A DNA stretch of 64,000 nucleotides from a virus. Its lineage: Duplodnaviria; Caudoviricetes. The DNA is taken from the IMG/VR virus record IMGVR_UViG_3300032234_000392, positions 32,001 through 96,000 of that record. One strand, 5' to 3'. A model generated the notes under the pieces. It saw only the letters and a program-made list of their open reading frames with translations. It was not told the DNA's origin and did no database searches. A program made the position numbers and the translations under genes. Below are positions 1 to 64,000 of this stretch, one piece after another; position 1 is the stretch's first letter; the number at the start of each line of letters is the position of its first letter.

Positions 1-1750
1 ATGCCAATAAGATATTCATAACATCGGGATGTGCTTTTTCAACTTCGTCTAACAACAAGATAGCATTTGGATGTTCTTGTAGTTTAGTAATTAATTGACC
101 TGCATTATCTTCATAGCCCACATATCCCGGAGGAGCACCAATTAATCGAGCAACACTATGTTTCTCTTGATATTCGCCCATATCAAAACGTATCAACTCC
201 ATGCTCATTCTGTCAGCTAATGCCCGAGCGGTTTCTGTTTTGCCTGTACCGGTTGGTCCTAGGAACAAGAAGCTACCAATAGGTTTATTAGGATGTTTCA
301 TTCCAGCCTGTGCCACAAAGATTTTATCAAGTAGAGTCTCAACAGCTTTATCTTGTCCGTATACTGCAGATTTCATTCCACCTTCGAGATCAGCTAAGTT
401 TTTACTTTCTTTCTGAGCTACAGTTTCTAAAGGCATGTTAATCATCTTAGACAGTTCATAGGTGACTTGTTCAATGTCTACAATCTGTTCAACGCCCTCC
501 ATACCTTCGTCGTCTTTTAACTTATAACGAGCGGCAGCACAATCTAAAATATCAATAGCTTTATCCGGCAGTTTTTTATCCGCCATATACTTAACACTTA
601 GTTTAACTGCTTGATCAATAGCTGCATCTGAAATTTTAACATTATGATGTTTTTCATAATACTTTTTAATACCCTTGAGAATCTTAACACTCATTTCAGC
701 ACTAGGTTCATCGATAGTCACACGTTGGAATCGACGCATTAAAGCACGATCGCTTTCAAAGTGTTTGCGATATTCTTCCCAGGTAGTTGACGCCATTAGT
801 TTAATAATACCCTTGGTAAGAATAGGCTTAAGCATATTGCTCATATCGTTTGAGCTTTGACTTGAAGCACCTGCACCCTGCATCATATGAGCTTCGTCAA
901 TGAAAAGAATAATCTTGCCTTTCTTTTCTAATGCAGTCAACACAGCCTTAAGACGTTCTTCAAAGTCACCTCGATATTTACTACCGGCAAGCAAAGCACT
1001 GATGTCTAAGGTGTAGACCTGGTGATCTTGAATAAACTTAGGAACTTTCTTTTCAAAAATCTTTCGAGCAAGCCCTTCTGCAATAGCTGTCTTACCAACA
1101 CCAGGATCACCAACCATAAGCACGTTGCACTTGTTGCGACGAGCAAGTACCAGTTGAATTTTTTCGATCTCGTCGTCACGTCCGATAACAGGATCTATAG
1201 TTCTTTGTTTTGCTTTTAATGATAAATTAGTACAGAATTGATTCAAAATACGATCCGTTTGGCCAGAGTTAACAACACGATGCTCTTCAGCATCCTCAAC
1301 TTCTTCAGTTACAACATGTTCTTGAAAATACTTGACAAATTTTTCTTTGGTCACTCCGCCCTTTTGCAAAAAGTAAAATCCAAAGCTGTTCTTTTCTGAC
1401 AGTACACTAATAACAACATCAGCAACTTCCATGCGCTGACGACCACTAAACAGCACTTGTGTAAAGCACCGATTAAGCACACGTTCAACTGAATTGGTTT
1501 TTTTAGGTTTAAATCCTGCTGCAGGTTTTTCAATCTTAATATCGTTGAGATTGTTTTTTAGATAATGTTCTAGATTGGCTTTGATAAATTTAGCATCCGC
1601 CCCAAAACTTTCTAGTAGAGTGTACGAATCAGTGTCACAGAGAATACCATAGACAATATGTTCTATAGTAATATACTCATGATGAAGTTCTTTGGCAGTG
1701 TTTACAGAACTTTCAAAAATGTCCTGTAGGCTTTGGCTTGGTTCAATCAT
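1..1750 (-). CDS. clpA: ATP-dependent Clp protease ATP-binding subunit ClpA (3' end runs off window)
   Basis: Not in the ORF track. Manual translation from ATG 1750: [31 protein letters not shown]... It has the ClpA N-domain, Walker [19 protein letters not shown], a second Walker [10 protein letters not shown] and [26 protein letters not shown]. Confidence 0.93.
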
Positions 1751-2244
1751 TATTTTATTTTCCTAAGTTTCTTCATAGCTAAGTTTAACTTCAACGGTGA
1801 TACTTTGTCAACAAAACATATACCATCTAAATGATCTAGCTCGTGTTGAAAACATTTAGCTAGATATCCTTCAAATCGTGCTTCGATTGTATCTCCTCTT
1901 GTATTTTGATATTCTGCAACAATCCAGCTAGGTCTTTTTACAGTTAAGAACAATCCAGGATAGCTTAGACACCCTTCTTGATCTAATATTATTTCTGTGC
2001 TGGCTTCTACAATCCGAGGATTGAATACGGCAAATGGTGCAGGAAATCCTGGTATATTATTACTGCCCATAACAAAAACTCGTTTGACTATGTTAATTTG
2101 ATTTGCGGCTAGTCCGATGCCGTTGCTGGCAATCATAAATTCACACATTTCTTTTTCAAGAGATTCGCCATTGCCGTCTAGTAAAAAGTCCCATGGTTCA
2201 CTTTTTTGAACTAGGGCATCGTGCGGCCCAAGTTTAAATTCCAT
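1750..2244 (-). CDS. def: Peptide deformylase
   Basis: Motifs [13 protein letters not shown] and HELDHLDG. Confidence 0.95.
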
Positions 2245-3073
2245 GATTTTTAAATTCTTGAATTAATTCTAGTTGTTTAGGGCTAAGATTCTTTGGAATT
2301 TTAACTTTGATCTTTATTAATAAATTTCCTCTTTGACGTGTTCGCATGTGAGGTAATCCTTCTCCTTTACAACTAAAAACAGTTTCCGGTTGAGTTCCTG
2401 GGGGAATGTTTATAGACAGTGTTTTATTATCTAGAGTTTTTATTTCTAAAAATGAACCCAGAATAGCATCGTACACTGGAACTTCTTTTTCTAAAATTAA
2501 ACTTGTGCCTTCTCTTCTAAATGTTGGATGAGGTTTAATAATAACATTGACTATTAAGTCACCTGGACGTAAATTAGGAATAGAGTTGTCGCCCATCCCC
2601 TCATATCTAATTTGTTGACCGTTTTCGATACCGGGAGGAATAGCAATATTAATTATTTTATTTTTTCCTCCTGGTATACCTATTTCAGCATTGATGTCTT
2701 TGCCATTGAGAATATCTTCTAATGAAATTTCTACGTTGATATTTAGAGATTTGTTACGTCTTTGAGGTTGACTTCCAAATCCTCCAAATCCAAAATTGCC
2801 AAATATATCATTTATGTTACCGGTGTTAAAATGAAATTCAAACGGACTTTGGCCAAATCCAGCGCCGGGCTGAGCATTAGGATCACCGCCCATGTCTATA
2901 ATATGTTTTTTATCTGGGTCTGTTAATGCTTCGTAGGCTGTGGAAATTTCTTTAAATTTATTTTGATCACCACCGCGATCAGGGTGATGTTTCATAGCCA
3001 TGCTGCGATAAGCCTTTTTGATTTCGGCATCGCTAGCACCTCGTTTTAAACCTAGTGTAGAGTAATAATCCAT
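2234..3073 (-). CDS. dnaJ: DnaJ/CbpA-type co-chaperone without zinc finger
   Basis: J domain with HPD, G/F-rich linker, DnaJ C-terminal domain, no CxxCxGxG repeats. Confidence 0.92.
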   Translation of the reverse strand: MDYYSTLGLKRGASDAEIKKAYRSMAMKHHPDRGGDQNKFKEISTAYEALTDPDKKHIIDMGGDPNAQPGAGFGQSPFEFHFNTGNINDIFGNFGFGGFGSQPQRRNKSLNINVEISLEDILNGKDINAEIGIPGGKNKIINIAIPPGIENGQQIRYEGMGDNSIPNLRPGDLIVNVIIKPHPTFRREGTSLILEKEVPVYDAILGSFLEIKTLDNKTLSINIPPGTQPETVFSCKGEGLPHMRTRQRGNLLIKIKVKIPKNLSPKQLELIQEFKNHGI

Positions 3074-3078
3074 AGTAT

Positions 3079-3107
3079 ATTATATAATAAAAAAAGGACT
3101 ACGTCAA
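3079..3107 (-). promoter_or_regulatory. sigma70-type promoter of dnaJ-def-clpA (leaderless)
   Basis: TTGACG-17 nt-TATAAT, then ATACT-ATG of dnaJ. Confidence 0.8.
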
Positions 3108-3118
3108 GCAGTCCTTTT
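3088..3118 (-). terminator. Intrinsic terminator after the lysis cassette
   Basis: AAAAGGACT-9 nt loop-AGTCCTTTT plus a U-run on the minus strand; overlaps the dnaJ -35 box. Confidence 0.75.
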
Positions 3119-3142
3119 ATTTAATACAGATTTACTGAGCTA

Positions 3143-3373
3143 TTATTTTTTCTTAGCGTCTTCGATCTTTGTACCTTCATGCTTTTGACGAACTTTTACT
3201 TTGGTACAGTTTTGTTTTGGCTTATTGGTTTTAGGATCGATTACTGCTTTACCGTCTTTACCTTGCACATCAACACAAACTGTTTTAATTTCTGGTGCTT
3301 TCTTTTCTTCAGCAGCATAAGCAGTACCTGTGGCTAAAAATCCTGCAATAATTAATGATGATAAAAATTTCAT
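3143..3373 (-). CDS. Small exported protein (signal peptide, two Cys)
   Basis: MKFLSSLIIAGFLATGTAYA signal peptide and a Lys-rich mature part. Confidence 0.7.
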   Translation of the reverse strand: MKFLSSLIIAGFLATGTAYAAEEKKAPEIKTVCVDVQGKDGKAVIDPKTNKPKQNCTKVKVRQKHEGTKIEDAKKK

Positions 3374-3384
3374 TTTAAAGTTCC

Positions 3385-3873
3385 TTATAGTTCTGGTTGA
3401 TCAGGCTGCATTGGCATAGGTTTACCTGTGCTGCTTGTTGTTGGTGCTGCCGCAAACGGACTTGCTGCTGGAGCCGGTGCACTAAAACTTGGTGTAGGTT
3501 TTGGTGCTGAGAAACTTGGAGCAGGTGCTGCCATTGGTGCCGGCGGTGTATAAGTTGTTCCAACTTGAGCTCCACCGTTATTTGCACCGCCTAACTTCTC
3601 TTGTGTACGACCAAATGCCGCAATACCTAGCACAGCACCCATAGCAATATGGAATAATCCTGCACCTTGTAGAGTAATTGGTTGCCATTGTGTATGAACT
3701 TGTCCACCACCAATAGCCTGTATCATACTCCATAATATTGGAAATAATACAAAGTCTGCCATACAGACAATCATATACATCCAACCCATCATTGGACGCC
3801 ATTTACTGTTCATCCAATCTTCTTTTTTCTTTTCGCTTTCGCTCATCTCAGCATAGCTTTTTTGTTCGCTCAC
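3385..3873 (-). CDS. Holin-like membrane protein (3TM holin type) with Pro/Ala-rich tail
   Basis: KWRPMMGWMY motif, hydrophobic segments, GRTQEK; SD AAGGAG before GTG; lies in the lysis cassette. Confidence 0.7.
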   Translation of the reverse strand: MSEQKSYAEMSESEKKKEDWMNSKWRPMMGWMYMIVCMADFVLFPILWSMIQAIGGGQVHTQWQPITLQGAGLFHIAMGAVLGIAAFGRTQEKLGGANNGGAQVGTTYTPPAPMAAPAPSFSAPKPTPSFSAPAPAASPFAAAPTTSSTGKPMPMQPDQPEL

Positions 3874-3883
3874 GTTCCGCTCC

Positions 3884-4000
3884 TTACTTTTTAGAAATCA
3901 TAGTTTGAATCTTTCCCTGAATAATCTTAGCCCAGAATGGCTGTGGAAAATTCCAACCTACAAATGCTCCTACTGCTACCCAAAATAATGTATCTAACAT
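3884..4000 (-). CDS. 38-aa membrane peptide (not in ORF track)
   Basis: MLDTLFWVAVGAFVGWNFPQPFWAKIIQGKIQTMISKK; AGGAG SD upstream; fills the gap between spanin and holin. Confidence 0.7.
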   Translation of the reverse strand: MLDTLFWVAVGAFVGWNFPQPFWAKIIQGKIQTMISKK

Positions 4001-4026
4001 GCTGTCGCTCCTAGTTATGTGTACTA

Positions 4027-4287
4027 CTATTTAACTGCTTTGTCAAAAATCTCTTTCTGTTCTTTATGCCATTGTAACCAAGCATCTACTTTTACACGGC
4101 ATTCGTAATAGGTGCTGTAATTAACTACTACAACATCTAATAATTTGCTTAATTCTTGCGTATTTTGTACAGCTTCTTTTAATTCTGGACAGGCTGTTTT
4201 TAACTCTGGCGGAATATCGGGAAACTTGGGTGCTGTTGTTAAACAACCAGTTAAAAACAATGCAGGTACTATTGCTAATAATCTCAT
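4027..4287 (-). CDS. o-spanin (Rz1-like lipoprotein)
   Basis: Lipobox LTGC, Pro-rich segment, overlaps the end of the i-spanin gene. Confidence 0.75.
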   Translation of the reverse strand: MRLLAIVPALFLTGCLTTAPKFPDIPPELKTACPELKEAVQNTQELSKLLDVVVVNYSTYYECRVKVDAWLQWHKEQKEIFDKAVK

Positions 4288-4754
4288 TGTTTTTTCTCCA
4301 ACGATTTATTTTTGGCAGCGGCATTATGAATATCTATAGCTTCTGGGGCTACCTTGCATTCTTTATCCATAATTACCGCAACTTCTTTAATACGATCACG
4401 ATAGACAATGGTATTTTCTTTAACTACTCGTTGCTTCTTTTTAATTTCAGCATCTAGTTTTACATTGGCTTCTTTAGCCTGTTGTTCAGCTAATGCTGCT
4501 TTTTCCTGAGCTACTCGAATTTTGTCTCGCCAACTGGCTTCAACATCGTAGCCACCTTTGAAATAGATACCTGCTACAAGCAACGCAGCACTTACTACTT
4601 GAATTAACAAATAATAAGGAGCAAGTGCTGGAATTTTGTTTAGTAGTCTATGTAATACAAAAAATGAAAGAAAGCTACCAACCGCACCGATAACTAGAAT
4701 AGTATTAACTATCCAAATTAATAAACTGTCAGGTACGAATGATAACATCCACAT
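4284..4754 (-). CDS. i-spanin (Rz-like)
   Basis: N-terminal TM helices, coiled coil, C-terminal Cys; directly downstream of the endolysin. Confidence 0.7.
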   Translation of the reverse strand: MWMLSFVPDSLLIWIVNTILVIGAVGSFLSFFVLHRLLNKIPALAPYYLLIQVVSAALLVAGIYFKGGYDVEASWRDKIRVAQEKAALAEQQAKEANVKLDAEIKKKQRVVKENTIVYRDRIKEVAVIMDKECKVAPEAIDIHNAAAKNKSLEKKQ

Positions 4755-4755
4755 A

Positions 4756-5394
4756 TTAGTGTCCTACAAACAGATGCACTGCGTGATTATAATGCTTGAT
4801 ACGATCTTCTAGACCAATAGTACCACCGTTAATACGCTTAGTTAGTGTAAGGATGTCGCCCTTGTCTGCCCACTGGTTGAGATTGTTCTGTTCCCAAAAC
4901 CAGCAAGCTGATTGTACAGCACCTTCAAATGTCTGCAGGTACTCTGGAATATCTTCCAACGGTGTGTCAATACTAGCAGCAAAAATTGTGTAATTGTTTT
5001 TGCCAGTCAACTGAATGAGTCCACGACCTAGGTACTTAAATCCGTCACCACTAGCCTCGTCGCCATTGCCCATGCGATTAGCATAGATACGGCTAGCAAT
5101 AGCTTCTTGCTTGTTAGGATGATTAGCATACTGATTAGCTGTAGCATCATCTGGGAAATACTTAGGAAATACCTTGCGTAGGCTAGCTGCCTTGTAATTT
5201 AAATTTTCTTTAAGGAATTTGAACCCGCCTGACTCATGAGCGCACTGTGCTACAAATGCTGCTACACGTTCTGGTGTGTTAATTTCATATTCAGGAAGAA
5301 TTTCACACAACGCATGATACCAATTATCGATGTAAGGATTCTTACCGATAATTTCATGTAAGTGTTCTTTTTTAAAATCGAATGTAAAACTCAT
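4756..5394 (-). CDS. GH19 chitinase-like endolysin
   Basis: AQCAHESG, GRGLIQLTGKNNY and TKRINGG motifs. Confidence 0.9.
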   Translation of the reverse strand: MSFTFDFKKEHLHEIIGKNPYIDNWYHALCEILPEYEINTPERVAAFVAQCAHESGGFKFLKENLNYKAASLRKVFPKYFPDDATANQYANHPNKQEAIASRIYANRMGNGDEASGDGFKYLGRGLIQLTGKNNYTIFAASIDTPLEDIPEYLQTFEGAVQSACWFWEQNNLNQWADKGDILTLTKRINGGTIGLEDRIKHYNHAVHLFVGH

Positions 5395-5396
5395 TG

Positions 5397-6137
5397 TTAG
5401 ATCCTCTTTAATAACATACTACGACTGCCATTGTTGAAAACAAAGTTGTCTCCAATCTTATTAATGCTGTAGTCGCCTAATACTTTAGTTAGCCAAAATA
5501 CTTCGCTGGTTGCTGCTTGATCAACTGAATATCCATCGTCGATGCCTTCTAAGATAGATTCAGTCGCTCCGTCTTTGATCATTTCAAGTTGAACTTTTTT
5601 ATCAAAGTGTTTGTGAATAGTAATAACATTACCGTCTAATGTTAAGTCGTCCATCAGCGTTTTGTTAAAGAAACTCTTAACATTTTCAACCTGTACTCTG
5701 CTCATAAAGTTAGCATATGCTTCTGGAGAAGGAGGTATGTGTGACTTTAGATTTTCTTCAGTAGCTTCGTGTACTGCCGATTCTTTATGATATTTAAATT
5801 TAAAATCATCTAGCCCTGTGAGCTTGCGAACACCGTAGGTAAGTTCTTTAATTTGTTCTGCTAGTTTAGAACTGCGTGATAATTCAACAAATACTGAGTA
5901 TTCTCCGTTGTTGTCTTCACCTGAACTAATGTCAGAGTCTAGAACAAAGTCATAACCTTTTTCAATAAACTCCATTAGGTCTTTGGCTGGACTGCGGTCT
6001 TTAACTTTAAAACTTACAACGCAAACATCTTGATCCTCGCCCATTTTTGAACTAAAAGTATCTACTTCAAAAATAGGGTGTACCATTTCTTGAAGGTCGT
6101 CTGGTCTTAGGCCTTCGTTAAGCTGCTGGTTGCTCAT
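5397..6137 (-). CDS. Hypothetical phage protein
   Basis: 246-aa ORF; start reassigned to MSNQQLNEG (ATG 6137). Confidence 0.7.
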   Translation of the reverse strand: MSNQQLNEGLRPDDLQEMVHPIFEVDTFSSKMGEDQDVCVVSFKVKDRSPAKDLMEFIEKGYDFVLDSDISSGEDNNGEYSVFVELSRSSKLAEQIKELTYGVRKLTGLDDFKFKYHKESAVHEATEENLKSHIPPSPEAYANFMSRVQVENVKSFFNKTLMDDLTLDGNVITIHKHFDKKVQLEMIKDGATESILEGIDDGYSVDQAATSEVFWLTKVLGDYSINKIGDNFVFNNGSRSMLLKRI

Positions 6138-6645
6138 TTGCCATTTCCTGTGCTTGTTGTTCTGCTGGATCAATACTAGCGTTAACACCACTAGCTCCGA
6201 CTATGTCTTCAATTTTGTTTCGATCTAATTCTGTGTACCCACGATTGATGTCGTGCATTAATTTCTTTGGCATGGCAATCTTAACCATCCATATAGGTTC
6301 ATGATCGATTTTGCCTTTACGTGTACCTGGACGAATATCATCGGGTGTTTTAATCTTGCGGACTTTGGCAATTGAGCTTTCAGCTACCTGTACCTTGCAA
6401 CCGTACTCTAGTAAACGCTTTCCGCCTCTAGGTTCTGGCATCTTATCTTCCGGCCACATAAATGTACACTCTACAAAATAGCGTGATTCTTTAGGGCCAC
6501 TAACTAGCTCACCGTCGATCCAGTTTTCAAAAACATAGACATCTAGTTCATCAATAACACGCTCAAAGTCCTTGAGCAAACTAAGGCTATTGTTAGAACC
6601 GTAAATTTGTTCTATATTCTGTATAATATCTTTAATATCAGCCAT
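6118..6645 (-). CDS. Hypothetical phage protein
   Basis: 175-aa ORF with AGGAG SD and a TAAATA box at 6661-6666. Confidence 0.75.
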   Translation of the reverse strand: MADIKDIIQNIEQIYGSNNSLSLLKDFERVIDELDVYVFENWIDGELVSGPKESRYFVECTFMWPEDKMPEPRGGKRLLEYGCKVQVAESSIAKVRKIKTPDDIRPGTRKGKIDHEPIWMVKIAMPKKLMHDINRGYTELDRNKIEDIVGASGVNASIDPAEQQAQEMANEQPAA

Positions 6646-6788
6646 GATTTCTCCTAATTGTATTTATCGTCAAAATACAAACATAACATATAACTTTTTT
6701 CAGTTATCGTTAAATACTTTTGTGTTCGGTCACGGACACTACGGTTTATAGGTCCGTGCCTAACACTTACAGGAGGGCTAACCTTAAT

Positions 6789-7529
6789 ATGAAGCGAAAG
6801 AGAGCGCAACAGCAGCAAATTCAGCATTATGATGCTCGGTTTCAGAGCAATGTTATAAATATTGACCATCGATTAAACGAAAAACGTAAACGAGTTCAAA
6901 TATATCCCAAAAACCTAAGTCAGGAAACTTACTTACTAAAACTAAACAATCCCCAGACAATGATTACTTTTGCTATCGGTCCTGCCGGTACAGGTAAAAC
7001 CATGCTGGCTGTGCAGTGGGCCATTGATCAACTCAAGTACAGTGATGTCGATAAGATTATTGTAACCAGACCTGCTGTATCAGTAGACGAGGAACACGGT
7101 TTCCTCCCAGGTGACCTAAATGAAAAAATGGCACCGTGGACCAAGCCTATTTTTGATGTATTTTCCGAAAACTTTTGTGCTAGAGAAATTGAAAATTTTG
7201 TGAGAGAGGGGGTGATCGAAACCAGTCCTTTAGCATACATGAGAGGTCGTACATTTAAAAATGCTATAGTCATTGCTGACGAAATGCAGAATGCAACTCC
7301 AAGTCAGATGAAAATGCTCTTAACAAGACTAGGACAGGGAAGTAAAATGGTAGTTACGGGAGACCTACAACAAGCCGATCGTCCTAGCAACAATGGCCTA
7401 TTAGAATTCTTAGGATTGTTCAACGATTTTAAAGATCATCGATATGTAGATGTCTGTCACTTTACAGTGGAAGATGTTGAACGTCACGAAGCAGTCAAGG
7501 AGATCTTAGCAATCTACGGCGACAATTAA
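6789..7529 (+). CDS. phoH: PhoH-like ATPase
   Basis: GPAGTGKT, GFLPG, MRGRTF, DEMQN, GDLQQAD; start placed at ATG 6789 after AGGAGG. Confidence 0.93.
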   Translation: MKRKRAQQQQIQHYDARFQSNVINIDHRLNEKRKRVQIYPKNLSQETYLLKLNNPQTMITFAIGPAGTGKTMLAVQWAIDQLKYSDVDKIIVTRPAVSVDEEHGFLPGDLNEKMAPWTKPIFDVFSENFCAREIENFVREGVIETSPLAYMRGRTFKNAIVIADEMQNATPSQMKMLLTRLGQGSKMVVTGDLQQADRPSNNGLLEFLGLFNDFKDHRYVDVCHFTVEDVERHEAVKEILAIYGDN

Positions 7530-7768
7530 TCTTTAGGAAGGTAGGGGGTCAAACGATCCCCTAACATTCTCTTATAAAATTCAATCATGTCATCATAGCC
7601 GGCTTCGGGATTAAGTCCATTTTTGACAACTTTCTTGTCCGCAAGATCTAAAATTACCTTAGCGGACTGTATGTGCTTCATACGGTAATGTCTCTTAAAT
7701 TCAGTAACTTCGTCGTACTTGCCGTTAGGCTTTTGTACGTAGCTAACAATCATATAACGTTCATTCAT
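7526..7768 (-). CDS. Hypothetical protein
   Basis: 80-aa ORF translationally coupled to the upstream gene. Confidence 0.65.
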   Translation of the reverse strand: MNERYMIVSYVQKPNGKYDEVTEFKRHYRMKHIQSAKVILDLADKKVVKNGLNPEAGYDDMIEFYKRMLGDRLTPYLPKD

Positions 7769-8279
7769 CTAACTGTTCTACCTCTATTCCTGACTTTCGT
7801 AAAAATTCTGTGCCAGTGCTATCACGGTACTGAGCACCATACCACACACGCTTAATGCCAGACTGGTAAATGAGTTTGGCGCAATCCAAGCAGGGAGCAT
7901 GAGTAATAAACATATCAGCACCCAAGCCACTATCGCTACTTCTAGCCAATTTTGCAATAGCATTCGTTTCAGCATGTAATACCTCTGGTTTTGTTTTTAA
8001 TCTATATCTTTTAGTAAACGCTTGATCAGTGTCGTTCCACTCTGTAAAAGGCCATTGTTCTTCAATCTCGTTAGGGCTTAACCAACCTCCAGCGTCTCTA
8101 CTCATATACTCTTTATCTTCGCAGTTGTTATCCCAACCAGCTGGCATACCATTGTAGCCAATAGAAATAATTCTATCATCCTTGACCACAATAGCACCTA
8201 CATGTAGTCGCTTGGCATGACTAAGTTCTGCGAATGTCTCTGCAGTTTTTATGTATGCTTGTTTAAGTTTTGCTTTCAT
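7761..8279 (-). CDS. dCMP deaminase
   Basis: GYNG, HAE and PCLDC zinc-deaminase motifs. Confidence 0.92.
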   Translation of the reverse strand: MKAKLKQAYIKTAETFAELSHAKRLHVGAIVVKDDRIISIGYNGMPAGWDNNCEDKEYMSRDAGGWLSPNEIEEQWPFTEWNDTDQAFTKRYRLKTKPEVLHAETNAIAKLARSSDSGLGADMFITHAPCLDCAKLIYQSGIKRVWYGAQYRDSTGTEFLRKSGIEVEQLDE

Positions 8280-8745
8280 CTATTTCCATCCAAGTGTGAT
8301 CGCCCATGTATTTTACCTGAGCTTGATACTCGTAATCTTCGGGAGCAGAGCTAGACCAATCGTTTGGGCCATTTTGTGTTAACAACGTATGCTGTTTTCG
8401 TTGATCCCAAACCAACCAATACACATTTCCCATCACTGGTTGAAACTGATATACCGCAGCATGAACAGCATCTGTGATTTCTAATCTACGTTTAATAGCC
8501 TGTGCTTGTTTTTCCAACACACTAACTAGTTCTACAATACGATCGTATTCTTGCTGGGCATACATCCTAGCATGATTAATCATCAAATCTTTTTGTTTGG
8601 TTACAGGAACTAGATCAAATTTAACTCCGCCCGCTTCTGTAGGATACTCTGATACATTTCTATTAAAGAATGGTATTAGAGTTCCGTCTATATCAGCATC
8701 AAAACTTTTTCTACCTTTAGCTAAGTTAGATTTTTTATCAGCCAT
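8263..8745 (-). CDS. Hypothetical protein (DUF2452-like)
   Basis: YPTEAG, coiled coil, F.PVMG..Y, D.TW resemble DUF2452. Confidence 0.55.
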   Translation of the reverse strand: MADKKSNLAKGRKSFDADIDGTLIPFFNRNVSEYPTEAGGVKFDLVPVTKQKDLMINHARMYAQQEYDRIVELVSVLEKQAQAIKRRLEITDAVHAAVYQFQPVMGNVYWLVWDQRKQHTLLTQNGPNDWSSSAPEDYEYQAQVKYMGDHTWMEIDESKT

Positions 8746-9658
8746 TTAATCTAGATAATCTTACCAGTGTAGCTGAAAGATTAATTTCTGGGTCAGAAAT
8801 TAACGTATGATCTACTAATCCTTGTTTAACAATCATGATAGCCTTGTACTGATTTTCATCGTTGCCAAAAATATCTAAATTATCATAGAGCCACCGATAG
8901 ACATCTTCCATTTCTTCTGCACGTAGTTTACCGCATAACATCTTGCGAGCTTCTGTAATCTTGCCTGCTTTAAATAGCTCTACCATATCAAACTTCCAGT
9001 CAGCGGAACCTGCGTCTCCTTGATTAGGAGAAACTAACCGACCATCTTGAGCATTTTGCTGAAGCATCTGAAGACATTTACGAAGATCAGGATAGGTCAC
9101 TTTAACATAAAGATCTAAAGTGTCAAGATCAAACTCGATATTTTCTTCAACTAAAATTGTTGCAGCTCTAGCGGTAAATTCTGTTTGATCTGTTTTTTCT
9201 ACATGGAATCCCTGACAGCGACTGTGTATTGCTGGAATAATCTTATTAGGGTAGTTACAGGTTAAAATAAATCTACTAGTTGCATGATACTCTTCCATAA
9301 CACCACGCAAGGCTGCTTGAGCATTAGGAGATAAAAAATCAGCCTCGTCAAGTAGTACAACTTTAAATGGACCAAACGGAATCATCTGCACAAAGTTAGT
9401 AATTGGAATACGAACTTCATCTACACCGTTATTACGACTACCGTTTAACTCTAATACATCATAGTCCTCAATACCTATTTCATTAATAAGAATTTTAGCC
9501 AATGTTGTTTTACCAATACCAGCACTACCACTCAAGAGCAGATGAGGAATACTTTTATCTTTAACCCATGTTTCAACTTGTTTGCGTTGATGTGCATCTC
9601 TAAATACATAGCCGTCTATGCTTTTAGGACGATATTTTTCTACCCATAGTTCTTTCAT
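8738..9658 (-). CDS. Clamp loader AAA+ subunit (RFC/T4 gp44-like)
   Basis: LWVEKYRP, GSAGIGKTT, LDEAD and SRC motifs. Confidence 0.92.
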   Translation of the reverse strand: MKELWVEKYRPKSIDGYVFRDAHQRKQVETWVKDKSIPHLLLSGSAGIGKTTLAKILINEIGIEDYDVLELNGSRNNGVDEVRIPITNFVQMIPFGPFKVVLLDEADFLSPNAQAALRGVMEEYHATSRFILTCNYPNKIIPAIHSRCQGFHVEKTDQTEFTARAATILVEENIEFDLDTLDLYVKVTYPDLRKCLQMLQQNAQDGRLVSPNQGDAGSADWKFDMVELFKAGKITEARKMLCGKLRAEEMEDVYRWLYDNLDIFGNDENQYKAIMIVKQGLVDHTLISDPEINLSATLVRLSRLNG

Positions 9659-9846
9659 TCTTTTACCTGTTTAATAAATTCTTGTGTTATCGAATTTGCT
9701 CGATCGTCTTGAATTGAATATTGGTGTAGTTGATCAGCATTGGATCTAATAGCATCACTTAGACTGCCTACTCCGATTTCTTGTTCAACTAATCGAGCAA
9801 TGTCGTGCAACTGTATTACAGCATCAACTAATTTAAGATTTCTCAT
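9655..9846 (-). CDS. Hypothetical protein
   Basis: 63-aa ORF with 4-nt overlaps on both sides. Confidence 0.6.
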   Translation of the reverse strand: MRNLKLVDAVIQLHDIARLVEQEIGVGSLSDAIRSNADQLHQYSIQDDRANSITQEFIKQVKE

Positions 9847-10208
9847 TTTATAAAAGGTCCTAGATTAGGCGGTTCCCAACCCAAGGGTTTAAGTACCTTA
9901 CCATCTTCACGCTTCCGGACCTTACCGGTGTCTTTGTCAATCTTAGCAAAGTTGGTACGCATAACTTCTTTCCATGCCCCCTCTGCATCAAACCCAGCAC
10001 TGTGAATAGCACCTATAGTGACAACCAACATGTCAATTAAGGCATCGAGCATTTCTACTCTGTCTTTGGCTATAATTGCTTGATTTAATTCTTCTGCTTC
10101 TTCTTCGATCAATTTAAGATACATATTGAATTGATCTGTATTACCACGATCTACAGTTTGATCGCAAGCTGTCATAAACTTCGCTTGATCGCGAAAGGGG
10201 TTAGTCAT
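9843..10208 (-). CDS. MazG-like/HisE-like all-alpha NTP pyrophosphohydrolase
   Basis: LIEEEAEEL...DALIDMLVV...NFAK...REDGKVLKP motif set. Confidence 0.85.
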   Translation of the reverse strand: MTNPFRDQAKFMTACDQTVDRGNTDQFNMYLKLIEEEAEELNQAIIAKDRVEMLDALIDMLVVTIGAIHSAGFDAEGAWKEVMRTNFAKIDKDTGKVRKREDGKVLKPLGWEPPNLGPFIK

Positions 10209-10217
10209 GGTATCTCC

Positions 10218-10460
10218 TTAAGACTTTAATATCTTAATGATACGCTTTTGTTCTTGAGTTGTCAACCACTCTTGTTCCAATTCTCCAAAATTAGGAGAAT
10301 TGCTTAGAGCATGGTCTACTAGTTCTTTAATTTGATATAGGTCTTTTTTAAGTTCAAAGGCAGTGAACCCGTCATTATAGGGACTAGCACACTCTCTGGA
10401 CAGAGCACGAAGTTGCGTGGCAACATCTTCAATGCTCCATGATTTCTTTTTAAGATGCAT
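10218..10460 (-). CDS. Hypothetical protein
   Basis: 80-aa ORF coupled to groES by TAATG. Confidence 0.65.
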   Translation of the reverse strand: MHLKKKSWSIEDVATQLRALSRECASPYNDGFTAFELKKDLYQIKELVDHALSNSPNFGELEQEWLTTQEQKRIIKILKS

Positions 10461-10879
10461 TAACCTACTCTAGATAAGTTTTGAGGTAAAAAATCTTCTG
10501 GATTAATATTTAGGCTAGAACCGTTTGAAAATTCTTGCCCGATATAAAAGTCATTCGGTCTTTGATCAGCCACGGCCATAATAGATTTAACCTCTACCTT
10601 TTGAAATTCTTTTTCACCTTCGCCGTCGTCAATTTTAATTTTACGAGTCCAGCGACCGTGTTCAATCAAAACCCACTGTCCTGGCTTAACTGCAATTTCG
10701 CAACTTTCGCCAACTTTATAAACTTGTGCCCAACGAGGTTTAACACCGTGTGCCTTACCGTCGTCGCTGGCAATAACAATACCCGCGGCAGTGGTCTGTT
10801 CACCCATATCCATGTTAATAACTAGTATGTCCTTGGACAAGGGTCGAACATTGATTTTTTTGGCTTGAATTCCAAACAT
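10460..10879 (-). CDS. groES: GroES-like co-chaperonin
   Basis: RPL.KDILV, TTAAGIVI, V.KVG, VKPGQWVL; C-terminal extension. Confidence 0.8.
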   Translation of the reverse strand: MFGIQAKKINVRPLSKDILVINMDMGEQTTAAGIVIASDDGKAHGVKPRWAQVYKVGESCEIAVKPGQWVLIEHGRWTRKIKIDDGEGEKEFQKVEVKSIMAVADQRPNDFYIGQEFSNGSSLNINPEDFLPQNLSRVG

Positions 10880-10888
10880 TGTTAGTCC

Positions 10889-11119
10889 TTATTTCTTATT
10901 GCCACGAGACGACACTTCTTCACGAAGTGCATTTGGATTTTGAGCATAATAGTCTTGTAAAACTTGTTCTCTGGTACGAACAATTTTACCGCCCGGTCCT
11001 AGTTCATCTCCTCGAGCATTAACTCGTACATTTCCTACTGCTGGTGTTTTTTCATTACGTAGAGATAATTTCTCCATGTCAATTTCTTTACCTCTTACGC
11101 TAGTGTAAACTCTACCCAT
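10889..11119 (-). CDS. Hypothetical phage protein
   Basis: 76-aa ORF with AGGAG SD. Confidence 0.7.
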   Translation of the reverse strand: MGRVYTSVRGKEIDMEKLSLRNEKTPAVGNVRVNARGDELGPGGKIVRTREQVLQDYYAQNPNALREEVSSRGNKK

Positions 11120-11588
11120 GTTGTTCTCCTTTGAAGAATTCTTCTATTGGTATATTGTATTTAACGCTGTCTATCTTATGGACCCCAATAAGATGAAGCA
11201 CATAACTTGCTACCGAACTGCCTCGTCCTACACCCCAAACTACGTTATTTTCTCTAAGAGTATCAACAACATATTTCATAACATGTAGTAGATCATACAT
11301 ACCGTTTTTAATAAACAGCTCTAATTCTTGATCTACACGTTGAGTTTGTTCTGTAGTTGTGCATTGAGCATATAAAAATTCTACTAAATTAGGGCAGTAT
11401 TCATTAGGTATAAACCAATGCTTAGAGTTTATTTCTGTTGGAGGGGTTGGGTAGTTTAGTCTTTCACTGTCTATGCGATCTAGATATTTGCTTAAATCGT
11501 CTGAAGTTAGGCAGTGATTCAGTATTTCTGGACCATGCCTTAAAACACCTTGTACTAGTTCTTCAGTAGTGTTAGTTTCAGTCCACAT
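11112..11588 (-). CDS. Stand-alone fragment of DNA polymerase III alpha (DnaE)
   Basis: GVGRGSSVASYVLHLIGVHKID..KY.IP.E.F matches DnaE GxGRGS...GIT.IDP..Y.L.FERF; the ORF ends before the PDxD catalytic motif. Confidence 0.8.
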   Translation of the reverse strand: MWTETNTTEELVQGVLRHGPEILNHCLTSDDLSKYLDRIDSERLNYPTPPTEINSKHWFIPNEYCPNLVEFLYAQCTTTEQTQRVDQELELFIKNGMYDLLHVMKYVVDTLRENNVVWGVGRGSSVASYVLHLIGVHKIDSVKYNIPIEEFFKGEQHG

Positions 11589-11808
11589 TAATCAATTGAT
11601 CCAAGTCGTCATCATTCTGTTTTAGTTTTCGAGCATATCTATTACTGAGCTCGTCTCTATATATTGTAATGAATGTTGACAGTTGTGTCAAGAGATCTCT
11701 ACTGCCCATTCGAGCAGCCGCATAGTATTTTTTGTTCAATTCGATTAATTTTTGCTCAATCTCTGTATCTTTAAGCAAAGATAGATCGCCTTCGAGCGGA
11801 TGAAACAT
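11578..11808 (-). CDS. Hypothetical protein
   Basis: 76-aa ORF, overlapping neighbours. Confidence 0.65.
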   Translation of the reverse strand: MFHPLEGDLSLLKDTEIEQKLIELNKKYYAAARMGSRDLLTQLSTFITIYRDELSNRYARKLKQNDDDLDQLINVD

Positions 11809-12413
11809 TATGAACTAAATTGACCTAAATAATTTAAAAAGACTGTGTTAGCATCGTGTTGCCAAACTTCGATAAAGATTGGGTTGGTAGGAGAAAGTAC
11901 TTTTAACGTTGCTGGAAAATTAGAAGATTTTTTAAACAATGTAGATCCGGATGGTGTAAAATTAATAGTCCACCCAGCAGTTTCTCCTACAGGGCTAAGA
12001 CCATTGCCGTATAATTCCAAAGTAATTTTTCCACAACTGCCAACACCTAGTGCATCAACTTCTGCTGTGGGGAAATCGATTAATTGTATAGCACAGTTGG
12101 TACCAAATTTTATAATATGGTATAACGCCTGTTTAAATGAAACTTCTTGAGTTGCCGCTACAATTGCTGCTCCGTAGTCTCTTTTTAACAGCACTGCATC
12201 TTGTAAAGTGACTGTGGCAACTATATTATAATTAAAATCGCTGGTTGTATCTGTACGAGCTGCATTGTCCTGTAGATCTTCAATTTCAGTTTTTGCTTCT
12301 CTAAAATTGTTTTTAATGGTGTCAAAGTTATCACGAAACACCTGTGTGTCGTTATCCTGCCCAGCTACAGGAAAGTTTTCGTTAATTGCTGCGAAATTAA
12401 TAAGGCTTGTCAA
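11808..12413 (-). CDS. Putative virion structural protein
   Basis: N-terminal FPVAGQDNDTQVFRDNF coiled-coil motif; TTG start with GGAG SD; TAAATA box at 12445-12450. Confidence 0.65.
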   Translation of the reverse strand: MTSLINFAAINENFPVAGQDNDTQVFRDNFDTIKNNFREAKTEIEDLQDNAARTDTTSDFNYNIVATVTLQDAVLLKRDYGAAIVAATQEVSFKQALYHIIKFGTNCAIQLIDFPTAEVDALGVGSCGKITLELYGNGLSPVGETAGWTINFTPSGSTLFKKSSNFPATLKVLSPTNPIFIEVWQHDANTVFLNYLGQFSS

Positions 12414-12481
12414 AGTATTTTCTCCACATTACAGGAATACAAGGTATTTATCCTTTATATTACTGCTTAAAATATTTATTT

Positions 12482-15121
12482 TTATCGTCTAATTCGTACC
12501 CTAGGCCAAACCTGTCCGGTAGTTGGTCTAAATTTATTATTAAATTTTGGGAACACATTACCAGCAATTTCGCGTTCTCGTTTGTAAAAAAGGAATAAAT
12601 TTGGAGCACCTTGTAGATCCTGTCCAGCTGTAGGACCACCGCTTGATGCTGTTAATTGATTAGATTTAGCATATGCTGTAATATACGCTTTGGCCTGCTC
12701 TTGAGTCATTTCTGGATATGTTTCTAATGCGCAGGCCAGCACCCCACATACCTGTGGACTTGCCATACTAGTACCGCTAAGTTTACCAATAGAAAAGCTG
12801 GCATTTCTAGGATCAACAACTCCAGACGGTAATGCACTAATAATGTCTGTTCCCGGTGACCATATATCAACCCCAGGGCCGCAATCACTAAATGTTACCT
12901 TTTGATCTATTTGTGCTGTATCTACCGCACCTACGCAGATATTTGGAATATCAAACCCTCCGTTGGCTGTAGTGTCGTTGGCGGTTGGGCTAGTGCCTCT
13001 CATATAATAATAAGGTTGACCGACACTACCTGGGTATCTATTAGCCATTTCAAAAGTATTATCCCAGTCTGGCCCACCTGGTACATCGTGTTTCCATCGT
13101 CCATTGCCAGCGGCACCAACATAGAGAATTCCTTCGTCTATGGCATCTTCAATATCTGAATCTAACGCTGCTACTCTTACAGGAATTCGCTGGCTGGCAA
13201 TAAATCCCCAAGCATTTAATTGTTGAGTAGTGAATCCACCACCAACAAGTTTTCTAGCATTAGTTCCTAATTGTAAATCTATTTGGGCAGGAATAGCTTC
13301 ATAAAACACATATTCGTTAACCATAGTTGGACTGCCGACATTACCAAACGTACTTGCAGCTCCTTCAACTCGAACTCTGTAGGTTCTATTAGGAGCCGTA
13401 CCTTCAACACCGTAGTAAATTCGTTGCACACTGTTGTCTGCACACGACCACATGATTTTTGGAAGATTAGGGTTTGAAGGTCCAAGGTTAGTATAGACAC
13501 TGGACCCGGCAGTAAATGTTAGATAGTGATTGGTACCAACATATATGGTATTATAACTGTTGCCTAGAAAAGAAATGTTAAATGGTAAATTAAGAGTCCA
13601 GAAGCCGTCGTCGTTGTTGCCAACAGTTGGAGTGAGGGAAAAAACAAGAGAACCAGGACCCAACAATGAATTAGTTATTGTAGTAACAGACGCAGTTGCA
13701 GGAGTTGATTCTGTAACTACAGTTAGACTCATAGCTACAGCTATAACAGGGGATGGTGCGTCTACAACATCTAAATTTGTAGTAAATGTAATGGTGTACA
13801 CTGCATTGTTTAACAAATCTACAGTTTGTCTAATATCAGTTTCAATAGTACCGCCTTGAGTTGTTTCGTCTGTGGCACTAAAAGTTTCTATAACAGTTGA
13901 GTCTTGACTAATAGTAATTCCGCTAAGTATACTCATAACCCCAGAAATAGCATCAACTGCAATATTTTTAATTAAATCGATCCTAGCTGGACCTTGCACA
14001 GTTATTGCATAACTAGATAGTGGTTCTGCAAAAATATTTAAAGATGTCTGTTGACCTTGTTGATCCCAAGATGCAGGTTTAGTAAGAATACTGCCTCCAG
14101 GAGGCACATACGGACCGGCTGTGGTAATTCTATTTCCGTGATTTTCAAGCCCAGCTAATTCTGCTAATCTTGCATTAGAAGTACACACACCGCTGTATCC
14201 AGTATAGACAGGCGCTCCAACATTAGGGGTGTATCTTGTTCCTCTATAGGTTACAGCAGTAATGTCACTTAAAGACCATTCTCCTGGAAATATACTCATG
14301 CCCCAACTGTTGTTAGTAATGGTTGGATTCTTTCTGCCGGTAGCAGGATTTATTGATTTAGTTCTATGAAATTCTCTTACGTAGTCCATTACAAAGGGAA
14401 ATGTATTGTTTCCAACAGCACCAGCATAGTAAAAGATATTATATATGTTGGCTTTTCTTGCCCATCCCTGTGTATTACCGGCAACAGTGCCGGCTACGTG
14501 AGTAGCATGATCGCTAGTGCCATATGTATAAGTACCGGCAGCTCCGCCAGTAACTTGCGGGTTATGTTGCGCCCAATTGTATTGAATGGCTCTACTTCCG
14601 CCGGTGCCGTCCGCATTAACTGCATATTCTGGATGAGCGAACCTAATGCCGTCACCGTCAACGATAACCACATCGACGTTTTTGCCAGTTTGTGTTAGAT
14701 TAATAGTTCCAGTCTGTGATGGAGTACCATTGGCCCCCCAACCTGTTCGTTGAACTCCTTCAACACAACGCAATAGTCCCCAATTTTTCATATCACTAGT
14801 AGCGTTAACAGATTTATCCCATGCTGTTGAAGTTTGGGTTATGGTAGAAGTGCCTGCTTGAATTCCCAGTTCTGACGGTATTAACTCTACAGATCGAATT
14901 CTAGGATCATTTTTTAATTCTTGAGCTTCCCAGTTAGTTAATCGATAAACTGTATTTCTACTAGAGGGTCTACGATCAGTACATTCAACTGCTCGATCAA
15001 TATCAGTGTTAGCTGGTGCATATCCCTTGGTTTCTAAATCTTCGTATATTGACAGCAAATCGTCGCGATTATATACAGTAACAATATATTCTTTTGTTTG
15101 AACGTAGTCTGCTAACGACAT
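12482..15121 (-). CDS. Subtilisin-family (S8) serine protease with large insertion
   Basis: Asp VVIVDGDG, His DHATHVAGTVAG, oxyanion AAGNG, Ser GTSMASPQV; N-terminal propeptide-like region. Confidence 0.9.
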   Translation of the reverse strand: MSLADYVQTKEYIVTVYNRDDLLSIYEDLETKGYAPANTDIDRAVECTDRRPSSRNTVYRLTNWEAQELKNDPRIRSVELIPSELGIQAGTSTITQTSTAWDKSVNATSDMKNWGLLRCVEGVQRTGWGANGTPSQTGTINLTQTGKNVDVVIVDGDGIRFAHPEYAVNADGTGGSRAIQYNWAQHNPQVTGGAAGTYTYGTSDHATHVAGTVAGNTQGWARKANIYNIFYYAGAVGNNTFPFVMDYVREFHRTKSINPATGRKNPTITNNSWGMSIFPGEWSLSDITAVTYRGTRYTPNVGAPVYTGYSGVCTSNARLAELAGLENHGNRITTAGPYVPPGGSILTKPASWDQQGQQTSLNIFAEPLSSYAITVQGPARIDLIKNIAVDAISGVMSILSGITISQDSTVIETFSATDETTQGGTIETDIRQTVDLLNNAVYTITFTTNLDVVDAPSPVIAVAMSLTVVTESTPATASVTTITNSLLGPGSLVFSLTPTVGNNDDGFWTLNLPFNISFLGNSYNTIYVGTNHYLTFTAGSSVYTNLGPSNPNLPKIMWSCADNSVQRIYYGVEGTAPNRTYRVRVEGAASTFGNVGSPTMVNEYVFYEAIPAQIDLQLGTNARKLVGGGFTTQQLNAWGFIASQRIPVRVAALDSDIEDAIDEGILYVGAAGNGRWKHDVPGGPDWDNTFEMANRYPGSVGQPYYYMRGTSPTANDTTANGGFDIPNICVGAVDTAQIDQKVTFSDCGPGVDIWSPGTDIISALPSGVVDPRNASFSIGKLSGTSMASPQVCGVLACALETYPEMTQEQAKAYITAYAKSNQLTASSGGPTAGQDLQGAPNLFLFYKREREIAGNVFPKFNNKFRPTTGQVWPRVRIRR

Positions 15122-15124
15122 TAA

Positions 15125-16312
15125 TTAGACCTCTAACTGTAAAATTGACAATGTTACAGTAATTGCTGCTGAACCGCCGCTTTTATTAACCACAGCTACA
15201 AAGATATCTGTAGTAGGACTATCATCTGAATTAAATCCTATAGTTCCAGGAGTAATTAAAATTGTTTGAGATCCAGTAGTGATAACTTCAGCAATAACGC
15301 CTGCTCCTGGTAATGGATCCTCTCCCTCTAATCTCGATGCATCGTTTGTTCTAGCACTAGAGCTAGAATATAATCTTATCCACGCGGCATGAGTAGAAGT
15401 AATTTTATAAAGTACGTATCCTTTAAAACCAGCAATTGTAATATTTCCTCTGGCTCCATTTGCTAAACTGCTTGTAGTTGCGTTTCTACTCACACGTGAA
15501 GATGCTAATCCATCTGCTCCGGCAGGACCAGCAGGGCCAGTAGCGCCAGCAGGACCAGTAGGACCAGTAGGACCAGCAGGACCAGTAGCGCCAGCAGGGC
15601 CAGTAGCGCCAGCAGCACCAGCAGGACCAACAATTCGACCAGCATTATCCCATCCACCTGCTACCGAACGTACATATAAATTACCGCCACCCTCTGTAAC
15701 AATCCAAGCATCGCCTGGTTGCGGGTTAGGCACTGTTTCTAAATTTGCTATAAGTTCAAGAGTACCTTGAAACCTAATACTAACCCCCTGTGGTCCAGCA
15801 GGTCCGGTATTACCTTGTGGCCCAGCAGGTCCGGTAGGTCCAGCAGGACCAGTAGGTCCAGGTACAGTTGATGCTGCCCCCTGTGGCCCAGCAGGTCCTT
15901 GTGGTCCAGCAGGTCCCTGTGGTCCAGCTGGTCCTGGTACAGTAGATGCCGCCCCCTGTGGTCCAGCTGGTCCTGGTACAGTAGATGCCGCCCCCTGTGG
16001 TCCAGCAGGCCCCTGTGGTCCAGCAGGTCCAGTGGGTCCAGCAGGCCCCGGTGCCCCGCGTTCGCCAGCACGCCCTTGAGGTCCGGGCGTTCCGTCAGCT
16101 GGAATAAATCGTCCAATTGATGAAATATATTGTAGAGTCTGTCCGTTTGTTGGTGGATTAGAAAAATCTATTGAAAACAATATATTTTGAGTATTTCCTA
16201 ACTGTGAATAAATTTCATCAAAGTTTGAATTAATTTTACCGGCACCTTGTCGTAGAGAATCTCCACTTCCAGTATTTGCTCCGGTACCTACATTAAGATT
16301 TTGTTTTGCCAT
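15125..16312 (-). CDS. Collagen-like tail fibre protein
   Basis: Two Gly-X-Y blocks (GPA/GPQ/GPT) and a gp9/gp10-like N-terminal motif. Confidence 0.85.
15915..16006. repeat. Exact 39-bp tandem repeat ([13 protein letters not shown] unit) inside the collagen gene
   Basis: ctgtggtccagctggtcctggtacagtagatgccgcccc occurs twice in tandem, with a diverged third copy near 15855-15890. Confidence 0.85.
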
Positions 16313-16320
16313 ACTGCTTA

Positions 16321-18930
16321 TTATCCTTGATCAAATGTTATAAAACTGTTATCAAAAAATATTGAATTACTATCAAAAGAATTTATTAATACCGGAGCTG
16401 AGTCAATTATTGGACTAGGTGCTGCAAGATTATTAATTATATTACGTTGCGGAAATGCAAGGTATTTATCTTCTATGGTATTGTCTAAAATGTCTATCAC
16501 GTATCGATCTGCGTGAAAGTCAATGGTTTTAAAATCAAATGCACTAGCTTTAATTCTTGCTAAAACTGCAGGAGAACTGTTAGGATTACAATAGCATAAA
16601 GGTAATGCGCTGACATATCCCGATTCTACAAAATTGTTGGGCTGAATACTACGCATCCACAGCGGTAAAAATTCACGATCTCTATCTCCTACGGTGGTAA
16701 TTCTTTTACGCATATTTTTCAAACTATTAGGAAATACTCTTTGATGATCGCTGTCGCTGACAAAAGGAATGTCACTGTCAACTCGAATAGAGTCGTAACT
16801 AATTAAAACCTTGCTGTTAATGTTGTTTGATAATTCAACAGTTTGACTAATACTTTTTGATTTTTTTTCATATTCATCCATAACATCAACATAGATAACT
16901 TCGTAAATTACTTCCTGTGTTAACGGATCTTTGGCCTGCGCAACTTTTACGTCCCCAAAATATATTCTTTTTCGATAGTGATTTCTGCTCATGGCCTGTA
17001 CATATTTCACAGCATCTGTGCTTTCAATGCCTGCAAACACTAAAATTTTAAGTCCAGTCTGTATGCCAAAGTTTGGATCGCCGTATCGATACAGATCGCT
17101 GGATCTAAAAATAGTAGCATCTGTGATAAAATCGTACCAGTCTAATCTTTTGGTTTTAGTTTGAAATGCTTTGATATAAAGATTAGCAAAAGTTTTTGTA
17201 TTGTCTGCTACTACAGTAAGAAAGAATGTTTGATTCACACTGGCAAAATTAATCGAATCTCTAGCCTTAACTGTAAACGTAAACTTCTTATCAAACGATG
17301 TGCTATTACCGTCAAAGTTGTCTGTAAAGTTTCTTGACGGAGTAGATGAATCCTCTTCTGGAGCAAGACTGTCTGTGCGTTCAAAAAATCTAGTTAGACC
17401 AGGTCCTGCATCGTCGGCAAATTGTTTGACCTTGCCTTGTACAAGACCTGTAGGCAAAAATTCTAGACCAGGCGGCAGTTTTCCGCTAACAAACTCATAA
17501 CTAACTCGTCCACCGTAGAGAAGACTTTCTGCTTCTAGATATTTCTGGCTGGCTTGATTTGGCTTGATGGTGCCTAGATCACTATCAGTGATCCAGGTTA
17601 TGGCGCTTTCGATTTCACCAATAATTTCTACAGTAAATGTTTTGCTAGCAGATGATGTACCAACTGTCCAAAATTCAGTGTCGGTAGGTAATCTATTTCT
17701 GTGATCTACGGTACATATATAAATTAAACCGTCAAATATTACCGCATCATTTTTAAAATAATTTATGGTAGTGTTCCACGAACCTCTAAAAGAATATAGA
17801 GTGTAGGCTAGACTACTGGGAAAATTTACAGCCCTCATAGTAAACGTATAAGTTCTACTAACACGAGATTGATATGGTACAGAGCCAGCAATTTCTCCAG
17901 TAATATTATCTAAAGTCATGCCGGGTGGAATTTCGCTGGCACTGCCGTCTGGGTTTGTAGGTAGTAGGAAGTAAGTAATAGTTCCAGTTAAAGTAGGCGG
18001 ATCATATACATCTAAAAATATTGTTACGTAATTATTAGCTCTAAATCTACCCAAGTTGCTCTCAGTAATCCAAATTGGTAATCTTGCACTGCTGGCATCA
18101 GAAGTAAACAGATTAGTGTCAACCTGTACTATTGAGTTGTCGGCTTGTAAGAATTCTTCAGTGACCACATAGATTTTAAATAATCTAGTTTCTGTATACA
18201 CACCGTCCGTGACTGCTACAATAAATGTATAGATTCTGCTGAGTCTTCTAGGGGTACGACTAGGTTCATTATAGTCATAGGTTTGATTGTCATAGAAAAA
18301 TGTATCAAAACCGTTGGAGCGGACTTCGACAAAATCTAAAGGTGTAACATCTAAAGGAGTGGTATCATAGCCGCCAAACGGATCTCTTAGATATTCTAGG
18401 GCAAATATAGGATCTGTAAATCCTGAAATAACACCGTCTATGCTAAGACTTAGTCCCGGCGGTAGTAATCCGCCGTTGGGTAGTAGATAAAATTCTAATT
18501 TACCGCCTGCCGACAGATCTGAATCTCGAGCTTCTAATTGAAAATTAACCTGTGCATTATCTAATACAAAGAAGGCCTCGGCCGGTCCTACATTTAGGAA
18601 TCCTTCTTGAGTTATCCACGCAGGAACGTCGCTGCCATCAACAGCAATAGTGAATGTACGATCCTCTATGTCAACGCCGTCGCTGGCTCGAATAACAAAT
18701 TTACTTTCAGTGTAAACTTTAACTTCTGTAGGAGAACCTTTGATAAAACCGTTAGTCTGTGAACTATCATAGGTATATTCGTTGGTTAATCGAAGTCCTC
18801 GAGGTAAACTTCCAGCAATTAAAGAATAGGTTATTGTTCCGGTGTCGGATGAAGCTTCTAACGGTATGTCAACAATGACACGTTCTGTTAGTAAACCTAG
18901 GCTGCCTGCAGGAGTGATCCAGGTAATCAT
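16321..18930 (-). CDS. Ig-like repeat virion/baseplate protein
   Basis: Repeated WIT..G.LG / G.LPPGL.L...G.I.G putative Ig-domain motifs; structural gene context. Confidence 0.7.
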
Positions 18931-18942
18931 CTGGACTGCTCC

Positions 18943-19518
18943 TTAGACAATGCCACCACAATCGAGATCGATTCTGCCCGGAAGAGTGATAGTACCAAAG
19001 TCCATGTTTGAAGCTGCATACAATGTTTGCATCGAATTGTTAAACTGTCCGTTAATAACTCCAAAGTCGTAGGATTCTAAAATATCTGTAATAGGAATAA
19101 TTGTTTTAAACGATACTGTAGAACCAAAAGCAGTTACTTCGATATCTTTTCTACTGGTAATTGAACCTGGAGCTGCCGTGCCACCAAATGTTATGTTTTG
19201 ATTTGTACTGGCCTGTACACTACCAGAATCTGTGGAAATTCTAACAAATGCATCAGGAGCAGTGCTGTTAACTACAATAGTGTTACCGGTATCATCTAAT
19301 AACATTTTGGTTCCTGACACTAGTTTTTTAAACTGTAATTCAGCACCTACTTTGTCTTTAAAAACGCCTGTACCGTTAACTCCTAGATTAACTGCAGTAA
19401 TAGTTAACTGTGCAGATAAATTACTGAAGTTTGCGTTTACCTTTTGAAACGCGGTGCGTAGATCATCGCCTAAGCCGTCGTTTACTTGATTACCGATATT
19501 GATTGTTTGAACTGTCAT
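18943..19518 (-). CDS. Tail/baseplate protein with gp9/gp10-like N-terminus
   Basis: INIGNQVNDGLGDDLRTAFQKVNANF. Confidence 0.7.
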   Translation of the reverse strand: MTVQTINIGNQVNDGLGDDLRTAFQKVNANFSNLSAQLTITAVNLGVNGTGVFKDKVGAELQFKKLVSGTKMLLDDTGNTIVVNSTAPDAFVRISTDSGSVQASTNQNITFGGTAAPGSITSRKDIEVTAFGSTVSFKTIIPITDILESYDFGVINGQFNNSMQTLYAASNMDFGTITLPGRIDLDCGGIV

Positions 19519-19545
19519 AATACGCTCTCTTTAGTATATTTACCG

Positions 19546-20901
19546 TTAATCGTTGGTCTGTATCTGCTTCCAGCCACCCGAACCTAGTGACATCAATATT
19601 ACTACACCGTTAGCACTATTGCTAACATTTACATAAGAGTATACATTGCCCGGCCAACGATATCGATCAACATAAGTTTCGTGTGCAGCGGATGATGTTA
19701 GGATAACCACTTTTCCAATGCTTGTAATATTTGGTAAAGTTGCTCGACCAACACCACCTAAACTATTAGAAATACTGACACTTTCTGTTTGATGATTGTC
19801 TGTAATTGCTATCAAACTTCCGTCACCGGCAGAGGTTGCTACAACTAGAACATTTGCTGTATGCGTGATTAATTTTGTAGTTCGATATGCTGTGGTCTGT
19901 GTAGTTGCATCCCCGAATACAATACTACTATTTTCTGCACTGTCTAAAATAAATCTTCCTAGAGTATTGACATCTCCACCAAACTTACCACCACTCTGAA
20001 CAACTAACCATCCGCCAAAGTCGGTGTTTACTCCACTGTTATTGTTAGGCAAGGTATTTCCTACAAACATACTGCCTTCTATTTGTACACTCATTGTTCC
20101 TGTGCCGTTGGCACCAAATGTGAACAAGGCATTATTTGTATCTGGATTAGATTTGTAAATACCAGCTTTGTGTATAGTTCCAGTACCATCTGCAGATGTT
20201 GGTTTCCAATAGTAGTTGCCAGTGCCACCATCTATAGTAAGACTACTGTTGTTTACATTTATTCCGTTGAGCGTTGGAAGATTAGTCAATGCCACAACCG
20301 CTCCGCTGCCTGAATATGATGTAATACTATTTCCTTGGATTTGGAAAGTGTTTCCTTGACCAAAGGCTATGTTAATAGTTTTGTTGGTAAAAGAAGTTGA
20401 GCTTGATGCAGTAACACTACTACCTAATAAGTTTGTGTTGTCTGTTAGATCAGAGATATCTGTAGGAGCATTAGGAATGTCAGTGTAGGTTATGCGTTGA
20501 CTGATAGGTAGGTTATTAACTTTTAATGTATTAGTTCCTGGATCTAAACTCAAAGGTACATTGTTAATATAAATTGTGTTGGTACTTACATACAAACTTT
20601 TGAATTGTCGTGTTGGAGTTCCAAGACTAGCACCTAAATTAGTTTTAGGGACAATGTCCCCGTCTACTACAATTTCACCATTCACAGTGATAGGCTTATC
20701 AATAACAATATTGGTACTGTCATCAGTACTCATCGTGCTACCGGTAAATGTGAACGCACCTAAATTTAGTGTTGTATCATTTAACCCCAGTGCTGTATAA
20801 AGTTCTGTAAAGTTAGAATTTACTTTTTGGAACGCGGCTCGTAGGCTATCGCCTTTTTTATCATTAGCTGTTGTGCCTACGTTTATTGATTGTTTTGCCA
20901 T
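19546..20901 (-). CDS. Tail fibre protein with gp9/gp10-like N-terminus
   Basis: INVGTTANDKKGDSLRAAFQKVNSNFTELY; S/T/G/N-rich beta structure. Confidence 0.7.
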   Translation of the reverse strand: MAKQSINVGTTANDKKGDSLRAAFQKVNSNFTELYTALGLNDTTLNLGAFTFTGSTMSTDDSTNIVIDKPITVNGEIVVDGDIVPKTNLGASLGTPTRQFKSLYVSTNTIYINNVPLSLDPGTNTLKVNNLPISQRITYTDIPNAPTDISDLTDNTNLLGSSVTASSSTSFTNKTINIAFGQGNTFQIQGNSITSYSGSGAVVALTNLPTLNGINVNNSSLTIDGGTGNYYWKPTSADGTGTIHKAGIYKSNPDTNNALFTFGANGTGTMSVQIEGSMFVGNTLPNNNSGVNTDFGGWLVVQSGGKFGGDVNTLGRFILDSAENSSIVFGDATTQTTAYRTTKLITHTANVLVVATSAGDGSLIAITDNHQTESVSISNSLGGVGRATLPNITSIGKVVILTSSAAHETYVDRYRWPGNVYSYVNVSNSANGVVILMSLGSGGWKQIQTND

Positions 20902-20913
20902 TTATTCGCTCCG

Positions 20914-22524
20914 TTATACCGTTGCTGCTATTTTTGCTTGGAAGTCGCTGAAACTAGTGCTTGCCGCTACGATTGATTGCAGTTCTGTGAGATTAATTAC
21001 TCTGCTACCACGCAATAGGAATGTCTGCCCAACATTTAAATCGTTTTCTACATTAACATCTGAACTGAATATTGCTGAAGGAGTTATAGTAATATTCGAA
21101 CTGTCCGGTGAATCAATTAAACTGGTAAACAATCTTACAGCAGTGATGTCATTTTCTACAGTGACATCGCTGCTAAAAATTGTCAACGGAGTTATTGTAA
21201 TTGCTGACGAATCTGCCGAATCAATTAGGTTAGTAAATATATTTCCAGTAACTGTTCCAGTTAAGTTTCCGCTAAATGATGGTGCAGTTAAGGTGTTGGT
21301 ATCTGTTCTATATGACAAATCAACATCTGCTCTAACAGTTTGACCAGTAGTTCTATTCTCAACAAATGTTGGATAAAACACAGTTGTTAGTCCGTTGGTA
21401 TTTGTAATATTTAATGTAGACGAAACTGTTGCCGAGCTAGCATTACCAGTAACATTACCTGTCACGTTTCCTGTTAAATTGCCAAAAAATTCTGCATATA
21501 CTTTGTTTTCTACGGCATCAACAATCTTAGTTGAATTGTCTCCAAACACGCTACCTTTAATATCATGTTCTGGATTTACAGCTATAGTTAAAGTATCTGT
21601 ACCAGTAACTTTACTCAAACTGATAGCATAACCGCTGTTAATATTCAATGTATCACTAACAGAATCAGCTACAAGTCTGTTGGCAACATCGCCATCAACT
21701 TGAACTACTGCAAAAGAATTCTGTGCAGGCGCAGCATTGGTAACTTGAAATTCGCCAGTGGCCACATCGACCGACACAGTAATACCAAGACCTGCAGTAA
21801 CTGAAATTACTCCAGTGTTAGTGATTCTTAAATTATCACCAGTAGTGCCGCTGATATTAATACCTGTGCCTGCACTTCTGCCTAAAGGTAATGCAGTGGT
21901 ACTTTGTAGACTACGGACACCAGTATTAGAAACAGTAGCAGCACCGCTGACTGTAGACACACTTATTCCATTTCCCGCAGCTACACTTAATATACCAGTA
22001 TTGTCAATTTCAATACTATCGCTACCGGAATTGACTGCAAGACTAATACCAGAACCAGACATTAGATTTACAGTACTACCAAACTCAGTAGCCTCTACAC
22101 TAAGATTGTTATCAACCTGAATAGTTTTAAAGAATGTTTTGTTAGGATCGATAATCAAACTGGTGCCGATTCCTGTAAGTGGATCTCCGCCTATAGTTGA
22201 ACCAGCTGGAAGATTTACTGCAAATCCGATACCTTTAATCTGTGCATTGCCTAAGAACACACCGTTAGTTGGATTAGACAGAGTATGTTCGCCGGTATAT
22301 ACTGACTTCCATCGATTTGTAATACTTCCTAGACTGCGTAAATTATTTGTGGTTGGGGTAACATCAGTATCCAATGATGAAAAATCTATAGGAGTTAGTC
22401 CTGATCCATCACCTACTGTAGCCACCAATATATCAAAATTTTCATTGACCTTGATAAATGCTTCTTGAACTTCACTCCACAGTAAGGGAGGACTGCCTGG
22501 TGTAATATTTGAATTAAATGACAT
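20914..22524 (-). CDS. Tail fibre protein
   Basis: NTGV.S..AG.GI repeats and GNLTGNVTG repeats; AFIKVNENF N-terminal motif. Confidence 0.7.
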   Translation of the reverse strand: MSFNSNITPGSPPLLWSEVQEAFIKVNENFDILVATVGDGSGLTPIDFSSLDTDVTPTTNNLRSLGSITNRWKSVYTGEHTLSNPTNGVFLGNAQIKGIGFAVNLPAGSTIGGDPLTGIGTSLIIDPNKTFFKTIQVDNNLSVEATEFGSTVNLMSGSGISLAVNSGSDSIEIDNTGILSVAAGNGISVSTVSGAATVSNTGVRSLQSTTALPLGRSAGTGINISGTTGDNLRITNTGVISVTAGLGITVSVDVATGEFQVTNAAPAQNSFAVVQVDGDVANRLVADSVSDTLNINSGYAISLSKVTGTDTLTIAVNPEHDIKGSVFGDNSTKIVDAVENKVYAEFFGNLTGNVTGNVTGNASSATVSSTLNITNTNGLTTVFYPTFVENRTTGQTVRADVDLSYRTDTNTLTAPSFSGNLTGTVTGNIFTNLIDSADSSAITITPLTIFSSDVTVENDITAVRLFTSLIDSPDSSNITITPSAIFSSDVNVENDLNVGQTFLLRGSRVINLTELQSIVAASTSFSDFQAKIAATV

Positions 22525-25500
22525 TATGTTCTCCCTACCGCTATTTCAATTGTACCAATATGATCATTGTCGTAGTCTACTAGTGCTTTACCTACCACAG
22601 TTCCAACTTTGATGTCGTTACCTCCTGCTACTGCAACGCCTGGAATCCGTGATGTCACAAGCATCTCTCCTTTTGATATTTTTCCTACTACTCGACAAGG
22701 CACACGACCCTGTAGAGCTACAAGATTTTTAAGTCCTGGGCAACCTTCATACATGGCAAACGCAGCAGTGTTTGAAACAACACCCGCCACACGATTATCG
22801 CCTTGAATATTAGTTGTAGTAACTTCTTTGTCTCCACCGAATACCAACACAGTACCTACTTCGTATTCTTTATCGCCTTCGTAGTATTCTGCCAAGTCAG
22901 CGGAATAGGTTGCTTGCAATCTTGATTCGTTCGGTGATGTACCAGATAGCGTCCAGCGTCCTGTAATAGTACCTGCTGTGGTATTACCGCCTGTGGTCAA
23001 TGTTTGTGTCTGTACTGAAGTAGCTGTGACTGTAGAGCATGTTATTGGAGCATTAGACACACCGTTCTGTGTTTTAAATTCGTGTAGATCGTTCCAGTAC
23101 GCAGTTTTATTATCTGTAGGCAATGTTCCAGTTTGAATTAATACTCCGCCAGCTGTGTTAAATCCATAGAATCTATTATATCCGCCTGTTGCAAAAGATA
23201 ATGTATCTATGGCTAAGTTATTGTCAATTTTAATACTTTGTAAATCTGCAGTTCTTCCGCCAAAGTCACCAAAACTGTCTCTAATAATAATTTCACTAGC
23301 ACCTACAGTAGACGACGATCCCGCAGATCCTGCAACCACAGTGTAGTCACCGTCAGCACTAGAACTGATTGAGGATGTTCTTCTTAAGAAACCCACACTT
23401 GAATATTGTGATTTCTTTACAGCACCACCATCATCTACAACAGTTGTAAATGGTACAGCACTGACATTGGCAGTAGATAGTGTTGAATTACCTAAAACAG
23501 TTTTAGTAGCTATTTGTTGTAATTCGCCTAACGTAGTACCGTTATCTTTAAGTGTGACCCACCCGTTAACGACATCAAATCTTGCACTATCAAAGCTAGC
23601 CAATCCTCGGTCTGCCTGAGTAATTCCTGTAGCATCAGCTCTGGTAGTTGCTGCATTCATAGCCAGTTTACTCTGTGCTATAGCTGCAGCGGCATTAACG
23701 TCTGTATTGACAATTATTCCAGGTACCAGTTGAACATCAACCTGATTCAATGATGAGTCAACCCCTGTTCGTAATTCAAAGGTTACATCACCTATAACTT
23801 TAGCACTTACAGAATCATCACCACTTCCAGTAAACACAAGAATGTCAGCAGCATTCTTAGAGCCAGTAAAGTCCTGGAAGTTACTCCATGTTAGACTTCT
23901 TAGATTTACAGCATCTTGCGGATTAGTTGGATCTGCAAGTTGAATAATTGTATTCTGCCCTAGATCCATTGGAGCCTTCATGGCTAACTGACCGTCTAGA
24001 GACATAAATCCGCCTGTGACTAACGGAATAAGTTCTCCTGCAGGAACCAACGAGCCAGAATGGGTAATACCTAATCTACGTTCGATATATTTGCGTATGG
24101 CATTTTCTGTAGGTACAGTATCAACTGCGTTGTCTGTGAATGCACTATCTGTAGAAAATTCTGCTATTGGTACACCACGTTTAAAACCAATACCGTCTAG
24201 ATTACTTAAAGCAATTGACGCTGAGAACGTGACAGTACCAGTACCTTGGTCAACTTTGAAGAAAGGTCCAACTTTAAAATTACCAAATTGATCAGTGGTC
24301 ACATAGAAACAACGACCTACGTCTCTTTCTATTACCTCGCCTTCTTCATTAAGTGCATTTACCGACGGTCCATAAATTTCTTTTGGATAGTTAGTATCTG
24401 CATATGAACCAGTACCGATTTCAAGTAAGTCATGCCCTGTGACACGAGTCAACGCAATACGGATAGTTAGTGTGCCCAACGCACCGCTAACCCTGATAGG
24501 TACAGCAGATTTAATTGTATAACTTGTTTCAAATTGATTTAATGCATCTTCTAGAGGTCTATCAAGTGTGATTCTAGCATAGGTGTCTAAAGTTACAGCT
24601 TCACTTTCATAATTGCTAATTATGTATTCTTTGCCCAAGAACACAAACTTGCTACCTCCAATTCGAGATATCTCTTGTGCGCCAAGACCGACTACAGCAA
24701 CAGAAGTATCACCTACACCACCTGTGACTATTCCTACAGTCTGCACTCCACTTTGTGAACCACTTGTGTCTACTGCTGTTCCGCCCGGAGATTCACTAAA
24801 TCGGAAACTGTTTAGACCTAGGCCTGTGGATATGACAAAATATCTTGTTAACGCTGATATACCAGTAGGTAGACTGCCACCAGGGCTGGTAGTAAATTTT
24901 ATAACATCCCCAGCTACAAATCCGTGACTGTTTCGAGTTACTACTGCAGGTGATGCAATGCTAATGGTGCAGGTAGCTGCTGATCCGCTACGATACTCTC
25001 CTGGATTTGACACAGTTAAATCTATGTAGTTGTAGTTTTCACGTAGATTGGTCAGTGTTAGTCCTGCAATATTATATCGATGCGTACCACTACCGGCAGT
25101 AGTTATAGATACTGCGTTGCCTCCTTTGATTTCGCTAACAGAAAATTCAGTTTCTGAAAGATTTTCAGCAAGTACAAAATATGTAAATTCTGGGTTTAAC
25201 GGAGCAGGCAATGTACCTGTAGTAAAGAAATCTATGGTAAAACTTTCTTGTAGTCTATGAGTCTTAACCCCTTTAATAGTTAAGCCAGTGCCATTGCTTA
25301 ATGTTGGTGATACTCCTCCAGGACTTAAAGAAACTCTAAATTGATTGTATTCTGGAACTGCAGTAATATAGTAAATAGTACCAGAAATAAATCCGTTAGC
25401 AGTGCTAGTAGGAATAAATTGATCCCCCACTACCAATTTGTGATTTTGGCTAGTTGTACATAGGTTAGTAGCAATACTGGTTATTGTGGCCAATACTTTA

Positions 25501-28500
25501 AAGATGGTTGGCGTGGCAGTGTTTGCTAGAATTTCATAAGGTCCGTTAGTATCTGTGGTAGCAGTAAATTGCAGTACACGATATACTACGTCTAGAGTTT
25601 CCCGTAATTTTAAACCAGTTGACGGTCTTACTGCTACGTTTTCTAATGCCCCTGTAAGCAGTATTTGACCGTTGCTGCGTAGAGTCATTATTGTATCGTT
25701 TGGTACGATTGCAAATAATCCGTCGCCCCCGCCAGAGCCTGTACCAGCACCTAGATTGAGTCTTGCCACTCCTGGTACTATGTCATCTAACGCCACAGAA
25801 GTCACTGGATATCGATAAATTTCACCGCTATGATTAATTTCTAATTCTGAACCACCTAACGGTACATAATTATATTTGTAGACAAATATTGACAATCCGT
25901 TTACTACGTTTTCGTATGTCGAATTTGGAAAATAACATCTAACACCTTGACTGAGGTCTTCATACAATTCAGTTGGAGTAGGAACTTCTAGTGGATCGGC
26001 TCCCTCAGCTACCAATGCAAAATTACCATGAGCATTTGATCCTGATACTGATCGAATCTGTCCACCATTGATAGAATAATAAGCAATGTGACAGTAGTAG
26101 GTAAACATAGAAACTAGTTCTATCAGTCCACCATTTTGTGCTACGGCTCCGTATCCTAGGTCATTGATTTGTGTAAAGTCGTTGGCCAGCAATGATCTAT
26201 TTCCTGGCATTAACAGTTCATATCTATTACCATTAAAGTCTACATACTCAACTACTGCTGTTTGAATAGAAGTTTTATTAATCTGTACTAGATCTCTAGC
26301 TGCAATATTGTTGGCTGCATATCCGCTAGTACCTGGTAGAGACAATGTTATAGCTGCTTGAGCTGCAACATAATTTCCTGCTGAAATAGCACTAGCTACT
26401 GCTGTCATTAGGCTGTTAATTCTTGCAGCTTCAGTGGCAGTGGCTGCTGTGCCAGTGACTCGCGACAAAGAAGAATAGCTAACAACAGGCGCTAAATTCT
26501 GCACCACTCGCTGAGCAACAGTGCTAGCATAGGCTACAGCGGCTGCACAACGAGCCGGTTGCCCAGATAGCAATAATAATTCTCCTGTAAGATTATTATA
26601 ATATTTTAATGCAGCGTGTCTTGAAGCAGAGTTCCCACCATAGATTAAATCAAAAATAACAGATTCTAGAACTAGTCTAGTATCTCGTTGAGATTTAGTT
26701 GAATTGAAAGTATCACCAGTAGCCCAGGGACTAATATTTCCTGAAATCTGAGCAGCTATCCAACCTGCTACTTCAGCAACAATATAATTTCTATTGGCCA
26801 TCAGTAGGTTGTATGCACTAGTTATATTGACAGAAACACCTGGAGGCAGAGTGAATGTTAATGTTGGCGCTGCTGCTGCACCTCTATTAATTATCTCTGC
26901 AATCGTAGCATTACTAGCATCTACAATAGGTTGAATGGTAGGATAAGCACTAAGTTTATCATTTACTAGTTCATGAGCTAGTGAAATAGCTTCTAAAGTA
27001 ATAACTCTTTGATCTTCAATAACCGGAGCTGATTGACTCATACGGTAAGTTAATCCGTTTTGTCTAGTCCAGTAGTTAGTACCAAATACAATATCAAAAC
27101 TTAGACCATCAAGAATCAAACCTACATCTCTAAAACAGGCATCGTCGTTATAGACAAATACTGGAAACGGCCAGGGTGTAGTTTCATCTAAAATAAATGT
27201 AGCGGAAGATCCATCTTTATCGTAGATAAAATCTCTTACATAGTTGATTCGATATACACCATCTCCCACAATAAATGAACATGGTAATAACGGAAAGCGG
27301 TCAAGGTCACTAACTTCTAATCTTGTAGGATTAATTACTGCATCTATGTTAAATTCTAAATTACCAGCAAATCCGTCAACAAACATACCGCCGGCAAATA
27401 CCTGTCGATCCTTACTTCTTGAAAAGCTAGCACACTCTTGAAAGTACGGTGACTTAGCAAGTATTTGTGCTGTTGGATCAAGTACTCCCATAAATCCGCC
27501 ATGCCCTTGTGCAGTAAGAGCCTGCCAACGCACAGCATCGCCTGCTAAGAAAACGTCCATCTCTTGATTTTCTTTAGGATAGTTTACACTACCTGAACCA
27601 TCAATTACATCTTTTAAAGCCGCAAGTAAGTCTGTAATTACTGCATCTGCTCCGGGTTCTGAAGTATAAGCCGGATCTCGTACCTGCGGAAACAGAGACT
27701 GTTTTGGTCCCACAACTAACGTGTTATCAATAACAGCCTGCATTAGTGTTTCAAGATAGGTCAATACCGCAAGATACTGTGATAGCTGAGTAGTGATTGC
27801 TATTCTTGCACTGACACTTTCATAATATTTTAAACCGGCACTGATAGTTCTATTATATTCACCATATTTTAAATCGAATATAAATGCATCAGCTAATTGT
27901 CCTACATCTCTTTTGCATAGTGCTTGATTATATTCAAAAGTTGGTCCGAATGGTGCTATAGTATTTGTGATATTAAAATTCATCCAAGCAATAATTTCTT
28001 CTTGCAGGAATGATCTGTTTAATTCTAAAAGTGATGCGGCAGCGCGATAACCGCCTTTGTTCTGTATCTTAGGATAAACTGGTTGACTAGGATCTTGCAA
28101 ATAGTGATATGCGAACGGAGTTGTGGCATCTGTAGCCGGTATACCGTCTATTATAAGATCTCTACGGAATTTTTGAAACGCCCAAGGTGAACTAGAAGTT
28201 CCTGGTTTAGGTCTAAAAATAACTCGACGGAATTCATCACCAACAATAGAACAGTTATCGGGTACCTTTAGTGGATAATTTTCATAATATTCTCCCGATT
28301 CAACCAAAATACTGATCTGAATATTTTTTGCAACATCGCCATAGGAAAGAACTTCGCCGATTTCGAATGTACCAAACTTAATATCGACATCGAATATTTC
28401 TCTACCTTCGCTATCTAATGCTCCACTGTGAGCTAAAATTTGAGCCAGTGCTCCTGAATTTTCTCCACGCAAGAACAAGCCTTCTCGAATATCTCTGCCT

Positions 28501-29966
28501 CTTATAGATTCTGGAGTAGTTGTAAGAACATCACCTGTAAAGTCTGTACGGAATCCTTCAGTTTTAATTAAAAATCTTGGTAAATCTACTTCTAGGGTAG
28601 GAAACGAGGTAAACCCAGATCCTCGATCTGTTAAGGTAATGCCTGTGATCACTCCAGCTTCTGCTACAGCTGTACCAAAAGCTCCTGATCCGCCTCCACC
28701 CGAAATACGTACAGATACTAAAGTATAACCTGTTCCGCCATTAACAATTGACACAGAATTAATATTATAGGTTATATTAAATGTTGCTCCGACACCGATT
28801 GCACCTATTCCTGTAGGAGCACCAGATGATACTATTACAGTAGGTACTGCAGTTGCACCGGGTAATGTAGTATACGAACCAGACGAAATTATCCTAAAGG
28901 TTAAAATTCCTCCCGGGGTGCCTTGGGTTGACAAAACTTCAATTGTTGCATTAGCTGGAGCGACTCCAAATCCGCCTTGTAAACTTAAAATATCACCAGG
29001 ATAATAATTAGTACCAAGAGAATTAAGGGTGATGGTATCCACACTCATTCTTAATGCGCCTACAAATCCTGTTCCTGATGTAGGAGATGGGTCAACAGTT
29101 TCTAGGGTACATTCACGGGTACCGTTGTTATAGGTCAATACTTTTTTGTAAGGACCAATTTGTACTGGAGCTTCTAATACTAATTCTTCAGCACGTTTTA
29201 GTGCTGCTTCAAGTGTTCGATAAGCATAGGCCAATGCACGACCTTGTAGTACTTTCGATACTCCCGGACGATCATCAGCACCAGAAGTAGCCACGTAAAG
29301 ATTAACTGTAGATCCAAAACTCGAACTATCAACATACCTTTTAGTTGCAGCAATCAATCCACCGTAGGTTTCGTCGTCGTCTGGTTCAGGATCTCGAGAT
29401 AAAATTAAAGGCCCACTCATTCTTCCAAATGATTGATCGGGATTACCGGTTTCTGGATTGATAGCATTAACACCAGCACGAGAAATTTTACTGTCTGCAT
29501 ACGCCTTGTTAACTAATTCGTGTCTAAAAATTGGCAGTAGAGGTTCATTTGTAGTTCCAGAATCGATAACTCTAAATTGTTCCCCGCCTGATCGCAAAGA
29601 AAGATCGCCACCAAGTCTTGGAGTTGGGTCAGCTGAAATTGCTGCAAATTCTGCATTAATAGTAATTTCGTTAGGATTGGAGGTGAAATCGATACTGATT
29701 CCATTACCTGGAATTAGTTGTTTAAATGCTAGACCAGATTCTGTATTATTAACAGTTACAACTGGAGTTCCACCTGTGGTAGGATCGTTTTGACCTACAT
29801 AGCTGTCAGGAGTGTCATCTAGACCGATAAATTTTAATCTTTCTCCTAGCCCTAAAGAGCTGTATAGCTCTCGAAAATTATCGTTTACTTTTCTAAACGA
29901 ATCGCGAATACTATCGCCTGTGCCGTCGTTACCTATTGTACCGATGTCAATTTGTTTTCTTGCCAT
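22524..29966 (-). CDS. 2480-aa giant tail fibre/spike with C-terminal autocleaving-chaperone-like domain
   Basis: gp9/gp10-like N-terminus; GGxGY repeats; C-terminal ADLAEYY...VAGVVS...ALQGRVPCRV..KGEMLVTS (peptidase G2/IMC-like). Confidence 0.8.
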   Translation of the reverse strand: MARKQIDIGTIGNDGTGDSIRDSFRKVNDNFRELYSSLGLGERLKFIGLDDTPDSYVGQNDPTTGGTPVVTVNNTESGLAFKQLIPGNGISIDFTSNPNEITINAEFAAISADPTPRLGGDLSLRSGGEQFRVIDSGTTNEPLLPIFRHELVNKAYADSKISRAGVNAINPETGNPDQSFGRMSGPLILSRDPEPDDDETYGGLIAATKRYVDSSSFGSTVNLYVATSGADDRPGVSKVLQGRALAYAYRTLEAALKRAEELVLEAPVQIGPYKKVLTYNNGTRECTLETVDPSPTSGTGFVGALRMSVDTITLNSLGTNYYPGDILSLQGGFGVAPANATIEVLSTQGTPGGILTFRIISSGSYTTLPGATAVPTVIVSSGAPTGIGAIGVGATFNITYNINSVSIVNGGTGYTLVSVRISGGGGSGAFGTAVAEAGVITGITLTDRGSGFTSFPTLEVDLPRFLIKTEGFRTDFTGDVLTTTPESIRGRDIREGLFLRGENSGALAQILAHSGALDSEGREIFDVDIKFGTFEIGEVLSYGDVAKNIQISILVESGEYYENYPLKVPDNCSIVGDEFRRVIFRPKPGTSSSPWAFQKFRRDLIIDGIPATDATTPFAYHYLQDPSQPVYPKIQNKGGYRAAASLLELNRSFLQEEIIAWMNFNITNTIAPFGPTFEYNQALCKRDVGQLADAFIFDLKYGEYNRTISAGLKYYESVSARIAITTQLSQYLAVLTYLETLMQAVIDNTLVVGPKQSLFPQVRDPAYTSEPGADAVITDLLAALKDVIDGSGSVNYPKENQEMDVFLAGDAVRWQALTAQGHGGFMGVLDPTAQILAKSPYFQECASFSRSKDRQVFAGGMFVDGFAGNLEFNIDAVINPTRLEVSDLDRFPLLPCSFIVGDGVYRINYVRDFIYDKDGSSATFILDETTPWPFPVFVYNDDACFRDVGLILDGLSFDIVFGTNYWTRQNGLTYRMSQSAPVIEDQRVITLEAISLAHELVNDKLSAYPTIQPIVDASNATIAEIINRGAAAAPTLTFTLPPGVSVNITSAYNLLMANRNYIVAEVAGWIAAQISGNISPWATGDTFNSTKSQRDTRLVLESVIFDLIYGGNSASRHAALKYYNNLTGELLLLSGQPARCAAAVAYASTVAQRVVQNLAPVVSYSSLSRVTGTAATATEAARINSLMTAVASAISAGNYVAAQAAITLSLPGTSGYAANNIAARDLVQINKTSIQTAVVEYVDFNGNRYELLMPGNRSLLANDFTQINDLGYGAVAQNGGLIELVSMFTYYCHIAYYSINGGQIRSVSGSNAHGNFALVAEGADPLEVPTPTELYEDLSQGVRCYFPNSTYENVVNGLSIFVYKYNYVPLGGSELEINHSGEIYRYPVTSVALDDIVPGVARLNLGAGTGSGGGDGLFAIVPNDTIMTLRSNGQILLTGALENVAVRPSTGLKLRETLDVVYRVLQFTATTDTNGPYEILANTATPTIFKVLATITSIATNLCTTSQNHKLVVGDQFIPTSTANGFISGTIYYITAVPEYNQFRVSLSPGGVSPTLSNGTGLTIKGVKTHRLQESFTIDFFTTGTLPAPLNPEFTYFVLAENLSETEFSVSEIKGGNAVSITTAGSGTHRYNIAGLTLTNLRENYNYIDLTVSNPGEYRSGSAATCTISIASPAVVTRNSHGFVAGDVIKFTTSPGGSLPTGISALTRYFVISTGLGLNSFRFSESPGGTAVDTSGSQSGVQTVGIVTGGVGDTSVAVVGLGAQEISRIGGSKFVFLGKEYIISNYESEAVTLDTYARITLDRPLEDALNQFETSYTIKSAVPIRVSGALGTLTIRIALTRVTGHDLLEIGTGSYADTNYPKEIYGPSVNALNEEGEVIERDVGRCFYVTTDQFGNFKVGPFFKVDQGTGTVTFSASIALSNLDGIGFKRGVPIAEFSTDSAFTDNAVDTVPTENAIRKYIERRLGITHSGSLVPAGELIPLVTGGFMSLDGQLAMKAPMDLGQNTIIQLADPTNPQDAVNLRSLTWSNFQDFTGSKNAADILVFTGSGDDSVSAKVIGDVTFELRTGVDSSLNQVDVQLVPGIIVNTDVNAAAAIAQSKLAMNAATTRADATGITQADRGLASFDSARFDVVNGWVTLKDNGTTLGELQQIATKTVLGNSTLSTANVSAVPFTTVVDDGGAVKKSQYSSVGFLRRTSSISSSADGDYTVVAGSAGSSSTVGASEIIIRDSFGDFGGRTADLQSIKIDNNLAIDTLSFATGGYNRFYGFNTAGGVLIQTGTLPTDNKTAYWNDLHEFKTQNGVSNAPITCSTVTATSVQTQTLTTGGNTTAGTITGRWTLSGTSPNESRLQATYSADLAEYYEGDKEYEVGTVLVFGGDKEVTTTNIQGDNRVAGVVSNTAAFAMYEGCPGLKNLVALQGRVPCRVVGKISKGEMLVTSRIPGVAVAGGNDIKVGTVVGKALVDYDNDHIGTIEIAVGRT

Positions 29967-30037
29967 GTTTTAATCCTAGAATGAGCAATTGCTCTAGTAT
30001 TTAGCCCAATATTTTAAAAGCCGGATGTAAATACGTT

Positions 30038-30325
30038 ATGTTCTTAAAAACAGAAACACAAGAAAATCAATACCTAAGACACAGTAAATGCGGTGTGGCT
30101 CACAGTTTTAGTAGAAAAAAAACTGTGGCAGTATTTTTATGCGACAACTGTGATCAAGAGTTTTCTAGAGATCTAAAACATATGGACCGTAAAAGATTAA
30201 GCAACAATTACTTTCATTGTTGCGCTGGCTGCGATCCTAAACGATTTGCTCAACGTAAAGGAGTCGAACAGAAAAAGATATGGGATATGCCTGCTAGTAC
30301 AGAATTACCAGTGGGTAAGTTTTAA
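30038..30325 (+). CDS. Small Cys-rich (zinc-binding) protein
   Basis: CDNC and HCCAGC motifs; TAAATA 4 nt upstream of ATG. Confidence 0.7.
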
Positions 30326-30642
30326 ACTCTAAAACTTTCGCCGCAGCCGCAGCGGTCTTTTTCCTGTGGATTTTTAAAATCAAACCCTTCATTAAGGCCC
30401 TGTTTAATCCAATCCATTTCTACACCTTCAACATAGGCCAGACTTTTTGGATCTACAAAAACATGTACCCCATAGCTAACAAAGCTCATGTCTTCAATAG
30501 CAGGCTGATCTACGTATTCTATAACGTAAGCAAGTCCTGAGCAACCGGTGGTTTTTACACCAACTCTGATGCCCAATCCTTTGCCTCTACGCTCTAGATT
30601 AGTTTTAACCTTTTCTGCAGCTAGTTTAGTTAGTAGTATCAT
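30322..30642 (-). CDS. iscA: Fe-S cluster assembly A-type carrier IscA
   Basis: TGCSGLAY and RCGCGESF motifs. Confidence 0.95.
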
Positions 30643-31012
30643 GTTTGGCTCTATAGTCTGCTATCGCTGCCTGAATTGCGTCTTCAGCAAGTATGCTGCA
30701 ATGGATCTTAACTGGCGGGAGAGCAAGTTCCTCTGCGATCTCAGAGTTCTTAATCGATCCTGCTTGCTCCAACGTTTTACCCTTGACCCACTCGGTAACG
30801 AGCGAGCTCGACGCAATAGCCGATCCGCAACCGTAAGTTTTAAATTTTGCATCTTGAATGATTCCGTCTTCAACACGTATTTGTAGCTTCATAACATCAC
30901 CGCAGGCAGGTGCTCCTACCATACCCGTGCCTACATTAACATCACCTGCGTCCATCTTGCCCACATTGCGGGGGTTTTCGTAGTGATCAATTACTTTATC
31001 AGAATATGCCAT
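30626..31012 (-). CDS. iscU: Fe-S cluster scaffold IscU
   Basis: [35 protein letters not shown]. Confidence 0.96.
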
Positions 31013-31013
31013 A

Positions 31014-31571
31014 TTACACTCCTAGTCTAATATCTACAACATCCCAATTGATAATTCGCCAAATATTAGCAAGATACTTGGCTTTGTCCTGCTGATAATC
31101 TAAGGCCCAAGCATGTTCCCACCAATCTATCAGCAGTGCAATCTTCATCGATTTCTTATATTCGTGGTTAGGTATAACCTGTAGTTTACCTTCTGTGTCC
31201 ATGTAAACCCACCCGCTGCCCTGAATGCCCATAGCAGTCTTTTCTACCGCAGCTTTAAACTTATCAAAATCTCCATACTCTTGATCTATTACAGATTTAC
31301 TGAGCCCCGTGGGTTTATTAGCTGCTCTGGGTGGGGTAAGATTGGCAAACCAGATATTGTGCAGTACAGCACCGCCGTAGTTAAAATCGGGGTCACCCTC
31401 TCCTGCATTATATCGTTCGGAGTATTTGGCAGCAAGTCCGTCATAGTGATACTTGAGAGTATCTTCGCTCATTACAGGTGCAAGTTCGTCTTTACTAAAC
31501 GTAAGTTTTTCTTGGTAGATTTCTCTGCGATCTGCAGTTTCTGTTAGACTTTTAATAAAATGTAGTGCCAT
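31014..31571 (-). CDS. Fe/Mn superoxide dismutase-like protein
   Basis: LAPVMS..TL.YH, FNYGG..LH..W, GSGW, DWWEHAW; start reassigned to ATG 31571. Confidence 0.85.
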   Translation of the reverse strand: MALHFIKSLTETADRREIYQEKLTFSKDELAPVMSEDTLKYHYDGLAAKYSERYNAGEGDPDFNYGGAVLHNIWFANLTPPRAANKPTGLSKSVIDQEYGDFDKFKAAVEKTAMGIQGSGWVYMDTEGKLQVIPNHEYKKSMKIALLIDWWEHAWALDYQQDKAKYLANIWRIINWDVVDIRLGV

Positions 31572-31612
31572 ACTGTATTTACCGTATAAATAAACCACAA
31601 GGAGATTTAACC

Positions 31613-31852
31613 ATGTTAGGATTTATTAAAAAAATATTTGGCGGTAAAGTAGAAGAAGCGGCAGCTCCAGTACCATATAAAGTTGAAGCACCTGAAGCAC
31701 CTAAATCAACTTCGGTTGTAGAACAGGCTTCTGAGACTATGGTCAAATCTGTAGCCAAAGCTCCAGCTAAACAGGCTCCAAAGAAGCAAGCAGCACCTAA
31801 GAAACCAGCTGGTGCCAAGAAAGGTCCTCGTAAGCCAAAATCAAAGGCCTAA
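31613..31852 (+). CDS. Small Lys/Ala/Pro-rich protein
   Basis: AAGGAG SD and TATAAATA at 31585-31592; amphipathic N-terminus, basic tail. Confidence 0.75.
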   Translation: MLGFIKKIFGGKVEEAAAPVPYKVEAPEAPKSTSVVEQASETMVKSVAKAPAKQAPKKQAAPKKPAGAKKGPRKPKSKA

Positions 31853-32875
31853 TAGTTTAGCTTGTTCATAGAGTGCAAAGCTGGCCAAGTTCTTGGCCTT
31901 GCTCTCGCACATGATGTCTGCAACTGGTCTAAAACTCAGTGCCCATTCATTTACTGCTGAATTCCAGTAGAAATCAGAATGTGCTCTGAGTTTTGCTTTT
32001 TTGTGTCCGCTTTCCATTAGCGTATATAGATTGGGACGCTGGTCGAAGGCATGGTTAACAAGATGTTCTTCCCGTGACACACTATAATGTATAACAGGAC
32101 GCTGACCACGCCAACTATCACTAATCCGTTTAAAACGATCGTCAGTTGCTTCAATATATTCTCCCGTTTTAATCCAATGATGATGTATATCTAGTACAAG
32201 AGCACAATGATTCACCAGTTCAAGGCTAGCATCGATACCCCAAGCATTTTCATCATTCTCAATGGTAATGCAATTACGTGCCTCTGGACTTAGCTTAGGT
32301 AATACTGCTTTGATACCGTCAGGACCTAGCTTGCCTGAGATATGCACATTAATCTTGAAGTCTTGGAATGTTTTACCATAGCCCATCCAACGTGCCATGT
32401 CTACATGATATTCAAATTCTTCTATTGAGCGTTCAACAATGCCTGGATTAATACTAGCAAGCACAGTAAACTGGCCAGGATGGAAACTAAGCCTAACGTT
32501 CCGTAGCCTAGCAATTTCGCCCACTTCCGCAAAATGCTTTTCTGCATAAGCTCTAACGTCCACACGACGCCAGAAATCGCAATAATCACGTTGGGTATAG
32601 ACTGGAAGAATATCACTGCCAATACGAACCATTCGAAGCGATTCATCTTGTTCTCCTACTTTGGAGACTAGTTTACGAACACTCTCAATGTTTTGTTGCA
32701 TCAAGTCCCATAGCTTCTGTTCAGCTACATCACGACTTTGACGATTAAGCCAGGCCACAGTAGTACTGCCAGTGTTGTACTGTTTGCAGTCGTCTTTAGG
32801 TTTAATTCCGTCTAGTTGATCTGGACGGTCGATCCATTTGCAGGCAAAGCCAATTCGTTTAAGTGTCTGTGTCAT
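31841..32875 (-). CDS. uvsE: UV damage endonuclease (UvsE/UVDE)
   Basis: RIGFAC, RIGSDILP, LSFHPGQF, IENDE, LDIHHH, HYS, AHSD, ESKAK; start ATG 32875. Confidence 0.92.
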   Translation of the reverse strand: MTQTLKRIGFACKWIDRPDQLDGIKPKDDCKQYNTGSTTVAWLNRQSRDVAEQKLWDLMQQNIESVRKLVSKVGEQDESLRMVRIGSDILPVYTQRDYCDFWRRVDVRAYAEKHFAEVGEIARLRNVRLSFHPGQFTVLASINPGIVERSIEEFEYHVDMARWMGYGKTFQDFKINVHISGKLGPDGIKAVLPKLSPEARNCITIENDENAWGIDASLELVNHCALVLDIHHHWIKTGEYIEATDDRFKRISDSWRGQRPVIHYSVSREEHLVNHAFDQRPNLYTLMESGHKKAKLRAHSDFYWNSAVNEWALSFRPVADIMCESKAKNLASFALYEQAKLLGL

Positions 32876-32881
32876 AATACT

Positions 32882-32910
32882 ATTATAACACAATCACCTC
32901 CAGTTGTCAA
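32882..32910 (-). promoter_or_regulatory. Consensus sigma70 promoter of uvsE (leaderless)
   Basis: TTGACA-17 nt-TATAAT with extended -10 TG; ATG follows after a 6-nt spacer. Confidence 0.85.
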
Positions 32911-33694
32911 GAACAAATTTATCCTGTACTGCACAAGGATTCGGATCGCCGTGAAAGACAGCCACTGAACATTCTGGATGTACAACTATGTCATCTTTGA
33001 CAGTTTTGAACTGTCGTTTACTGTTTATTACAACTAATTCTTCTCGACTACGAATTTCCCATTTGTAGCTTTGTATCCATTCTCTAGGCCAAAACTTTAG
33101 TTTACTTTGGCACAGTTTCCAAATCCAATCTTGATCTCCCTGCAGTCGTTGTGCATCTGCAGGTTTGGATTTAAATTCTTGATAGATATGGCTTTGAGTT
33201 CCGTGAGTCCATGCCATAACAGAACTGTTGAGATATTTCCAACTTGCATAAAATTTTCTATTAAAGTCATGAATGCCCAAAAACTGATCTTGACAGTAAA
33301 GACCTAACTTGTCTATATTGGAACAGATTACAACATCAAGATCAAAATATAGTATTCTACCTCGCAATGGTAAGTTAGCATCAAACATGTGTACTTTATG
33401 CCACCATCCTCTTTGATAGTTGGCATTTGGTTGATATATAGTTCTTACACCTTCGATAGTGTGTTGGTCGTCAGTAAGGCAGGCAAACTCATAGGGTATG
33501 GTCATATGTCGGCTAACCATATTACGCAGTCGTTCTACATATTCACGGCCATATTTGTTGCCAAATCTCACGCAGAGAACCGTGAGTTTTCCGTCTAACT
33601 CTGGAGAAATATGTTTTTCTGCTTTAGACAGAGCCTTTAGTGCCTTGGCTTCTCTCTTGATTCGTTTACGTTCTTCTTTTGACAAGTCCATCAA
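32894..33694 (-). CDS. GT-A fold glycosyltransferase (GT8-like)
   Basis: [16 protein letters not shown] (DxD), NSSVM, GDQDWI, VFHG.P.P. Confidence 0.8.
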
Positions 33695-34496
33695 TGGCTA
33701 CCAGCTCTTCTAAAATATTTTTAAGATTATCCAATTTAATCATATTAGGACCATCACTAGGTGCGTTTTCTGGATCTTCGTGAGTTTCCATAAACACCCC
33801 TGCTACACAGCCAGTAGCTACAGCAGCCCTCGCCAAGTAGGGCACCATTTCGCGGTCTCCGCCTGAGACTGATCCCAAGCCTCCAGGCTGTTGTACAGAA
33901 TGTGTTGCATCAAAGACAACGGGATAACCAGTACGTGCCATAATAGGTAGGCTGCGCATATCAACCACAAGATTATTGTATCCATGAGTATATCCTCTTT
34001 CGCATAACATAATTCGTTCGTTTCCGGTTGAAGCAATCTTTGCCGCAACGTTTTTCATATCGTGGGGTGCAAGGAACTGACCTTTTTTCACATTGATTGC
34101 ACACCCAGTGGCACCAGCCGCTAATAATAGATCAGTTTGTCTACATAAGAATGCAGGAATCTGTAATATATCAATTCCTGCATCAGCACAGATCTGTGCT
34201 TGATATGTTTCGTGAATGTCAGTCAGCACTGGAATTCCAAATTCGTGTTTGATTGAATTTAAAATTTTTAAGCCTTCGTCGATACCAATGCCCCTTTGTG
34301 TATTAACACTGCTTCGATTGGCTTTGTCAAAGCTGCTTTTATAGACAAGATCGATATCTAGTTCATCGCAGATTTCTTTAATGCGGCCTGCAGTCTGCTC
34401 AGCATGATCCTGACTTTCAATTTGGCAGGGACCTGCTATAAGAAATATTTTATTAGAGTTGCTGGCAACAACTCGGTTTATTGAAAATGTACGCAT
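33666..34496 (-). CDS. kdsA: KDO8P synthase
   Basis: [45 protein letters not shown]. Confidence 0.95.
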
Positions 34497-34520
34497 ATTA
34501 TTATTTATGCGTATATTCTG

Positions 34521-34970
34521 TTAGACTTCGTAGATTGCGGAGTTAGCACCGTGCTCAGCACATTCAACTCGCACACAATAACACCGATTATTAGTTTTTT
34601 CACGGATCAATTGATCGGCAAAGTTAAAAGCGTGTTCTGCAAACTTTTCTGCACCTACACCATCAAACATTCTAATCTCTGCTAGGCCTAGTGCTTCTAA
34701 TTCTTGGAATTTGGCCAAGTGAGGATCGGCTATATCTAATGCCAACTTGTGATCAAAATGGTCTTCTAGCCATGCCTTTAAGGCTTTAAGTCCACCAAAG
34801 TCTACTGCCCAGTTCTTGTTGTCTAATGAGTCACAACCAAATGTAAACGTAAATGCTAAACTATAACCATGTAGCAAATGACAGTGACTGTGATCTGCAT
34901 TAGGTTGCCGAAATACCGCTGACAGACCAATGTTGTGTCCGTAATGTTTTGTTGAAAGATATTTTGCCAT
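34521..34970 (-). CDS. queD: 6-carboxytetrahydropterin synthase / PTPS family
   Basis: HSHCHLLHGYS, DFGGLK, FDH, E...NSA.Y; AAGGAG SD before ATG 34970. Confidence 0.88.
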   Translation of the reverse strand: MAKYLSTKHYGHNIGLSAVFRQPNADHSHCHLLHGYSLAFTFTFGCDSLDNKNWAVDFGGLKALKAWLEDHFDHKLALDIADPHLAKFQELEALGLAEIRMFDGVGAEKFAEHAFNFADQLIREKTNNRCYCVRVECAEHGANSAIYEV

Positions 34971-35000
34971 CTCTAGTCTCCTTTGTATCGGTAGCAAGTT

Positions 35001-35050
35001 TGATGACTGCAGAATTTTTATAGAGGGATGATGCCATAAAGTCCTCTGTG
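35001..35050 (-). promoter_or_regulatory. Candidate riboswitch: preQ1-I-like H-type pseudoknot in the queD 5' UTR
   Basis: P1 AGAGG/CCUCU, A-rich AUAAAAA tail, P2 AUGGC/GUCAU; lies between the promoter and the queD SD. Confidence 0.6.
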
Positions 35051-35071
35051 CCGCTGTGTGTCTATTGTAAT

Positions 35072-35100
35072 ATTATATTACCTTTGTATTTATAATGCAA
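35072..35100 (-). promoter_or_regulatory. Nested sigma70 and late-type promoters for queD
   Basis: TTGCAT-17 nt-TATAAT, with TATAAATA (35087-35094) inside the spacer. Confidence 0.7.
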
Positions 35101-35686
35101 CAAATTTTACATTATTTTTCTGCCATTCTTTGGGCATAGCCCAGGCAGCGTGATTGATTACAGTAAATTGGCTTTGTGGATAATGTTTGAATATTAGTTC
35201 GGTGTGATATACCCAATATGAATAATCTACTGCTTGCGCATCTGTTTTGGCATAGTTTGGGGTGCCTTTGTAGAGATTGTTCACCCTATCATGTGTGGGA
35301 TATAGATCAAAACCCACTAGAGTAATTTCTTTAAATCCCAAATATGCTGCTAATAAAATAGCATAACAGCCGCTGCCCCAGTGATCGGGATGATCTCTTT
35401 TGGATTCGCCGATGATAGGAATCGGGGGAAGATGTTGTATTCGTTTATTTTTTAGTATTTTACGGAAATAATGATACCAACTGTCTCTGACATAGATCAG
35501 CGTGTCGCCAATATTGGGATTAACAATCGCTTCAGCAACCATTCTGCGATCACAGCAGATTAAATGATCGATTTTAATATCTCTATGTATGCCATTACAG
35601 CCGATTAAGGTATGTGTTGATCGATATGATTCTAGATTAACACCGCGTCTACTTTCGCCGTTGCCGACAACTACAGCCTGAGACAT
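35090..35686 (-). CDS. DUF115/MptE/Maf-like protein (possible nonulosonic/Kdo transferase)
   Basis: VVVGNGESR, LIGCN, SG..A..LA..LGF.EI.LVGFD pattern. Confidence 0.6.
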   Translation of the reverse strand: MSQAVVVGNGESRRGVNLESYRSTHTLIGCNGIHRDIKIDHLICCDRRMVAEAIVNPNIGDTLIYVRDSWYHYFRKILKNKRIQHLPPIPIIGESKRDHPDHWGSGCYAILLAAYLGFKEITLVGFDLYPTHDRVNNLYKGTPNYAKTDAQAVDYSYWVYHTELIFKHYPQSQFTVINHAAWAMPKEWQKNNVKFVAL

Positions 35687-36525
35687 TATTCAATCCTACC
35701 GAAACCGCTCCATAGGCCTGGATTGCCCGCTCTGGTACAGACCCAACCAATAAAACGTCCAGGTTGGGGACTGTTGTTCCATAGAATATCACCTTCGTTG
35801 AATGCTCCACTAGTAGGTGCTTCGCTGCCGCTGAGATGTAGTTTGTCGTTGAACTTAATAGCACCGCTGACATGAAGGTCAGTCCTTGGATCAATGGATG
35901 AAACGTTTACACCTAACGATCCTACTATCTTAACCTTTGTAGGTCCAAAATTTGGATTGCCTAGAGTAATATCACCTCCAGCACCAATGGTAAGTCTTGC
36001 GGTGTTGTCTGTGACCAGTTCTAGATCAGCTGAGTTGAATGTGCCCATGCTGCCCACATTAGGTTCGCTGGCTCCAAATACCAACTCAATATTTTGATCT
36101 AGGATACTCAGTGTGGCATTAGGTTGATCAGTGCCTATGCCTAGTCTATCTGTAGTAGCATCGTATACTAGATATTGATTAACACTTAGTCCGCCATCTA
36201 CAATAAGACCTTTTAAACGTCCTACTTCACGTAGATTACTTTTTGTAATTGTTGATCCTAATTCGGTATCGTCGATAATCTTAACATTATTAACAGATAT
36301 ACCTTTGCCTTTGGCAAGATCGATAGTTTCAGACACAAAAAATCTACCAGGGTTGGCTGCATATATTAACTGTTTGTTATAACCATCACCTGACCAAATC
36401 AATCCCTTGCCGGGAATATCACCTTTAAAGTTGATAATTGGCACTTCTGCTACATTAACATCTTGACCATTTTCTAAAACTTCTCTGAGAGCGGTTAATA
36501 ATGATTCTATTTTTTGATCAGCCAT
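35686..36525 (-). CDS. Putative fibre-like virion protein (paralog of next gene)
   Basis: Beta-repeat RLGIGTD.P motifs; C-terminal GDILWN..P......GWVC..AG.PG.W. Confidence 0.65.
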   Translation of the reverse strand: MADQKIESLLTALREVLENGQDVNVAEVPIINFKGDIPGKGLIWSGDGYNKQLIYAANPGRFFVSETIDLAKGKGISVNNVKIIDDTELGSTITKSNLREVGRLKGLIVDGGLSVNQYLVYDATTDRLGIGTDQPNATLSILDQNIELVFGASEPNVGSMGTFNSADLELVTDNTARLTIGAGGDITLGNPNFGPTKVKIVGSLGVNVSSIDPRTDLHVSGAIKFNDKLHLSGSEAPTSGAFNEGDILWNNSPQPGRFIGWVCTRAGNPGLWSGFGRIE

Positions 36526-37643
36526 TATGAATTTCCAATTTTACCAAACGGTTCCCATAGTCCAGGAGTTCCTGCCTGAACACAAACCCAACCTACATAT
36601 CGATTAATCATCGGTTCTGAGTTCCAAACTATGTCACCTTGGTTATATGATCCTGCTGTAGGATAACTACGGTCTACTCGCTGTAGTCTATTACCAAACT
36701 TCACAGCGCCAGCAACATGTAGATCCACCTCTGGATCAGGGGTTGACACCCTTACTGACAGTTTGCCATGGACAGATACCTGTACAGGAGGTAGCTTAGG
36801 ATTACCTAGCTGAATATTACCGCCTGCTGCTATAATAATTCTAGCAGAGTTATCTGTGACAATGTCTAGACTATGACTAGCATGTGTTCCGATATATCCG
36901 CGAACACTGTCTTTGGTTCCAACAACAACTTCAATACCATCTTCGCAGACGCTAAGAGCTGCATTGGGACTGTCTGTTCCTAGTCCAAGTCTATTAGTAC
37001 TAGAGTAAAATGTTAGATACTGACCAATGCTGACATCACCGTCTACAATTAATCCGTTTAATCTACCAACTTCACGCAAATTACTTTTTGTAATTGTTGG
37101 ACCTAATTCTTTTTCGTCAATTAACTTAATATTGTTAACAGTAATACTCTTACCACGAGCAAAGTCTAAGTTTTCTGAAACAAAAAATCTGTCTGGATTG
37201 GCAGCAAAAATAAACTGTTTGGTATTACCTTGCCCTGCCCAAAGTAATCCCTTTCCCTCTAGATTTTTACTAGAAAAAACAATCGGAATATCTTTTTCAA
37301 AAGTAATATCAGCTTTAATTTCTTTAACTTCTAATACATCAGTTTTAATCACAGACGCAGTAACAGTACCAGCTACACCTAGATCTTGAATATGATCTAC
37401 AGTAAGTGATGTAATATGTACACCGTCATCTTTTAACAATAACTGCTGTGTCGATGCTTGGTCAGCAATGCCTGTACTGGCAAAATTTTGTATTTTACCG
37501 CCATTAATATGATCTCCACTTAGCGATCTAAATGGAATTTTTTTAATAAATTCTTTAGGACTAGTTAAAAAACTATCCGGGTCTTGGCCTTTTAGCGCAT
37601 CTGCAAGTGCAGCCAATGCTTGATCAATATTGGTTTTGTTCAT
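36525..37643 (-). CDS. Putative fibre-like virion protein
   Basis: Shares TITKSNLREVGRL.GLIVDG and the C-terminal GWVC..AG.PGLW motif with the previous gene; start ATG 37643. Confidence 0.65.
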   Translation of the reverse strand: MNKTNIDQALAALADALKGQDPDSFLTSPKEFIKKIPFRSLSGDHINGGKIQNFASTGIADQASTQQLLLKDDGVHITSLTVDHIQDLGVAGTVTASVIKTDVLEVKEIKADITFEKDIPIVFSSKNLEGKGLLWAGQGNTKQFIFAANPDRFFVSENLDFARGKSITVNNIKLIDEKELGPTITKSNLREVGRLNGLIVDGDVSIGQYLTFYSSTNRLGLGTDSPNAALSVCEDGIEVVVGTKDSVRGYIGTHASHSLDIVTDNSARIIIAAGGNIQLGNPKLPPVQVSVHGKLSVRVSTPDPEVDLHVAGAVKFGNRLQRVDRSYPTAGSYNQGDIVWNSEPMINRYVGWVCVQAGTPGLWEPFGKIGNS

Positions 37644-37666
37644 GATAAGGTATTTATCAATAAACA

Positions 37667-37691
37667 AAAAGCGGGCATCGAGCCCGCTTTT
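37667..37691. terminator. Intrinsic terminator (symmetric)
   Basis: AAAAGCGGGC-ATCGA-GCCCGCTTTT. Confidence 0.85.
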
Positions 37692-37708
37692 ACTGAGTAT
37701 TTACTTGG

Positions 37709-38896
37709 TTATTGTATTCTAAGCAGTATAACTTCTTCGTTAATACGTCCGTTTAATTTAATATCTACGGCTTTAATATCATCTAAGAACTTACGCAACT
37801 GTACTTTACCAGCAGCCTTAAACTCTTTTAACTGCTCTTCGGGCTTGCGCAGTGTCTTTTGTACGCTGAGATTTTCATTAAATCCGATAATTGAGGTACC
37901 TTTGACACTGAGTTCTAGATATTCTGCTGCCACATACTTGCCTAATTTGCGTGACTTAGTGTTATAAACCCACAGTTCTTTAGCACCAACAATGTCTGCA
38001 GGATTAATAGATACTAGCTTTAACGGCTCGTTAGACTTTTGATACTTGAGTTTGGCAATGATCTTCTCTACAGGCTTGGCTTTCTTAGCACGTGGAGCAC
38101 GATTGACCTTGGCTTCTTGTGCCAGCATATCGCAGGCTGACAGAATTTCATTGTAAAACGCAGTGATCTTTTTCAACTGTGCCTTAGACAAATGACTGTA
38201 GCCTTCTTTTAATTGCTCACATTCACCTTCGGCAACTTCGAGATACTCGTTATATTGACGTTGATAGATGTCTTTGATCATACGAGCATGAGCGGCCTTG
38301 GCCTGCTTGCCTTTGAGCAAGTTCAATACCTTAAATGCTTTTGGATCGAATGTTTCGGGATCTGCACTAAACAACTCAATAGCATCTTCTAGTTCATCTG
38401 TCATACGAGCAGCCGCTTCACGTAAGCGTTCTTGAATACTAGGCTGTGCTACCACAGGCTTAGCCGCTTCGATGGCTTTGGTTTCTTCATCATCGATATC
38501 GTCTTTACCTTCTGATACAACTTTGGCAATAGCTTCTTTGAGCCATTTAGCAGTATCACGACCATCATTAAAGTCCGCACGTACCGCAGGCATACCTTTT
38601 AGTAGGCAGGCAGCAATAGCACCCATTGTGGTACCGCAACGATTGTCTTTGGTCTTTTTAAACTCAGCGACTTCGGCTTTGGTATAACCGTTAGCAGTCA
38701 TCCAGTTGATGACTTTTGGCTTGAGCTCTTTATTAGATGACTCTAAGCGATACCAAGTCATAGACTGATGAAAGTGTCGTAGGAACTGATTTGTGTCCAT
38801 TTGGTCAGCATTATCCCATTTTGGACTTAGATCTTTGCCACGGTTCTCGCGAGCCTTGGTCAAATGTTTGTTTGCTTTGAGTTTTGTAGCTGCCAT
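37709..38896 (-). CDS. Conserved hypothetical phage protein (basic, 395 aa)
   Basis: Long ORF with AGGAG SD and its own sigma70 promoter. Confidence 0.8.
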   Translation of the reverse strand: MAATKLKANKHLTKARENRGKDLSPKWDNADQMDTNQFLRHFHQSMTWYRLESSNKELKPKVINWMTANGYTKAEVAEFKKTKDNRCGTTMGAIAACLLKGMPAVRADFNDGRDTAKWLKEAIAKVVSEGKDDIDDEETKAIEAAKPVVAQPSIQERLREAAARMTDELEDAIELFSADPETFDPKAFKVLNLLKGKQAKAAHARMIKDIYQRQYNEYLEVAEGECEQLKEGYSHLSKAQLKKITAFYNEILSACDMLAQEAKVNRAPRAKKAKPVEKIIAKLKYQKSNEPLKLVSINPADIVGAKELWVYNTKSRKLGKYVAAEYLELSVKGTSIIGFNENLSVQKTLRKPEEQLKEFKAAGKVQLRKFLDDIKAVDIKLNGRINEEVILLRIQ

Positions 38897-38928
38897 ATGC
38901 CTGCTCCTATTCGTTAAACAATACTTAT

Positions 38929-38957
38929 ATTATAACACCATTTTAGGAGTTTGTCAA
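38929..38957 (-). promoter_or_regulatory. Consensus sigma70 promoter
   Basis: TTGACA-17 nt-TATAAT with extended -10 TG. Confidence 0.85.
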
Positions 38958-39145
38958 CTCTGCTCAAAGCGTTTGATTTCTTCCAAATCGCCAACTTCGT
39001 TTTCCTGGAACACCACAACTGTTAGAAAGCCCAATTCCAAAGTAGCCTCTGCAATTTCAAGTGCCTGTGTTCGACTAGGAGTAGTGTCGATTAGTTCTTC
39101 ATGCCCATCTTCTTCCTGAGCCCAAATTTCATATAGTTCAAACAT
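38954..39145 (-). CDS. Small acidic hypothetical protein
   Basis: 63-aa ORF; TAAGTA box 5 nt upstream of ATG. Confidence 0.65.
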   Translation of the reverse strand: MFELYEIWAQEEDGHEELIDTTPSRTQALEIAEATLELGFLTVVVFQENEVGDLEEIKRFEQS

Positions 39146-39153
39146 AGTTTTAC

Positions 39154-39555
39154 TTAGTTGTTATCGGGCCATTCACTAGGAATCCACCCAATTTTTTTAA
39201 GATCTTCTTTAATTTCATCAGTGACCGTACCTTCTGGAACATAACCACGTTTATCGAATCGTGCTTTGGCTTCTTCATCGGTTTCATCATCAAAAGCAGC
39301 AAACCCGCCCATACCAGAACAGTAGTAATCCATGTAATCTTCGCTACCGCCCCTAAGCTGAGCTACAACCCCTCCAGCTGAACGCCAAGAACACGTCCAA
39401 AAATCATCCTTGAGTACAGGTAGCACTTCTAATTTTTGCCAACGCATATTACAAAATGCTGCGTATAAATTTTGGGCATACTGTTTGTCTGACCGAATCT
39501 TCTTTAGAATTTCGTCTGAACGATAAAGGTCTTCGACTAGATCAGGACTGCTCAT
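39154..39555 (-). CDS. Hypothetical phage protein
   Basis: 133-aa ORF in a tightly packed operon. Confidence 0.7.
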   Translation of the reverse strand: MSSPDLVEDLYRSDEILKKIRSDKQYAQNLYAAFCNMRWQKLEVLPVLKDDFWTCSWRSAGGVVAQLRGGSEDYMDYYCSGMGGFAAFDDETDEEAKARFDKRGYVPEGTVTDEIKEDLKKIGWIPSEWPDNN

Positions 39556-40552
39556 TTGGGTCGAACTTTAAACCACGCCATTTTACAATGCCTTTGGCTT
39601 TTTTACCATCTTCTTTCCAAGAACGGCCAGTCCATTTGCACATACGTTCGATAGGGAATGGCCAAGTTGTGGATTCGAACTCGCATTCGTATTCGCCTTT
39701 GTGTTCTGGTTTAATATCGATTTTGAACCATTCTGTTTTGTCTTTGTCTGAATATTCTTCCGATTCACCAAATTCTTCTTTAAATTTGTCAACAATTTTT
39801 TCTAATTCTTCTACAGGATCCCAATCTTCAGTAGTTTCAGATACACATGCCGGATCTAGCACTTCATCCTCATCAGGTAATTCGTAGCGTTCCCAGTTAC
39901 CATTGTCGTCGATAAGACGTACCATGTCCATGTCCGAACTCTTGCCGTCGGTACTACCACCGTAGTTTTCAATCTCTTCATCATCGTAGTAGACACTGTT
40001 AACGAGTTCTTCGCCGTCGATTTCGTCGTAATTCAATACCAATTTTTCAATGTCAAATGGTGCTTTGAGTTCGATTTCGCCTTCAAAGAATGTGCCTTTT
40101 TCATTGCTGGAGCCAATGAATACCACTTCGCCTTTCTTGGCCATGCCCACCCAGACTTCGTCGTTGCAACTCCATCCTGGGCTGTCTTCGCAACCATCAC
40201 AGGCTTCTAAACTTTTTTCAAATATAGTATTGCCGTTTTCATCTTCGATCTGTATGGTTCCTGCATTGCGGTTTACACCGTGAACATGTCCCATGCCGTC
40301 GCACTCATACCATGATCCTGGAGTAAACGGTAGCATGTCTGGGTCTAATCCTCGATCTTCGACAATTTCATCATAGTCACCCCAAGCCATATCTACTAAA
40401 TCAATTCGATGCTTAATACAGTAGTCCCAAACCTTAGGATCTACTCGTCCCATAACTTTCTCACCACCGTATCCCCACATTTGAATCTTGTAGGTGCGAG
40501 GTGTAAATTTTAGAATTTCAATTAACTCTTGTTTTTCTTGATTAGTTGCCAC
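39542..40552 (-). CDS. Acidic hypothetical phage protein
   Basis: 336-aa D/E-rich ORF. Confidence 0.75.
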   Translation of the reverse strand: MATNQEKQELIEILKFTPRTYKIQMWGYGGEKVMGRVDPKVWDYCIKHRIDLVDMAWGDYDEIVEDRGLDPDMLPFTPGSWYECDGMGHVHGVNRNAGTIQIEDENGNTIFEKSLEACDGCEDSPGWSCNDEVWVGMAKKGEVVFIGSSNEKGTFFEGEIELKAPFDIEKLVLNYDEIDGEELVNSVYYDDEEIENYGGSTDGKSSDMDMVRLIDDNGNWERYELPDEDEVLDPACVSETTEDWDPVEELEKIVDKFKEEFGESEEYSDKDKTEWFKIDIKPEHKGEYECEFESTTWPFPIERMCKWTGRSWKEDGKKAKGIVKWRGLKFDPNEQS

Positions 40553-40883
40553 GTTCTATCTCTCTAAAAGTTTTTACTTCTTTGGATGCTGTTTTTAAAG
40601 TTTCAGCATAATTCAATGCCTGCTGTTCAGTCATGATGATTGATGCCTCGTATTCAACATAACCTTTGGTCAGCAACTGCCAAGCAGTTTGAAAACGTGT
40701 GTGTGCCCACCATTTAGATTTGAGTTTGACATAGGTAGTGACGGTGACTCCTGTGCTGTCTGCTTCGACCCACACATTATGCTCACAGTCGCTGCCACAA
40801 CAGGAACAGGGAACCGAATAGCTTTTAGAGTCTCCCCAATCCCCACGCTTCATAATACCTTCTGCTGGAGTTTGTGCCTTCAT
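40542..40883 (-). CDS. Hypothetical protein (Cys cluster)
   Basis: CSCCGSDCEH motif. Confidence 0.7.
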   Translation of the reverse strand: MKAQTPAEGIMKRGDWGDSKSYSVPCSCCGSDCEHNVWVEADSTGVTVTTYVKLKSKWWAHTRFQTAWQLLTKGYVEYEASIIMTEQQALNYAETLKTASKEVKTFREIERGN

Positions 40884-41098
40884 TGTATTACAGGCCCTTC
40901 TAATTTTTTGACATTATCGCGACTAGCATAAATGGTCTCTGCCATCATTTCATATTCTTCAGGACTAAGCATAGTTCTATAAATGGTCATGGCTTGTGCT
41001 GTCATAACTCCAGCCACTTCCAACGGTTCGTGATGTTCTGACAACTCCGAAATCACAGTCCATAACTTTGCGTAAATTTCTTCTAAAGTATTATCCAT
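40880..41098 (-). CDS. Hypothetical protein
   Basis: 72-aa ORF with ATGA overlap. Confidence 0.65.
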   Translation of the reverse strand: MDNTLEEIYAKLWTVISELSEHHEPLEVAGVMTAQAMTIYRTMLSPEEYEMMAETIYASRDNVKKLEGPVIQ

Positions 41099-41264
41099 TT
41101 TGCCTTTGTTTATATCTATATTCTCGTTTAAGCCAATATTTGTAGGTGTTCCAATATTGTTTAATTGTAACAGAATCTTGACCGAAGGTCAATCGTTCTT
41201 CACAGTTTTCCATCCAAATACGCTGAACCCAAAGTCTAAAGGCACTGATTGGTTTTACGTCCAT
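41091..41264 (-). CDS. 57-aa hypothetical protein (not in ORF track)
   Basis: MDVKPISAFRLWVQRIWMENCEERLTFGQDSVTIKQYWNTYKYWLKREYRYKQRQNG; fills the operon gap with short overlaps. Confidence 0.65.
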   Translation of the reverse strand: MDVKPISAFRLWVQRIWMENCEERLTFGQDSVTIKQYWNTYKYWLKREYRYKQRQNG

Positions 41265-42091
41265 AGTCCATTCCTTACTTTGATTAGTCGAATCATCATT
41301 GCTTCATCTTCTTTTTCATAGTCTGCTTCGATCTTTTGAAGCAGTTTATGTGCTTTAGTTTGTGCTTTTTTAAACACAGGATCTTTTGGAATACCCCAAC
41401 TTAACTTACCACCATTAGCTTCACGTTGTGCTTCGCAAGCCGCAGTCCATCCACTGGCTTCGTAAGGGTCAGGACGGTTGCGATAGGTAGTAGTCCACCA
41501 AGTGTACAAGTCTAGTATTTCTTGTGCTTTAACTGCCTGTGGAGTAAGTTCTCCGAGATCTTTAAAGTCCTTGCCAACTTCATCTTCGTTCCAACGTAGA
41601 TTACGTTGCCATTCGAGATTGTCTAATCCTGCTTGAGGGCAGCGCCAGGTGCGCCAACGGAACCAACCACTGGCCCAGAACGGTGCGTTATACTTGTCAC
41701 GTTCTTCCTCGTTCCAAGCAATGTGCCACCATGCTAGTTCAATTTCCACAAAGTCTACAAGCTCGTTAAAAAGACAAGGAAGAAATCGATTGCCAACATC
41801 GCACCATTGTCCTGGTTTAATGTCCTTGGTATGTGCAGTAAGACTGTGAGTTCGACTGACCCAACGATTATTAATATAGTATTTGATTGAATGCAGAGTA
41901 TCGGGAATAAAATAAACTACATTAGAAATATAATCTAGCCCTTCTTCGGCTAACCAATACCGTATTCGACTATAGCCTTGGGCTTTTCTACCCCATTCGT
42001 CCCACTGTTCAGACGTGCCAGCAGATGGTTTTGGAGTTCCGCGAACCCAATCTGCAAACTTGCTACAACTCCAATAGTGGGACCTGCTCAT
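41255..42091 (-). CDS. Trp-rich hypothetical phage protein
   Basis: 278-aa ORF, AAGGA SD, sigma70 promoter upstream. Confidence 0.78.
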   Translation of the reverse strand: MSRSHYWSCSKFADWVRGTPKPSAGTSEQWDEWGRKAQGYSRIRYWLAEEGLDYISNVVYFIPDTLHSIKYYINNRWVSRTHSLTAHTKDIKPGQWCDVGNRFLPCLFNELVDFVEIELAWWHIAWNEEERDKYNAPFWASGWFRWRTWRCPQAGLDNLEWQRNLRWNEDEVGKDFKDLGELTPQAVKAQEILDLYTWWTTTYRNRPDPYEASGWTAACEAQREANGGKLSWGIPKDPVFKKAQTKAHKLLQKIEADYEKEDEAMMIRLIKVRNGLWT

Positions 42092-42127
42092 GACGATGTT
42101 CCTTAAAAGTTTCTGTCGAACACTTTA

Positions 42128-42156
42128 ATTATACTATCTTTACTAAAACATGTCAA
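42128..42156 (-). promoter_or_regulatory. Consensus sigma70 promoter
   Basis: TTGACA-17 nt-TATAAT. Confidence 0.85.
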
Positions 42157-42161
42157 TATGT

Positions 42162-42380
42162 TTATTTTTTAGAGTCTTTTAAACCCCATTGGATGTGTGC
42201 CCAAAGTCTATCGTACAGATAGTAGCTGGTCATCCAAACACAGTTGATAACGATTGTAGGAATCAGAGCCTGTGTTAGACTTTGACCAGTAATCAAAAGC
42301 ATGGCATAGGTCGAACATATTACCCAAATACGATAGATAATAGTTTTGACTAATGTTCTACGTCGAGTTTCTCGATTCAT
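42162..42380 (-). CDS. Small membrane protein (DUF2061-like)
   Basis: RTLVKTIIYR...YYLYDRLWAHIQWG with two hydrophobic helices. Confidence 0.7.
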   Translation of the reverse strand: MNRETRRRTLVKTIIYRIWVICSTYAMLLITGQSLTQALIPTIVINCVWMTSYYLYDRLWAHIQWGLKDSKK

Positions 42381-42535
42381 CGTCCACGACCAGCTGCTTT
42401 CTTTGCTGGCCGATTAGTAGTGACTTGTCCGCCACCAATGCCCTTTTCGCCACCACCGGAACTTTTCTTACCCGGTTTTTGATTGGCTGCTTTTTTCTTT
42501 TCTAATGCTGCTTTTAAAACGTCCGATGCACTCAT
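42377..42535 (-). CDS. 52-aa basic Gly/Lys-rich peptide (not in ORF track)
   Basis: MSASDVLKAALEKKKAANQKPGKKSSGGGEKGIGGGQVTTNRPAKKAAGRGR; AAGGAG SD; ATGA overlap with the next gene. Confidence 0.7.
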   Translation of the reverse strand: MSASDVLKAALEKKKAANQKPGKKSSGGGEKGIGGGQVTTNRPAKKAAGRGR

Positions 42536-42537
42536 AA

Positions 42538-43224
42538 TTACTCCTTAGAGATTAAGGTTTCAGCCATTGGAAATACTTTGGCAATGACTTTGGCACAGGC
42601 TATGGCTATTTCCTGATGTTCTTTTTGTGTACCGTTGCCTGAACGCAGTTCGATAAAGTGTACCCACGAACGTAATGTCCCATTCATGTATAGCCGACTA
42701 ACGGTATTGCCTTCCGGCAGAACTGCTCGAGCTTGTTCTTTGGCTATACCATTATTGACAGCCCACTCGTATGTGGATTTTGCGAGTGCAATGAGTTCTC
42801 GCTGTTTAGTAGCCCATTGTTCTTGTAAGTTCTGATCGCCAAGTGTTGCCTCGAGTTCAACGGAGTTCTGTCTATTTTTTGGGTCTTGCTTTCGTGCTGC
42901 TCTAACCACAAACGAGAGGTCTTTAGTAGGGTCAGCATATCGTTGGCTGAACTCTTGGAAACTAAAACTTCTGTGTCGCAAGATCTGTCGGGCAATGTCT
43001 CTGGTTGTGGTAATTTCGAGACAGGCTGATACCATCTCCAAGGGACTCCAGTGTGCGTGTTTAACAAGATATCGTATAAGCTTCTCTGATGTCTCTGTAT
43101 TGAGCTGGTTGCTTGGGTTGCTGACACGGGCGCAATACGCAATGAGTTCCTGCGCATCTGAGATACCCATATCGGTAAATTGTTCTGTTGGCTGTGAATA
43201 GGACAGTAAGCGTACATCCATCAT
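42538..43224 (-). CDS. thyX: Flavin-dependent thymidylate synthase
   Basis: HWSPLE, RHRSFSFQEFSQRY, EQARAVLP. Confidence 0.95.
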   Translation of the reverse strand: MMDVRLLSYSQPTEQFTDMGISDAQELIAYCARVSNPSNQLNTETSEKLIRYLVKHAHWSPLEMVSACLEITTTRDIARQILRHRSFSFQEFSQRYADPTKDLSFVVRAARKQDPKNRQNSVELEATLGDQNLQEQWATKQRELIALAKSTYEWAVNNGIAKEQARAVLPEGNTVSRLYMNGTLRSWVHFIELRSGNGTQKEHQEIAIACAKVIAKVFPMAETLISKE

Positions 43225-43691
43225 TTTTCCTTTAGGATTTTCATTAATTTTTCTTTTTCAAGAAGGTCTTTTTCTAGTTCTATATATTGTTTACGTAATT
43301 CTTTTAACTGATCCCAACGGTCTTCTAGTTCTGGATTAGGATTTAGAATACCTAAACGTTCTTCAATTTTGTCAATAGCTTCACTTAAACTCTTACCACC
43401 AATTTTAATATCTCCGCCTTCTTTAATATTAACACCATTGGTATCAATTTTGACAGTAGCATCAGTAGTGCCCCAACTACCGTTAGTAGCTGTGGTATAA
43501 TTTTGATTCCACATTACAGTTGATGGAACAGTAATGCTTGTGTCGCCTGAATAAATTAAAGGATCTAAGGTTATTGTGTCACTGCCGGAACTGCCGCCAA
43601 TCCCTGCACCGGTGTTAAGGGTGTACGAAGATTGGCCGGCGCCTCCTAGACTGCTACCAAGAACGATTGTGTTATCGTCTTGATCGAGCAC
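43221..43691 (-). CDS. Hypothetical protein with C-terminal coiled coil
   Basis: Start reassigned to GTG 43691, just after the upstream stop. Confidence 0.65.
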   Translation of the reverse strand: MLDQDDNTIVLGSSLGGAGQSSYTLNTGAGIGGSSGSDTITLDPLIYSGDTSITVPSTVMWNQNYTTATNGSWGTTDATVKIDTNGVNIKEGGDIKIGGKSLSEAIDKIEERLGILNPNPELEDRWDQLKELRKQYIELEKDLLEKEKLMKILKEK

Positions 43692-43692
43692 T

Positions 43693-43887
43693 TTACGCTG
43701 CTTTGGCTTCTTTACGAGCATTCTTCTCTGCTGTGATTTCATTGCGGCGAGCTTTGATCAACTTGCCTGCTTCTGCTAGAGCTTTACGAGCACGAGTACC
43801 AGCGGCTGAATTGCCACTTGCAAACTTTGCATCTTCTGCTAGAAATGTATCCATTGCTGCTTTTAGTTGTTCTACTGTGTTTGACAT
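43693..43887 (-). CDS. Histone H1-like (Hc1-family) nucleoid protein
   Basis: F..GNSAAGTRARKAL motif; TATAAGTA box at 43913-43920; AAGGA SD. Confidence 0.75.
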   Translation of the reverse strand: MSNTVEQLKAAMDTFLAEDAKFASGNSAAGTRARKALAEAGKLIKARRNEITAEKNARKEAKAA

Positions 43888-43928
43888 AATGTTTCCTTTT
43901 GTTATGTGCATTTACTTATAAAAGTAAT

Positions 43929-44039
43929 TGGTGTGGTCGGTAGGTTTCGAACCTACAAAGGCTACGAACTACGTCAGCGCCCCTTCCCCTAACCGTGCTA
44001 TGGGCCCGGCGGGAGCTTTGCCAATTTGCTCACGACCAC
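43929..44039 (-). ncRNA. tRNA-like RNA, 111 nt, no assignable anticodon
   Basis: Acceptor GTGGTCG/CGACCAC plus A plus CCA; D-arm AGC-AAATTGGCAAA-GCT; T-arm GTAGG-TTCGAAA-CCTAC; 57 nt between D- and T-arms. Confidence 0.8.
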
Positions 44040-44045
44040 AAGTAT

Positions 44046-44074
44046 ATTATATAATCTTTGTAAAATTTATTCAA
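44046..44074 (-). promoter_or_regulatory. sigma70 promoter of the tRNA-like RNA
   Basis: TTGAAT-17 nt-TATAAT; the 7th nt downstream of the -10 box is G1 of the acceptor stem. Confidence 0.8.
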
Positions 44075-44143
44075 CATATTTTTAATCATTATCTACACTA
44101 TACCACCAATAAATTGCATATATAACACAGCGCACGGAGAAAT

Positions 44144-44896
44144 ATGAATATTAACAAGTATGAATTTGGTATTTTAGGATACGGTTATGTTGGAAGAGCC
44201 ACACACTTTGGACTTCTAAAAAATCAACCTATTGCAATACACGACACAATATTAGGTACATCAATAACCAATTTAAAAGATTCAAAATTTATTTTTGTTT
44301 GTATCCCAACATCAACAGATAGCGACATTGATCTAATGATAGATACAATGAAATTATTGGTATCCCAAAACCCTCAATGTCAACTGATTGTTAGAAGCAC
44401 TCTTCCAATCGGTAGTTGTGCCAAAATTGAAAGTCAATTAGGTGTAAAGATTTTTTATATTCCAGAATTTTTAAGAGAGCGATTTTGGGAAGAGGACTGC
44501 CAACGACGTCCACTGATAGTTGGACATAACGGACTAATAATTCCCAAATGGTTATCGGTTGAACAACTTACAGAATGCTCTAACCAAGAAGCAGAGATGG
44601 TTAAAATGTTTTCTAACAATTTTGCATCAGTAAGAATTGCGTTTGCCAACTTATTTTATGATGTAGCTCAACAACTTGGCGCAGACTATGATCATATTAA
44701 AACAATGTATTCTAGTGTAGCACACGATCAAACTTATATGGAAGTTCCAGGGCATGACGGAACAAGAGGATTTGGTGGAAAATGCTTGCCTAAAGATTTA
44801 GATTTTATGATTGATACTTTAGATTTTCACAACATAGACAGTCAATGGTTTAAAAATATACGAGAATTAAACAAAAAATGGCAAAAAAAGTTTTAG
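44144..44896 (+). CDS. UDP-glucose/GDP-mannose dehydrogenase family (short, lacks C-terminal domain)
   Basis: GYGYVG, CIPT, RST, PEFLRE, K...N, GFGGKCLPKD. Confidence 0.85.
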   Translation: MNINKYEFGILGYGYVGRATHFGLLKNQPIAIHDTILGTSITNLKDSKFIFVCIPTSTDSDIDLMIDTMKLLVSQNPQCQLIVRSTLPIGSCAKIESQLGVKIFYIPEFLRERFWEEDCQRRPLIVGHNGLIIPKWLSVEQLTECSNQEAEMVKMFSNNFASVRIAFANLFYDVAQQLGADYDHIKTMYSSVAHDQTYMEVPGHDGTRGFGGKCLPKDLDFMIDTLDFHNIDSQWFKNIRELNKKWQKKF

Positions 44897-45750
44897 TCAC
44901 TGGCGCCTCTGGATTAATAGGGAGAGAACTTTGCAAACAGTTGTCTTTAAATTTTACAGTTGTTGGAGTTGATAATGGTTTTCGATATCCGAAAAGCGAA
45001 TCTTCTTTTGAAATCATTCAACAAAATTTAATAGACTATTTGCAAATAACAAAAAACGATTTTGATTTTGTTTTTCACATGAGTGCAATTAACGGAACAA
45101 AATATTTTTATGACATTCCTACTCAGCTAATCGAAAACAATATAACATCTGATCTTGCTGTATTTAATTTTATGCAAAAAAATCCGAACAGCAAATTAAT
45201 CTATGCTAGTAGCAGTGAAATTGTTGCCGGTACTATTGAAATTCCAACCCCAGAACTGGTCGATGTGCATATTGAGAATATACACAATCCACGATGGAGT
45301 TATAGATTAACAAAAATGTTGTCGGAAAATTATTTGATGAACAGTCAAATAAATTTTTTGATTATTAGATTTTTTAATGTGTTCGGAAAACACTCAGGTA
45401 CTGGACATTTTATCAAAGACATAATTGATAAAATACACAATGAAGACTATTCATTAATTGGTGCTAACGAAACTAGATCATTTTGCAGAGTTGAGGATGC
45501 AGTTGATGCAGTTATACATATACATGATCGAGTATCAAGAGAGATAGTTAATGTTGGTAGCGACGAAGAAATTTCAGTTTTAGATGCTGCCAACATTATT
45601 GCTCAACAAAAAAATAAAACGGTTAACTGGAAGTTGATAGATTCTAAGTTAGGTAGCGTTGTAAGGCGGAATCCCTCTCTAAAAAAATTATTAAAATATT
45701 ATCCAACATTTAAACCAAAACGTTTTAAAGATTCGGTCGCTGATCTATGA
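44878..45750 (+). CDS. NAD-dependent epimerase/decarboxylase (UXS/ArnA-like)
   Basis: TGASGLIG, ASSSE, PRWSYRLTK, RFFNVFG, TRSFC. Confidence 0.85.
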   Translation: MAKKVLVTGASGLIGRELCKQLSLNFTVVGVDNGFRYPKSESSFEIIQQNLIDYLQITKNDFDFVFHMSAINGTKYFYDIPTQLIENNITSDLAVFNFMQKNPNSKLIYASSSEIVAGTIEIPTPELVDVHIENIHNPRWSYRLTKMLSENYLMNSQINFLIIRFFNVFGKHSGTGHFIKDIIDKIHNEDYSLIGANETRSFCRVEDAVDAVIHIHDRVSREIVNVGSDEEISVLDAANIIAQQKNKTVNWKLIDSKLGSVVRRNPSLKKLLKYYPTFKPKRFKDSVADL

Positions 45751-46733
45751 CAGATTTTCAATCAATTCCTTTTTCACAGATAGTTCGATTCGGGCAACAG
45801 ACCATGTTGAATCGACCATTATTTTCCACCAGTTGGATACTTGGAAGATTTTGTAATTATAATTGTTCATATTGTTGGCCCTATGCTCGAACCGACGTAC
45901 CTGATTATCAATCGTTGAACACTTATAAACACACCATAGACCAAATAAAACATCAAGCTCGACAAAATGGATTTACTGAATTTCACTGGAGTTTTAGTGG
46001 AGGCGAACCTACTGCCTACAAAGAACTAATTAATCTAATTAAACACCTAGATGACGGTGTCCAAACTCCGTACCAAAGTGTACACATGACTACCAATCTT
46101 AGTCCTAGCAGAAAATGGTGGAAAAATTGGTTAGATGCAACTGCACTATTACAACGTAGAAGTATTACAGCCAGCTTCCATGACGAGTTTGCTCGAGAGC
46201 AAGAGTTTGGAGACAAGTGTCTGCAATTGATATATGATAATGTACACGTGACGATTAATCAAGTTATGGTACCTGAAAAGTTTTATGAACTATATGATAG
46301 AATGACCCGGCTACATAATCGTGGTATTAATATTACTCTCAAGCCCCAAAGCGATCCTACAGCCAGCAGCATTGTCAGCGGTTATACAGAAGATATGATA
46401 CACCTTATGAAGACAGGATTTCCACAACAATCAAAGGGAGAAGATGTCTACCAAATTGCACTGTACGACGCAAACAATACAGAATATCTATTTGATCAAG
46501 CCGAAAGATTTAATGCATTCGGGTTCAATCGTTTTACTGATTGGTCTTGCAATGCTGGCTATCAAAGTGTTATAATAAGAGGTGCTGAAGTTAAAAGATC
46601 TTATAGTTGTCACGATCAACCTCTCGGTACATTAACTCAAGGATTTAATCTGTTTACTCAGCCAGTGGTATGCTCTACGCCTAGTTGTGTTAGTTCAGCA
46701 GATTCTAAGATACCAAAATGCAAGTTGACCTAA
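45747..46733 (+). CDS. Radical SAM protein with C-terminal Cys (twitch-like) domain
   Basis: CNYNCSYC, SGGEP, C-terminal CNAG...SC...C....C. Confidence 0.88.
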   Translation: MTDFQSIPFSQIVRFGQQTMLNRPLFSTSWILGRFCNYNCSYCWPYARTDVPDYQSLNTYKHTIDQIKHQARQNGFTEFHWSFSGGEPTAYKELINLIKHLDDGVQTPYQSVHMTTNLSPSRKWWKNWLDATALLQRRSITASFHDEFAREQEFGDKCLQLIYDNVHVTINQVMVPEKFYELYDRMTRLHNRGINITLKPQSDPTASSIVSGYTEDMIHLMKTGFPQQSKGEDVYQIALYDANNTEYLFDQAERFNAFGFNRFTDWSCNAGYQSVIIRGAEVKRSYSCHDQPLGTLTQGFNLFTQPVVCSTPSCVSSADSKIPKCKLT

Positions 46734-47311
46734 CTCATATATTATTCTGGATGGATGCTATTCGCAATAGCCAAGATCCCAAACGGACATTAGAATCATT
46801 TTGGAAAGGGCAGATTCAAAGTAAAGAGTGGCTATTAGATAATTTGTGCCCTCGACTCCCTTATAATGCTTCAATTGATATTCACGGTGGTTGGAATGGT
46901 GTGCTGGCTAGCTTACTTTTTCAAAAGGTTAAAGATATCAAGAATATTCGCAGTCTAGATATAGATCCCGCTTGTGAAGAAATTGCCTCTACAATGAACA
47001 AGCTGGAAGAAATGCAAGGAAGATTCCATGCTATAACTGCTGACATGTGTGCTGTTCGATCAGACGCCGATGTTATTATCAATACCAGTTGTGAACATAT
47101 TACACAAGAACAATACGATCTGTGGATAAGTGGTGTTCCCTACAACAGTTTAATCGTGTTGCAGAGTAATAATTACGACATTGAAGAACATGTAAGAATT
47201 GCAAATAGTTTAGAACATTTTGTAGAACAGAGCCAATTAGAAGTAAGATGGGCAGGTGAACTTAAACTGCCGTTATACACACGATATATGATTATAGGAA
47301 CACATAAATGA
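46718..47311 (+). CDS. Class I SAM-dependent methyltransferase-like protein
   Basis: IHGGWNG, SLDIDP, ADM, INTSCEH pattern. Confidence 0.65.
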   Translation: MQVDLTHILFWMDAIRNSQDPKRTLESFWKGQIQSKEWLLDNLCPRLPYNASIDIHGGWNGVLASLLFQKVKDIKNIRSLDIDPACEEIASTMNKLEEMQGRFHAITADMCAVRSDADVIINTSCEHITQEQYDLWISGVPYNSLIVLQSNNYDIEEHVRIANSLEHFVEQSQLEVRWAGELKLPLYTRYMIIGTHK

Positions 47312-48147
47312 CACAACGAATTTTAATTATGGGATTGCCTGGGTCGGGTAAAACCACACTAGCAGAAGCACTCAAAAAGTATCTAGAACAACACGGAACC
47401 ATGAATACTTTTGCTGCTGAACAATTACCACTCACAGGATTTGGTGCTCAAGTGACCTGGTTCAATGCTGATGACATACGTCGCAAGTACAATGACTGGG
47501 ACTTCAGCAATGATGGTCGTATTCGTCAAAGTATGAGAATGTTTCAGTTTAGTATAGAGGCAGGTGGCGACTATGTTATTTGTGACTTTGTTGCTCCACT
47601 AGTAGAAATGCGTAATAATTTTAAAGCTGATTGGACTATATGGGTAGATACTATCCGTGAAGGTCGCTATGCCGACACGAATGCGGCCTTTGTCGAGCCC
47701 GAAGTATATGACTTCCGAGTCACAGAACAAAATGCAGAAAAGTGGGCAGAATTTATTGGCGAGCATATTATAGAAAATCGTCGCCGGCCTACGTTTGATT
47801 GGAAGAAAGAAACAGTACAGATGTTAGGTCGCTGGCAACCGTGGCATGATGGACATCGTGCATTGTTTGAAAGACTAATAGCACGTACAGGACAAGTGGT
47901 TATTCAAATACGTGATGTGCAAGGATGGCAAGGTAGCAATCCATTCGAAGTGGCAAAAGTCAAGGCATTCATTCGTCGAGACCTAGACCCAATCTATCAA
48001 GGACAATATGAAATACAAGTAGTTCCAAATATTGTACACATCGGTTGGGGCAGAGGAGTAGGATATACCAGTGGCGAGGAAACATTCGATGAAACAATTA
48101 CAGATATTAGTGCTACAAAGATTCGTAAGGAACTGGGTCTAAAGTGA
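47308..48147 (+). CDS. APS-kinase-like P-loop domain fused to an HxGH nucleotidyltransferase domain
   Basis: GLPGSGKTT, NADDIR...DFS.DGR; C-terminal GRWQPWHDGH and ISATKIR. Confidence 0.75.
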   Translation: MTQRILIMGLPGSGKTTLAEALKKYLEQHGTMNTFAAEQLPLTGFGAQVTWFNADDIRRKYNDWDFSNDGRIRQSMRMFQFSIEAGGDYVICDFVAPLVEMRNNFKADWTIWVDTIREGRYADTNAAFVEPEVYDFRVTEQNAEKWAEFIGEHIIENRRRPTFDWKKETVQMLGRWQPWHDGHRALFERLIARTGQVVIQIRDVQGWQGSNPFEVAKVKAFIRRDLDPIYQGQYEIQVVPNIVHIGWGRGVGYTSGEETFDETITDISATKIRKELGLK

Positions 48148-48356
48148 ACAAATATCACATTAGATTTAATACACAACACAATGGATCGGGTCTGTGCTGG
48201 CGTATTTTTGAAAATGGGCAAGAACATTTGGTACGCAGTTTTAAGATAACTGCAACTACCTTTGATGAAATTACTGTAGAAAACGGTGTAGAAAAATGGA
48301 ATCTGTGTTGTCACGGATACATGACTATTATCGACAATCATGCAATAATTAGATAG
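48144..48356 (+). CDS. Hypothetical protein
   Basis: 70-aa ORF with GTGA overlap. Confidence 0.65.
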   Translation: MNKYHIRFNTQHNGSGLCWRIFENGQEHLVRSFKITATTFDEITVENGVEKWNLCCHGYMTIIDNHAIIR

Positions 48357-48369
48357 GGAAGGTATTAAA

Positions 48370-49128
48370 ATGCAAAATTTAATATTTTCTACAACCAGTA
48401 AAGAAATAAAAAAACTTAATTTTATTAGAACAGATCCCGATATTGACAGTGATTTTTATGGAACTGATACTAAAAAGTTATTTGAAACAAATTTAAAAAC
48501 TCAAAGTGATACATGGCTCTATAGAACACAACCAGTAAACTATTCAGTCAATTCAGATGGATATAGAACAAAAGAGTTTAAAATGATTGATTGGGCTAAT
48601 TCGATAGTTGTGTTTGGATGTTCGGTAGTTTTCGGTACAGGTGTTGATAACCAACACACTATACCAGCAATGATTGAACAGCAATCTGGAATACCTACAA
48701 TTAATATGGGAATAGGCGGATCCTCGATGATGGCCTCTTTTCATAATTCTCTAATACTAAATCAAAGATACCCAACTCCTCTAGCAATAGTTCATTTGTG
48801 GACTGATTATTCTAGAACAGTTTATTACTATAAAAAATATGTAGAACATTACGGAGCTTGGGATATTAAAGATAATAATTACATACATCATTGGAACAAG
48901 GATGAAGAACACGCTAAATGTCAAGCATTGTTCGTACAAATGGCTAGCCAACAAATATGGAATGGGCGTACAAAATACTATGAAGCTAGTCTATTTTCAG
49001 CAACACAAAAATTATTAGGTTGCGACAAAATAAATGACAGATACGACAAAGCAAGAGATTTAATGCATAACGGCATCGAAACAAATAAAAATGCAGCTAA
49101 ACAAATTTTAGATAATTTGGAACTATAA
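48370..49128 (+). CDS. SGNH/GDSL-like hydrolase
   Basis: FGCSVVFGTG, NMGIGGSS, D.MHNG (DxxH) blocks. Confidence 0.65.
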   Translation: MQNLIFSTTSKEIKKLNFIRTDPDIDSDFYGTDTKKLFETNLKTQSDTWLYRTQPVNYSVNSDGYRTKEFKMIDWANSIVVFGCSVVFGTGVDNQHTIPAMIEQQSGIPTINMGIGGSSMMASFHNSLILNQRYPTPLAIVHLWTDYSRTVYYYKKYVEHYGAWDIKDNNYIHHWNKDEEHAKCQALFVQMASQQIWNGRTKYYEASLFSATQKLLGCDKINDRYDKARDLMHNGIETNKNAAKQILDNLEL

Positions 49129-49476
49129 ATGCAACGATGTTCGATTAAAATTTCTAATTTAAATGTAAATTACCAAGACTACAAAGAATTTGATTCTGCA
49201 GTTGAAGAAATTCTGTTATCAAAATATGGTGAAGAATTTATTTTTGATTTTGACGTATGGTGGAGACAATCTAGCATCGATTATAGAGTAAAAAATTATT
49301 CGCTGCATTCAAAAAATTGGGACCCTAAATCAAAATCATCTATAATTATTTGGGAAACTCCTAACCAAATAACACCGTTCGTAAATTATTTTTTTAATCA
49401 CAAAATGTTTTTAAAATTTAAAAATGCACTAGAAGAAAAAGAGTGGATTGTTAGCGAAACAATTATTGAAATATGA
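49129..49476 (+). CDS. Hypothetical protein
   Basis: 115-aa ORF contiguous with its neighbours. Confidence 0.6.
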   Translation: MQRCSIKISNLNVNYQDYKEFDSAVEEILLSKYGEEFIFDFDVWWRQSSIDYRVKNYSLHSKNWDPKSKSSIIIWETPNQITPFVNYFFNHKMFLKFKNALEEKEWIVSETIIEI

Positions 49477-50099
49477 AACCAGTAATGTTATATACTTTAC
49501 CAAGAACAAGAGCTACGGTACTTTTTTATGGGTGTCGTAGAGCTATTGTTAAAGACGAAGTTTTTTCTTCTACTAATTTAGATTTAAATGCTGATAGTAT
49601 TAGAAAAGCGTTCTATAAAATTGAAGATCCAAATACTGTATTAAAAATACACGGAGCACATATTAGCAGATCATCGATTGTGCAAGAATGGTACAGCAAA
49701 TCTTTAGATTCTAAAACATATGACATATTTGTAGTTGAACGCCCAGATAGACTAAACACATTTCTAAGTCTTATTCTTGCAGAAAAATTTGGATATATTA
49801 AAGCAGAAGAAATTGATCCTTTTGAATTTTTCGTAACTGAAAATGACATAGAAAAAATTAAAGATGAAATAGATCACTATCTCAAATACTATCCAACTTA
49901 TGGTACGATAGTTAATTTAAAAAATTATCCTCAAGATTATTTTGATCCGTTATTAATGAATACCAACGATCAAGAAAGTTATAAAAAATATCAATATATT
50001 AAAAACTTTAACTGGACGGTAGACCAAATACAAAAGATTTTAACATCCGTCGAAACTAAATGGCAACAAAAAATTAACAACTTAAATACACACATATGA
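49473..50099 (+). CDS. Possible sulfotransferase-like P-loop protein
   Basis: N-terminal TLPRTRAT resembles the PRT(G)S 5'-PSB loop; later R.D....FLS..LA. Confidence 0.45.
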   Translation: MKPVMLYTLPRTRATVLFYGCRRAIVKDEVFSSTNLDLNADSIRKAFYKIEDPNTVLKIHGAHISRSSIVQEWYSKSLDSKTYDIFVVERPDRLNTFLSLILAEKFGYIKAEEIDPFEFFVTENDIEKIKDEIDHYLKYYPTYGTIVNLKNYPQDYFDPLLMNTNDQESYKKYQYIKNFNWTVDQIQKILTSVETKWQQKINNLNTHI

Positions 50100-50920
50100 T
50101 AGAATACGGAATAGTTAAATGGTTTAATGATGCTAAGGATTATGGATTTATACTATCTGACAAAGATGGATCCTCTATCCTAGCAGAAAAGTGGAACATA
50201 AAAGCAGACCCTCAGGTACTGTTTGAACTTCAGCAGGTTTCTTTTGAAAGAATAGAAACAGAAGAAGGTAGTAAAGCTATCAACATTAATATACTTTCAT
50301 CGGTGATTGAACACAAACATTTAGCCATGCCAAGAATAAGTGTTTTCGACAATCTGTTGCCTATAGAGGTATGTAATAGTATTATTGAAAGACATTCTAG
50401 AAACGGAATGAATCCTAATTCGGGAAAACAATCTAGACAAGAATCTTTTCAACAGGTAACAGAATTGGTAGAAAATAGAGGTATCAGTCTAGGAGTAGAT
50501 CCCTATCATTATGATATACTAGCAACAGCTATTGTTAACTCTGCTAAAATTCCTTATAGTCACATAGAAGCTATTGATATCTATAACTATCCAGTGGGTA
50601 ATTATTTAGATTTGCATCACGACTATCCATACGATCCAAAACAAATTAACTATTATAGATATGGCGGAGATAGAGTAGGCACAGGAATCTTCTTTTTGAA
50701 CGACGACTTTGTAGGAGGACAAACAGCCTTTCCAAAATTAAATGTTGAAATTCAGCCCAAGGCTGGATCCTTTTTATATTTTGAACAAGGGTATGATGAA
50801 GCCACTAACTGGAGCACCATTCATGAAAGCAGAAAAATTACTCAAGGATGTAAGTGGATCGCCAGTTGTTTCTTTAGTGATCAACCTAGAGTAGGATACA
50901 AGGTAAGAGACTTTGACTGA
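50096..50920 (+). CDS. Cold-shock domain fused to a prolyl 4-hydroxylase-type 2OG-Fe(II) oxygenase
   Basis: G.VKWFNDAKDYGFI (CSD RNP1); Y..G.Y...HHD, FLND...GG.T.FP, P..G....F, H......G.KW. Confidence 0.85.
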   Translation: MIEYGIVKWFNDAKDYGFILSDKDGSSILAEKWNIKADPQVLFELQQVSFERIETEEGSKAININILSSVIEHKHLAMPRISVFDNLLPIEVCNSIIERHSRNGMNPNSGKQSRQESFQQVTELVENRGISLGVDPYHYDILATAIVNSAKIPYSHIEAIDIYNYPVGNYLDLHHDYPYDPKQINYYRYGGDRVGTGIFFLNDDFVGGQTAFPKLNVEIQPKAGSFLYFEQGYDEATNWSTIHESRKITQGCKWIASCFFSDQPRVGYKVRDFD

Positions 50921-51605
50921 TATTAGTAATTGGATTCCTTTTTTAAAAATAGACGAAGATGGCTCGAGATGTATGTCTCAGCAAACCTACGAACCGTTGT
51001 TTAATCCAGAACGCACTATATTTTGTGCCAATTATGATTGGGCCAACAAATATCAACGACAAGAAGATCCTAACAGAACGTTATATACTCCCGCAGTAAC
51101 TGATTGGTTCTTTGATAATGAAATACATAACTTATTAAAGTATAAAGATAAGACTTACACTCCTAATATTATAGACATCGACTATAACGCAAAACAGATA
51201 TTTTTTGAATGGCAGGGCGAAACCTGTAATGAAATTATCTACGGCGGTAAAAACTTAGATAATTACTGTAATAATTGGAAAGAACAACTTCGGTATATAA
51301 TGACAGATCTTTACAATACCGGAACATATAAATTGACTATGTATCCACATTGTCATTTTATACAGGAAGGTCAAATGAAAACAATAGACTGGTATGGATG
51401 CGTTCCAGTTGAACATCCATTTATCAATGCAGAATATATGGATGGAATTATTCACGAATCGGCTAAATTTAGATTGGCTGAAACCGGAGCTATTATTAAC
51501 AATCAGTATAATTTAGAAATTATGTTTCAACGTTCTATGCAAGAACACGTGAAATGGGGAGACTCTACAATGGAATATATCTACAAGGAAATTTTTAATG
51601 CCTAA
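50913..51605 (+). CDS. Divergent protein-kinase-like fold protein
   Basis: E...L, P.I.DID, YK..MYPHCHFI...MKTIDW; similar to 63239..63931. Confidence 0.5.
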   Translation: MTDISNWIPFLKIDEDGSRCMSQQTYEPLFNPERTIFCANYDWANKYQRQEDPNRTLYTPAVTDWFFDNEIHNLLKYKDKTYTPNIIDIDYNAKQIFFEWQGETCNEIIYGGKNLDNYCNNWKEQLRYIMTDLYNTGTYKLTMYPHCHFIQEGQMKTIDWYGCVPVEHPFINAEYMDGIIHESAKFRLAETGAIINNQYNLEIMFQRSMQEHVKWGDSTMEYIYKEIFNA

Positions 51606-52164
51606 CCGCATTGGTTCTACTAATGGGTTAATTGATTGGGACAATATTATAAAAAATATTGTGCCTCGTAGCGGAGATTATAACAGTCCTAGTACTGTCA
51701 CAGATCGAGTTAAAGATGATCCTAAGGTGAATCTTGGATATTACAAAGATATAATGGATACTTGGGAGAAAGCCAACTATAATTTTAAAAATATTGAATG
51801 GTGGGATTACTATCCGGGAGAACATTTCAACAGCAGTATACAAGATATATTTGCTAATATAGTCAACGCAGATCCTAAACGTGTATTCATTTCTGAAGTT
51901 ATGCCTGGCCAGTGTGTTCCGTATCATTGGGATGTAGAGGACAACGAAGATGAATGGCTAACACAGGGTAATCTTGTACGCTACGTCTGTTTTATAGATA
52001 AACCAAAATTTGCTCATGCATTTATGCTAGGTAATGAATGCTTTTGTAATATAGAACAAGGTGAAATATATCAATGGGATCATTATAGAGATTACCATGC
52101 TGGAACTAATGCTGGACAAAGTCCTTATTATCTTTTTCATTTTTTAGGAATCTCTAATGATTAA
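51598..52164 (+). CDS. 2OG-Fe(II) oxygenase (Asp/Asn beta-hydroxylase-like)
   Basis: PG..VPYHWD (HxD) and distal YHAGTN. Confidence 0.75.
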   Translation: MPNRIGSTNGLIDWDNIIKNIVPRSGDYNSPSTVTDRVKDDPKVNLGYYKDIMDTWEKANYNFKNIEWWDYYPGEHFNSSIQDIFANIVNADPKRVFISEVMPGQCVPYHWDVEDNEDEWLTQGNLVRYVCFIDKPKFAHAFMLGNECFCNIEQGEIYQWDHYRDYHAGTNAGQSPYYLFHFLGISND

Positions 52165-53005
52165 GAACATAGGAATATACGGCAATAGTATTGCAGGATA
52201 CAATGGGCAACAGCCCGATCATTTTATTACTTTGTTAAAAGAATATTTTAATGCAAATATAGTTCATTCCGGTATAACTCAATGTAGTGAAGAACGTATT
52301 CTTTTTAATTTAAAAAAAACAAAAAAATTAGACTTAGCAGTTGTATTTCATTCTCCGCCATACAATATTTTTGTTCCTAGTTGGGACAGAGATATTACCA
52401 GTGTCGATCGAACAACATTAAACAAAAAAATTAGTACTAAACAATGGATGAAATCGTGTGTAGGAGTTGAACCTAACACCGTTGAAAAATTATTTGATTC
52501 GATTCCAAATGGGGCATGTTGGCAGGTTTTATCTCATTTTAACATTAGTTTTGAAAACTACTCTGAAGCCTTTGAAAAATGGGCGGAGGGAGATTCGACA
52601 GAAATAAAAGAATTAGTCACCATTTATGCTAGGTCTAAACATCAGGATGCCGAATACTACAAAGGTCTTTTTGATGCCTTAGAGTTATCTAAAACATATT
52701 TGAGTCATCCGGACTTACAAATGAATAGGTATTACGGAGCAATGATTCAAATAGATCAATATTTAAAACATAAAAATATACCTTGTGTACATTTTTTAGA
52801 TAAAGAAAAATGGTATCCAGTCTGGGCAAAAATTGAATCAGGCCCAGTTGATCATGATTTAACAATCATAAACAAGGAAAATAGTAAATATTTTGTAGGT
52901 TATAATAAATCTTCTAATGCATTATCATCGGACGGTAATAAATTAATATTTGATAGAATTTTAGAACTTTTAAAAATCTCAAATGAGGTTCTAATAAATG
53001 ATTAA
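52157..53005 (+). CDS. SGNH-like protein (degenerate)
   Basis: IYGNSIA block I, G...CSE.RI; the expected catalytic His appears replaced (SSNALS). Confidence 0.5.
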   Translation: MIKNIGIYGNSIAGYNGQQPDHFITLLKEYFNANIVHSGITQCSEERILFNLKKTKKLDLAVVFHSPPYNIFVPSWDRDITSVDRTTLNKKISTKQWMKSCVGVEPNTVEKLFDSIPNGACWQVLSHFNISFENYSEAFEKWAEGDSTEIKELVTIYARSKHQDAEYYKGLFDALELSKTYLSHPDLQMNRYYGAMIQIDQYLKHKNIPCVHFLDKEKWYPVWAKIESGPVDHDLTIINKENSKYFVGYNKSSNALSSDGNKLIFDRILELLKISNEVLIND

Positions 53006-53555
53006 CTTTTTAGGAAATACCAATCTAATTATAGACTGGGATAATGTTATAAAAGATTTAGAAAACTGCGACAACAGTAATAAAAAGCCAGGACACGGTC
53101 CTACACATAAAGCTGGAGATCCAATTCCTCTTTTGAATGAAGTCACTGATATATGGACCAAAGAAGGATATAAAACTATTGAACTAGGCGGAACAGTGCA
53201 TTGGGACATGTTTTTTCCAGGAGTACATTACGATCAAAGTGTTGAAGATAAATTTTGTGAATTTTTTAAAATTGTCCCTAATTCTCGTTCGTGGATCAGT
53301 AGGATCTGGCCTGGACATCAAGCGCCGATGCATTGGGATGTACACGATGACGAAGCAGAACTATTAACAAAACCTGATATGCCAAGATGGCATTGTCATA
53401 TTGGAAAGCCAACATTTGGTCACCTATTTGTCTGCGAAAATGAAGTGTTTTATAACAAACAGCAAGGTGACACATTCCAGTGGGCGTCTCGTAGATATTG
53501 GCATGCTGGGACTAACTGTGGCCTAACACCTAAATACCTTTTTAACTTATATTAA
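52998..53555 (+). CDS. 2OG-Fe(II) oxygenase, paralog of 51598..52164
   Basis: PG..APMHWD and WHAGTN. Confidence 0.75.
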   Translation: MINFLGNTNLIIDWDNVIKDLENCDNSNKKPGHGPTHKAGDPIPLLNEVTDIWTKEGYKTIELGGTVHWDMFFPGVHYDQSVEDKFCEFFKIVPNSRSWISRIWPGHQAPMHWDVHDDEAELLTKPDMPRWHCHIGKPTFGHLFVCENEVFYNKQQGDTFQWASRRYWHAGTNCGLTPKYLFNLY

Positions 53556-53559
53556 TATT

Positions 53560-53742
53560 ATGACTGATAAACCTGTATTCACTGATCCTTTTTACATAGA
53601 TAAATTTATGGAAATACAACAACAGAATATTGTGCTGTATAAAATATTATTAAAAATTAAAGAAGATCCAGAATTATATAAAAACGTCACCGATAAGTTT
53701 GGTAATGATATTTTTAAAATTTTAGAACAATGTCCAGCCTAA
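53560..53742 (+). CDS. Hypothetical protein
   Basis: 60-aa ORF in operon. Confidence 0.55.
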   Translation: MTDKPVFTDPFYIDKFMEIQQQNIVLYKILLKIKEDPELYKNVTDKFGNDIFKILEQCPA

Positions 53743-54185
53743 CCTATTGTAGAGTCAAACTATCAGATACTGATTATCAAAAAGCAGACAATGCTATTTT
53801 GTTTGTGTATCCGCCTGTTGACAAATTAAAAAAAATCTATTTTGAGTATTGTGAACACAAAAAATTTGTCAGTGTTATGCCGTTATTTGAATCATATTTT
53901 ACAGACACAAATATCGATATTTGGGGATATACTGATCGAGACGTATTAGTAGCATTTAGTATTGTTAAAAAACACGATCAGCAAAATGTAGAAAGTTTGC
54001 AATTTGCGTGGAACTATAAAAATTCTAAATTAGAATTAGGTCATTTAAGTTTAGAACACGAGTGTGCCACTTATAAATCTCTAGGTTATAAGTATCTATA
54101 TCTTGGAGAAGCCAACAAATACAAATCTAAATTAAAAGGTTATGAGCTTTTAGGAAGTCTCCAAGACACTACTGAATCAAAATAA
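53730..54185 (+). CDS. Aminoacyl-tRNA--protein transferase-like (ATE1/Bpt C-terminal GNAT domain)
   Basis: LVAFS, W.Y....LELG..SL..E...K.LG.KYLYLG....YK pattern. Confidence 0.6.
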   Translation: MSSLTYCRVKLSDTDYQKADNAILFVYPPVDKLKKIYFEYCEHKKFVSVMPLFESYFTDTNIDIWGYTDRDVLVAFSIVKKHDQQNVESLQFAWNYKNSKLELGHLSLEHECATYKSLGYKYLYLGEANKYKSKLKGYELLGSLQDTTESK

Positions 54186-54634
54186 TCTTTATCCCAATGT
54201 TTGTAGTAGCCTAGGGGTTTTAAATATTCACTAGCTGCATTAAGTTTTTCTAATGACTGACATAAAATTAAATTATATTTTCCGTTGTTGAAACTTATAT
54301 CACCTACAGTTTCAGCAACAGCCACATGATCCTCTAGACATCCGTATCCTATTGGTACATACTTTTCATTGATTTTAGATACATCTTCGCTGAATTGTAT
54401 TGGGTCAACATCGTCATCACAGACTAGTATAATAACGTCTATTTTATCATTCCAATTAGAAAATATTTGGTCTATATCGCTAATATAATCTTTAGATTTT
54501 TGAAATTTAATTTTATCATTTAGTAAAGCAGATTTTGCAAACGGGCAACGCGGTAAATTATTTAAAAGCAGTTCTGGTTTACTTAAATCGTTAACAATCC
54601 AATTGGTTAGATATTGTTCATAATCCGTAGTCAT
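54140..54634 (-). CDS. Hypothetical protein (CPFA motif, DUF1415-like)
   Basis: LPRCPFAK motif; start MTTDYEQ at 54634. Confidence 0.6.
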   Translation of the reverse strand: MTTDYEQYLTNWIVNDLSKPELLLNNLPRCPFAKSALLNDKIKFQKSKDYISDIDQIFSNWNDKIDVIILVCDDDVDPIQFSEDVSKINEKYVPIGYGCLEDHVAVAETVGDISFNNGKYNLILCQSLEKLNAASEYLKPLGYYKHWDKDYFDSVVSWRLPKSS

Positions 54635-55799
54635 TTTGTCCGCCTCTACGAGCAACATCTAAAGTTAAACAGTGCCAACCGCCATCCCAGAAGAATCTAT
54701 GACGCAACGGACATACAATAGGAGTAATACCTCGACTTTCTAATAAAGAAATCAGCCTAGGACTATTGCTGTTAATTACCACATGCTTGTCGTCAATTAC
54801 TAAACTGTTAATATCAAAAATTGTTTCTTCAACAAATCCAGTCCAGTTAGGTAAGAAGGATTCTACAAAATGTGTAAAGTCATCATTCCGCTCTTCACCA
54901 GGAACCCACCACTTGCCCTTGTTTTTACTGCGTAAGTCTAACCATTCTCTAACACCGTCCCATCTAGAATCATTAAAGAAAACAACTTCCCAATTCTTAA
55001 AGGCCCCTTCAGATCCTTTGAACCAAGGTCCCGAAACTACCAATCCAGGTTTAAGAACAGTAAAAATGCTATCATTGTGTCCGCCAAGGTTGAGCGACTC
55101 GTAATCAAATATAGGATACTTGTCTTGTAGAAACTCAAGCAGCGTGGGTGTTTGATTTAAATCCACCAAACATTTTTTACCTATCCTTGTTAAATTAGGA
55201 CTACAAAATCCCATTAACACATTTTCTTCAATTAGCTTGCGTTTTTGTTCTTCAGTAAAATCTGCCAGTGTTTCGCCTAGATTACGATCTTTGATGTATC
55301 GTTCTAGACATTCTTCAGTTTGATAAAATTTATAGTTTCCATTGTATATACTTAAATCTACCTGATCTGCTCCAAACCATTCGACAAACTTTTTTGTATA
55401 ACCGGCGACTTCAAATGTTCTATCAGTAATAAGAATTTTATTACCCATAACCACAGCATCATCTCTGACTTGTAATGGACTTGTAGGAATCAAACTGTCT
55501 TTAACAAAGTCTGGATTATCACTGCCGTAGCCCAACTTGCCGTTGACATCTACATAGTCTAGTATGCTAGATTTATATCCCAGCTCTGTTGGTGTAGCCT
55601 GGAACACATCTACATTGTGTGATCTAAGTTGTTGTTTGAAATACTCAATGTCTTCGTTGGTTTCGTCTACAATGCGTTTGAGAACATCGCCAATTTTCTT
55701 ATTCTTGACACCGTCAAAAAAACTGCTGTCGTATATGCTGCCTACAACAACTGCTTCTAAGGGTTGAAATTCGTCCCAACTGTTTACTTTATTGTGCAT
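54618..55799 (-). CDS. Amidinotransferase (glycine/inosamine-P amidinotransferase family)
   Basis: VNSWDEFQPLEAVVVG, RDD, GH.D, FD.N, GGWHCLT; start ATG 55799. Confidence 0.85.
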   Translation of the reverse strand: MHNKVNSWDEFQPLEAVVVGSIYDSSFFDGVKNKKIGDVLKRIVDETNEDIEYFKQQLRSHNVDVFQATPTELGYKSSILDYVDVNGKLGYGSDNPDFVKDSLIPTSPLQVRDDAVVMGNKILITDRTFEVAGYTKKFVEWFGADQVDLSIYNGNYKFYQTEECLERYIKDRNLGETLADFTEEQKRKLIEENVLMGFCSPNLTRIGKKCLVDLNQTPTLLEFLQDKYPIFDYESLNLGGHNDSIFTVLKPGLVVSGPWFKGSEGAFKNWEVVFFNDSRWDGVREWLDLRSKNKGKWWVPGEERNDDFTHFVESFLPNWTGFVEETIFDINSLVIDDKHVVINSNSPRLISLLESRGITPIVCPLRHRFFWDGGWHCLTLDVARRGGQNDYGL

Positions 55800-56121
55800 C
55801 TGGCCAATCTCTAAAATAGGCATGCTGTATGTTGCCGCTTACAAACTGATTAAAACTTTTATGCTTGTCTTCTAACTCGCCTTCTAATGGTGCTACTCTT
55901 TGGAAAGCACTTTCTAATTGTGCCATTCCTGTAAACTCCATCATGATGTGCCATTCTGGTAAATTCTCAATGCTGCGAAATCCCATCTTGCATCTAGTGA
56001 TGCGAAAGCTGTGCATTTTGCCTTCATCGACAAGATGCTGAAGAAAACGTTTCATGTTGTTGACCCATTCAAGGTCGCTGATATTGCCCTCTTTGTCTGC
56101 CCAGATGTGATAAATGTCCAT
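55789..56121 (-). CDS. Small alpha/beta hypothetical protein (DUF6614-like)
   Basis: RCKMGF...LPEWHIMMEF..MAQL..AF...YFRDWP; TAAATA 4 nt upstream of ATG. Confidence 0.6.
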   Translation of the reverse strand: MDIYHIWADKEGNISDLEWVNNMKRFLQHLVDEGKMHSFRITRCKMGFRSIENLPEWHIMMEFTGMAQLESAFQRVAPLEGELEDKHKSFNQFVSGNIQHAYFRDWPDAQ

Positions 56122-56128
56122 GCTATAT

Positions 56129-57025
56129 TTACGAGTTTTTTATTTTTGTTAGAGGAATATCGGCAGCACAAGTACACCAGTCTCGAGTACAGATAATTGG
56201 GTCTGTTGGTCGAACAAATGTGCCTTGATATATATTGCCTAAACTGCCACCAACACGACAAGTGGCACGATGTACATCGCCGTCCCAATTGATCATGAGG
56301 CTTTCTAGTCCAGCATTGCATTGCCAACCTTTGAATTGATTTTGATGAGTTTTAATTATGTCGTTGGCATGCATTATTATTGAATCATCTACACGACAAT
56401 TTGTTTTCACCGTGGCTTCTTTGGCAATTATCCATTCTAAGTCCTTGCCATCATAACGCATGTCGTCAAACACATTATGATCCCCCTCAGTCCAGCGTAT
56501 TCTACGCACAGCATATTTGATACCGATTTCTTGGAACTTCTTAACTACAGTTCTAACATGATCCATTTTGTCGTGATGTGCCATGACATTGACAAAAAAC
56601 TCTCGCTCTGTGCTATCGTAATATTTTAGTATTGTATCAACAATTCGTGTCCAATCATGTTCAAAATGCAGACTAAACACAAGATGATTGAAAAACATTT
56701 CGTTGTTAAGATACCATTGATAGCCTCTAGTTCCATTGGTGGTTATATTCACCCAGTATATGTTTTTGCGTTTGAAGTAGTCAAGTAGATCTTCTATGTC
56801 TGGATGCACACAAGGTTCTCCGCCGGTTAGACTGATTCGTAAAGGCTTGTCTAATTCACATAATCTATCAACAGCAGCTTCTAGAACATTGATGTCTGTA
56901 TGCGGACTATAATTATCGTGTATACTAGCTGGGCAATAACTGCAATCGTAGTTGCAACGCTTGCCAAGATTCCACTCAACTTTGATTTGATCCTGATGTG
57001 GCCACGAACTTGTTATCTTAAACAT
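56129..57025 (-). CDS. Radical SAM protein with twitch-like domain
   Basis: CNYDCSYC, TGGEP, TTNG, C-terminal CNAG...C...C.C. Confidence 0.9.
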   Translation of the reverse strand: MFKITSSWPHQDQIKVEWNLGKRCNYDCSYCPASIHDNYSPHTDINVLEAAVDRLCELDKPLRISLTGGEPCVHPDIEDLLDYFKRKNIYWVNITTNGTRGYQWYLNNEMFFNHLVFSLHFEHDWTRIVDTILKYYDSTEREFFVNVMAHHDKMDHVRTVVKKFQEIGIKYAVRRIRWTEGDHNVFDDMRYDGKDLEWIIAKEATVKTNCRVDDSIIMHANDIIKTHQNQFKGWQCNAGLESLMINWDGDVHRATCRVGGSLGNIYQGTFVRPTDPIICTRDWCTCAADIPLTKIKNS

Positions 57026-58280
57026 ATGGCTTAAACTCGGGAGTCACATCTGTAAAACTTTGATTTCTTGTTAGATCCAACCTGCGATTGAATTCAATAC
57101 AGTCTTGCCACAACTCGCTTTGATCTTTGGCACGTAGGAAGTTTTGCACTCCTTCGATCTGCCCTAGAGTGATACCCATGAGTATTGGTCGCTCTTCGAT
57201 CATTTTATAATTGTGTATTTTACTCTTTACAGCTTCTAATCTATCATAGGCAATGTCTTTTAGAGGTTGTGGCATTGTTTGAATACTCAACACATTAGGA
57301 TATTGTACCATGTTGGTATAGAATACAATGCCTAGATCATCTAAAAAGTATTTGATCATTTTGTCCAATACCATGACATTGCTGACTTGCACAGCCACAG
57401 CACCTACAATGCGGCTGATGTTGGGTATTGTTTGTATTTGTTTAATATTGTTAATTAGTTCCGCCCACGAAGCGTTGCCTCGAACATATTCATAACTTGT
57501 ACCAATACCATCTATACTTACGTTTACTGCCACTGATTTGAACTTAGGCCAGTACTGCCATATGGTTCTATTGTTTTTGCCCAATGTGGTTAAATTAGTA
57601 GCATACTTGATTTCGATTTGATTGCCATATGGTACCAACATGTCTAAGATCCTATAGTGCTGCGGATCCATCAATGGCTCTCCACCTGCAAATTCTACCC
57701 GGCGAAAGTGTGGCAGATTCTTTTCTAGACTAGCCCACCACTCTGCATTGTCTTCAAACTTGTCTAGCAGTGGTTTATTTTCTAGATTATGTTCTTCTAC
57801 CATTTGATAAATTACTTGTCCCTCATCTTTGTAGAAGTCTTTGATTTCTGCCCAATCATTCCAGCTGGTACTGTCACCAGGATGACACATACGACACTTT
57901 AAGTTGCACAAATTATTAAGTTTGATTTCCATAGTAGGAATCTCAAACGGCATGGTAAAGTCGTGTGACATTTTGCTCACAGCATCTGGGTATAAAGTAA
58001 TACGTGCCTCTGGAATAACTCCAGCAATATGTCGCTGACGTAGACTCTCTACTCCCTGATCTTCTAAATTAAAACAAGGAGCACATTCTGATGGGCGTTC
58101 TCCGCTTAATACTTGTTTGCGAATGCGTTGCATCGTTTCGCCGTTCCAATGATATTCTAAGGGAGCGTCCTGAATAAATCCAATAGGATGACTGCGGCAG
58201 CATACCTGTATAGCACCGTCCTCTCGAGTTGCCAATCCCGTAAAAGGATGCATACAAAATGTTTTACTTTGATTGTTCAA
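57018..58280 (-). CDS. Radical SAM protein with N-terminal twitch/SPASM domain
   Basis: CMHPF...VCC...C..C at the N-terminus; CNLKCRMC; AGGEP. Start is uncertain (TTG 58280 chosen). Confidence 0.88.
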   Translation of the reverse strand: MNNQSKTFCMHPFTGLATREDGAIQVCCRSHPIGFIQDAPLEYHWNGETMQRIRKQVLSGERPSECAPCFNLEDQGVESLRQRHIAGVIPEARITLYPDAVSKMSHDFTMPFEIPTMEIKLNNLCNLKCRMCHPGDSTSWNDWAEIKDFYKDEGQVIYQMVEEHNLENKPLLDKFEDNAEWWASLEKNLPHFRRVEFAGGEPLMDPQHYRILDMLVPYGNQIEIKYATNLTTLGKNNRTIWQYWPKFKSVAVNVSIDGIGTSYEYVRGNASWAELINNIKQIQTIPNISRIVGAVAVQVSNVMVLDKMIKYFLDDLGIVFYTNMVQYPNVLSIQTMPQPLKDIAYDRLEAVKSKIHNYKMIEERPILMGITLGQIEGVQNFLRAKDQSELWQDCIEFNRRLDLTRNQSFTDVTPEFKPYV

Positions 58281-59001
58281 TGGCCCATGTCCTTTCTTTA
58301 CACCAAAAACACTTGCCGCATTGCGGAACAAATTGTTTTGGAATGTATGTTCTATAATCTAATCCTTCAAACTCGCCTTCGCAACTACGAGTTAAATCAA
58401 ATAATTCGTGAATACCTAACCGTCTATATTGTTTTAGCACCCACGATTTATCAACAAATCTAAAAGGATGACTTGCCACACGTCCCATATGAATCATAAA
58501 TTCTAAATGTTTATTATCTTCAGTTGGTACTAGATTTCGTTCGGTCATGCCACTGAACTCTGCAAGCGGTGGATTACAAGTGACAGCATTGTAATATGCA
58601 TCAACATTATGTTTGTTGCAAATGTATTCTGCATACGCTCTCTGTTGAATATTATCACCAGACACTTTCTTTCCATATTCATCAACAAGACTAGGACCTA
58701 TATTACCATATTCTAATTCAGGTGCAATAAAGTTAGTGTGCCTAATAAAGTTTGCATGATAGAATCGTTGAAATAACCAATGATAAACATTATCGGCATC
58801 AATTTGCTGCCAAGGTCGAGTCTTCCACATGCGAACATGATTAATAATGTGAATTTTTATAGCAGTGTCTTGTGCAAGATCGCAAATTAGATAGGCAAGT
58901 AATGCACTATCTGCACCTCCGCTTACACTAATAGCAACATCAGTCCAATTTTTATCAAATGGAATTTTTACTCCGTCAACATCATGAAAGGTATTATGCA
59001 T
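58264..59001 (-). CDS. QueC-like PP-loop ATPase
   Basis: SVSGGADS PP-loop; TRSCE...CGKCFWCKER zinc motif. Confidence 0.75.
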   Translation of the reverse strand: MHNTFHDVDGVKIPFDKNWTDVAISVSGGADSALLAYLICDLAQDTAIKIHIINHVRMWKTRPWQQIDADNVYHWLFQRFYHANFIRHTNFIAPELEYGNIGPSLVDEYGKKVSGDNIQQRAYAEYICNKHNVDAYYNAVTCNPPLAEFSGMTERNLVPTEDNKHLEFMIHMGRVASHPFRFVDKSWVLKQYRRLGIHELFDLTRSCEGEFEGLDYRTYIPKQFVPQCGKCFWCKERTWAIEQSK

Positions 59002-59845
59002 TTTCCAAATACCTTATTAACGGGCTTACACCCACAGGCTGACCATTACGCATGGCAAGGTATATACTATGTGTAGGAAGTAAATTAAAATCTCTACAGA
59101 CTTTATAATAACGATCGCTGTGAGTTAACCACAGATAGTCTGGAGGAAGATTTCGAATAAAATGTAGACCAATCTTAACTAATGCTCGATTATTCATATG
59201 AAAATCATTCATAATAGTAATTGCATCGGCGTTGGTATTTTTAGTCCAACGTAGGCCTATCCTATTCCACCCAAGCCCAAGACCTTTGCTAAGACTGATG
59301 CCAACGGATCTAATAACATCATTACTAAAGTCAAAAGTAATATCACGGCAGCAACTGATCCAAGCACCGTCAATGTGTACTTCAATATTTTTAATTTTAC
59401 ATTCATGTAAAATCTCCTCCATATCTCGATGTGGGGCACCAATACTAGGAAACGGCATTGCTATGATTAAAGGAATATCTGGAATCAGCGAGCCCACATC
59501 TTTAACATACGCTAACCCTAATCTTTCGTGATATCTGTAATCGCCACGTAATATCTGCACCGGACCTTGCATATACAAGGTATCAATAAATTGAGTACAT
59601 CCGATAATAATATCTTTTCTGCTAAATGTGTCTAATCCAGTCAGTGTATTAAAAGGAGAAGCCACAATCCACTGTTCCATCTCTTGCTTAAAGTTTTCAT
59701 AAACTGTATCGCTGATATCTCGATCTAGTTTACCTGACAACACATCTGTTATAATGGATTCAATTTTATTGTCAGCAAGGGGACTGGGCCGCTCAACCTG
59801 CAACCACTTTTCTTCATAACTTGAAGCTATCCTTGCTCTTTCCAT
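58994..59845 (-). CDS. PLP-dependent (fold type I) enzyme-like protein
   Basis: HIDGAW, SLSKG (Schiff-base Lys), RIG; start ATG 59845. Confidence 0.65.
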   Translation of the reverse strand: MERARIASSYEEKWLQVERPSPLADNKIESIITDVLSGKLDRDISDTVYENFKQEMEQWIVASPFNTLTGLDTFSRKDIIIGCTQFIDTLYMQGPVQILRGDYRYHERLGLAYVKDVGSLIPDIPLIIAMPFPSIGAPHRDMEEILHECKIKNIEVHIDGAWISCCRDITFDFSNDVIRSVGISLSKGLGLGWNRIGLRWTKNTNADAITIMNDFHMNNRALVKIGLHFIRNLPPDYLWLTHSDRYYKVCRDFNLLPTHSIYLAMRNGQPVGVSPLIRYLENA

Positions 59846-59857
59846 ATAAGTATTTAG

Positions 59858-60544
59858 ATGCTTGAACGACTCGATATAAAATTTCCTATTGACCCAATCA
59901 TTGAACAAGTACAATCATTGAGTTTTGATAAACGCCTACACCTAAATGAAACTACTGGACCACTGTTTTCTGGACCTTATCATGTCAAAGCAGAATTCCA
60001 AAACACTCCTTTGGGCAATGTGTTAGAATCATTAGGCACAATTGGTGAAGCTAGACTGTTAAAATTGGGCAGTGCTGAAAGTTATACAGCACATTCCGAT
60101 CCTGATGACAGGCTCCACCTAGCTATTATAACAAATCCCTATTGCTATTTGCAAGACCTTACTAGCCAAACAATGTATCATGTGCCTGTGGATGGACACA
60201 TATGGCGAATGGATACTGGTCAAATTCATGTGGCCACTAACTTTGGTGGGCGCGATCGCGTACATCTAAATATTCGTGTACCACTGCCTGCGTTTCAATA
60301 TCCAGGTGTGTTGATAGCAATGGAAGGTGGCTCCTACGATTGGAAACAAGAACTGCACATTAGTTTTATGAGTTATCTAAATCGTGCTATAAAGACCGGA
60401 CTTGTCACAGGTATTGAAAAAGTAAGTGAGCGTGAGCTGCTGTTAAATGCATCTCAAGAAGTCATAGACACAATTACGGCTGCGGTAATTGCCAAAGGTT
60501 TTAGCATCACTGTACGACCAGTATCAGAAGTGATCACGCTCTAA
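59858..60544 (+). CDS. 2OG-Fe(II) oxygenase (Asp/Asn beta-hydroxylase-like)
   Basis: AHSD, RLHL.I.TN, DT..IH.A.N.G..DRVHL. Confidence 0.78.
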   Translation: MLERLDIKFPIDPIIEQVQSLSFDKRLHLNETTGPLFSGPYHVKAEFQNTPLGNVLESLGTIGEARLLKLGSAESYTAHSDPDDRLHLAIITNPYCYLQDLTSQTMYHVPVDGHIWRMDTGQIHVATNFGGRDRVHLNIRVPLPAFQYPGVLIAMEGGSYDWKQELHISFMSYLNRAIKTGLVTGIEKVSERELLLNASQEVIDTITAAVIAKGFSITVRPVSEVITL

Positions 60545-61603
60545 AAACTGATCGCCGGGTTTTGAAATAGTTTTACTTTCGCCACAGATCCTTGCACACA
60601 TAATCATCTTCTTTTGAGTCCAGTGCGTGTACCACACAGTCTGCCACTCTGTGCTGTCTAACACAGCCTTGACTCCAACATTAACTGCGTGTAGTTTTTC
60701 AATACCGCCAAGGTCCGCAACCACATCTTCATATTGACGCTTGATCTCTTGGCGTAGTCCTAGACTAATATTTTCGTCATCGTATTGTGTATAAGGAATA
60801 CTAGATACCCAGCAGCAGGGCATGATATTTTTTTGTGCATCGATGTATATTTCTTTGGATTCTAAAACTTTACATTTTATTTCCAACGGCATGATTGTTT
60901 CTTTGTAGGATGCAATCATTTCTTTGCTGATAAAATGCATTTTGTTATCACTCGGCGGTTCAATATAATGAGTTGTTTCGCCTTGCTTGTTTAGAACTTT
61001 GTATTTGGGTTCACCTAAAAATCTACTGGAGTTTTTCAAAGTAAAATGTTTGAACCCTAGTTCGACCGCACGAGCACGAGCTTCCTCACCTTGGTGTTCA
61101 TTGTGCTTGAACTTGATAAAACACCATTCAGCAACACCGCCTGCGGCAATGAACGCTTTGGCATTTCGAATAACCTGTTCGTAAGTAGTGCCAATTCGAT
61201 ACAGGTGATGGGTGTCCTCTAGGCCATCTAGTGCAAACACCACAATGTGTTGATCGGGCAATGCCGCAGCTAAATCTTGCCACCATTTGATGTTTCTTGC
61301 ACCGCCGTTGGTATGTATGTGTACTCGCAGATTTGGTTTGTGATCACGCAAATATTGGCACATGCCTACTAAATCTGAGTTAAGTATTGGGTCTCCAAAA
61401 TTACCACAAAAATAAACTCCTTCTATAACCCTAAGAACATCTTGGGTAAAAATACTTTTGAACTCATCAAGAGTCCAATTGGTGTTAACCACCAAAGGAT
61501 TGTCTAGGCCGCCGTGATAGTTTCTAGCACACATTGGACAACTGGCCTGACACATGTTGGTAATTTCTAAGTGGATGGTTTTTAGTTCTTCAAAAGCAAA
61601 CAT
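60524..61603 (-). CDS. Radical SAM/SPASM-type protein
   Basis: CQASCPMC, GNFGDP, HTNGG, C-terminal C...PCC...C..IC. Confidence 0.9.
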   Translation of the reverse strand: MFAFEELKTIHLEITNMCQASCPMCARNYHGGLDNPLVVNTNWTLDEFKSIFTQDVLRVIEGVYFCGNFGDPILNSDLVGMCQYLRDHKPNLRVHIHTNGGARNIKWWQDLAAALPDQHIVVFALDGLEDTHHLYRIGTTYEQVIRNAKAFIAAGGVAEWCFIKFKHNEHQGEEARARAVELGFKHFTLKNSSRFLGEPKYKVLNKQGETTHYIEPPSDNKMHFISKEMIASYKETIMPLEIKCKVLESKEIYIDAQKNIMPCCWVSSIPYTQYDDENISLGLRQEIKRQYEDVVADLGGIEKLHAVNVGVKAVLDSTEWQTVWYTHWTQKKMIMCARICGESKTISKPGDQFLERDHF

Positions 61604-61651
61604 TGATTAAAATGGATCCAATAAATATGCTACTATTTACAGGAACTAACG

Positions 61652-62119
61652 ATGAAGTGTTGTATTACTGGTTATACTCGAGGACTAGGCAAAGCTATCA
61701 ATGATTACTTAGTGGCTCAAGGATGGACAGTTATTGGCTTCAATTCTTCAACTAGTCTAGATAGAATTGTTGAGCTGTCAACGAACTGTGACCTATTCGT
61801 TAATAATGCCTACGGAGATGGAATTCAAATAGAATTGTTAAATCAATTATACAACTCTGTAGCTAAAATGATTGTGTGTGGATCAGTGGTCACTGACTCT
61901 CCAGACCCACAATTACCCGTTTATACGCACCACAAGAAAGAATTAGAACAGAGATTTTTACAAGTTGCTGATACGGCCGATTCGCAAATGCTCTTGCTAA
62001 AACTGTCCAGCGATGCCTACAACGATCCACAGTTGGTTTTACGATCTATTAAGTTTTGGTTGGAAAATCCACAAATTAAAGTAATAACATATGTTGCCAA
62101 AGAGGAACCAAACAGATGA
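61652..62119 (+). CDS. Truncated SDR-family oxidoreductase
   Basis: ITGYTRGLG, FVNNA, YxxxK (YTHHK). Confidence 0.75.
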   Translation: MKCCITGYTRGLGKAINDYLVAQGWTVIGFNSSTSLDRIVELSTNCDLFVNNAYGDGIQIELLNQLYNSVAKMIVCGSVVTDSPDPQLPVYTHHKKELEQRFLQVADTADSQMLLLKLSSDAYNDPQLVLRSIKFWLENPQIKVITYVAKEEPNR

Positions 62120-62715
62120 ACAAAAAAATAATCATTACCGGACATACCCGAGGTATTGGCAAAGCCATATACGACAAATTTACTGAAATCAGTTGTAGAG
62201 AAATAGTAGGCATGAGCCGTAGCAATGGCTACGATCTAGAACAAGACTTTGACAAAATTGTTGCCGAAGCAGAAGGCTGTGAAATTTTTATTAATAACGC
62301 CTATTGCGAACAGCAACAGTTAAAACTAGTTGAAGCACTCAAGGACAAGGTTGACATGATGGTTGTGATGGGTAGTGTCAGTCGAATGTACCCAGAATTA
62401 ATTCCTACAGAATATGTGGCTAACAAACAGGCCCTAGCAGAAGCCTGTAGACTAATCAGTGTGAATCCCAATGGCATTCCCTTGCTGCATTTAGATTTAA
62501 GTTTTATTGAAGGCACAGAAGTTGATGCCGAAGACACCGCTGTGTTTACCAGCGACTACACAACTTCATATGAAGATATTGTAGATACAATTATTTTTTG
62601 GGCAGGTAAGCCCAGCATTAGACAAATTGAATTTAGATGGAAACTAACACCCTTTGTGTATGATCAGCTGAAACGAGCCAATCCCAACTTAGATCCATCT
62701 AGGGTATCGTTTTAA
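62116..62715 (+). CDS. SDR-family oxidoreductase
   Basis: ITGHTRGIG, FINNA, YVANK. Confidence 0.78.
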   Translation: MNKKIIITGHTRGIGKAIYDKFTEISCREIVGMSRSNGYDLEQDFDKIVAEAEGCEIFINNAYCEQQQLKLVEALKDKVDMMVVMGSVSRMYPELIPTEYVANKQALAEACRLISVNPNGIPLLHLDLSFIEGTEVDAEDTAVFTSDYTTSYEDIVDTIIFWAGKPSIRQIEFRWKLTPFVYDQLKRANPNLDPSRVSF

Positions 62716-63246
62716 GTTTTCTAAAAATCTATCCGCATGTATTTTCCACACAGTTTGATCTGTGTGTCGATAGTGAACCTGTTTGATCTTTTCTACTATG
62801 TGGAGTTTTTCAAGTGTTGGAAAATAATGTCGATGCACCAGTCGCTGGCTAGCAGCAGCACTGTCGTTAGAAGTTGCATAGATGTTGTCATTGCCAGTCC
62901 ATGCAATACACGCAGGTAATAAAAATTGATCAGTAAGATTTTGATGTTCAGCAATCAATCGCTTGGGAGTTATTAGGCCAGCTGTCGGCCTAGCAGTTCC
63001 AAAAGAACAAGTTCTAGCCAACACTCGATAACTTCCTGGTCCCATAACATCATCAAAAGTATGTGCAACTACACTGCCAACTGCTTTATCATCCTGATAT
63101 AGTATCCATGCTTTCCATGCTGATTCGTTGGCGAAACAATCAATCATTTTTTGTTGGCTAGAATTGTTTTCAAATCCTTTGAGAGCTGCCTCTGCATAAA
63201 AGGTTGTTAAATCTAATTCAGGTGACCAGTCTACAATCTTAAACAT
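62689..63246 (-). CDS. Hypothetical protein, possibly GNAT-like
   Basis: WILYQDDKAVGSV...YRVLART fits GNAT beta strands; weak evidence. Confidence 0.5.
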   Translation of the reverse strand: MFKIVDWSPELDLTTFYAEAALKGFENNSSQQKMIDCFANESAWKAWILYQDDKAVGSVVAHTFDDVMGPGSYRVLARTCSFGTARPTAGLITPKRLIAEHQNLTDQFLLPACIAWTGNDNIYATSNDSAAASQRLVHRHYFPTLEKLHIVEKIKQVHYRHTDQTVWKIHADRFLENLKRYPRWI

Positions 63247-63931
63247 ACAATTGTTTGGCCTTGTCTATAAAGTCTCTTGGGTAGTTATTACTAAAACTTT
63301 CAAATGCCAATAACTGTATGTCCTTAAGCGGAGTAGGAGTGTTCCAATCTATGCCCATAGCCTGTGATTGTTTTCTTAATTCTATTCTACGATTCTCGCT
63401 GATATGACTTAAAAAACTGTTTATAGTAATAGGCTGTTCATCAAAACTATAGCAAAAGAAATAATTAATGCTCTTTAGTTTTCCATCCACAACAAAATAG
63501 CTGCTAGGATGTAGGCTATATTTGTATATTTCTAAATCTTTATAGGCTGCTAGTATTGCCAACATCTGTTCTTGCCAGTCGGGTACAATCTCTTCAAAGG
63601 GGCAATGGTTGCGATCCAAACTTAGTTGCCACAAATCAACACCCTCAACTTCTAAATAAATTTTCTTTTCTAATAGATCAATATCTTTGACTACCGGAAT
63701 AAATTCTGGGGCATGTTCTCTCATTCGATTGAGATAACACAACTCTCTTGCCCATTTTTCGTTCATTAGGGCAGGATCCACCACTTGATTTTGTCCTTGA
63801 TGATATTCGGAGTCATTAACATACCATTGTACAAATGTCTTTTTATCATCGCTGATTAGACTGGTGTAGATTAGATTATTCCTCCAGGGCAGTTCGCCCG
63901 GCACTTGATTGTAGTAGTAGCTGTAATTCAC
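63239..63931 (-). CDS. Divergent protein-kinase-like fold protein
   Basis: RE..YL, IP.V.DID, YKYSLHPSSYFV..GKLKSIN; paralog of 50913..51605. Confidence 0.5.
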   Translation of the reverse strand: MNYSYYYNQVPGELPWRNNLIYTSLISDDKKTFVQWYVNDSEYHQGQNQVVDPALMNEKWARELCYLNRMREHAPEFIPVVKDIDLLEKKIYLEVEGVDLWQLSLDRNHCPFEEIVPDWQEQMLAILAAYKDLEIYKYSLHPSSYFVVDGKLKSINYFFCYSFDEQPITINSFLSHISENRRIELRKQSQAMGIDWNTPTPLKDIQLLAFESFSNNYPRDFIDKAKQLYV

Positions 63932-63984
63932 GAGTTTATCCCTTGTATGTTAATTATCTTAAATACAATCAGGAACCTAATTAA

Positions 63985-64000
63985 ATGATAAAAGGCATTA
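63985..64000 (+). CDS. Start of next gene (MIKGI..., runs off window)
   Basis: TAAATA (63960-63965), AGGA SD, ATG. Confidence 0.45.

Follow-up and report, generated by a model that had tools for sequence, protein, structure and literature searches.

The leader pseudoknot of the T4 gene 32 mRNA is autoregulatory and is bound by gp32. The add adenine riboswitch of Vibrio vulnificus is a translational ON switch; on a biosynthetic gene, an ON switch is unusual.

The preQ1-I riboswitches (RF00522), such as the type I aptamer of Carnobacterium antarcticum (PMC8752633, PMC11625349), are small H-type pseudoknots located at the 5' end of the mRNA. They combine a 5-bp P1 stem with a G-C closing pair, an A-rich L3 that can line the P1 minor groove, and a P2 stem of 3-4 bp with an A-U pair facing the junction, and they are linked to genes of the queuosine/7-deazaguanine route. 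The specificity cytosine, which lies 5' of the P1 3' strand, follows a U in type I and an A in types II and III (PMC11625349). All known preQ1 riboswitches are OFF switches (PMC11625349), preQ1-I acting via a terminator or via a P2 that occludes the Shine-Dalgarno sequence (SD). Riboswitches are rare in phages, and those that have been reported are copies of bacterial classes (PMC9004378). The element described here, which lies in the leader of a queD-like gene, has the main features of the preQ1-I fold but differs from it in being found only on phage or phage-like contigs.

The queD leader of a lake jumbo phage

The window, a stretch of 64,000 nucleotides, corresponds to bases 32001-96000 of a 163-kb IMG/VR virus record that was judged 46% complete. 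It comes from an uncultured lake jumbo phage whose close relatives are metagenome phage records of 222-357 kb; a blastn search of GenBank phages gave no match to the locus. The gene presumed to be regulated (34521-34970, minus strand) encodes a QueD-like protein of 149 aa (COG0720) that matches PF01242 (5.9e-14) and phrog_2389 (2.3e-40), and that scores 35.6 bits with TIGR03367, the NCBIfam QueD equivalog, which is below the 89.25-bit cut-off. On the same strand, the upstream ORF (35090-35686) encodes a phrog_30607 protein, and a gap of 119 nt separates its stop codon (35092-35090) from the queD ATG (34970-34968). The SD, AAGGAG (34983-34978), lies 7 nt before this ATG. The genes of the neighbourhood (32894-35686) are sugar-related: the phrog_30607 protein gene comes first, then queD, a KdsA-like DAHP_synth_1 gene and a phrog_1962 glycosyltransferase gene, in this order.

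A nested pair of promoters had been proposed for this leader, and both boxes are visible in the sequence. The first is a sigma70-like promoter region (35072-35100, minus strand) consisting of TTGCAT (35100-35095), a 17-nt spacer and TATAAT (35077-35072); the second is a T4-type late-promoter-like box, TATAAATA (35094-35087, minus strand), which overlaps the stop codon of the upstream ORF. PMC9004378 uses TATAAAT as the core of T4-type late promoters. The sigma70-like promoter, however, was not called by the promoter scan because its -35 box is weak. In a relative (L003), 7 nt separate P1 from the end of a TTGACC-16-TATAAT promoter (11 of 12 matches), and in other relatives the TATAAATA box is found 6-20 nt upstream of P1; overall, the promoters of the relatives' leaders end 6-20 nt before P1. 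The predicted transcript start positions are deduced from these boxes. An intrinsic terminator belonging to the upstream gene was considered and rejected, since the stretch that follows the hairpin is A-rich and not U-rich and no terminator was called there by the scan.

The original prediction placed in this leader a P1 stem AGAGG/CCUCU, an A-rich tail, a P2 stem AUGGC/GUCAU and an SD 19 nt after P2, and every one of these parts is found on the minus strand where it was said to be. Reading 5' to 3' on that strand, the 5' strand of P1, AGAGG (35047-35043), pairs with CCUCU (35026-35022). L1 is ACUUU (35042-35038); across the family it reads N-C-U plus 0-6 variable nucleotides, and in the QueD-anchored alignments described below the C and the U are conserved to 90% or more. 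The 5' strand of P2 (35037-35029, hereafter P2a) comprises an outer segment AUGGC (35037-35033), unpaired A35032 and U35031, and an inner segment made of C35030 and A35029. L2 is UC (35028-35027), and C35027, directly 5' of the P1 3' strand, is an invariant column of the alignment. After P1 comes the tail AUAAAAAUUCUGCA (35021-35008), whose first part is L3, AUAAAAAUUC (35021-35012), an A-rich loop that ends in an invariant A followed by Y-U-C. The 3' strand of P2 (35011-35003, hereafter P2b) comprises inner U35011 and G35010, unpaired C35009 and A35008, and the outer segment GUCAU (35007-35003); covariation supports both P2 strands. The UUCUGCA segment had been taken for a plain extra tail. 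This part of the prediction has to be revised: the UG of this segment pairs with the CA of the loop (C35030-G35010 and A35029-U35011), thereby extending P2 inward, and in the window these inner pairs are set apart from the five outer pairs by two mismatches.

A single instance of the pattern AGAGG-N12-20-CCTCTATAAAAA is present in the window, versus 0.00 expected. The minimum free energy (MFE) of the leader is unremarkable (z-score -0.65), but its MFE fold is uninformative because a pseudoknot is outside the fold model.

Conservation and covariation of the leader element

A search anchored on the protein retrieved 80 loci whose QueD is 88-95% identical to that of the window, 78 of them with enough upstream DNA. 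The element is present in all 78 usable leaders, 8-25 nt before the start codon. In two of them (L057 and L067) it lies farther from the conserved N-terminus of QueD; in L067, the protein carries an in-frame N-terminal extension of 25 aa, and the element is once more directly next to the start codon. The resemblance of P1 and the tail to the Bacillus subtilis aptamer, on which the prediction had partly been based, is present in the window but turns out to be specific to its lineage, since of the 78 leaders only seven have AGAGG/CCUCU, and the consensus sequence of the family reads AGCGG/CCGCU, with AUAYAAAY.

Covariation was assessed on an alignment of 63 distinct leaders, A3, which is QueD-anchored, register-consistent and trimmed at its ends; in two preceding alignments (A1 and A2), MAFFT had misregistered P2, a fault mended by the end trimming. 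In A3, 90.5% of the cells are paired, as against 39-54% when the partners are slid relative to each other, and nine pairs out of ten display changes on both sides. None of 500 shuffles reached the observed pairing, although the sequences are related, so that shuffle statistics overstate their independence. P1 is paired in 97.7% of the cells of A3 and in 97.7-98.2% over this alignment and the second one below, and four of its five pairs changed on both sides, the exchanges being AU/UA, GC/CG/AU/UA and CG/AU/UA. The inner part of P2 is formed by the invariant loop C-A and the invariant U-G of the segment once regarded as extra tail: the C-G pair does not vary, and the A-U pair, which gives way to G-C in three distinct sequences, is intact in all of them. 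Because P2 extends inward in this way, L2 is reduced to (U/A/C)C and L3 to 10 nt. The family architecture is thus a 5-bp P1, a P2 with 4-7 outer base pairs, a mismatch and the inner C-G/A-U pairs, and an A-rich 10-mer as L3, which is about 4 nt shorter in a group of leaders with a shorter P1. The invariant unpaired or loop bases are the C that precedes the P1 3' strand, U-C-A in the loop and A..UC.G in L3.

A second set was assembled with a DNA pattern for the loop and the tail core, which matched at least 119 IMG/VR contigs. Among the matches listed, the next gene is QueD-like at 80 of 80 loci, the proteins being 34-92% identical to that of the window. Ninety-three matches were aligned with a model that encodes P1 only, which makes this alignment independent of the P2 fit. 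The full pseudoknot is paired in 92.6% of the cells, as against 33-50% with slid partners, and double changes occur in 10 of 12 pairs. Since the search pattern itself imposes part of the invariant bases on this second set, invariance was judged from A3 alone. A duplex-energy rank test for P2 and a cross-partner control for the start-site helix (see below) did not discriminate because many leaders have G/C-rich strands in common; they were replaced by register-anchored pair counts with a shuffle control.

Alignment of the related leaders thus bears out the proposed H-type pseudoknot with exactly the P1 and P2 predicted: both stems are conserved and both covary. Compensating base changes have preserved the knot in hundreds of uncultured phages. 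As this covariation puts the element far beyond chance, it is virtually certain that it is a real structured RNA.

Alternative pairing of P2 with the start site

From its second base onward, and together with the bases that follow it, P2b is the complement of either the start-codon region or the SD. In the window, the segment GUCAUC (35007-35002, minus strand) can pair either within P2 or with GAUGGC (34971-34966, minus strand), which contains the start codon and would be its partner in the OFF state; the evidence for this segment comes from MFE folds of the leader and its expression platform. A helix of at least 6 bp with the start site or SD can be drawn for 55 of 58 distinct leaders in one count and, in the independent set, for 70 of 73, the latter compared with about 23% after strand shuffling. 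Besides the GUCAUC/GAUGGC pairing of the window, start-site helices include UGCCAUUG/CAAUGGCA, UGUCAUUGUU/AACAAUGGCA, CCAUUAUUA/UAAUAAUGG and GCCAUA/UAUGGC, and CCUAUG/CAUAGG and UGUCUUC/GGAGACA are examples of pairing with the SD; CAUUGUU with AACAAUG and CAUC with GAUG are found as well. The commonest platform type is the SD hairpin CCUAUG/CAUAGG, which is invariant and therefore provides no covariation. Three-way covariation is seen in leaders in which QueD starts with AUGACUU and not AUGGCA: P2b (AAGUCAUC, AAGUCAU(C)) and P2a (AAGACUU) are changed along with the start. Since P2a, the start region and P2b change together, P2a mimics the start region, and both compete for P2b. In relatives whose platform is of the SD-hairpin type (type b, e.g. 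L013:1843-1870), the loop of CCUAUG...CAUAGG is CUAUAAU, and the corresponding DNA, TGCTATAAT, is an extended -10-like box that could be an internal promoter bypassing the switch.

The terminator scan called no terminator near or after the element, either in the window or in the relatives, which points to control at the level of translation. Given that P2b is complementary to the start site or SD and covaries with it, formation of the knot should turn translation on. The original prediction recognized the preQ1-I-like layout of this leader, and on that point it holds; it missed the anti-start/anti-SD character of P2b, which reverses the presumed logic to ON. A translational switch operating through the alternative pairing of P2b is very probable.

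The mechanism that I propose is as follows. The element would be a phage-specific cis-regulatory RNA with which the queD mRNA begins, folded as a compact H-type pseudoknot. When the knot is not formed, the helix between P2b and the start codon or SD would hide the initiation site. Stabilization of the knot, most likely through binding of a small ligand beside the invariant C where P1 and P2 meet, would free the initiation site and allow translation of QueD. The add adenine riboswitch provides a parallel for this step, in that aptamer binding takes up a strand that otherwise sequesters the SD or start codon, but it has an unrelated fold, a three-way junction, and its ligand is known. What is observed is a conserved structure, the second pairing of P2b and an exclusive link to QueD; the participation of a ligand, and its nature, are my inference. 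The leader displays general features of riboswitches, namely a covarying structured element with conserved unpaired bases in a 5' UTR and a pseudoknot strand engaged in mutually exclusive pairings.

Two mutually exclusive folds do not in principle require a ligand, and the same pairings could make an RNA thermometer, a cotranscriptional folding timer for queD translation or the target of a trans-acting RNA. Some 12 bases of the junction and loops that do not pair are, however, strictly conserved across very divergent phages, and neither a thermometer nor a timer needs them; as for a trans-acting RNA, no partner is known. A ligand-independent device of this kind is therefore improbable.

Relation to preQ1-I, candidate effectors and distribution

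Could the element be an ordinary preQ1-I riboswitch, a member of RF00522 that senses preQ1 and represses queD? The two have in common the H-type pseudoknot at the mRNA 5' end, a 5-bp P1 whose closing G-C pair is invariant in the phage element, the A-rich L3, an A-U pair of P2 facing the junction and the link to a gene of the que pathway. The specificity cytosine also has a counterpart: the C before the P1 3' strand is invariant, and the base preceding it is mostly U, as in type I, but also A or C. By analogy with C17 of preQ1-I (PMC11625349, PMC8752633), C35027 is a candidate for the base that would pair with the ligand. The divergences are numerous, though. U6 of preQ1-I, the first base of L1, contacts the ligand, whereas the first base of L1 in the phage element is A, C or U with about equal frequencies and is followed by the conserved C-U. 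In preQ1-I, L3 runs directly into P2 (A30, and in type I a single C, C31); the phage element has an A-rich patch with an invariant A and then Y-U-C before P2b, and its L3 carries additional invariant bases. Its P2 amounts to some 7-10 layers with an internal mismatch, about twice the 3-4 bp of preQ1-I, and its L2 is only 2-3 nt long, unlike that of preQ1-I. In addition, the SD lies 5-25 nt downstream of P2, hence outside it, and P2b acts as an anti-start or anti-SD strand, with predicted ON logic, where preQ1-I shuts off expression.

In Rfam 15, no match at gathering score was obtained in the window, none at E<=10 with a 501-nt segment or the 66-nt element alone, and none in the loci of 12 relatives, which supports the earlier suggestion that the element departs from RF00522; matches at permissive thresholds were snoRNA and miRNA noise only. 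Full-text literature searches returned no published description of the motif. The element is thus like preQ1-I in its fold but lacks the covariance-model score, the L1 uridine, the P2 length, the SD within P2 and apparently the direct run from L3 into P2, and is best described as pseudoknot-riboswitch-like and not as a member of RF00522.

The pathway encoded by the phage bears on the same question. The record that contains the window encodes FolE, a QueE homologue 47% identical to QueE of Synechococcus phage BUCT-ZZ01, and a PRTase-like stretch. QueE, the PRTase-like stretch and FolE are grouped (G000:C1:12538-16095) upstream of base 1 of the window, about 50 kb from queD, in a cluster that recalls the QueE-XGPRT-hyp-QueD-FolE block of BUCT-ZZ01. 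QueC and TGT/DpdA are absent from this record and from four nearly complete relatives, and QueF is absent from the record. The Pfam QueC family (PF06508) gave no match at E<=0.001 anywhere in the record, including 44144-63931 of the window, and tblastn with two phage QueC proteins found nothing in it. The phage route hence seems to run from GTP to CPH4 and CDG with no phage route to preQ0 or preQ1, and it may end at CDG or a CDG-derived nucleotide. This pathway and the ON logic together make preQ1 itself a quite unlikely ligand, and favour a precursor, or a guanine- or pterin-like compound able to pair with the C. As the complete relatives are devoid of QueC and TGT, the phage would be unable to make preQ1 by itself; in view of this and of the structural differences listed above, an ordinary preQ1-I riboswitch is very improbable.

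A single strong copy of the element was found in each phage genome searched, namely the record of the window (G000) and four records that are 96-100% complete. The L007 contig is an exception: a second copy precedes a gene encoding a 236-aa protein, immediately upstream of queD (copy and gene at L007:1629-2415). Homologues of this gene adjoin the element and queD in other phages, many related ones having the gene directly upstream of queD, and the element directly precedes them in L112:1118-1911 and L123:1119-1893. The 236-aa protein has no Pfam match but carries a DLGCGWN motif; its profile matches to solved structures are all weak and are to methyltransferases only (best E 0.009). It is predicted on this basis to be a SAM-dependent methyltransferase, and this methyltransferase-like gene next to queD is the only other gene found to be preceded by the element. 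A degenerate copy of the element (27 bits) is present upstream of a methyltransferase-like gene at L173:4-52, with P1 ACCAG/CUGGU; UUCGC replaces UCUGC, leaving the inner A-U pair of P2 uncompensated, and the copy may be a decaying duplicate.

The second target is pertinent to a further explanation, in which the element serves as a translational operator for a protein, or as a structural switch that needs no ligand; a phage or host protein, such as QueD itself or a translational regulator, would bind the knot and shift its balance with the start-site helix. All the structural evidence is as compatible with a protein effector as with a small molecule, and the phages with the element are T4-like, T4 itself having an autoregulatory pseudoknot in its gene 32 leader. 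The gene 32 pseudoknot is likewise of the H type, stands at the start of the mRNA of a T4-type phage and takes part in translational control, but its effector is a protein, gp32, the gene it controls is another one, no alternative pairing with the start codon is known for it, and sequence similarity to it is not expected. The conserved unpaired bases of the queD element cluster at the helix junction, and a knot of 45-55 nt with this arrangement has the layout of a small-molecule aptamer. Moreover, the element remains unchanged while QueD diverges down to 34% identity, which argues against a coevolving contact between QueD and the RNA, and it also precedes the methyltransferase-like gene, a different one. 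A protein operator is accordingly an unlikely explanation.

A small-molecule riboswitch is, by comparison, a rather probable one, and the best overall account, with a somewhat better than even chance of being right, is a ligand-stabilized phage pseudoknot acting as an ON switch for QueD. As a guess, the ligand might be a guanine- or pterin-like compound of the GTP-CPH4-CDG route, for example dihydroneopterin triphosphate, the substrate of QueD, or a 7-deazaguanine. A more specific proposal, which I put forward tentatively, its chances falling somewhat short of even, is that the element represents a new phage-only riboswitch class, preQ1-I-like in its fold but with a larger pocket at the junction. 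Its ligand would be a compound other than preQ1 (for example 7,8-dihydroneopterin triphosphate, CPH4, CDG or another 7-deazaguanine), and it would turn on, by feed-forward, QueD and in some phages the neighbouring methyltransferase, within a FolE-QueD-QueE pathway that lacks QueC and DpdA. Were the ligand found, a new riboswitch class would be defined. Engineering would gain a sensor of natural origin, an ON-type pseudoknot some 50 nt long, and there would be a pointer to the product of the phage FolE-QueD-QueE route without QueC and DpdA, a question in phage 7-deazapurine biology. The element, for which there is no Rfam family, is abundant in uncultured freshwater and some marine phages of the T4-like and jumbo types; its fold is the smallest known for a riboswitch, here put to use with the logic reversed.

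Cellular genomes were searched with a strict pattern, using one genome per prokaryote species (GTDB species representatives). The scan returned 25 matches, approximately the number estimated for chance; seven are real according to both models. Five of these are on 4-8-kb contigs of metagenome-assembled genomes (MAGs) and two on contigs, 22 kb and 32 kb long, from a single marine 'Rickettsiales' MAG. A phage-like queD follows in all seven cases. The contigs concerned (L137-L161) are assigned to MAGs of Bacteroidetes, Nitrospira, Crocinitomicaceae, Chitinophagales and Rickettsiales, and are probably phage DNA mis-binned into MAGs. One of the Rickettsiales contigs is syntenic with the window (phrog_30607, QueD and phrog_1962 glycosyltransferase) and carries a phage exonuclease. 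No cellular chromosome with the element was found among the GTDB species representatives with this one pattern, whose strictness makes the absence from bacteria weak evidence.

Several other candidates were discarded. Two matches in Idiomarina chromosomes lack P1 and are due to chance, and weak model matches at G000:C1:8082-8112, G001:C1:62364-62390 and 62509-62546 of the window are noise, as they are not common to both models. In the cultured phages BUCT-ZZ01, Pan1 and Motura, the QueD of which is at most 55% identical, queD abuts the upstream gene and neither model matches.

The surroundings of queD in other contigs are also of note. In a marine contig (L144:814-3799), the gene order is phrog_30607, an ORF without assignment, QueD and the phrog_1962 glycosyltransferase, and in L007 a glycosyltransferase, a methyltransferase and an epimerase/dehydratase are encoded downstream of queD.

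What the first reader, a model, noticed from the sequence alone, without database searches (positions are those of the whole stretch)
43929..44074. Independently transcribed 111-nt tRNA mimic with intact acceptor/elbow but no canonical anticodon arm
Seen: the minus strand reads GUGGUCG UG AGC AAAUUGGCAAA GCU C CCGCCGGGCCCAUAGCACGGUUAGGGGAAGGGGCG CUGACGUAGUUCGUAG CCUUU GUAGG UUCGAAA CCUAC CGACCAC A CCA. The 7-bp acceptor, U8, class II-like D-loop with GG, T-arm, A73 and encoded CCA are all intact. The D-to-T segment is 57 nt, about 25 nt longer than in a class II tRNA. It folds as an irregular long hairpin (CGCC/GGCG, CCC/GGG, UAGC/GUUA) plus a variable-arm-like hairpin, with no Y-U33-NNN-R37 loop in any register. 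A TTGAAT-17-TATAAT promoter would start transcription at about G1, so RNase P may not be needed. Inference: every element except the decoding arm is conserved, which argues for a functional non-decoding tRNA mimic rather than a decayed pseudogene. One option is an aminoacyl donor; bacterial LeuRS reads A73 and tertiary structure rather than the anticodon. Another is a decoy for host anticodon nucleases or tRNA sensors. It sits directly beside the tailoring-enzyme island, which encodes an aminoacyl-transferase-like protein.
Basis: partly seen in the sequence, partly recalled or inferred. Interest (0 to 1): 0.85.

Follow-up and report, generated by a model that had tools for sequence, protein, structure and literature searches.

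The report
Phage leucine-tRNA look-alike without anticodon
Large T4-like freshwater phages carry a conserved ~110-nt RNA gene that keeps the body and CCA end of a leucine tRNA but has a long non-decoding hairpin instead of an anticodon arm; it is real and absent from Rfam, and its job is unknown.

Summary
The quoted sequence is present exactly (minus strand, 44039 to 43929). It is one member of a large phage-only family: at least 190 instances and 85 distinct sequences in IMG/VR, none in cultured phage records or in 185,579 bacterial and archaeal genomes. ARAGORN and Rfam call nothing.

Comparative analysis supports a class II tRNA shape. It has a 7-bp acceptor stem, a D arm, a 9-11-bp central arm, a 25-27-nt variable arm, a T arm, A73 and CCA, with many compensatory changes. 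The central arm ends in a C-Y-CAU-A-G loop, a GNRA tetraloop or other loops, so the family does not decode.

The D loop and all E. coli-type LeuRS identity elements are invariant, and the nearest relatives are the phage's own tRNA-Leu genes.

A near-consensus sigma-70 promoter ends 6 nt before G1 in 83 of 92 upstream regions. The element always heads an mRNA, which encodes the histone-like protein Hc1 in 171 of 180 cases.

The proposed links to the ATE_C-like transferase and the tailoring island are not conserved.

My best reading is an early, stand-alone, probably leucylatable tRNA-Leu mimic that acts through its upper body. A cis 5' leader role is the main rival.

This scan found the same family earlier on another genome.

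The parts
44069..44074 (-). -35 box TTGAAT of the element's promoter
   Evidence: In the family, TTGnnn lies at a 17-bp spacer in 68 of 92 distinct upstream regions.
44046..44051 (-). -10 box TATAAT, ending 6 nt before G1
   Evidence: The -10 box is TATAAT or TATACT in 85 of 92 regions and ends exactly 6 nt before G1 in 83 of 92.
43929..44039 (-). The 111-nt tRNA-Leu-derived non-decoding RNA, from G1 (44039) to A76 (43929)
   Evidence: The covariance model R1 scores it at 107.6 bits.
44033..44039 (-). Acceptor stem 5' strand GUGGUCG, which pairs with 43933-43939
   Evidence: All 7 pairs are standard in 45 of 45 sequences, and U5-A68 changes to C-G in 4.
44014..44030 (-). D arm: AGC / AAAUUGGCAAA / GCU, preceded by U8 and G9 at 44032-44031
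   Evidence: A14, A15, G18, G19 and A20a are invariant. In the second family variant the D loop, GAAUUGGUAGA, is identical to that of the phage tRNA-Leu(tag).
43986..44013 (-). Central ('anticodon-position') arm: proximal CCC/GGG, distal CCGGGC/GCACGG with one G.A mismatch, loop CCAUA
   Evidence: In 28 type-A sequences the distal stem is paired in 167 of 168 cells, with 13 different stems. In other members the arm is replaced by GNRA-capped or other hairpins.
43958..43983 (-). Long variable arm: outer stem GGGGC/GCCUU, internal loop, inner stem GAC/GUU, triloop GUA
   Evidence: The outer stem covaries between G-C and A-U. An inner 3-bp stem with an NUA triloop occurs in 83 of 85 sequences, with 8 different stems.
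43940..43956 (-). T arm GUAGG-UUCGAAA-CCUAC, preceded by U48 at 43957
   Evidence: U48 is present in 85 of 85 sequences.
43929..43932 (-). Discriminator A73 and encoded CCA
   Evidence: A73 is present in 85 of 85 sequences. The 3' end is CCA in 83 of 85 and CCG in 2. Conservation falls from 1.9 to 0.5 bits immediately after it.
43912..43927 (-). Trailer hairpin UUACUU-UUAU-AAGUAA containing the conserved motif TATAAGTA (43913-43920)
   Evidence: The stem varies between homologues while ATAAGTA stays. The motif is one base away from ATAAATA, which is enriched upstream of ORFs in this genome. Its function is unknown.
43693..43887 (-). Hc1 histone-like gene (64 aa, MSNTVEQLK...), SD AAGGAAA at 43892-43898; co-transcribed downstream gene
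   Evidence: Pfam PF07432 Hc1, E = 2.7e-12. Hc1 follows the element in 171 of 180 instances.

Best explanation
This is the gene for a stand-alone, non-decoding tRNA-Leu mimic of T4-like jumbo freshwater phages.

Shown. The RNA folds as a class II tRNA. It has a 7-bp acceptor stem, a D arm, a T arm, a long variable arm, A73 and CCA. The anticodon arm is replaced by a 9-11-bp hairpin whose tip varies freely: C-Y-CAU-A-G, GNRA or other loops. The element derives from tRNA-Leu. It is single-copy and found only in phages. It sits immediately behind a near-consensus sigma-70 promoter placed so that transcription should begin at G1. It is always followed on the same strand by a protein gene, usually Hc1.

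Inferred. Host RNA polymerase makes it early, as the 5' end of a transcript that runs on into Hc1. No RNase P step is needed. The host's ordinary 3'-end pathway for CCA-encoding tRNA precursors frees it at CCA. Host LeuRS can then charge it, because every known E. coli-type leucine identity element is intact and LeuRS ignores the anticodon and variable arms. It cannot read codons, so it must act through its acceptor/T/D/variable-arm body. I see two candidate modes of action. It may titrate or block a host factor that recognises class II tRNA bodies, for example a variable-arm-directed defence nuclease. Or it may serve as a Leu carrier for a non-ribosomal reaction.

My odds: real structured RNA family 0.97; non-decoding 0.95; released as a discrete RNA ending in CCA 0.7; leucylated in vivo 0.5; decoy or titration role about 0.25; aminoacyl donor about 0.15.
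For: Structure. On 45 distinct sequences, 94.5% of cells are paired, against 87.1% in shuffles and 28-50% when partners are slid. Twelve pairs change on both sides. The type-A distal stem is paired in 167 of 168 cells, with 13 different stems. The variable-arm inner stem occurs in 83 of 85 sequences, with 8 different stems.

Non-decoding. ARAGORN in default mode of 85. Rfam has no tRNA hit even at E<=10. The arm tips fall into type A (28), GNRA (34) and other (23).

tRNA-Leu origin. R1 scores the element at 107.6 bits. Its next-best hits are the phage's own tRNA-Leu(taa) at 36.1 bits and tRNA-Leu(tag) at 35.1 bits, and T4 tRNA-Leu at 39 bits. The D loop is identical to that of tRNA-Leu(tag).

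LeuRS identity set. A73, A15-U48, G18G19, A20a, U8-A14 and the T loop are invariant. According to PMC9976931, these are required in E. coli, and tRNA-Leu lacking the anticodon and variable arms is still charged.

Discrete RNA. Conservation is about 2 bits inside the element and falls to 0.8 bits or less in the -6..-2 spacer and to 0.5 bits right after CCA. The final A was not imposed by my search pattern and is present in 83 of 85.

Promoter. The -10 box ends 6 nt before G1 in 83 of 92 regions.

Separability from Hc1. Nine instances head other genes. Hc1 loci without the element keep the same promoter.

Copy number. One copy in each of four large genomes, two of them complete.

Precedent. Septu and retron-Eco7 cleave the variable loop of class II tRNA-Tyr, and phage tRNA-Tyr overexpression counteracts them (PMC13096335).
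Against: There are no RNA data.

The element always heads an mRNA and has no terminator after it. That fits a cis role equally well.

No partner protein co-occurs with it. Element-bearing genomes lack a phage L/F-transferase and a class Ia synthetase, and the ATE_C-like protein is not conserved with it.

A decoy would have to compete with abundant host tRNAs.

The near-invariant acceptor and T-stem sequences go beyond what LeuRS needs and remain unexplained.

Part of the apparent invariance of the two ends in the 85-sequence set was imposed by my search pattern. The 45-sequence set retrieved through Hc1 and blastn is less biased and shows the same conservation.
Confidence: 0.5

Rival explanations
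1. The element is a cis-acting 5' leader module. It stays on, or is cut from, the early mRNA it heads. It works either as a 5'-terminal stabiliser, with a fully paired 5' end starting at G1 that resists 5'-end-dependent decay, or as a tRNA-shaped processing signal. The processing version resembles plant mitochondrial t-elements or the MALAT1 mascRNA, in which a cut sets the 5' end and lifetime of the Hc1 message.
For: All 180 instances with enough flank are followed within 70 nt or less by a same-strand gene, or by a tRNA and then a gene, with no terminator. In L108, L111, L119 and L125, CCA is followed within about 10 nt by the Hc1 SD. The strict 6-nt spacing puts the first transcribed base in the first acceptor pair. 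Element-less relatives use the same promoter for Hc1.
Against: A stabiliser or processing signal does not need A73, CCA, A15-U48, A20a or an elaborate conserved variable arm, yet all are invariant or covarying. Conservation stops exactly at CCA. The downstream gene differs in 9 cases. Hc1 is expressed without the element in many relatives. Hc1 may also have its own late-type promoter-like motif, ATAAGTA.
Confidence: 0.25
2. The element is an RNA partner of Hc1. The co-expressed, highly structured RNA binds the basic histone-like protein and buffers or times its DNA-condensing activity.
For: The element and Hc1 are adjacent in 171 of 180 instances. Chlamydial Hc1 is reported to bind RNA as well as DNA (Pedersen et al. 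1994, as cited in PMC12619734).
Against: Nine instances lack Hc1 downstream. About 28 of 80 Hc1 loci, and S-SRM01, lack the element. Nothing explains why a polyanion partner would keep a tRNA-Leu identity set and CCA.
Confidence: 0.06
3. The element is the Leu donor for the ATE_C/Bpt-like transferase of the neighbouring tailoring island.
For: The 151-aa protein at 53730-54185 has a weak ATE_C match (22.9 bits, E = 1.4e-4). The mimic has a leucine identity set.
Against: The match is below the Pfam cut-off of 25 bits. Relatives are at most 53% identical and lie on contigs that do not carry the element. The protein is absent from five large element-bearing contigs, including a 100%-complete 364-kb genome. 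The island adjoins the element in only about five lineages.
Confidence: 0.03
4. The element is a decoding tRNA. It would be either an intron-containing tRNA-Leu(UAG), as ARAGORN -i proposes, or a tRNA(CAU) with an extended anticodon stem.
For: ARAGORN -i calls tRNA-Leu(tag) with a 15-nt intron at position 32/33. Nine distinct relatives have a C-U-CAU-A-G loop on a 5-bp stem.
Against: The ARAGORN anticodon stem has two mismatches and conflicts with the covarying helices. With -i, only 23 of 85 members are called, and these carry 7 different isotypes and different intron positions. Position 33 is C in 19 of 28 type-A sequences. In type A the loop sits on an extra 3-bp pedestal plus an internal loop. 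Fifty-seven of the 85 members have no anticodon-like loop.
Confidence: 0.02
5. The element is a decayed tRNA-Leu pseudogene with no function.
For: The window copy carries one G.A mismatch in the central arm. The fold z-score is only -0.97.
Against: There are 85 or more distinct sequences with compensatory changes in four helices. The tertiary-contact bases are invariant. The promoter and CCA are retained, and there is a single copy in each of four large genomes.
Confidence: 0.01

Closest known systems
Class II bacterial and phage tRNA-Leu
   Same: Both have a 7-bp acceptor stem, U8, a 3-bp D stem, a D loop of the form (G/A)AAUUGG(U/C)A(G/A)A, A15-U48, A20a, a long variable arm, a UUCGAAW T loop, A73 and an encoded CCA. 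tRNA-Leu genes are the next-best hits of the family model.
   Different: The element has no 5-bp/7-nt anticodon stem-loop and no Leu anticodon. In its place is a 9-11-bp hairpin with a variable tip. The variable arm is 25-27 nt with an internal loop and an NUA triloop. The acceptor and T-stem sequences are nearly fixed. It is not found by ARAGORN or the Rfam tRNA model. It lies outside the phage's tRNA array, behind its own promoter.
Phage T4 stable RNAs rnaC and rnaD (species 1 and 2 RNA)
   Same: These are small, stable RNAs of unknown function encoded by a T4-type phage (annotation). rnaC has a tRNA-type T arm. The element-bearing genomes G001 and G006 also have T4-type Gp23 capsids.
   Different: There is no detectable homology. 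R1 scores rnaC at 17.7 bits, essentially on the T arm, and finds nothing for rnaD. rnaC and rnaD lie inside the tRNA cluster, not at the head of an mRNA.
tmRNA tRNA-like domain
   Same: It is a charged, non-decoding tRNA mimic that uses the acceptor/T-arm body.
   Different: tmRNA has G3.U70 alanine identity, no D stem, an internal tag ORF and pseudoknots. The element has G3-C70 and no ORF. The phage also encodes a separate permuted tmRNA.
tRNA-like processing signals at mRNA ends (plant mitochondrial t-elements, MALAT1 mascRNA); from general knowledge
   Same: A tRNA-shaped module is joined to an mRNA or long RNA and recognised by tRNA-end-processing enzymes.
   Different: Those elements usually keep only the acceptor and T-arm features and lack an encoded CCA and a synthetase identity set. 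Here the full tertiary core, A73 and CCA are conserved, and no 5' leader exists for RNase P to remove.
Phage tRNA-Tyr that counters Septu and retron-Eco7 (PMC13096335)
   Same: It is a phage-encoded class II tRNA whose variable arm is central to an interaction with a host defence nuclease.
   Different: Those are complete decoding tRNAs that replace the cleaved host tRNA or partly titrate the nuclease. No nuclease is known for the present RNA, which cannot replace a tRNA in translation.
Non-proteinogenic tRNA-Gly of staphylococci (Fem transferase donors); from general knowledge
   Same: These are tRNA species dedicated to a non-ribosomal aminoacyl transfer.
   Different: They keep a normal anticodon arm, and a cognate transferase is known. 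No conserved transferase accompanies the element.

Membership tests
Canonical tRNA (Rfam RF00005; ARAGORN model) | 7-bp acceptor stem, discriminator and CCA end | tested here: met
   All 7 acceptor pairs are standard in 45 of 45 sequences. A73 is present in 85 of 85 and CCA in 83 of 85.
Canonical tRNA (Rfam RF00005; ARAGORN model) | D loop with G18G19 and T loop UUCRA forming the elbow; U8-A14 | tested here: met
   These are invariant columns in A1. T loops are listed.
Canonical tRNA (Rfam RF00005; ARAGORN model) | 5-bp anticodon stem with a 7-nt loop (U33, R37) directly after position 26 | tested here: not met
   ARAGORN in default mode of 85. Rfam gives no tRNA hit at gathering threshold or at E<=10. 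The arm is 9-11 bp, and 57 of 85 members have no anticodon-like loop.
tRNA-Leu (E. coli-type LeuRS substrate) | A73 discriminator | tested here: met
   Present in 85 of 85. The requirement is from PMC9976931.
tRNA-Leu (E. coli-type LeuRS substrate) | A15-U48 Levitt pair, G18G19, A20a, and the D/T-loop tertiary pairs | tested here: met
   A15, G18, G19 and A21 (which corresponds to A20a) are invariant, as is T83 (which corresponds to U48), in A1. U48 is present in 85 of 85.
tRNA-Leu (E. coli-type LeuRS substrate) | Leucine anticodon (NAG or YAA) | tested here: not met
   No such loop exists in the comparative structure. The ARAGORN -i 'tag' call is an artefact.
tRNA-Leu (E. coli-type LeuRS substrate) | Actual aminoacylation with leucine | not testable with these tools
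   This needs an in vitro charging assay or an acid-gel northern.
tmRNA | G3.U70 alanine identity, a tag reading frame and pseudoknots | tested here: not met
   The element has G3-C70 in 45 of 45. ARAGORN -m finds no tmRNA and Rfam none. The phage's real tmRNA lies elsewhere.
T4 rnaC/rnaD stable RNAs | Sequence or structure homology to T4 species 1 and 2 RNA | tested here: not met
   R1 with filters off scores rnaC at 17.7 bits, essentially on its T arm, and gives rnaD no hit.
tRNA-like mRNA-end processing element (t-element or mascRNA type) | Position at the end of a longer transcript | tested here: met
   The element always heads a same-strand gene without an intervening terminator.
tRNA-like mRNA-end processing element (t-element or mascRNA type) | Endonucleolytic release by RNase P, RNase Z or RNase E | not testable with these tools

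The most novel reading that the evidence does not exclude
The RNA is an early-expressed, LeuRS-chargeable class II tRNA body that has shed its anticodon because its job is not translation. One version is a dedicated inhibitor or decoy of a host immunity factor that recognises class II tRNAs by body and variable arm, in the way Septu and retron-Eco7 recognise tRNA-Tyr. The other is a ribosome-independent leucyl carrier. Either would be a new class of phage counter-defence or takeover RNA. It would also be the first natural anticodon-less aminoacyl-tRNA mimic encoded by a DNA phage.
Probability: 0.3. Interest if true: 0.85.

Novelty: new variant of a known kind. Interest (0 to 1): 0.68.

Why it matters
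tRNA mimicry is well known in RNA viruses, in tmRNA and in a few processing signals. A widespread DNA-phage gene for a complete tRNA body without an anticodon is not in Rfam, and I found no description of one in the papers I searched.

The family is abundant in freshwater T4-like jumbo phages. Its structure is well defined and supported by covariation. It makes simple predictions that can be tested directly: a 5' end at G1, a 3' end at CCA, and charging by LeuRS.

If the RNA is charged or acts as a decoy, it would add an RNA-based mechanism to phage host takeover or counter-defence. It would also provide a natural minimal substrate for studying recognition by LeuRS, EF-Tu and tRNA-directed nucleases. 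If it is only a 5' leader, it would be a bacterial and phage counterpart of the eukaryotic and organellar tRNA-like processing modules.

Tried and rejected
(1) Rfam at gathering threshold and at E<=10 gave nothing relevant; the only hit was a chance SCARNA7 match at 7.7 bits.

(2) ARAGORN in intron mode called tRNA-Leu(tag) with a 15-nt intron in this copy. I rejected this because calls across the family are inconsistent.

(3) Single-sequence MFE folding gives a different, non-significant structure (z = -0.97), so I did not use it.

(4) I tested for co-occurrence of the ATE_C-like transferase and found none.

(5) I searched five element-bearing genomes (two complete) for a phage-encoded L/F-transferase (PF03588) and a class Ia synthetase (PF00133). 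Both are absent.

(6) I tested the 173-aa gene after Hc1 as an exclusive partner. It also occurs in element-less loci.

(7) I tested TATAAGTA as a general late promoter. It is not enriched in the window (5 matches against 4.9 expected). The genome's enriched upstream motif is ATAAATA, so the status of the spacer motif stays open.

(8) No cultured phage in the INPHARED collection and no GTDB species genome carries the element. S-SRM01 has Hc1 but not the element.

(10) I considered pairing between the type-A loop (CAUA) and the Hc1 start codon. I dropped it because only 4 nt pair and types B, C and D lack the loop.
Full report
**Observation**

Immediately upstream lie TTGAAT, a 17-nt spacer, TATAAT and 6 nt. 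ARAGORN finds no tRNA or tmRNA in the window. Rfam 15 finds nothing at gathering thresholds. At E<=10 on the local 301 nt it finds only a chance snoRNA match. The single-sequence fold is not better than shuffles (z = -0.97). On its own, this sequence is only suggestive.

**Genomic setting**

The window is part of a 163-kb IMG/VR viral contig that CheckV rates 46% complete. Elsewhere the contig has 19 ordinary tRNA genes; the nine printed all end in an encoded CCA. It also has a permuted tmRNA that matches Rfam tmRNA_permuted and beta_tmRNA, which hints at a betaproteobacterial host.

Two complete relatives that carry the element, of 364 kb and 400 kb, encode T4-type Gp23 capsid proteins. The family therefore belongs to T4-like jumbo myoviruses.

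The element lies in a divergent intergenic region. Downstream on the same strand is a 64-aa Hc1 histone-like gene (Pfam PF07432). Upstream on the other strand is a UDP-glucose-dehydrogenase-like gene that opens a sugar and radical-SAM island.

**A family, not a single case**

- Fetching loci through the Hc1 protein and through the T-arm/acceptor sequence gave 98 loci with the element and 45 distinct full-length sequences.
- Nothing similar exists in 50,697 cultured phage records or in one genome for each of 185,579 prokaryotic species.
- The element is single-copy in four large genomes, two of them complete.

**Structure**

Parsing and aligning the homologues gives one architecture:

- a 7-bp acceptor stem, then U8 and R9;
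- a 3-bp D stem with an 11-12-nt loop;
- a central arm of 9-11 bp, followed by a 3-4-nt linker;
- a 25-27-nt variable arm (5-bp outer stem, roughly 3x3 internal loop, 3-4-bp inner stem, NUA triloop), then U48;
- a T arm, A73 and CCA.

On alignment A1, 94.5% of cells are paired. Shuffles give 87.1%, and sliding the partners gives 28-50%. Twelve pairs change on both sides.

In the 28 type-A sequences, the six distal pairs of the central arm are paired in 167 of 168 cells, with 13 different stems. The single mismatch is the G.A of the lineage of L127, the window's closest relative; the window copy carries the same mismatch. The variable-arm inner stem with its NUA triloop is found in 83 of 85 sequences, with eight different stems.

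**The element does not decode**

The tip of the central arm differs between lineages:

| Tip of central arm | Distinct sequences |
|---|---|
| C-Y-CAU-A-G loop closed by C-G (position 33 is C in 19 of these) | 28 |
| GNRA tetraloop | 34 |
| Long continuous stem | 12 |
| Short form | 4 |
| Other | 7 |

Even in type A, the anticodon-like hairpin stands on an extra 3-bp pedestal plus an internal loop. ARAGORN in default mode calls none of the 85. With introns allowed it, with seven different isotypes and shifting introns. Its tRNA-Leu(tag)-plus-intron call for this copy is therefore an artefact.

**Origin from tRNA-Leu, and chargeability**

The covariance model R1 scores the element at 107.6 bits. 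In the same genome its next-best hits are the phage's own tRNA-Leu(taa) at 36.1 bits and tRNA-Leu(tag) at 35.1 bits. In the T4 tRNA region the best hit is T4 tRNA-Leu at 39 bits. The common D-loop variant GAAUUGGUAGA is identical to that of the phage tRNA-Leu(tag).

A73, A15-U48, G18G19, A20a, U8-A14 and the T-loop bases are invariant. According to the identity review PMC9976931, E. coli LeuRS needs exactly these. It ignores the anticodon and the variable arm, and it still charges tRNA-Leu variants that lack both arms. Charging by a proteobacterial host LeuRS is therefore plausible, but it has not been shown.

**Transcription and boundaries**

In 92 distinct upstream regions the -10 box is TATAAT (56) or TATACT (29). 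It ends exactly 6 nt before G1 in 83 regions. A TTGnnn -35 box sits 17 bp upstream in 68, and position -1 is T in 81. The start is thus predicted at G1, so no RNase P step is needed.

Conservation is about 2 bits inside the element. It falls to 0.8 bits or less in the spacer before G1 and to 0.5 bits right after CCA. That pattern is what a discrete RNA running from G1 to CCA would give. The final A, which my search pattern did not impose, is kept in 83 of 85.

**Relation to Hc1**

In 171 of 180 instances with enough flank, Hc1 starts 20-60 nt after CCA. In some, the SD follows within about 10 nt. Hc1 loci that lack the element keep the same promoter region. The element is therefore an insertion or deletion inside the Hc1 transcription unit, and co-transcription is close to certain.

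The link is not obligatory in either direction. Nine instances head other genes, or a tRNA followed by a gene. About 28 of the 80 Hc1 loci, and the cultured phage S-SRM01, have no element.

The spacer usually holds a covarying hairpin with an invariant ATAAGTA motif. This is one base away from ATAAATA, the T4-type late-promoter core. In this genome ATAAATA lies within 60 nt upstream of ORFs in 19 of its 32 occurrences, against 1.2 expected. TATAAGTA itself is not enriched. A second, late promoter for Hc1 is possible but unproven.

The ATE_C-like 151-aa protein scores below the Pfam cut-off (22.9 against 25 bits). Its relatives are at most 53% identical and lie on other contigs. It is absent from five large element-bearing contigs, including a complete 364-kb genome. 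The island's first gene adjoins the element in only about five lineages. The five element-bearing genomes searched, two of them complete, have no phage L/F-transferase or class Ia synthetase. The aminoacyl-donor-for-the-island idea is therefore not supported as a family property.

**Mechanism**

The conserved parts are the acceptor/T minihelix, the elbow, the variable arm, A73 and CCA. The free part is the tip of the central arm. This pattern fits an RNA that is released as a tRNA-like molecule and read by factors that see the tRNA body. LeuRS is certainly a candidate. So is any host factor aimed at class II tRNAs.

There is direct precedent for defence nucleases that cleave the variable loop of class II tRNA-Tyr and are countered by phage tRNA expression (PMC13096335). 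I therefore favour a stand-alone, probably chargeable tRNA-Leu mimic, with overall confidence of about 0.5 for this package. A decoy role and a leucyl-carrier role are the two sub-readings.

The main rival, at about 0.25, is a cis 5' leader that stabilises or processes the early mRNA. It explains the constant position at the head of an mRNA and the exact start at the first paired base. It does not explain the conserved identity set and CCA.

**Prior notes and novelty**

The scan's index shows that the same family was noted on another genome, and that a follow-up agent reached the same non-decoding tRNA-Leu-shaped reading (e1-5699470). I re-derived this independently here. No paper I found describes the family.

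I rate it a new variant of a known kind, namely tRNA-like non-coding RNAs. Its existence and structure are well supported. Its function is open.

Noticed in passing
G000:C1:146667-147110 (-), outside the window (locus L312 667-1110): The phage encodes a two-piece (permuted) tmRNA. It matches Rfam tmRNA_permuted at 138.6 bits and beta_tmRNA at 101.4 bits. ARAGORN predicts the tag ANADTFEIGTFSFTGNTVKGGVAVAA. This suggests a betaproteobacterial host.
   Followed up: partly
G000:C1:111075-115282 (-) and 18144-18217 (+), outside the window: There is an array of 18 conventional tRNA genes plus one solitary tRNA-Gly. The nine I printed all have an encoded CCA, and they include tRNA-Leu(taa) and tRNA-Leu(tag). 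ARAGORN's 92-nt 'tRNA-Ile(tat)' and 82-nt tRNA-Thr are unusually long.
   Followed up: no
window 43912-43927 (-) and homologous spacers in L002-L128: A hairpin lies between CCA and the Hc1 SD. Its stem covaries while the motif ATAAGTA stays fixed, followed by a conserved ACATAAC. The motif is one base away from the ATAAATA motif, which is enriched upstream of ORFs in this genome. It may be a late promoter or a processing site.
   Followed up: partly
window 43221-43742 (-): A 173-aa ORF overlaps the 3' end of Hc1 and precedes thyX. It is syntenic in most relatives but evolves fast: 29-59% identity in most loci where ThyX keeps 72-97%. It has no clear Pfam family.
   Followed up: partly
window 53730-54185 (+): A 151-aa protein has a sub-threshold ATE_C (arginyl/leucyl-tRNA protein transferase, C-terminal) match. 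About 120 relatives, 41-53% identical among the 80 listed, occur on other viral contigs, none of which carries the element. It is not linked to the tRNA mimic.
   Followed up: partly
L010:1346-1455 (IMGVR_UViG_3300021598_001004): This is a natural copy in which the -10 box and the first ~20 nt (the 5' acceptor strand and part of the D arm) are deleted relative to its near-identical relative L016. The acceptor stem cannot form. It is either a knock-out variant or an assembly artefact.
   Followed up: no
G000 whole contig: The 7-mer ATAAATA lies within 60 nt upstream of ORFs in 19 of its 32 occurrences, against 1.2 expected. This is consistent with T4-type late promoters in this jumbo phage.
   Followed up: partly
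L251:5404-5500 and L299 (minus strand, just after the element): In two divergent lineages the element is followed within about 10 nt by an ordinary-looking tRNA gene and then a protein gene. In these cases it heads a mixed tRNA-mRNA operon.
   Followed up: no
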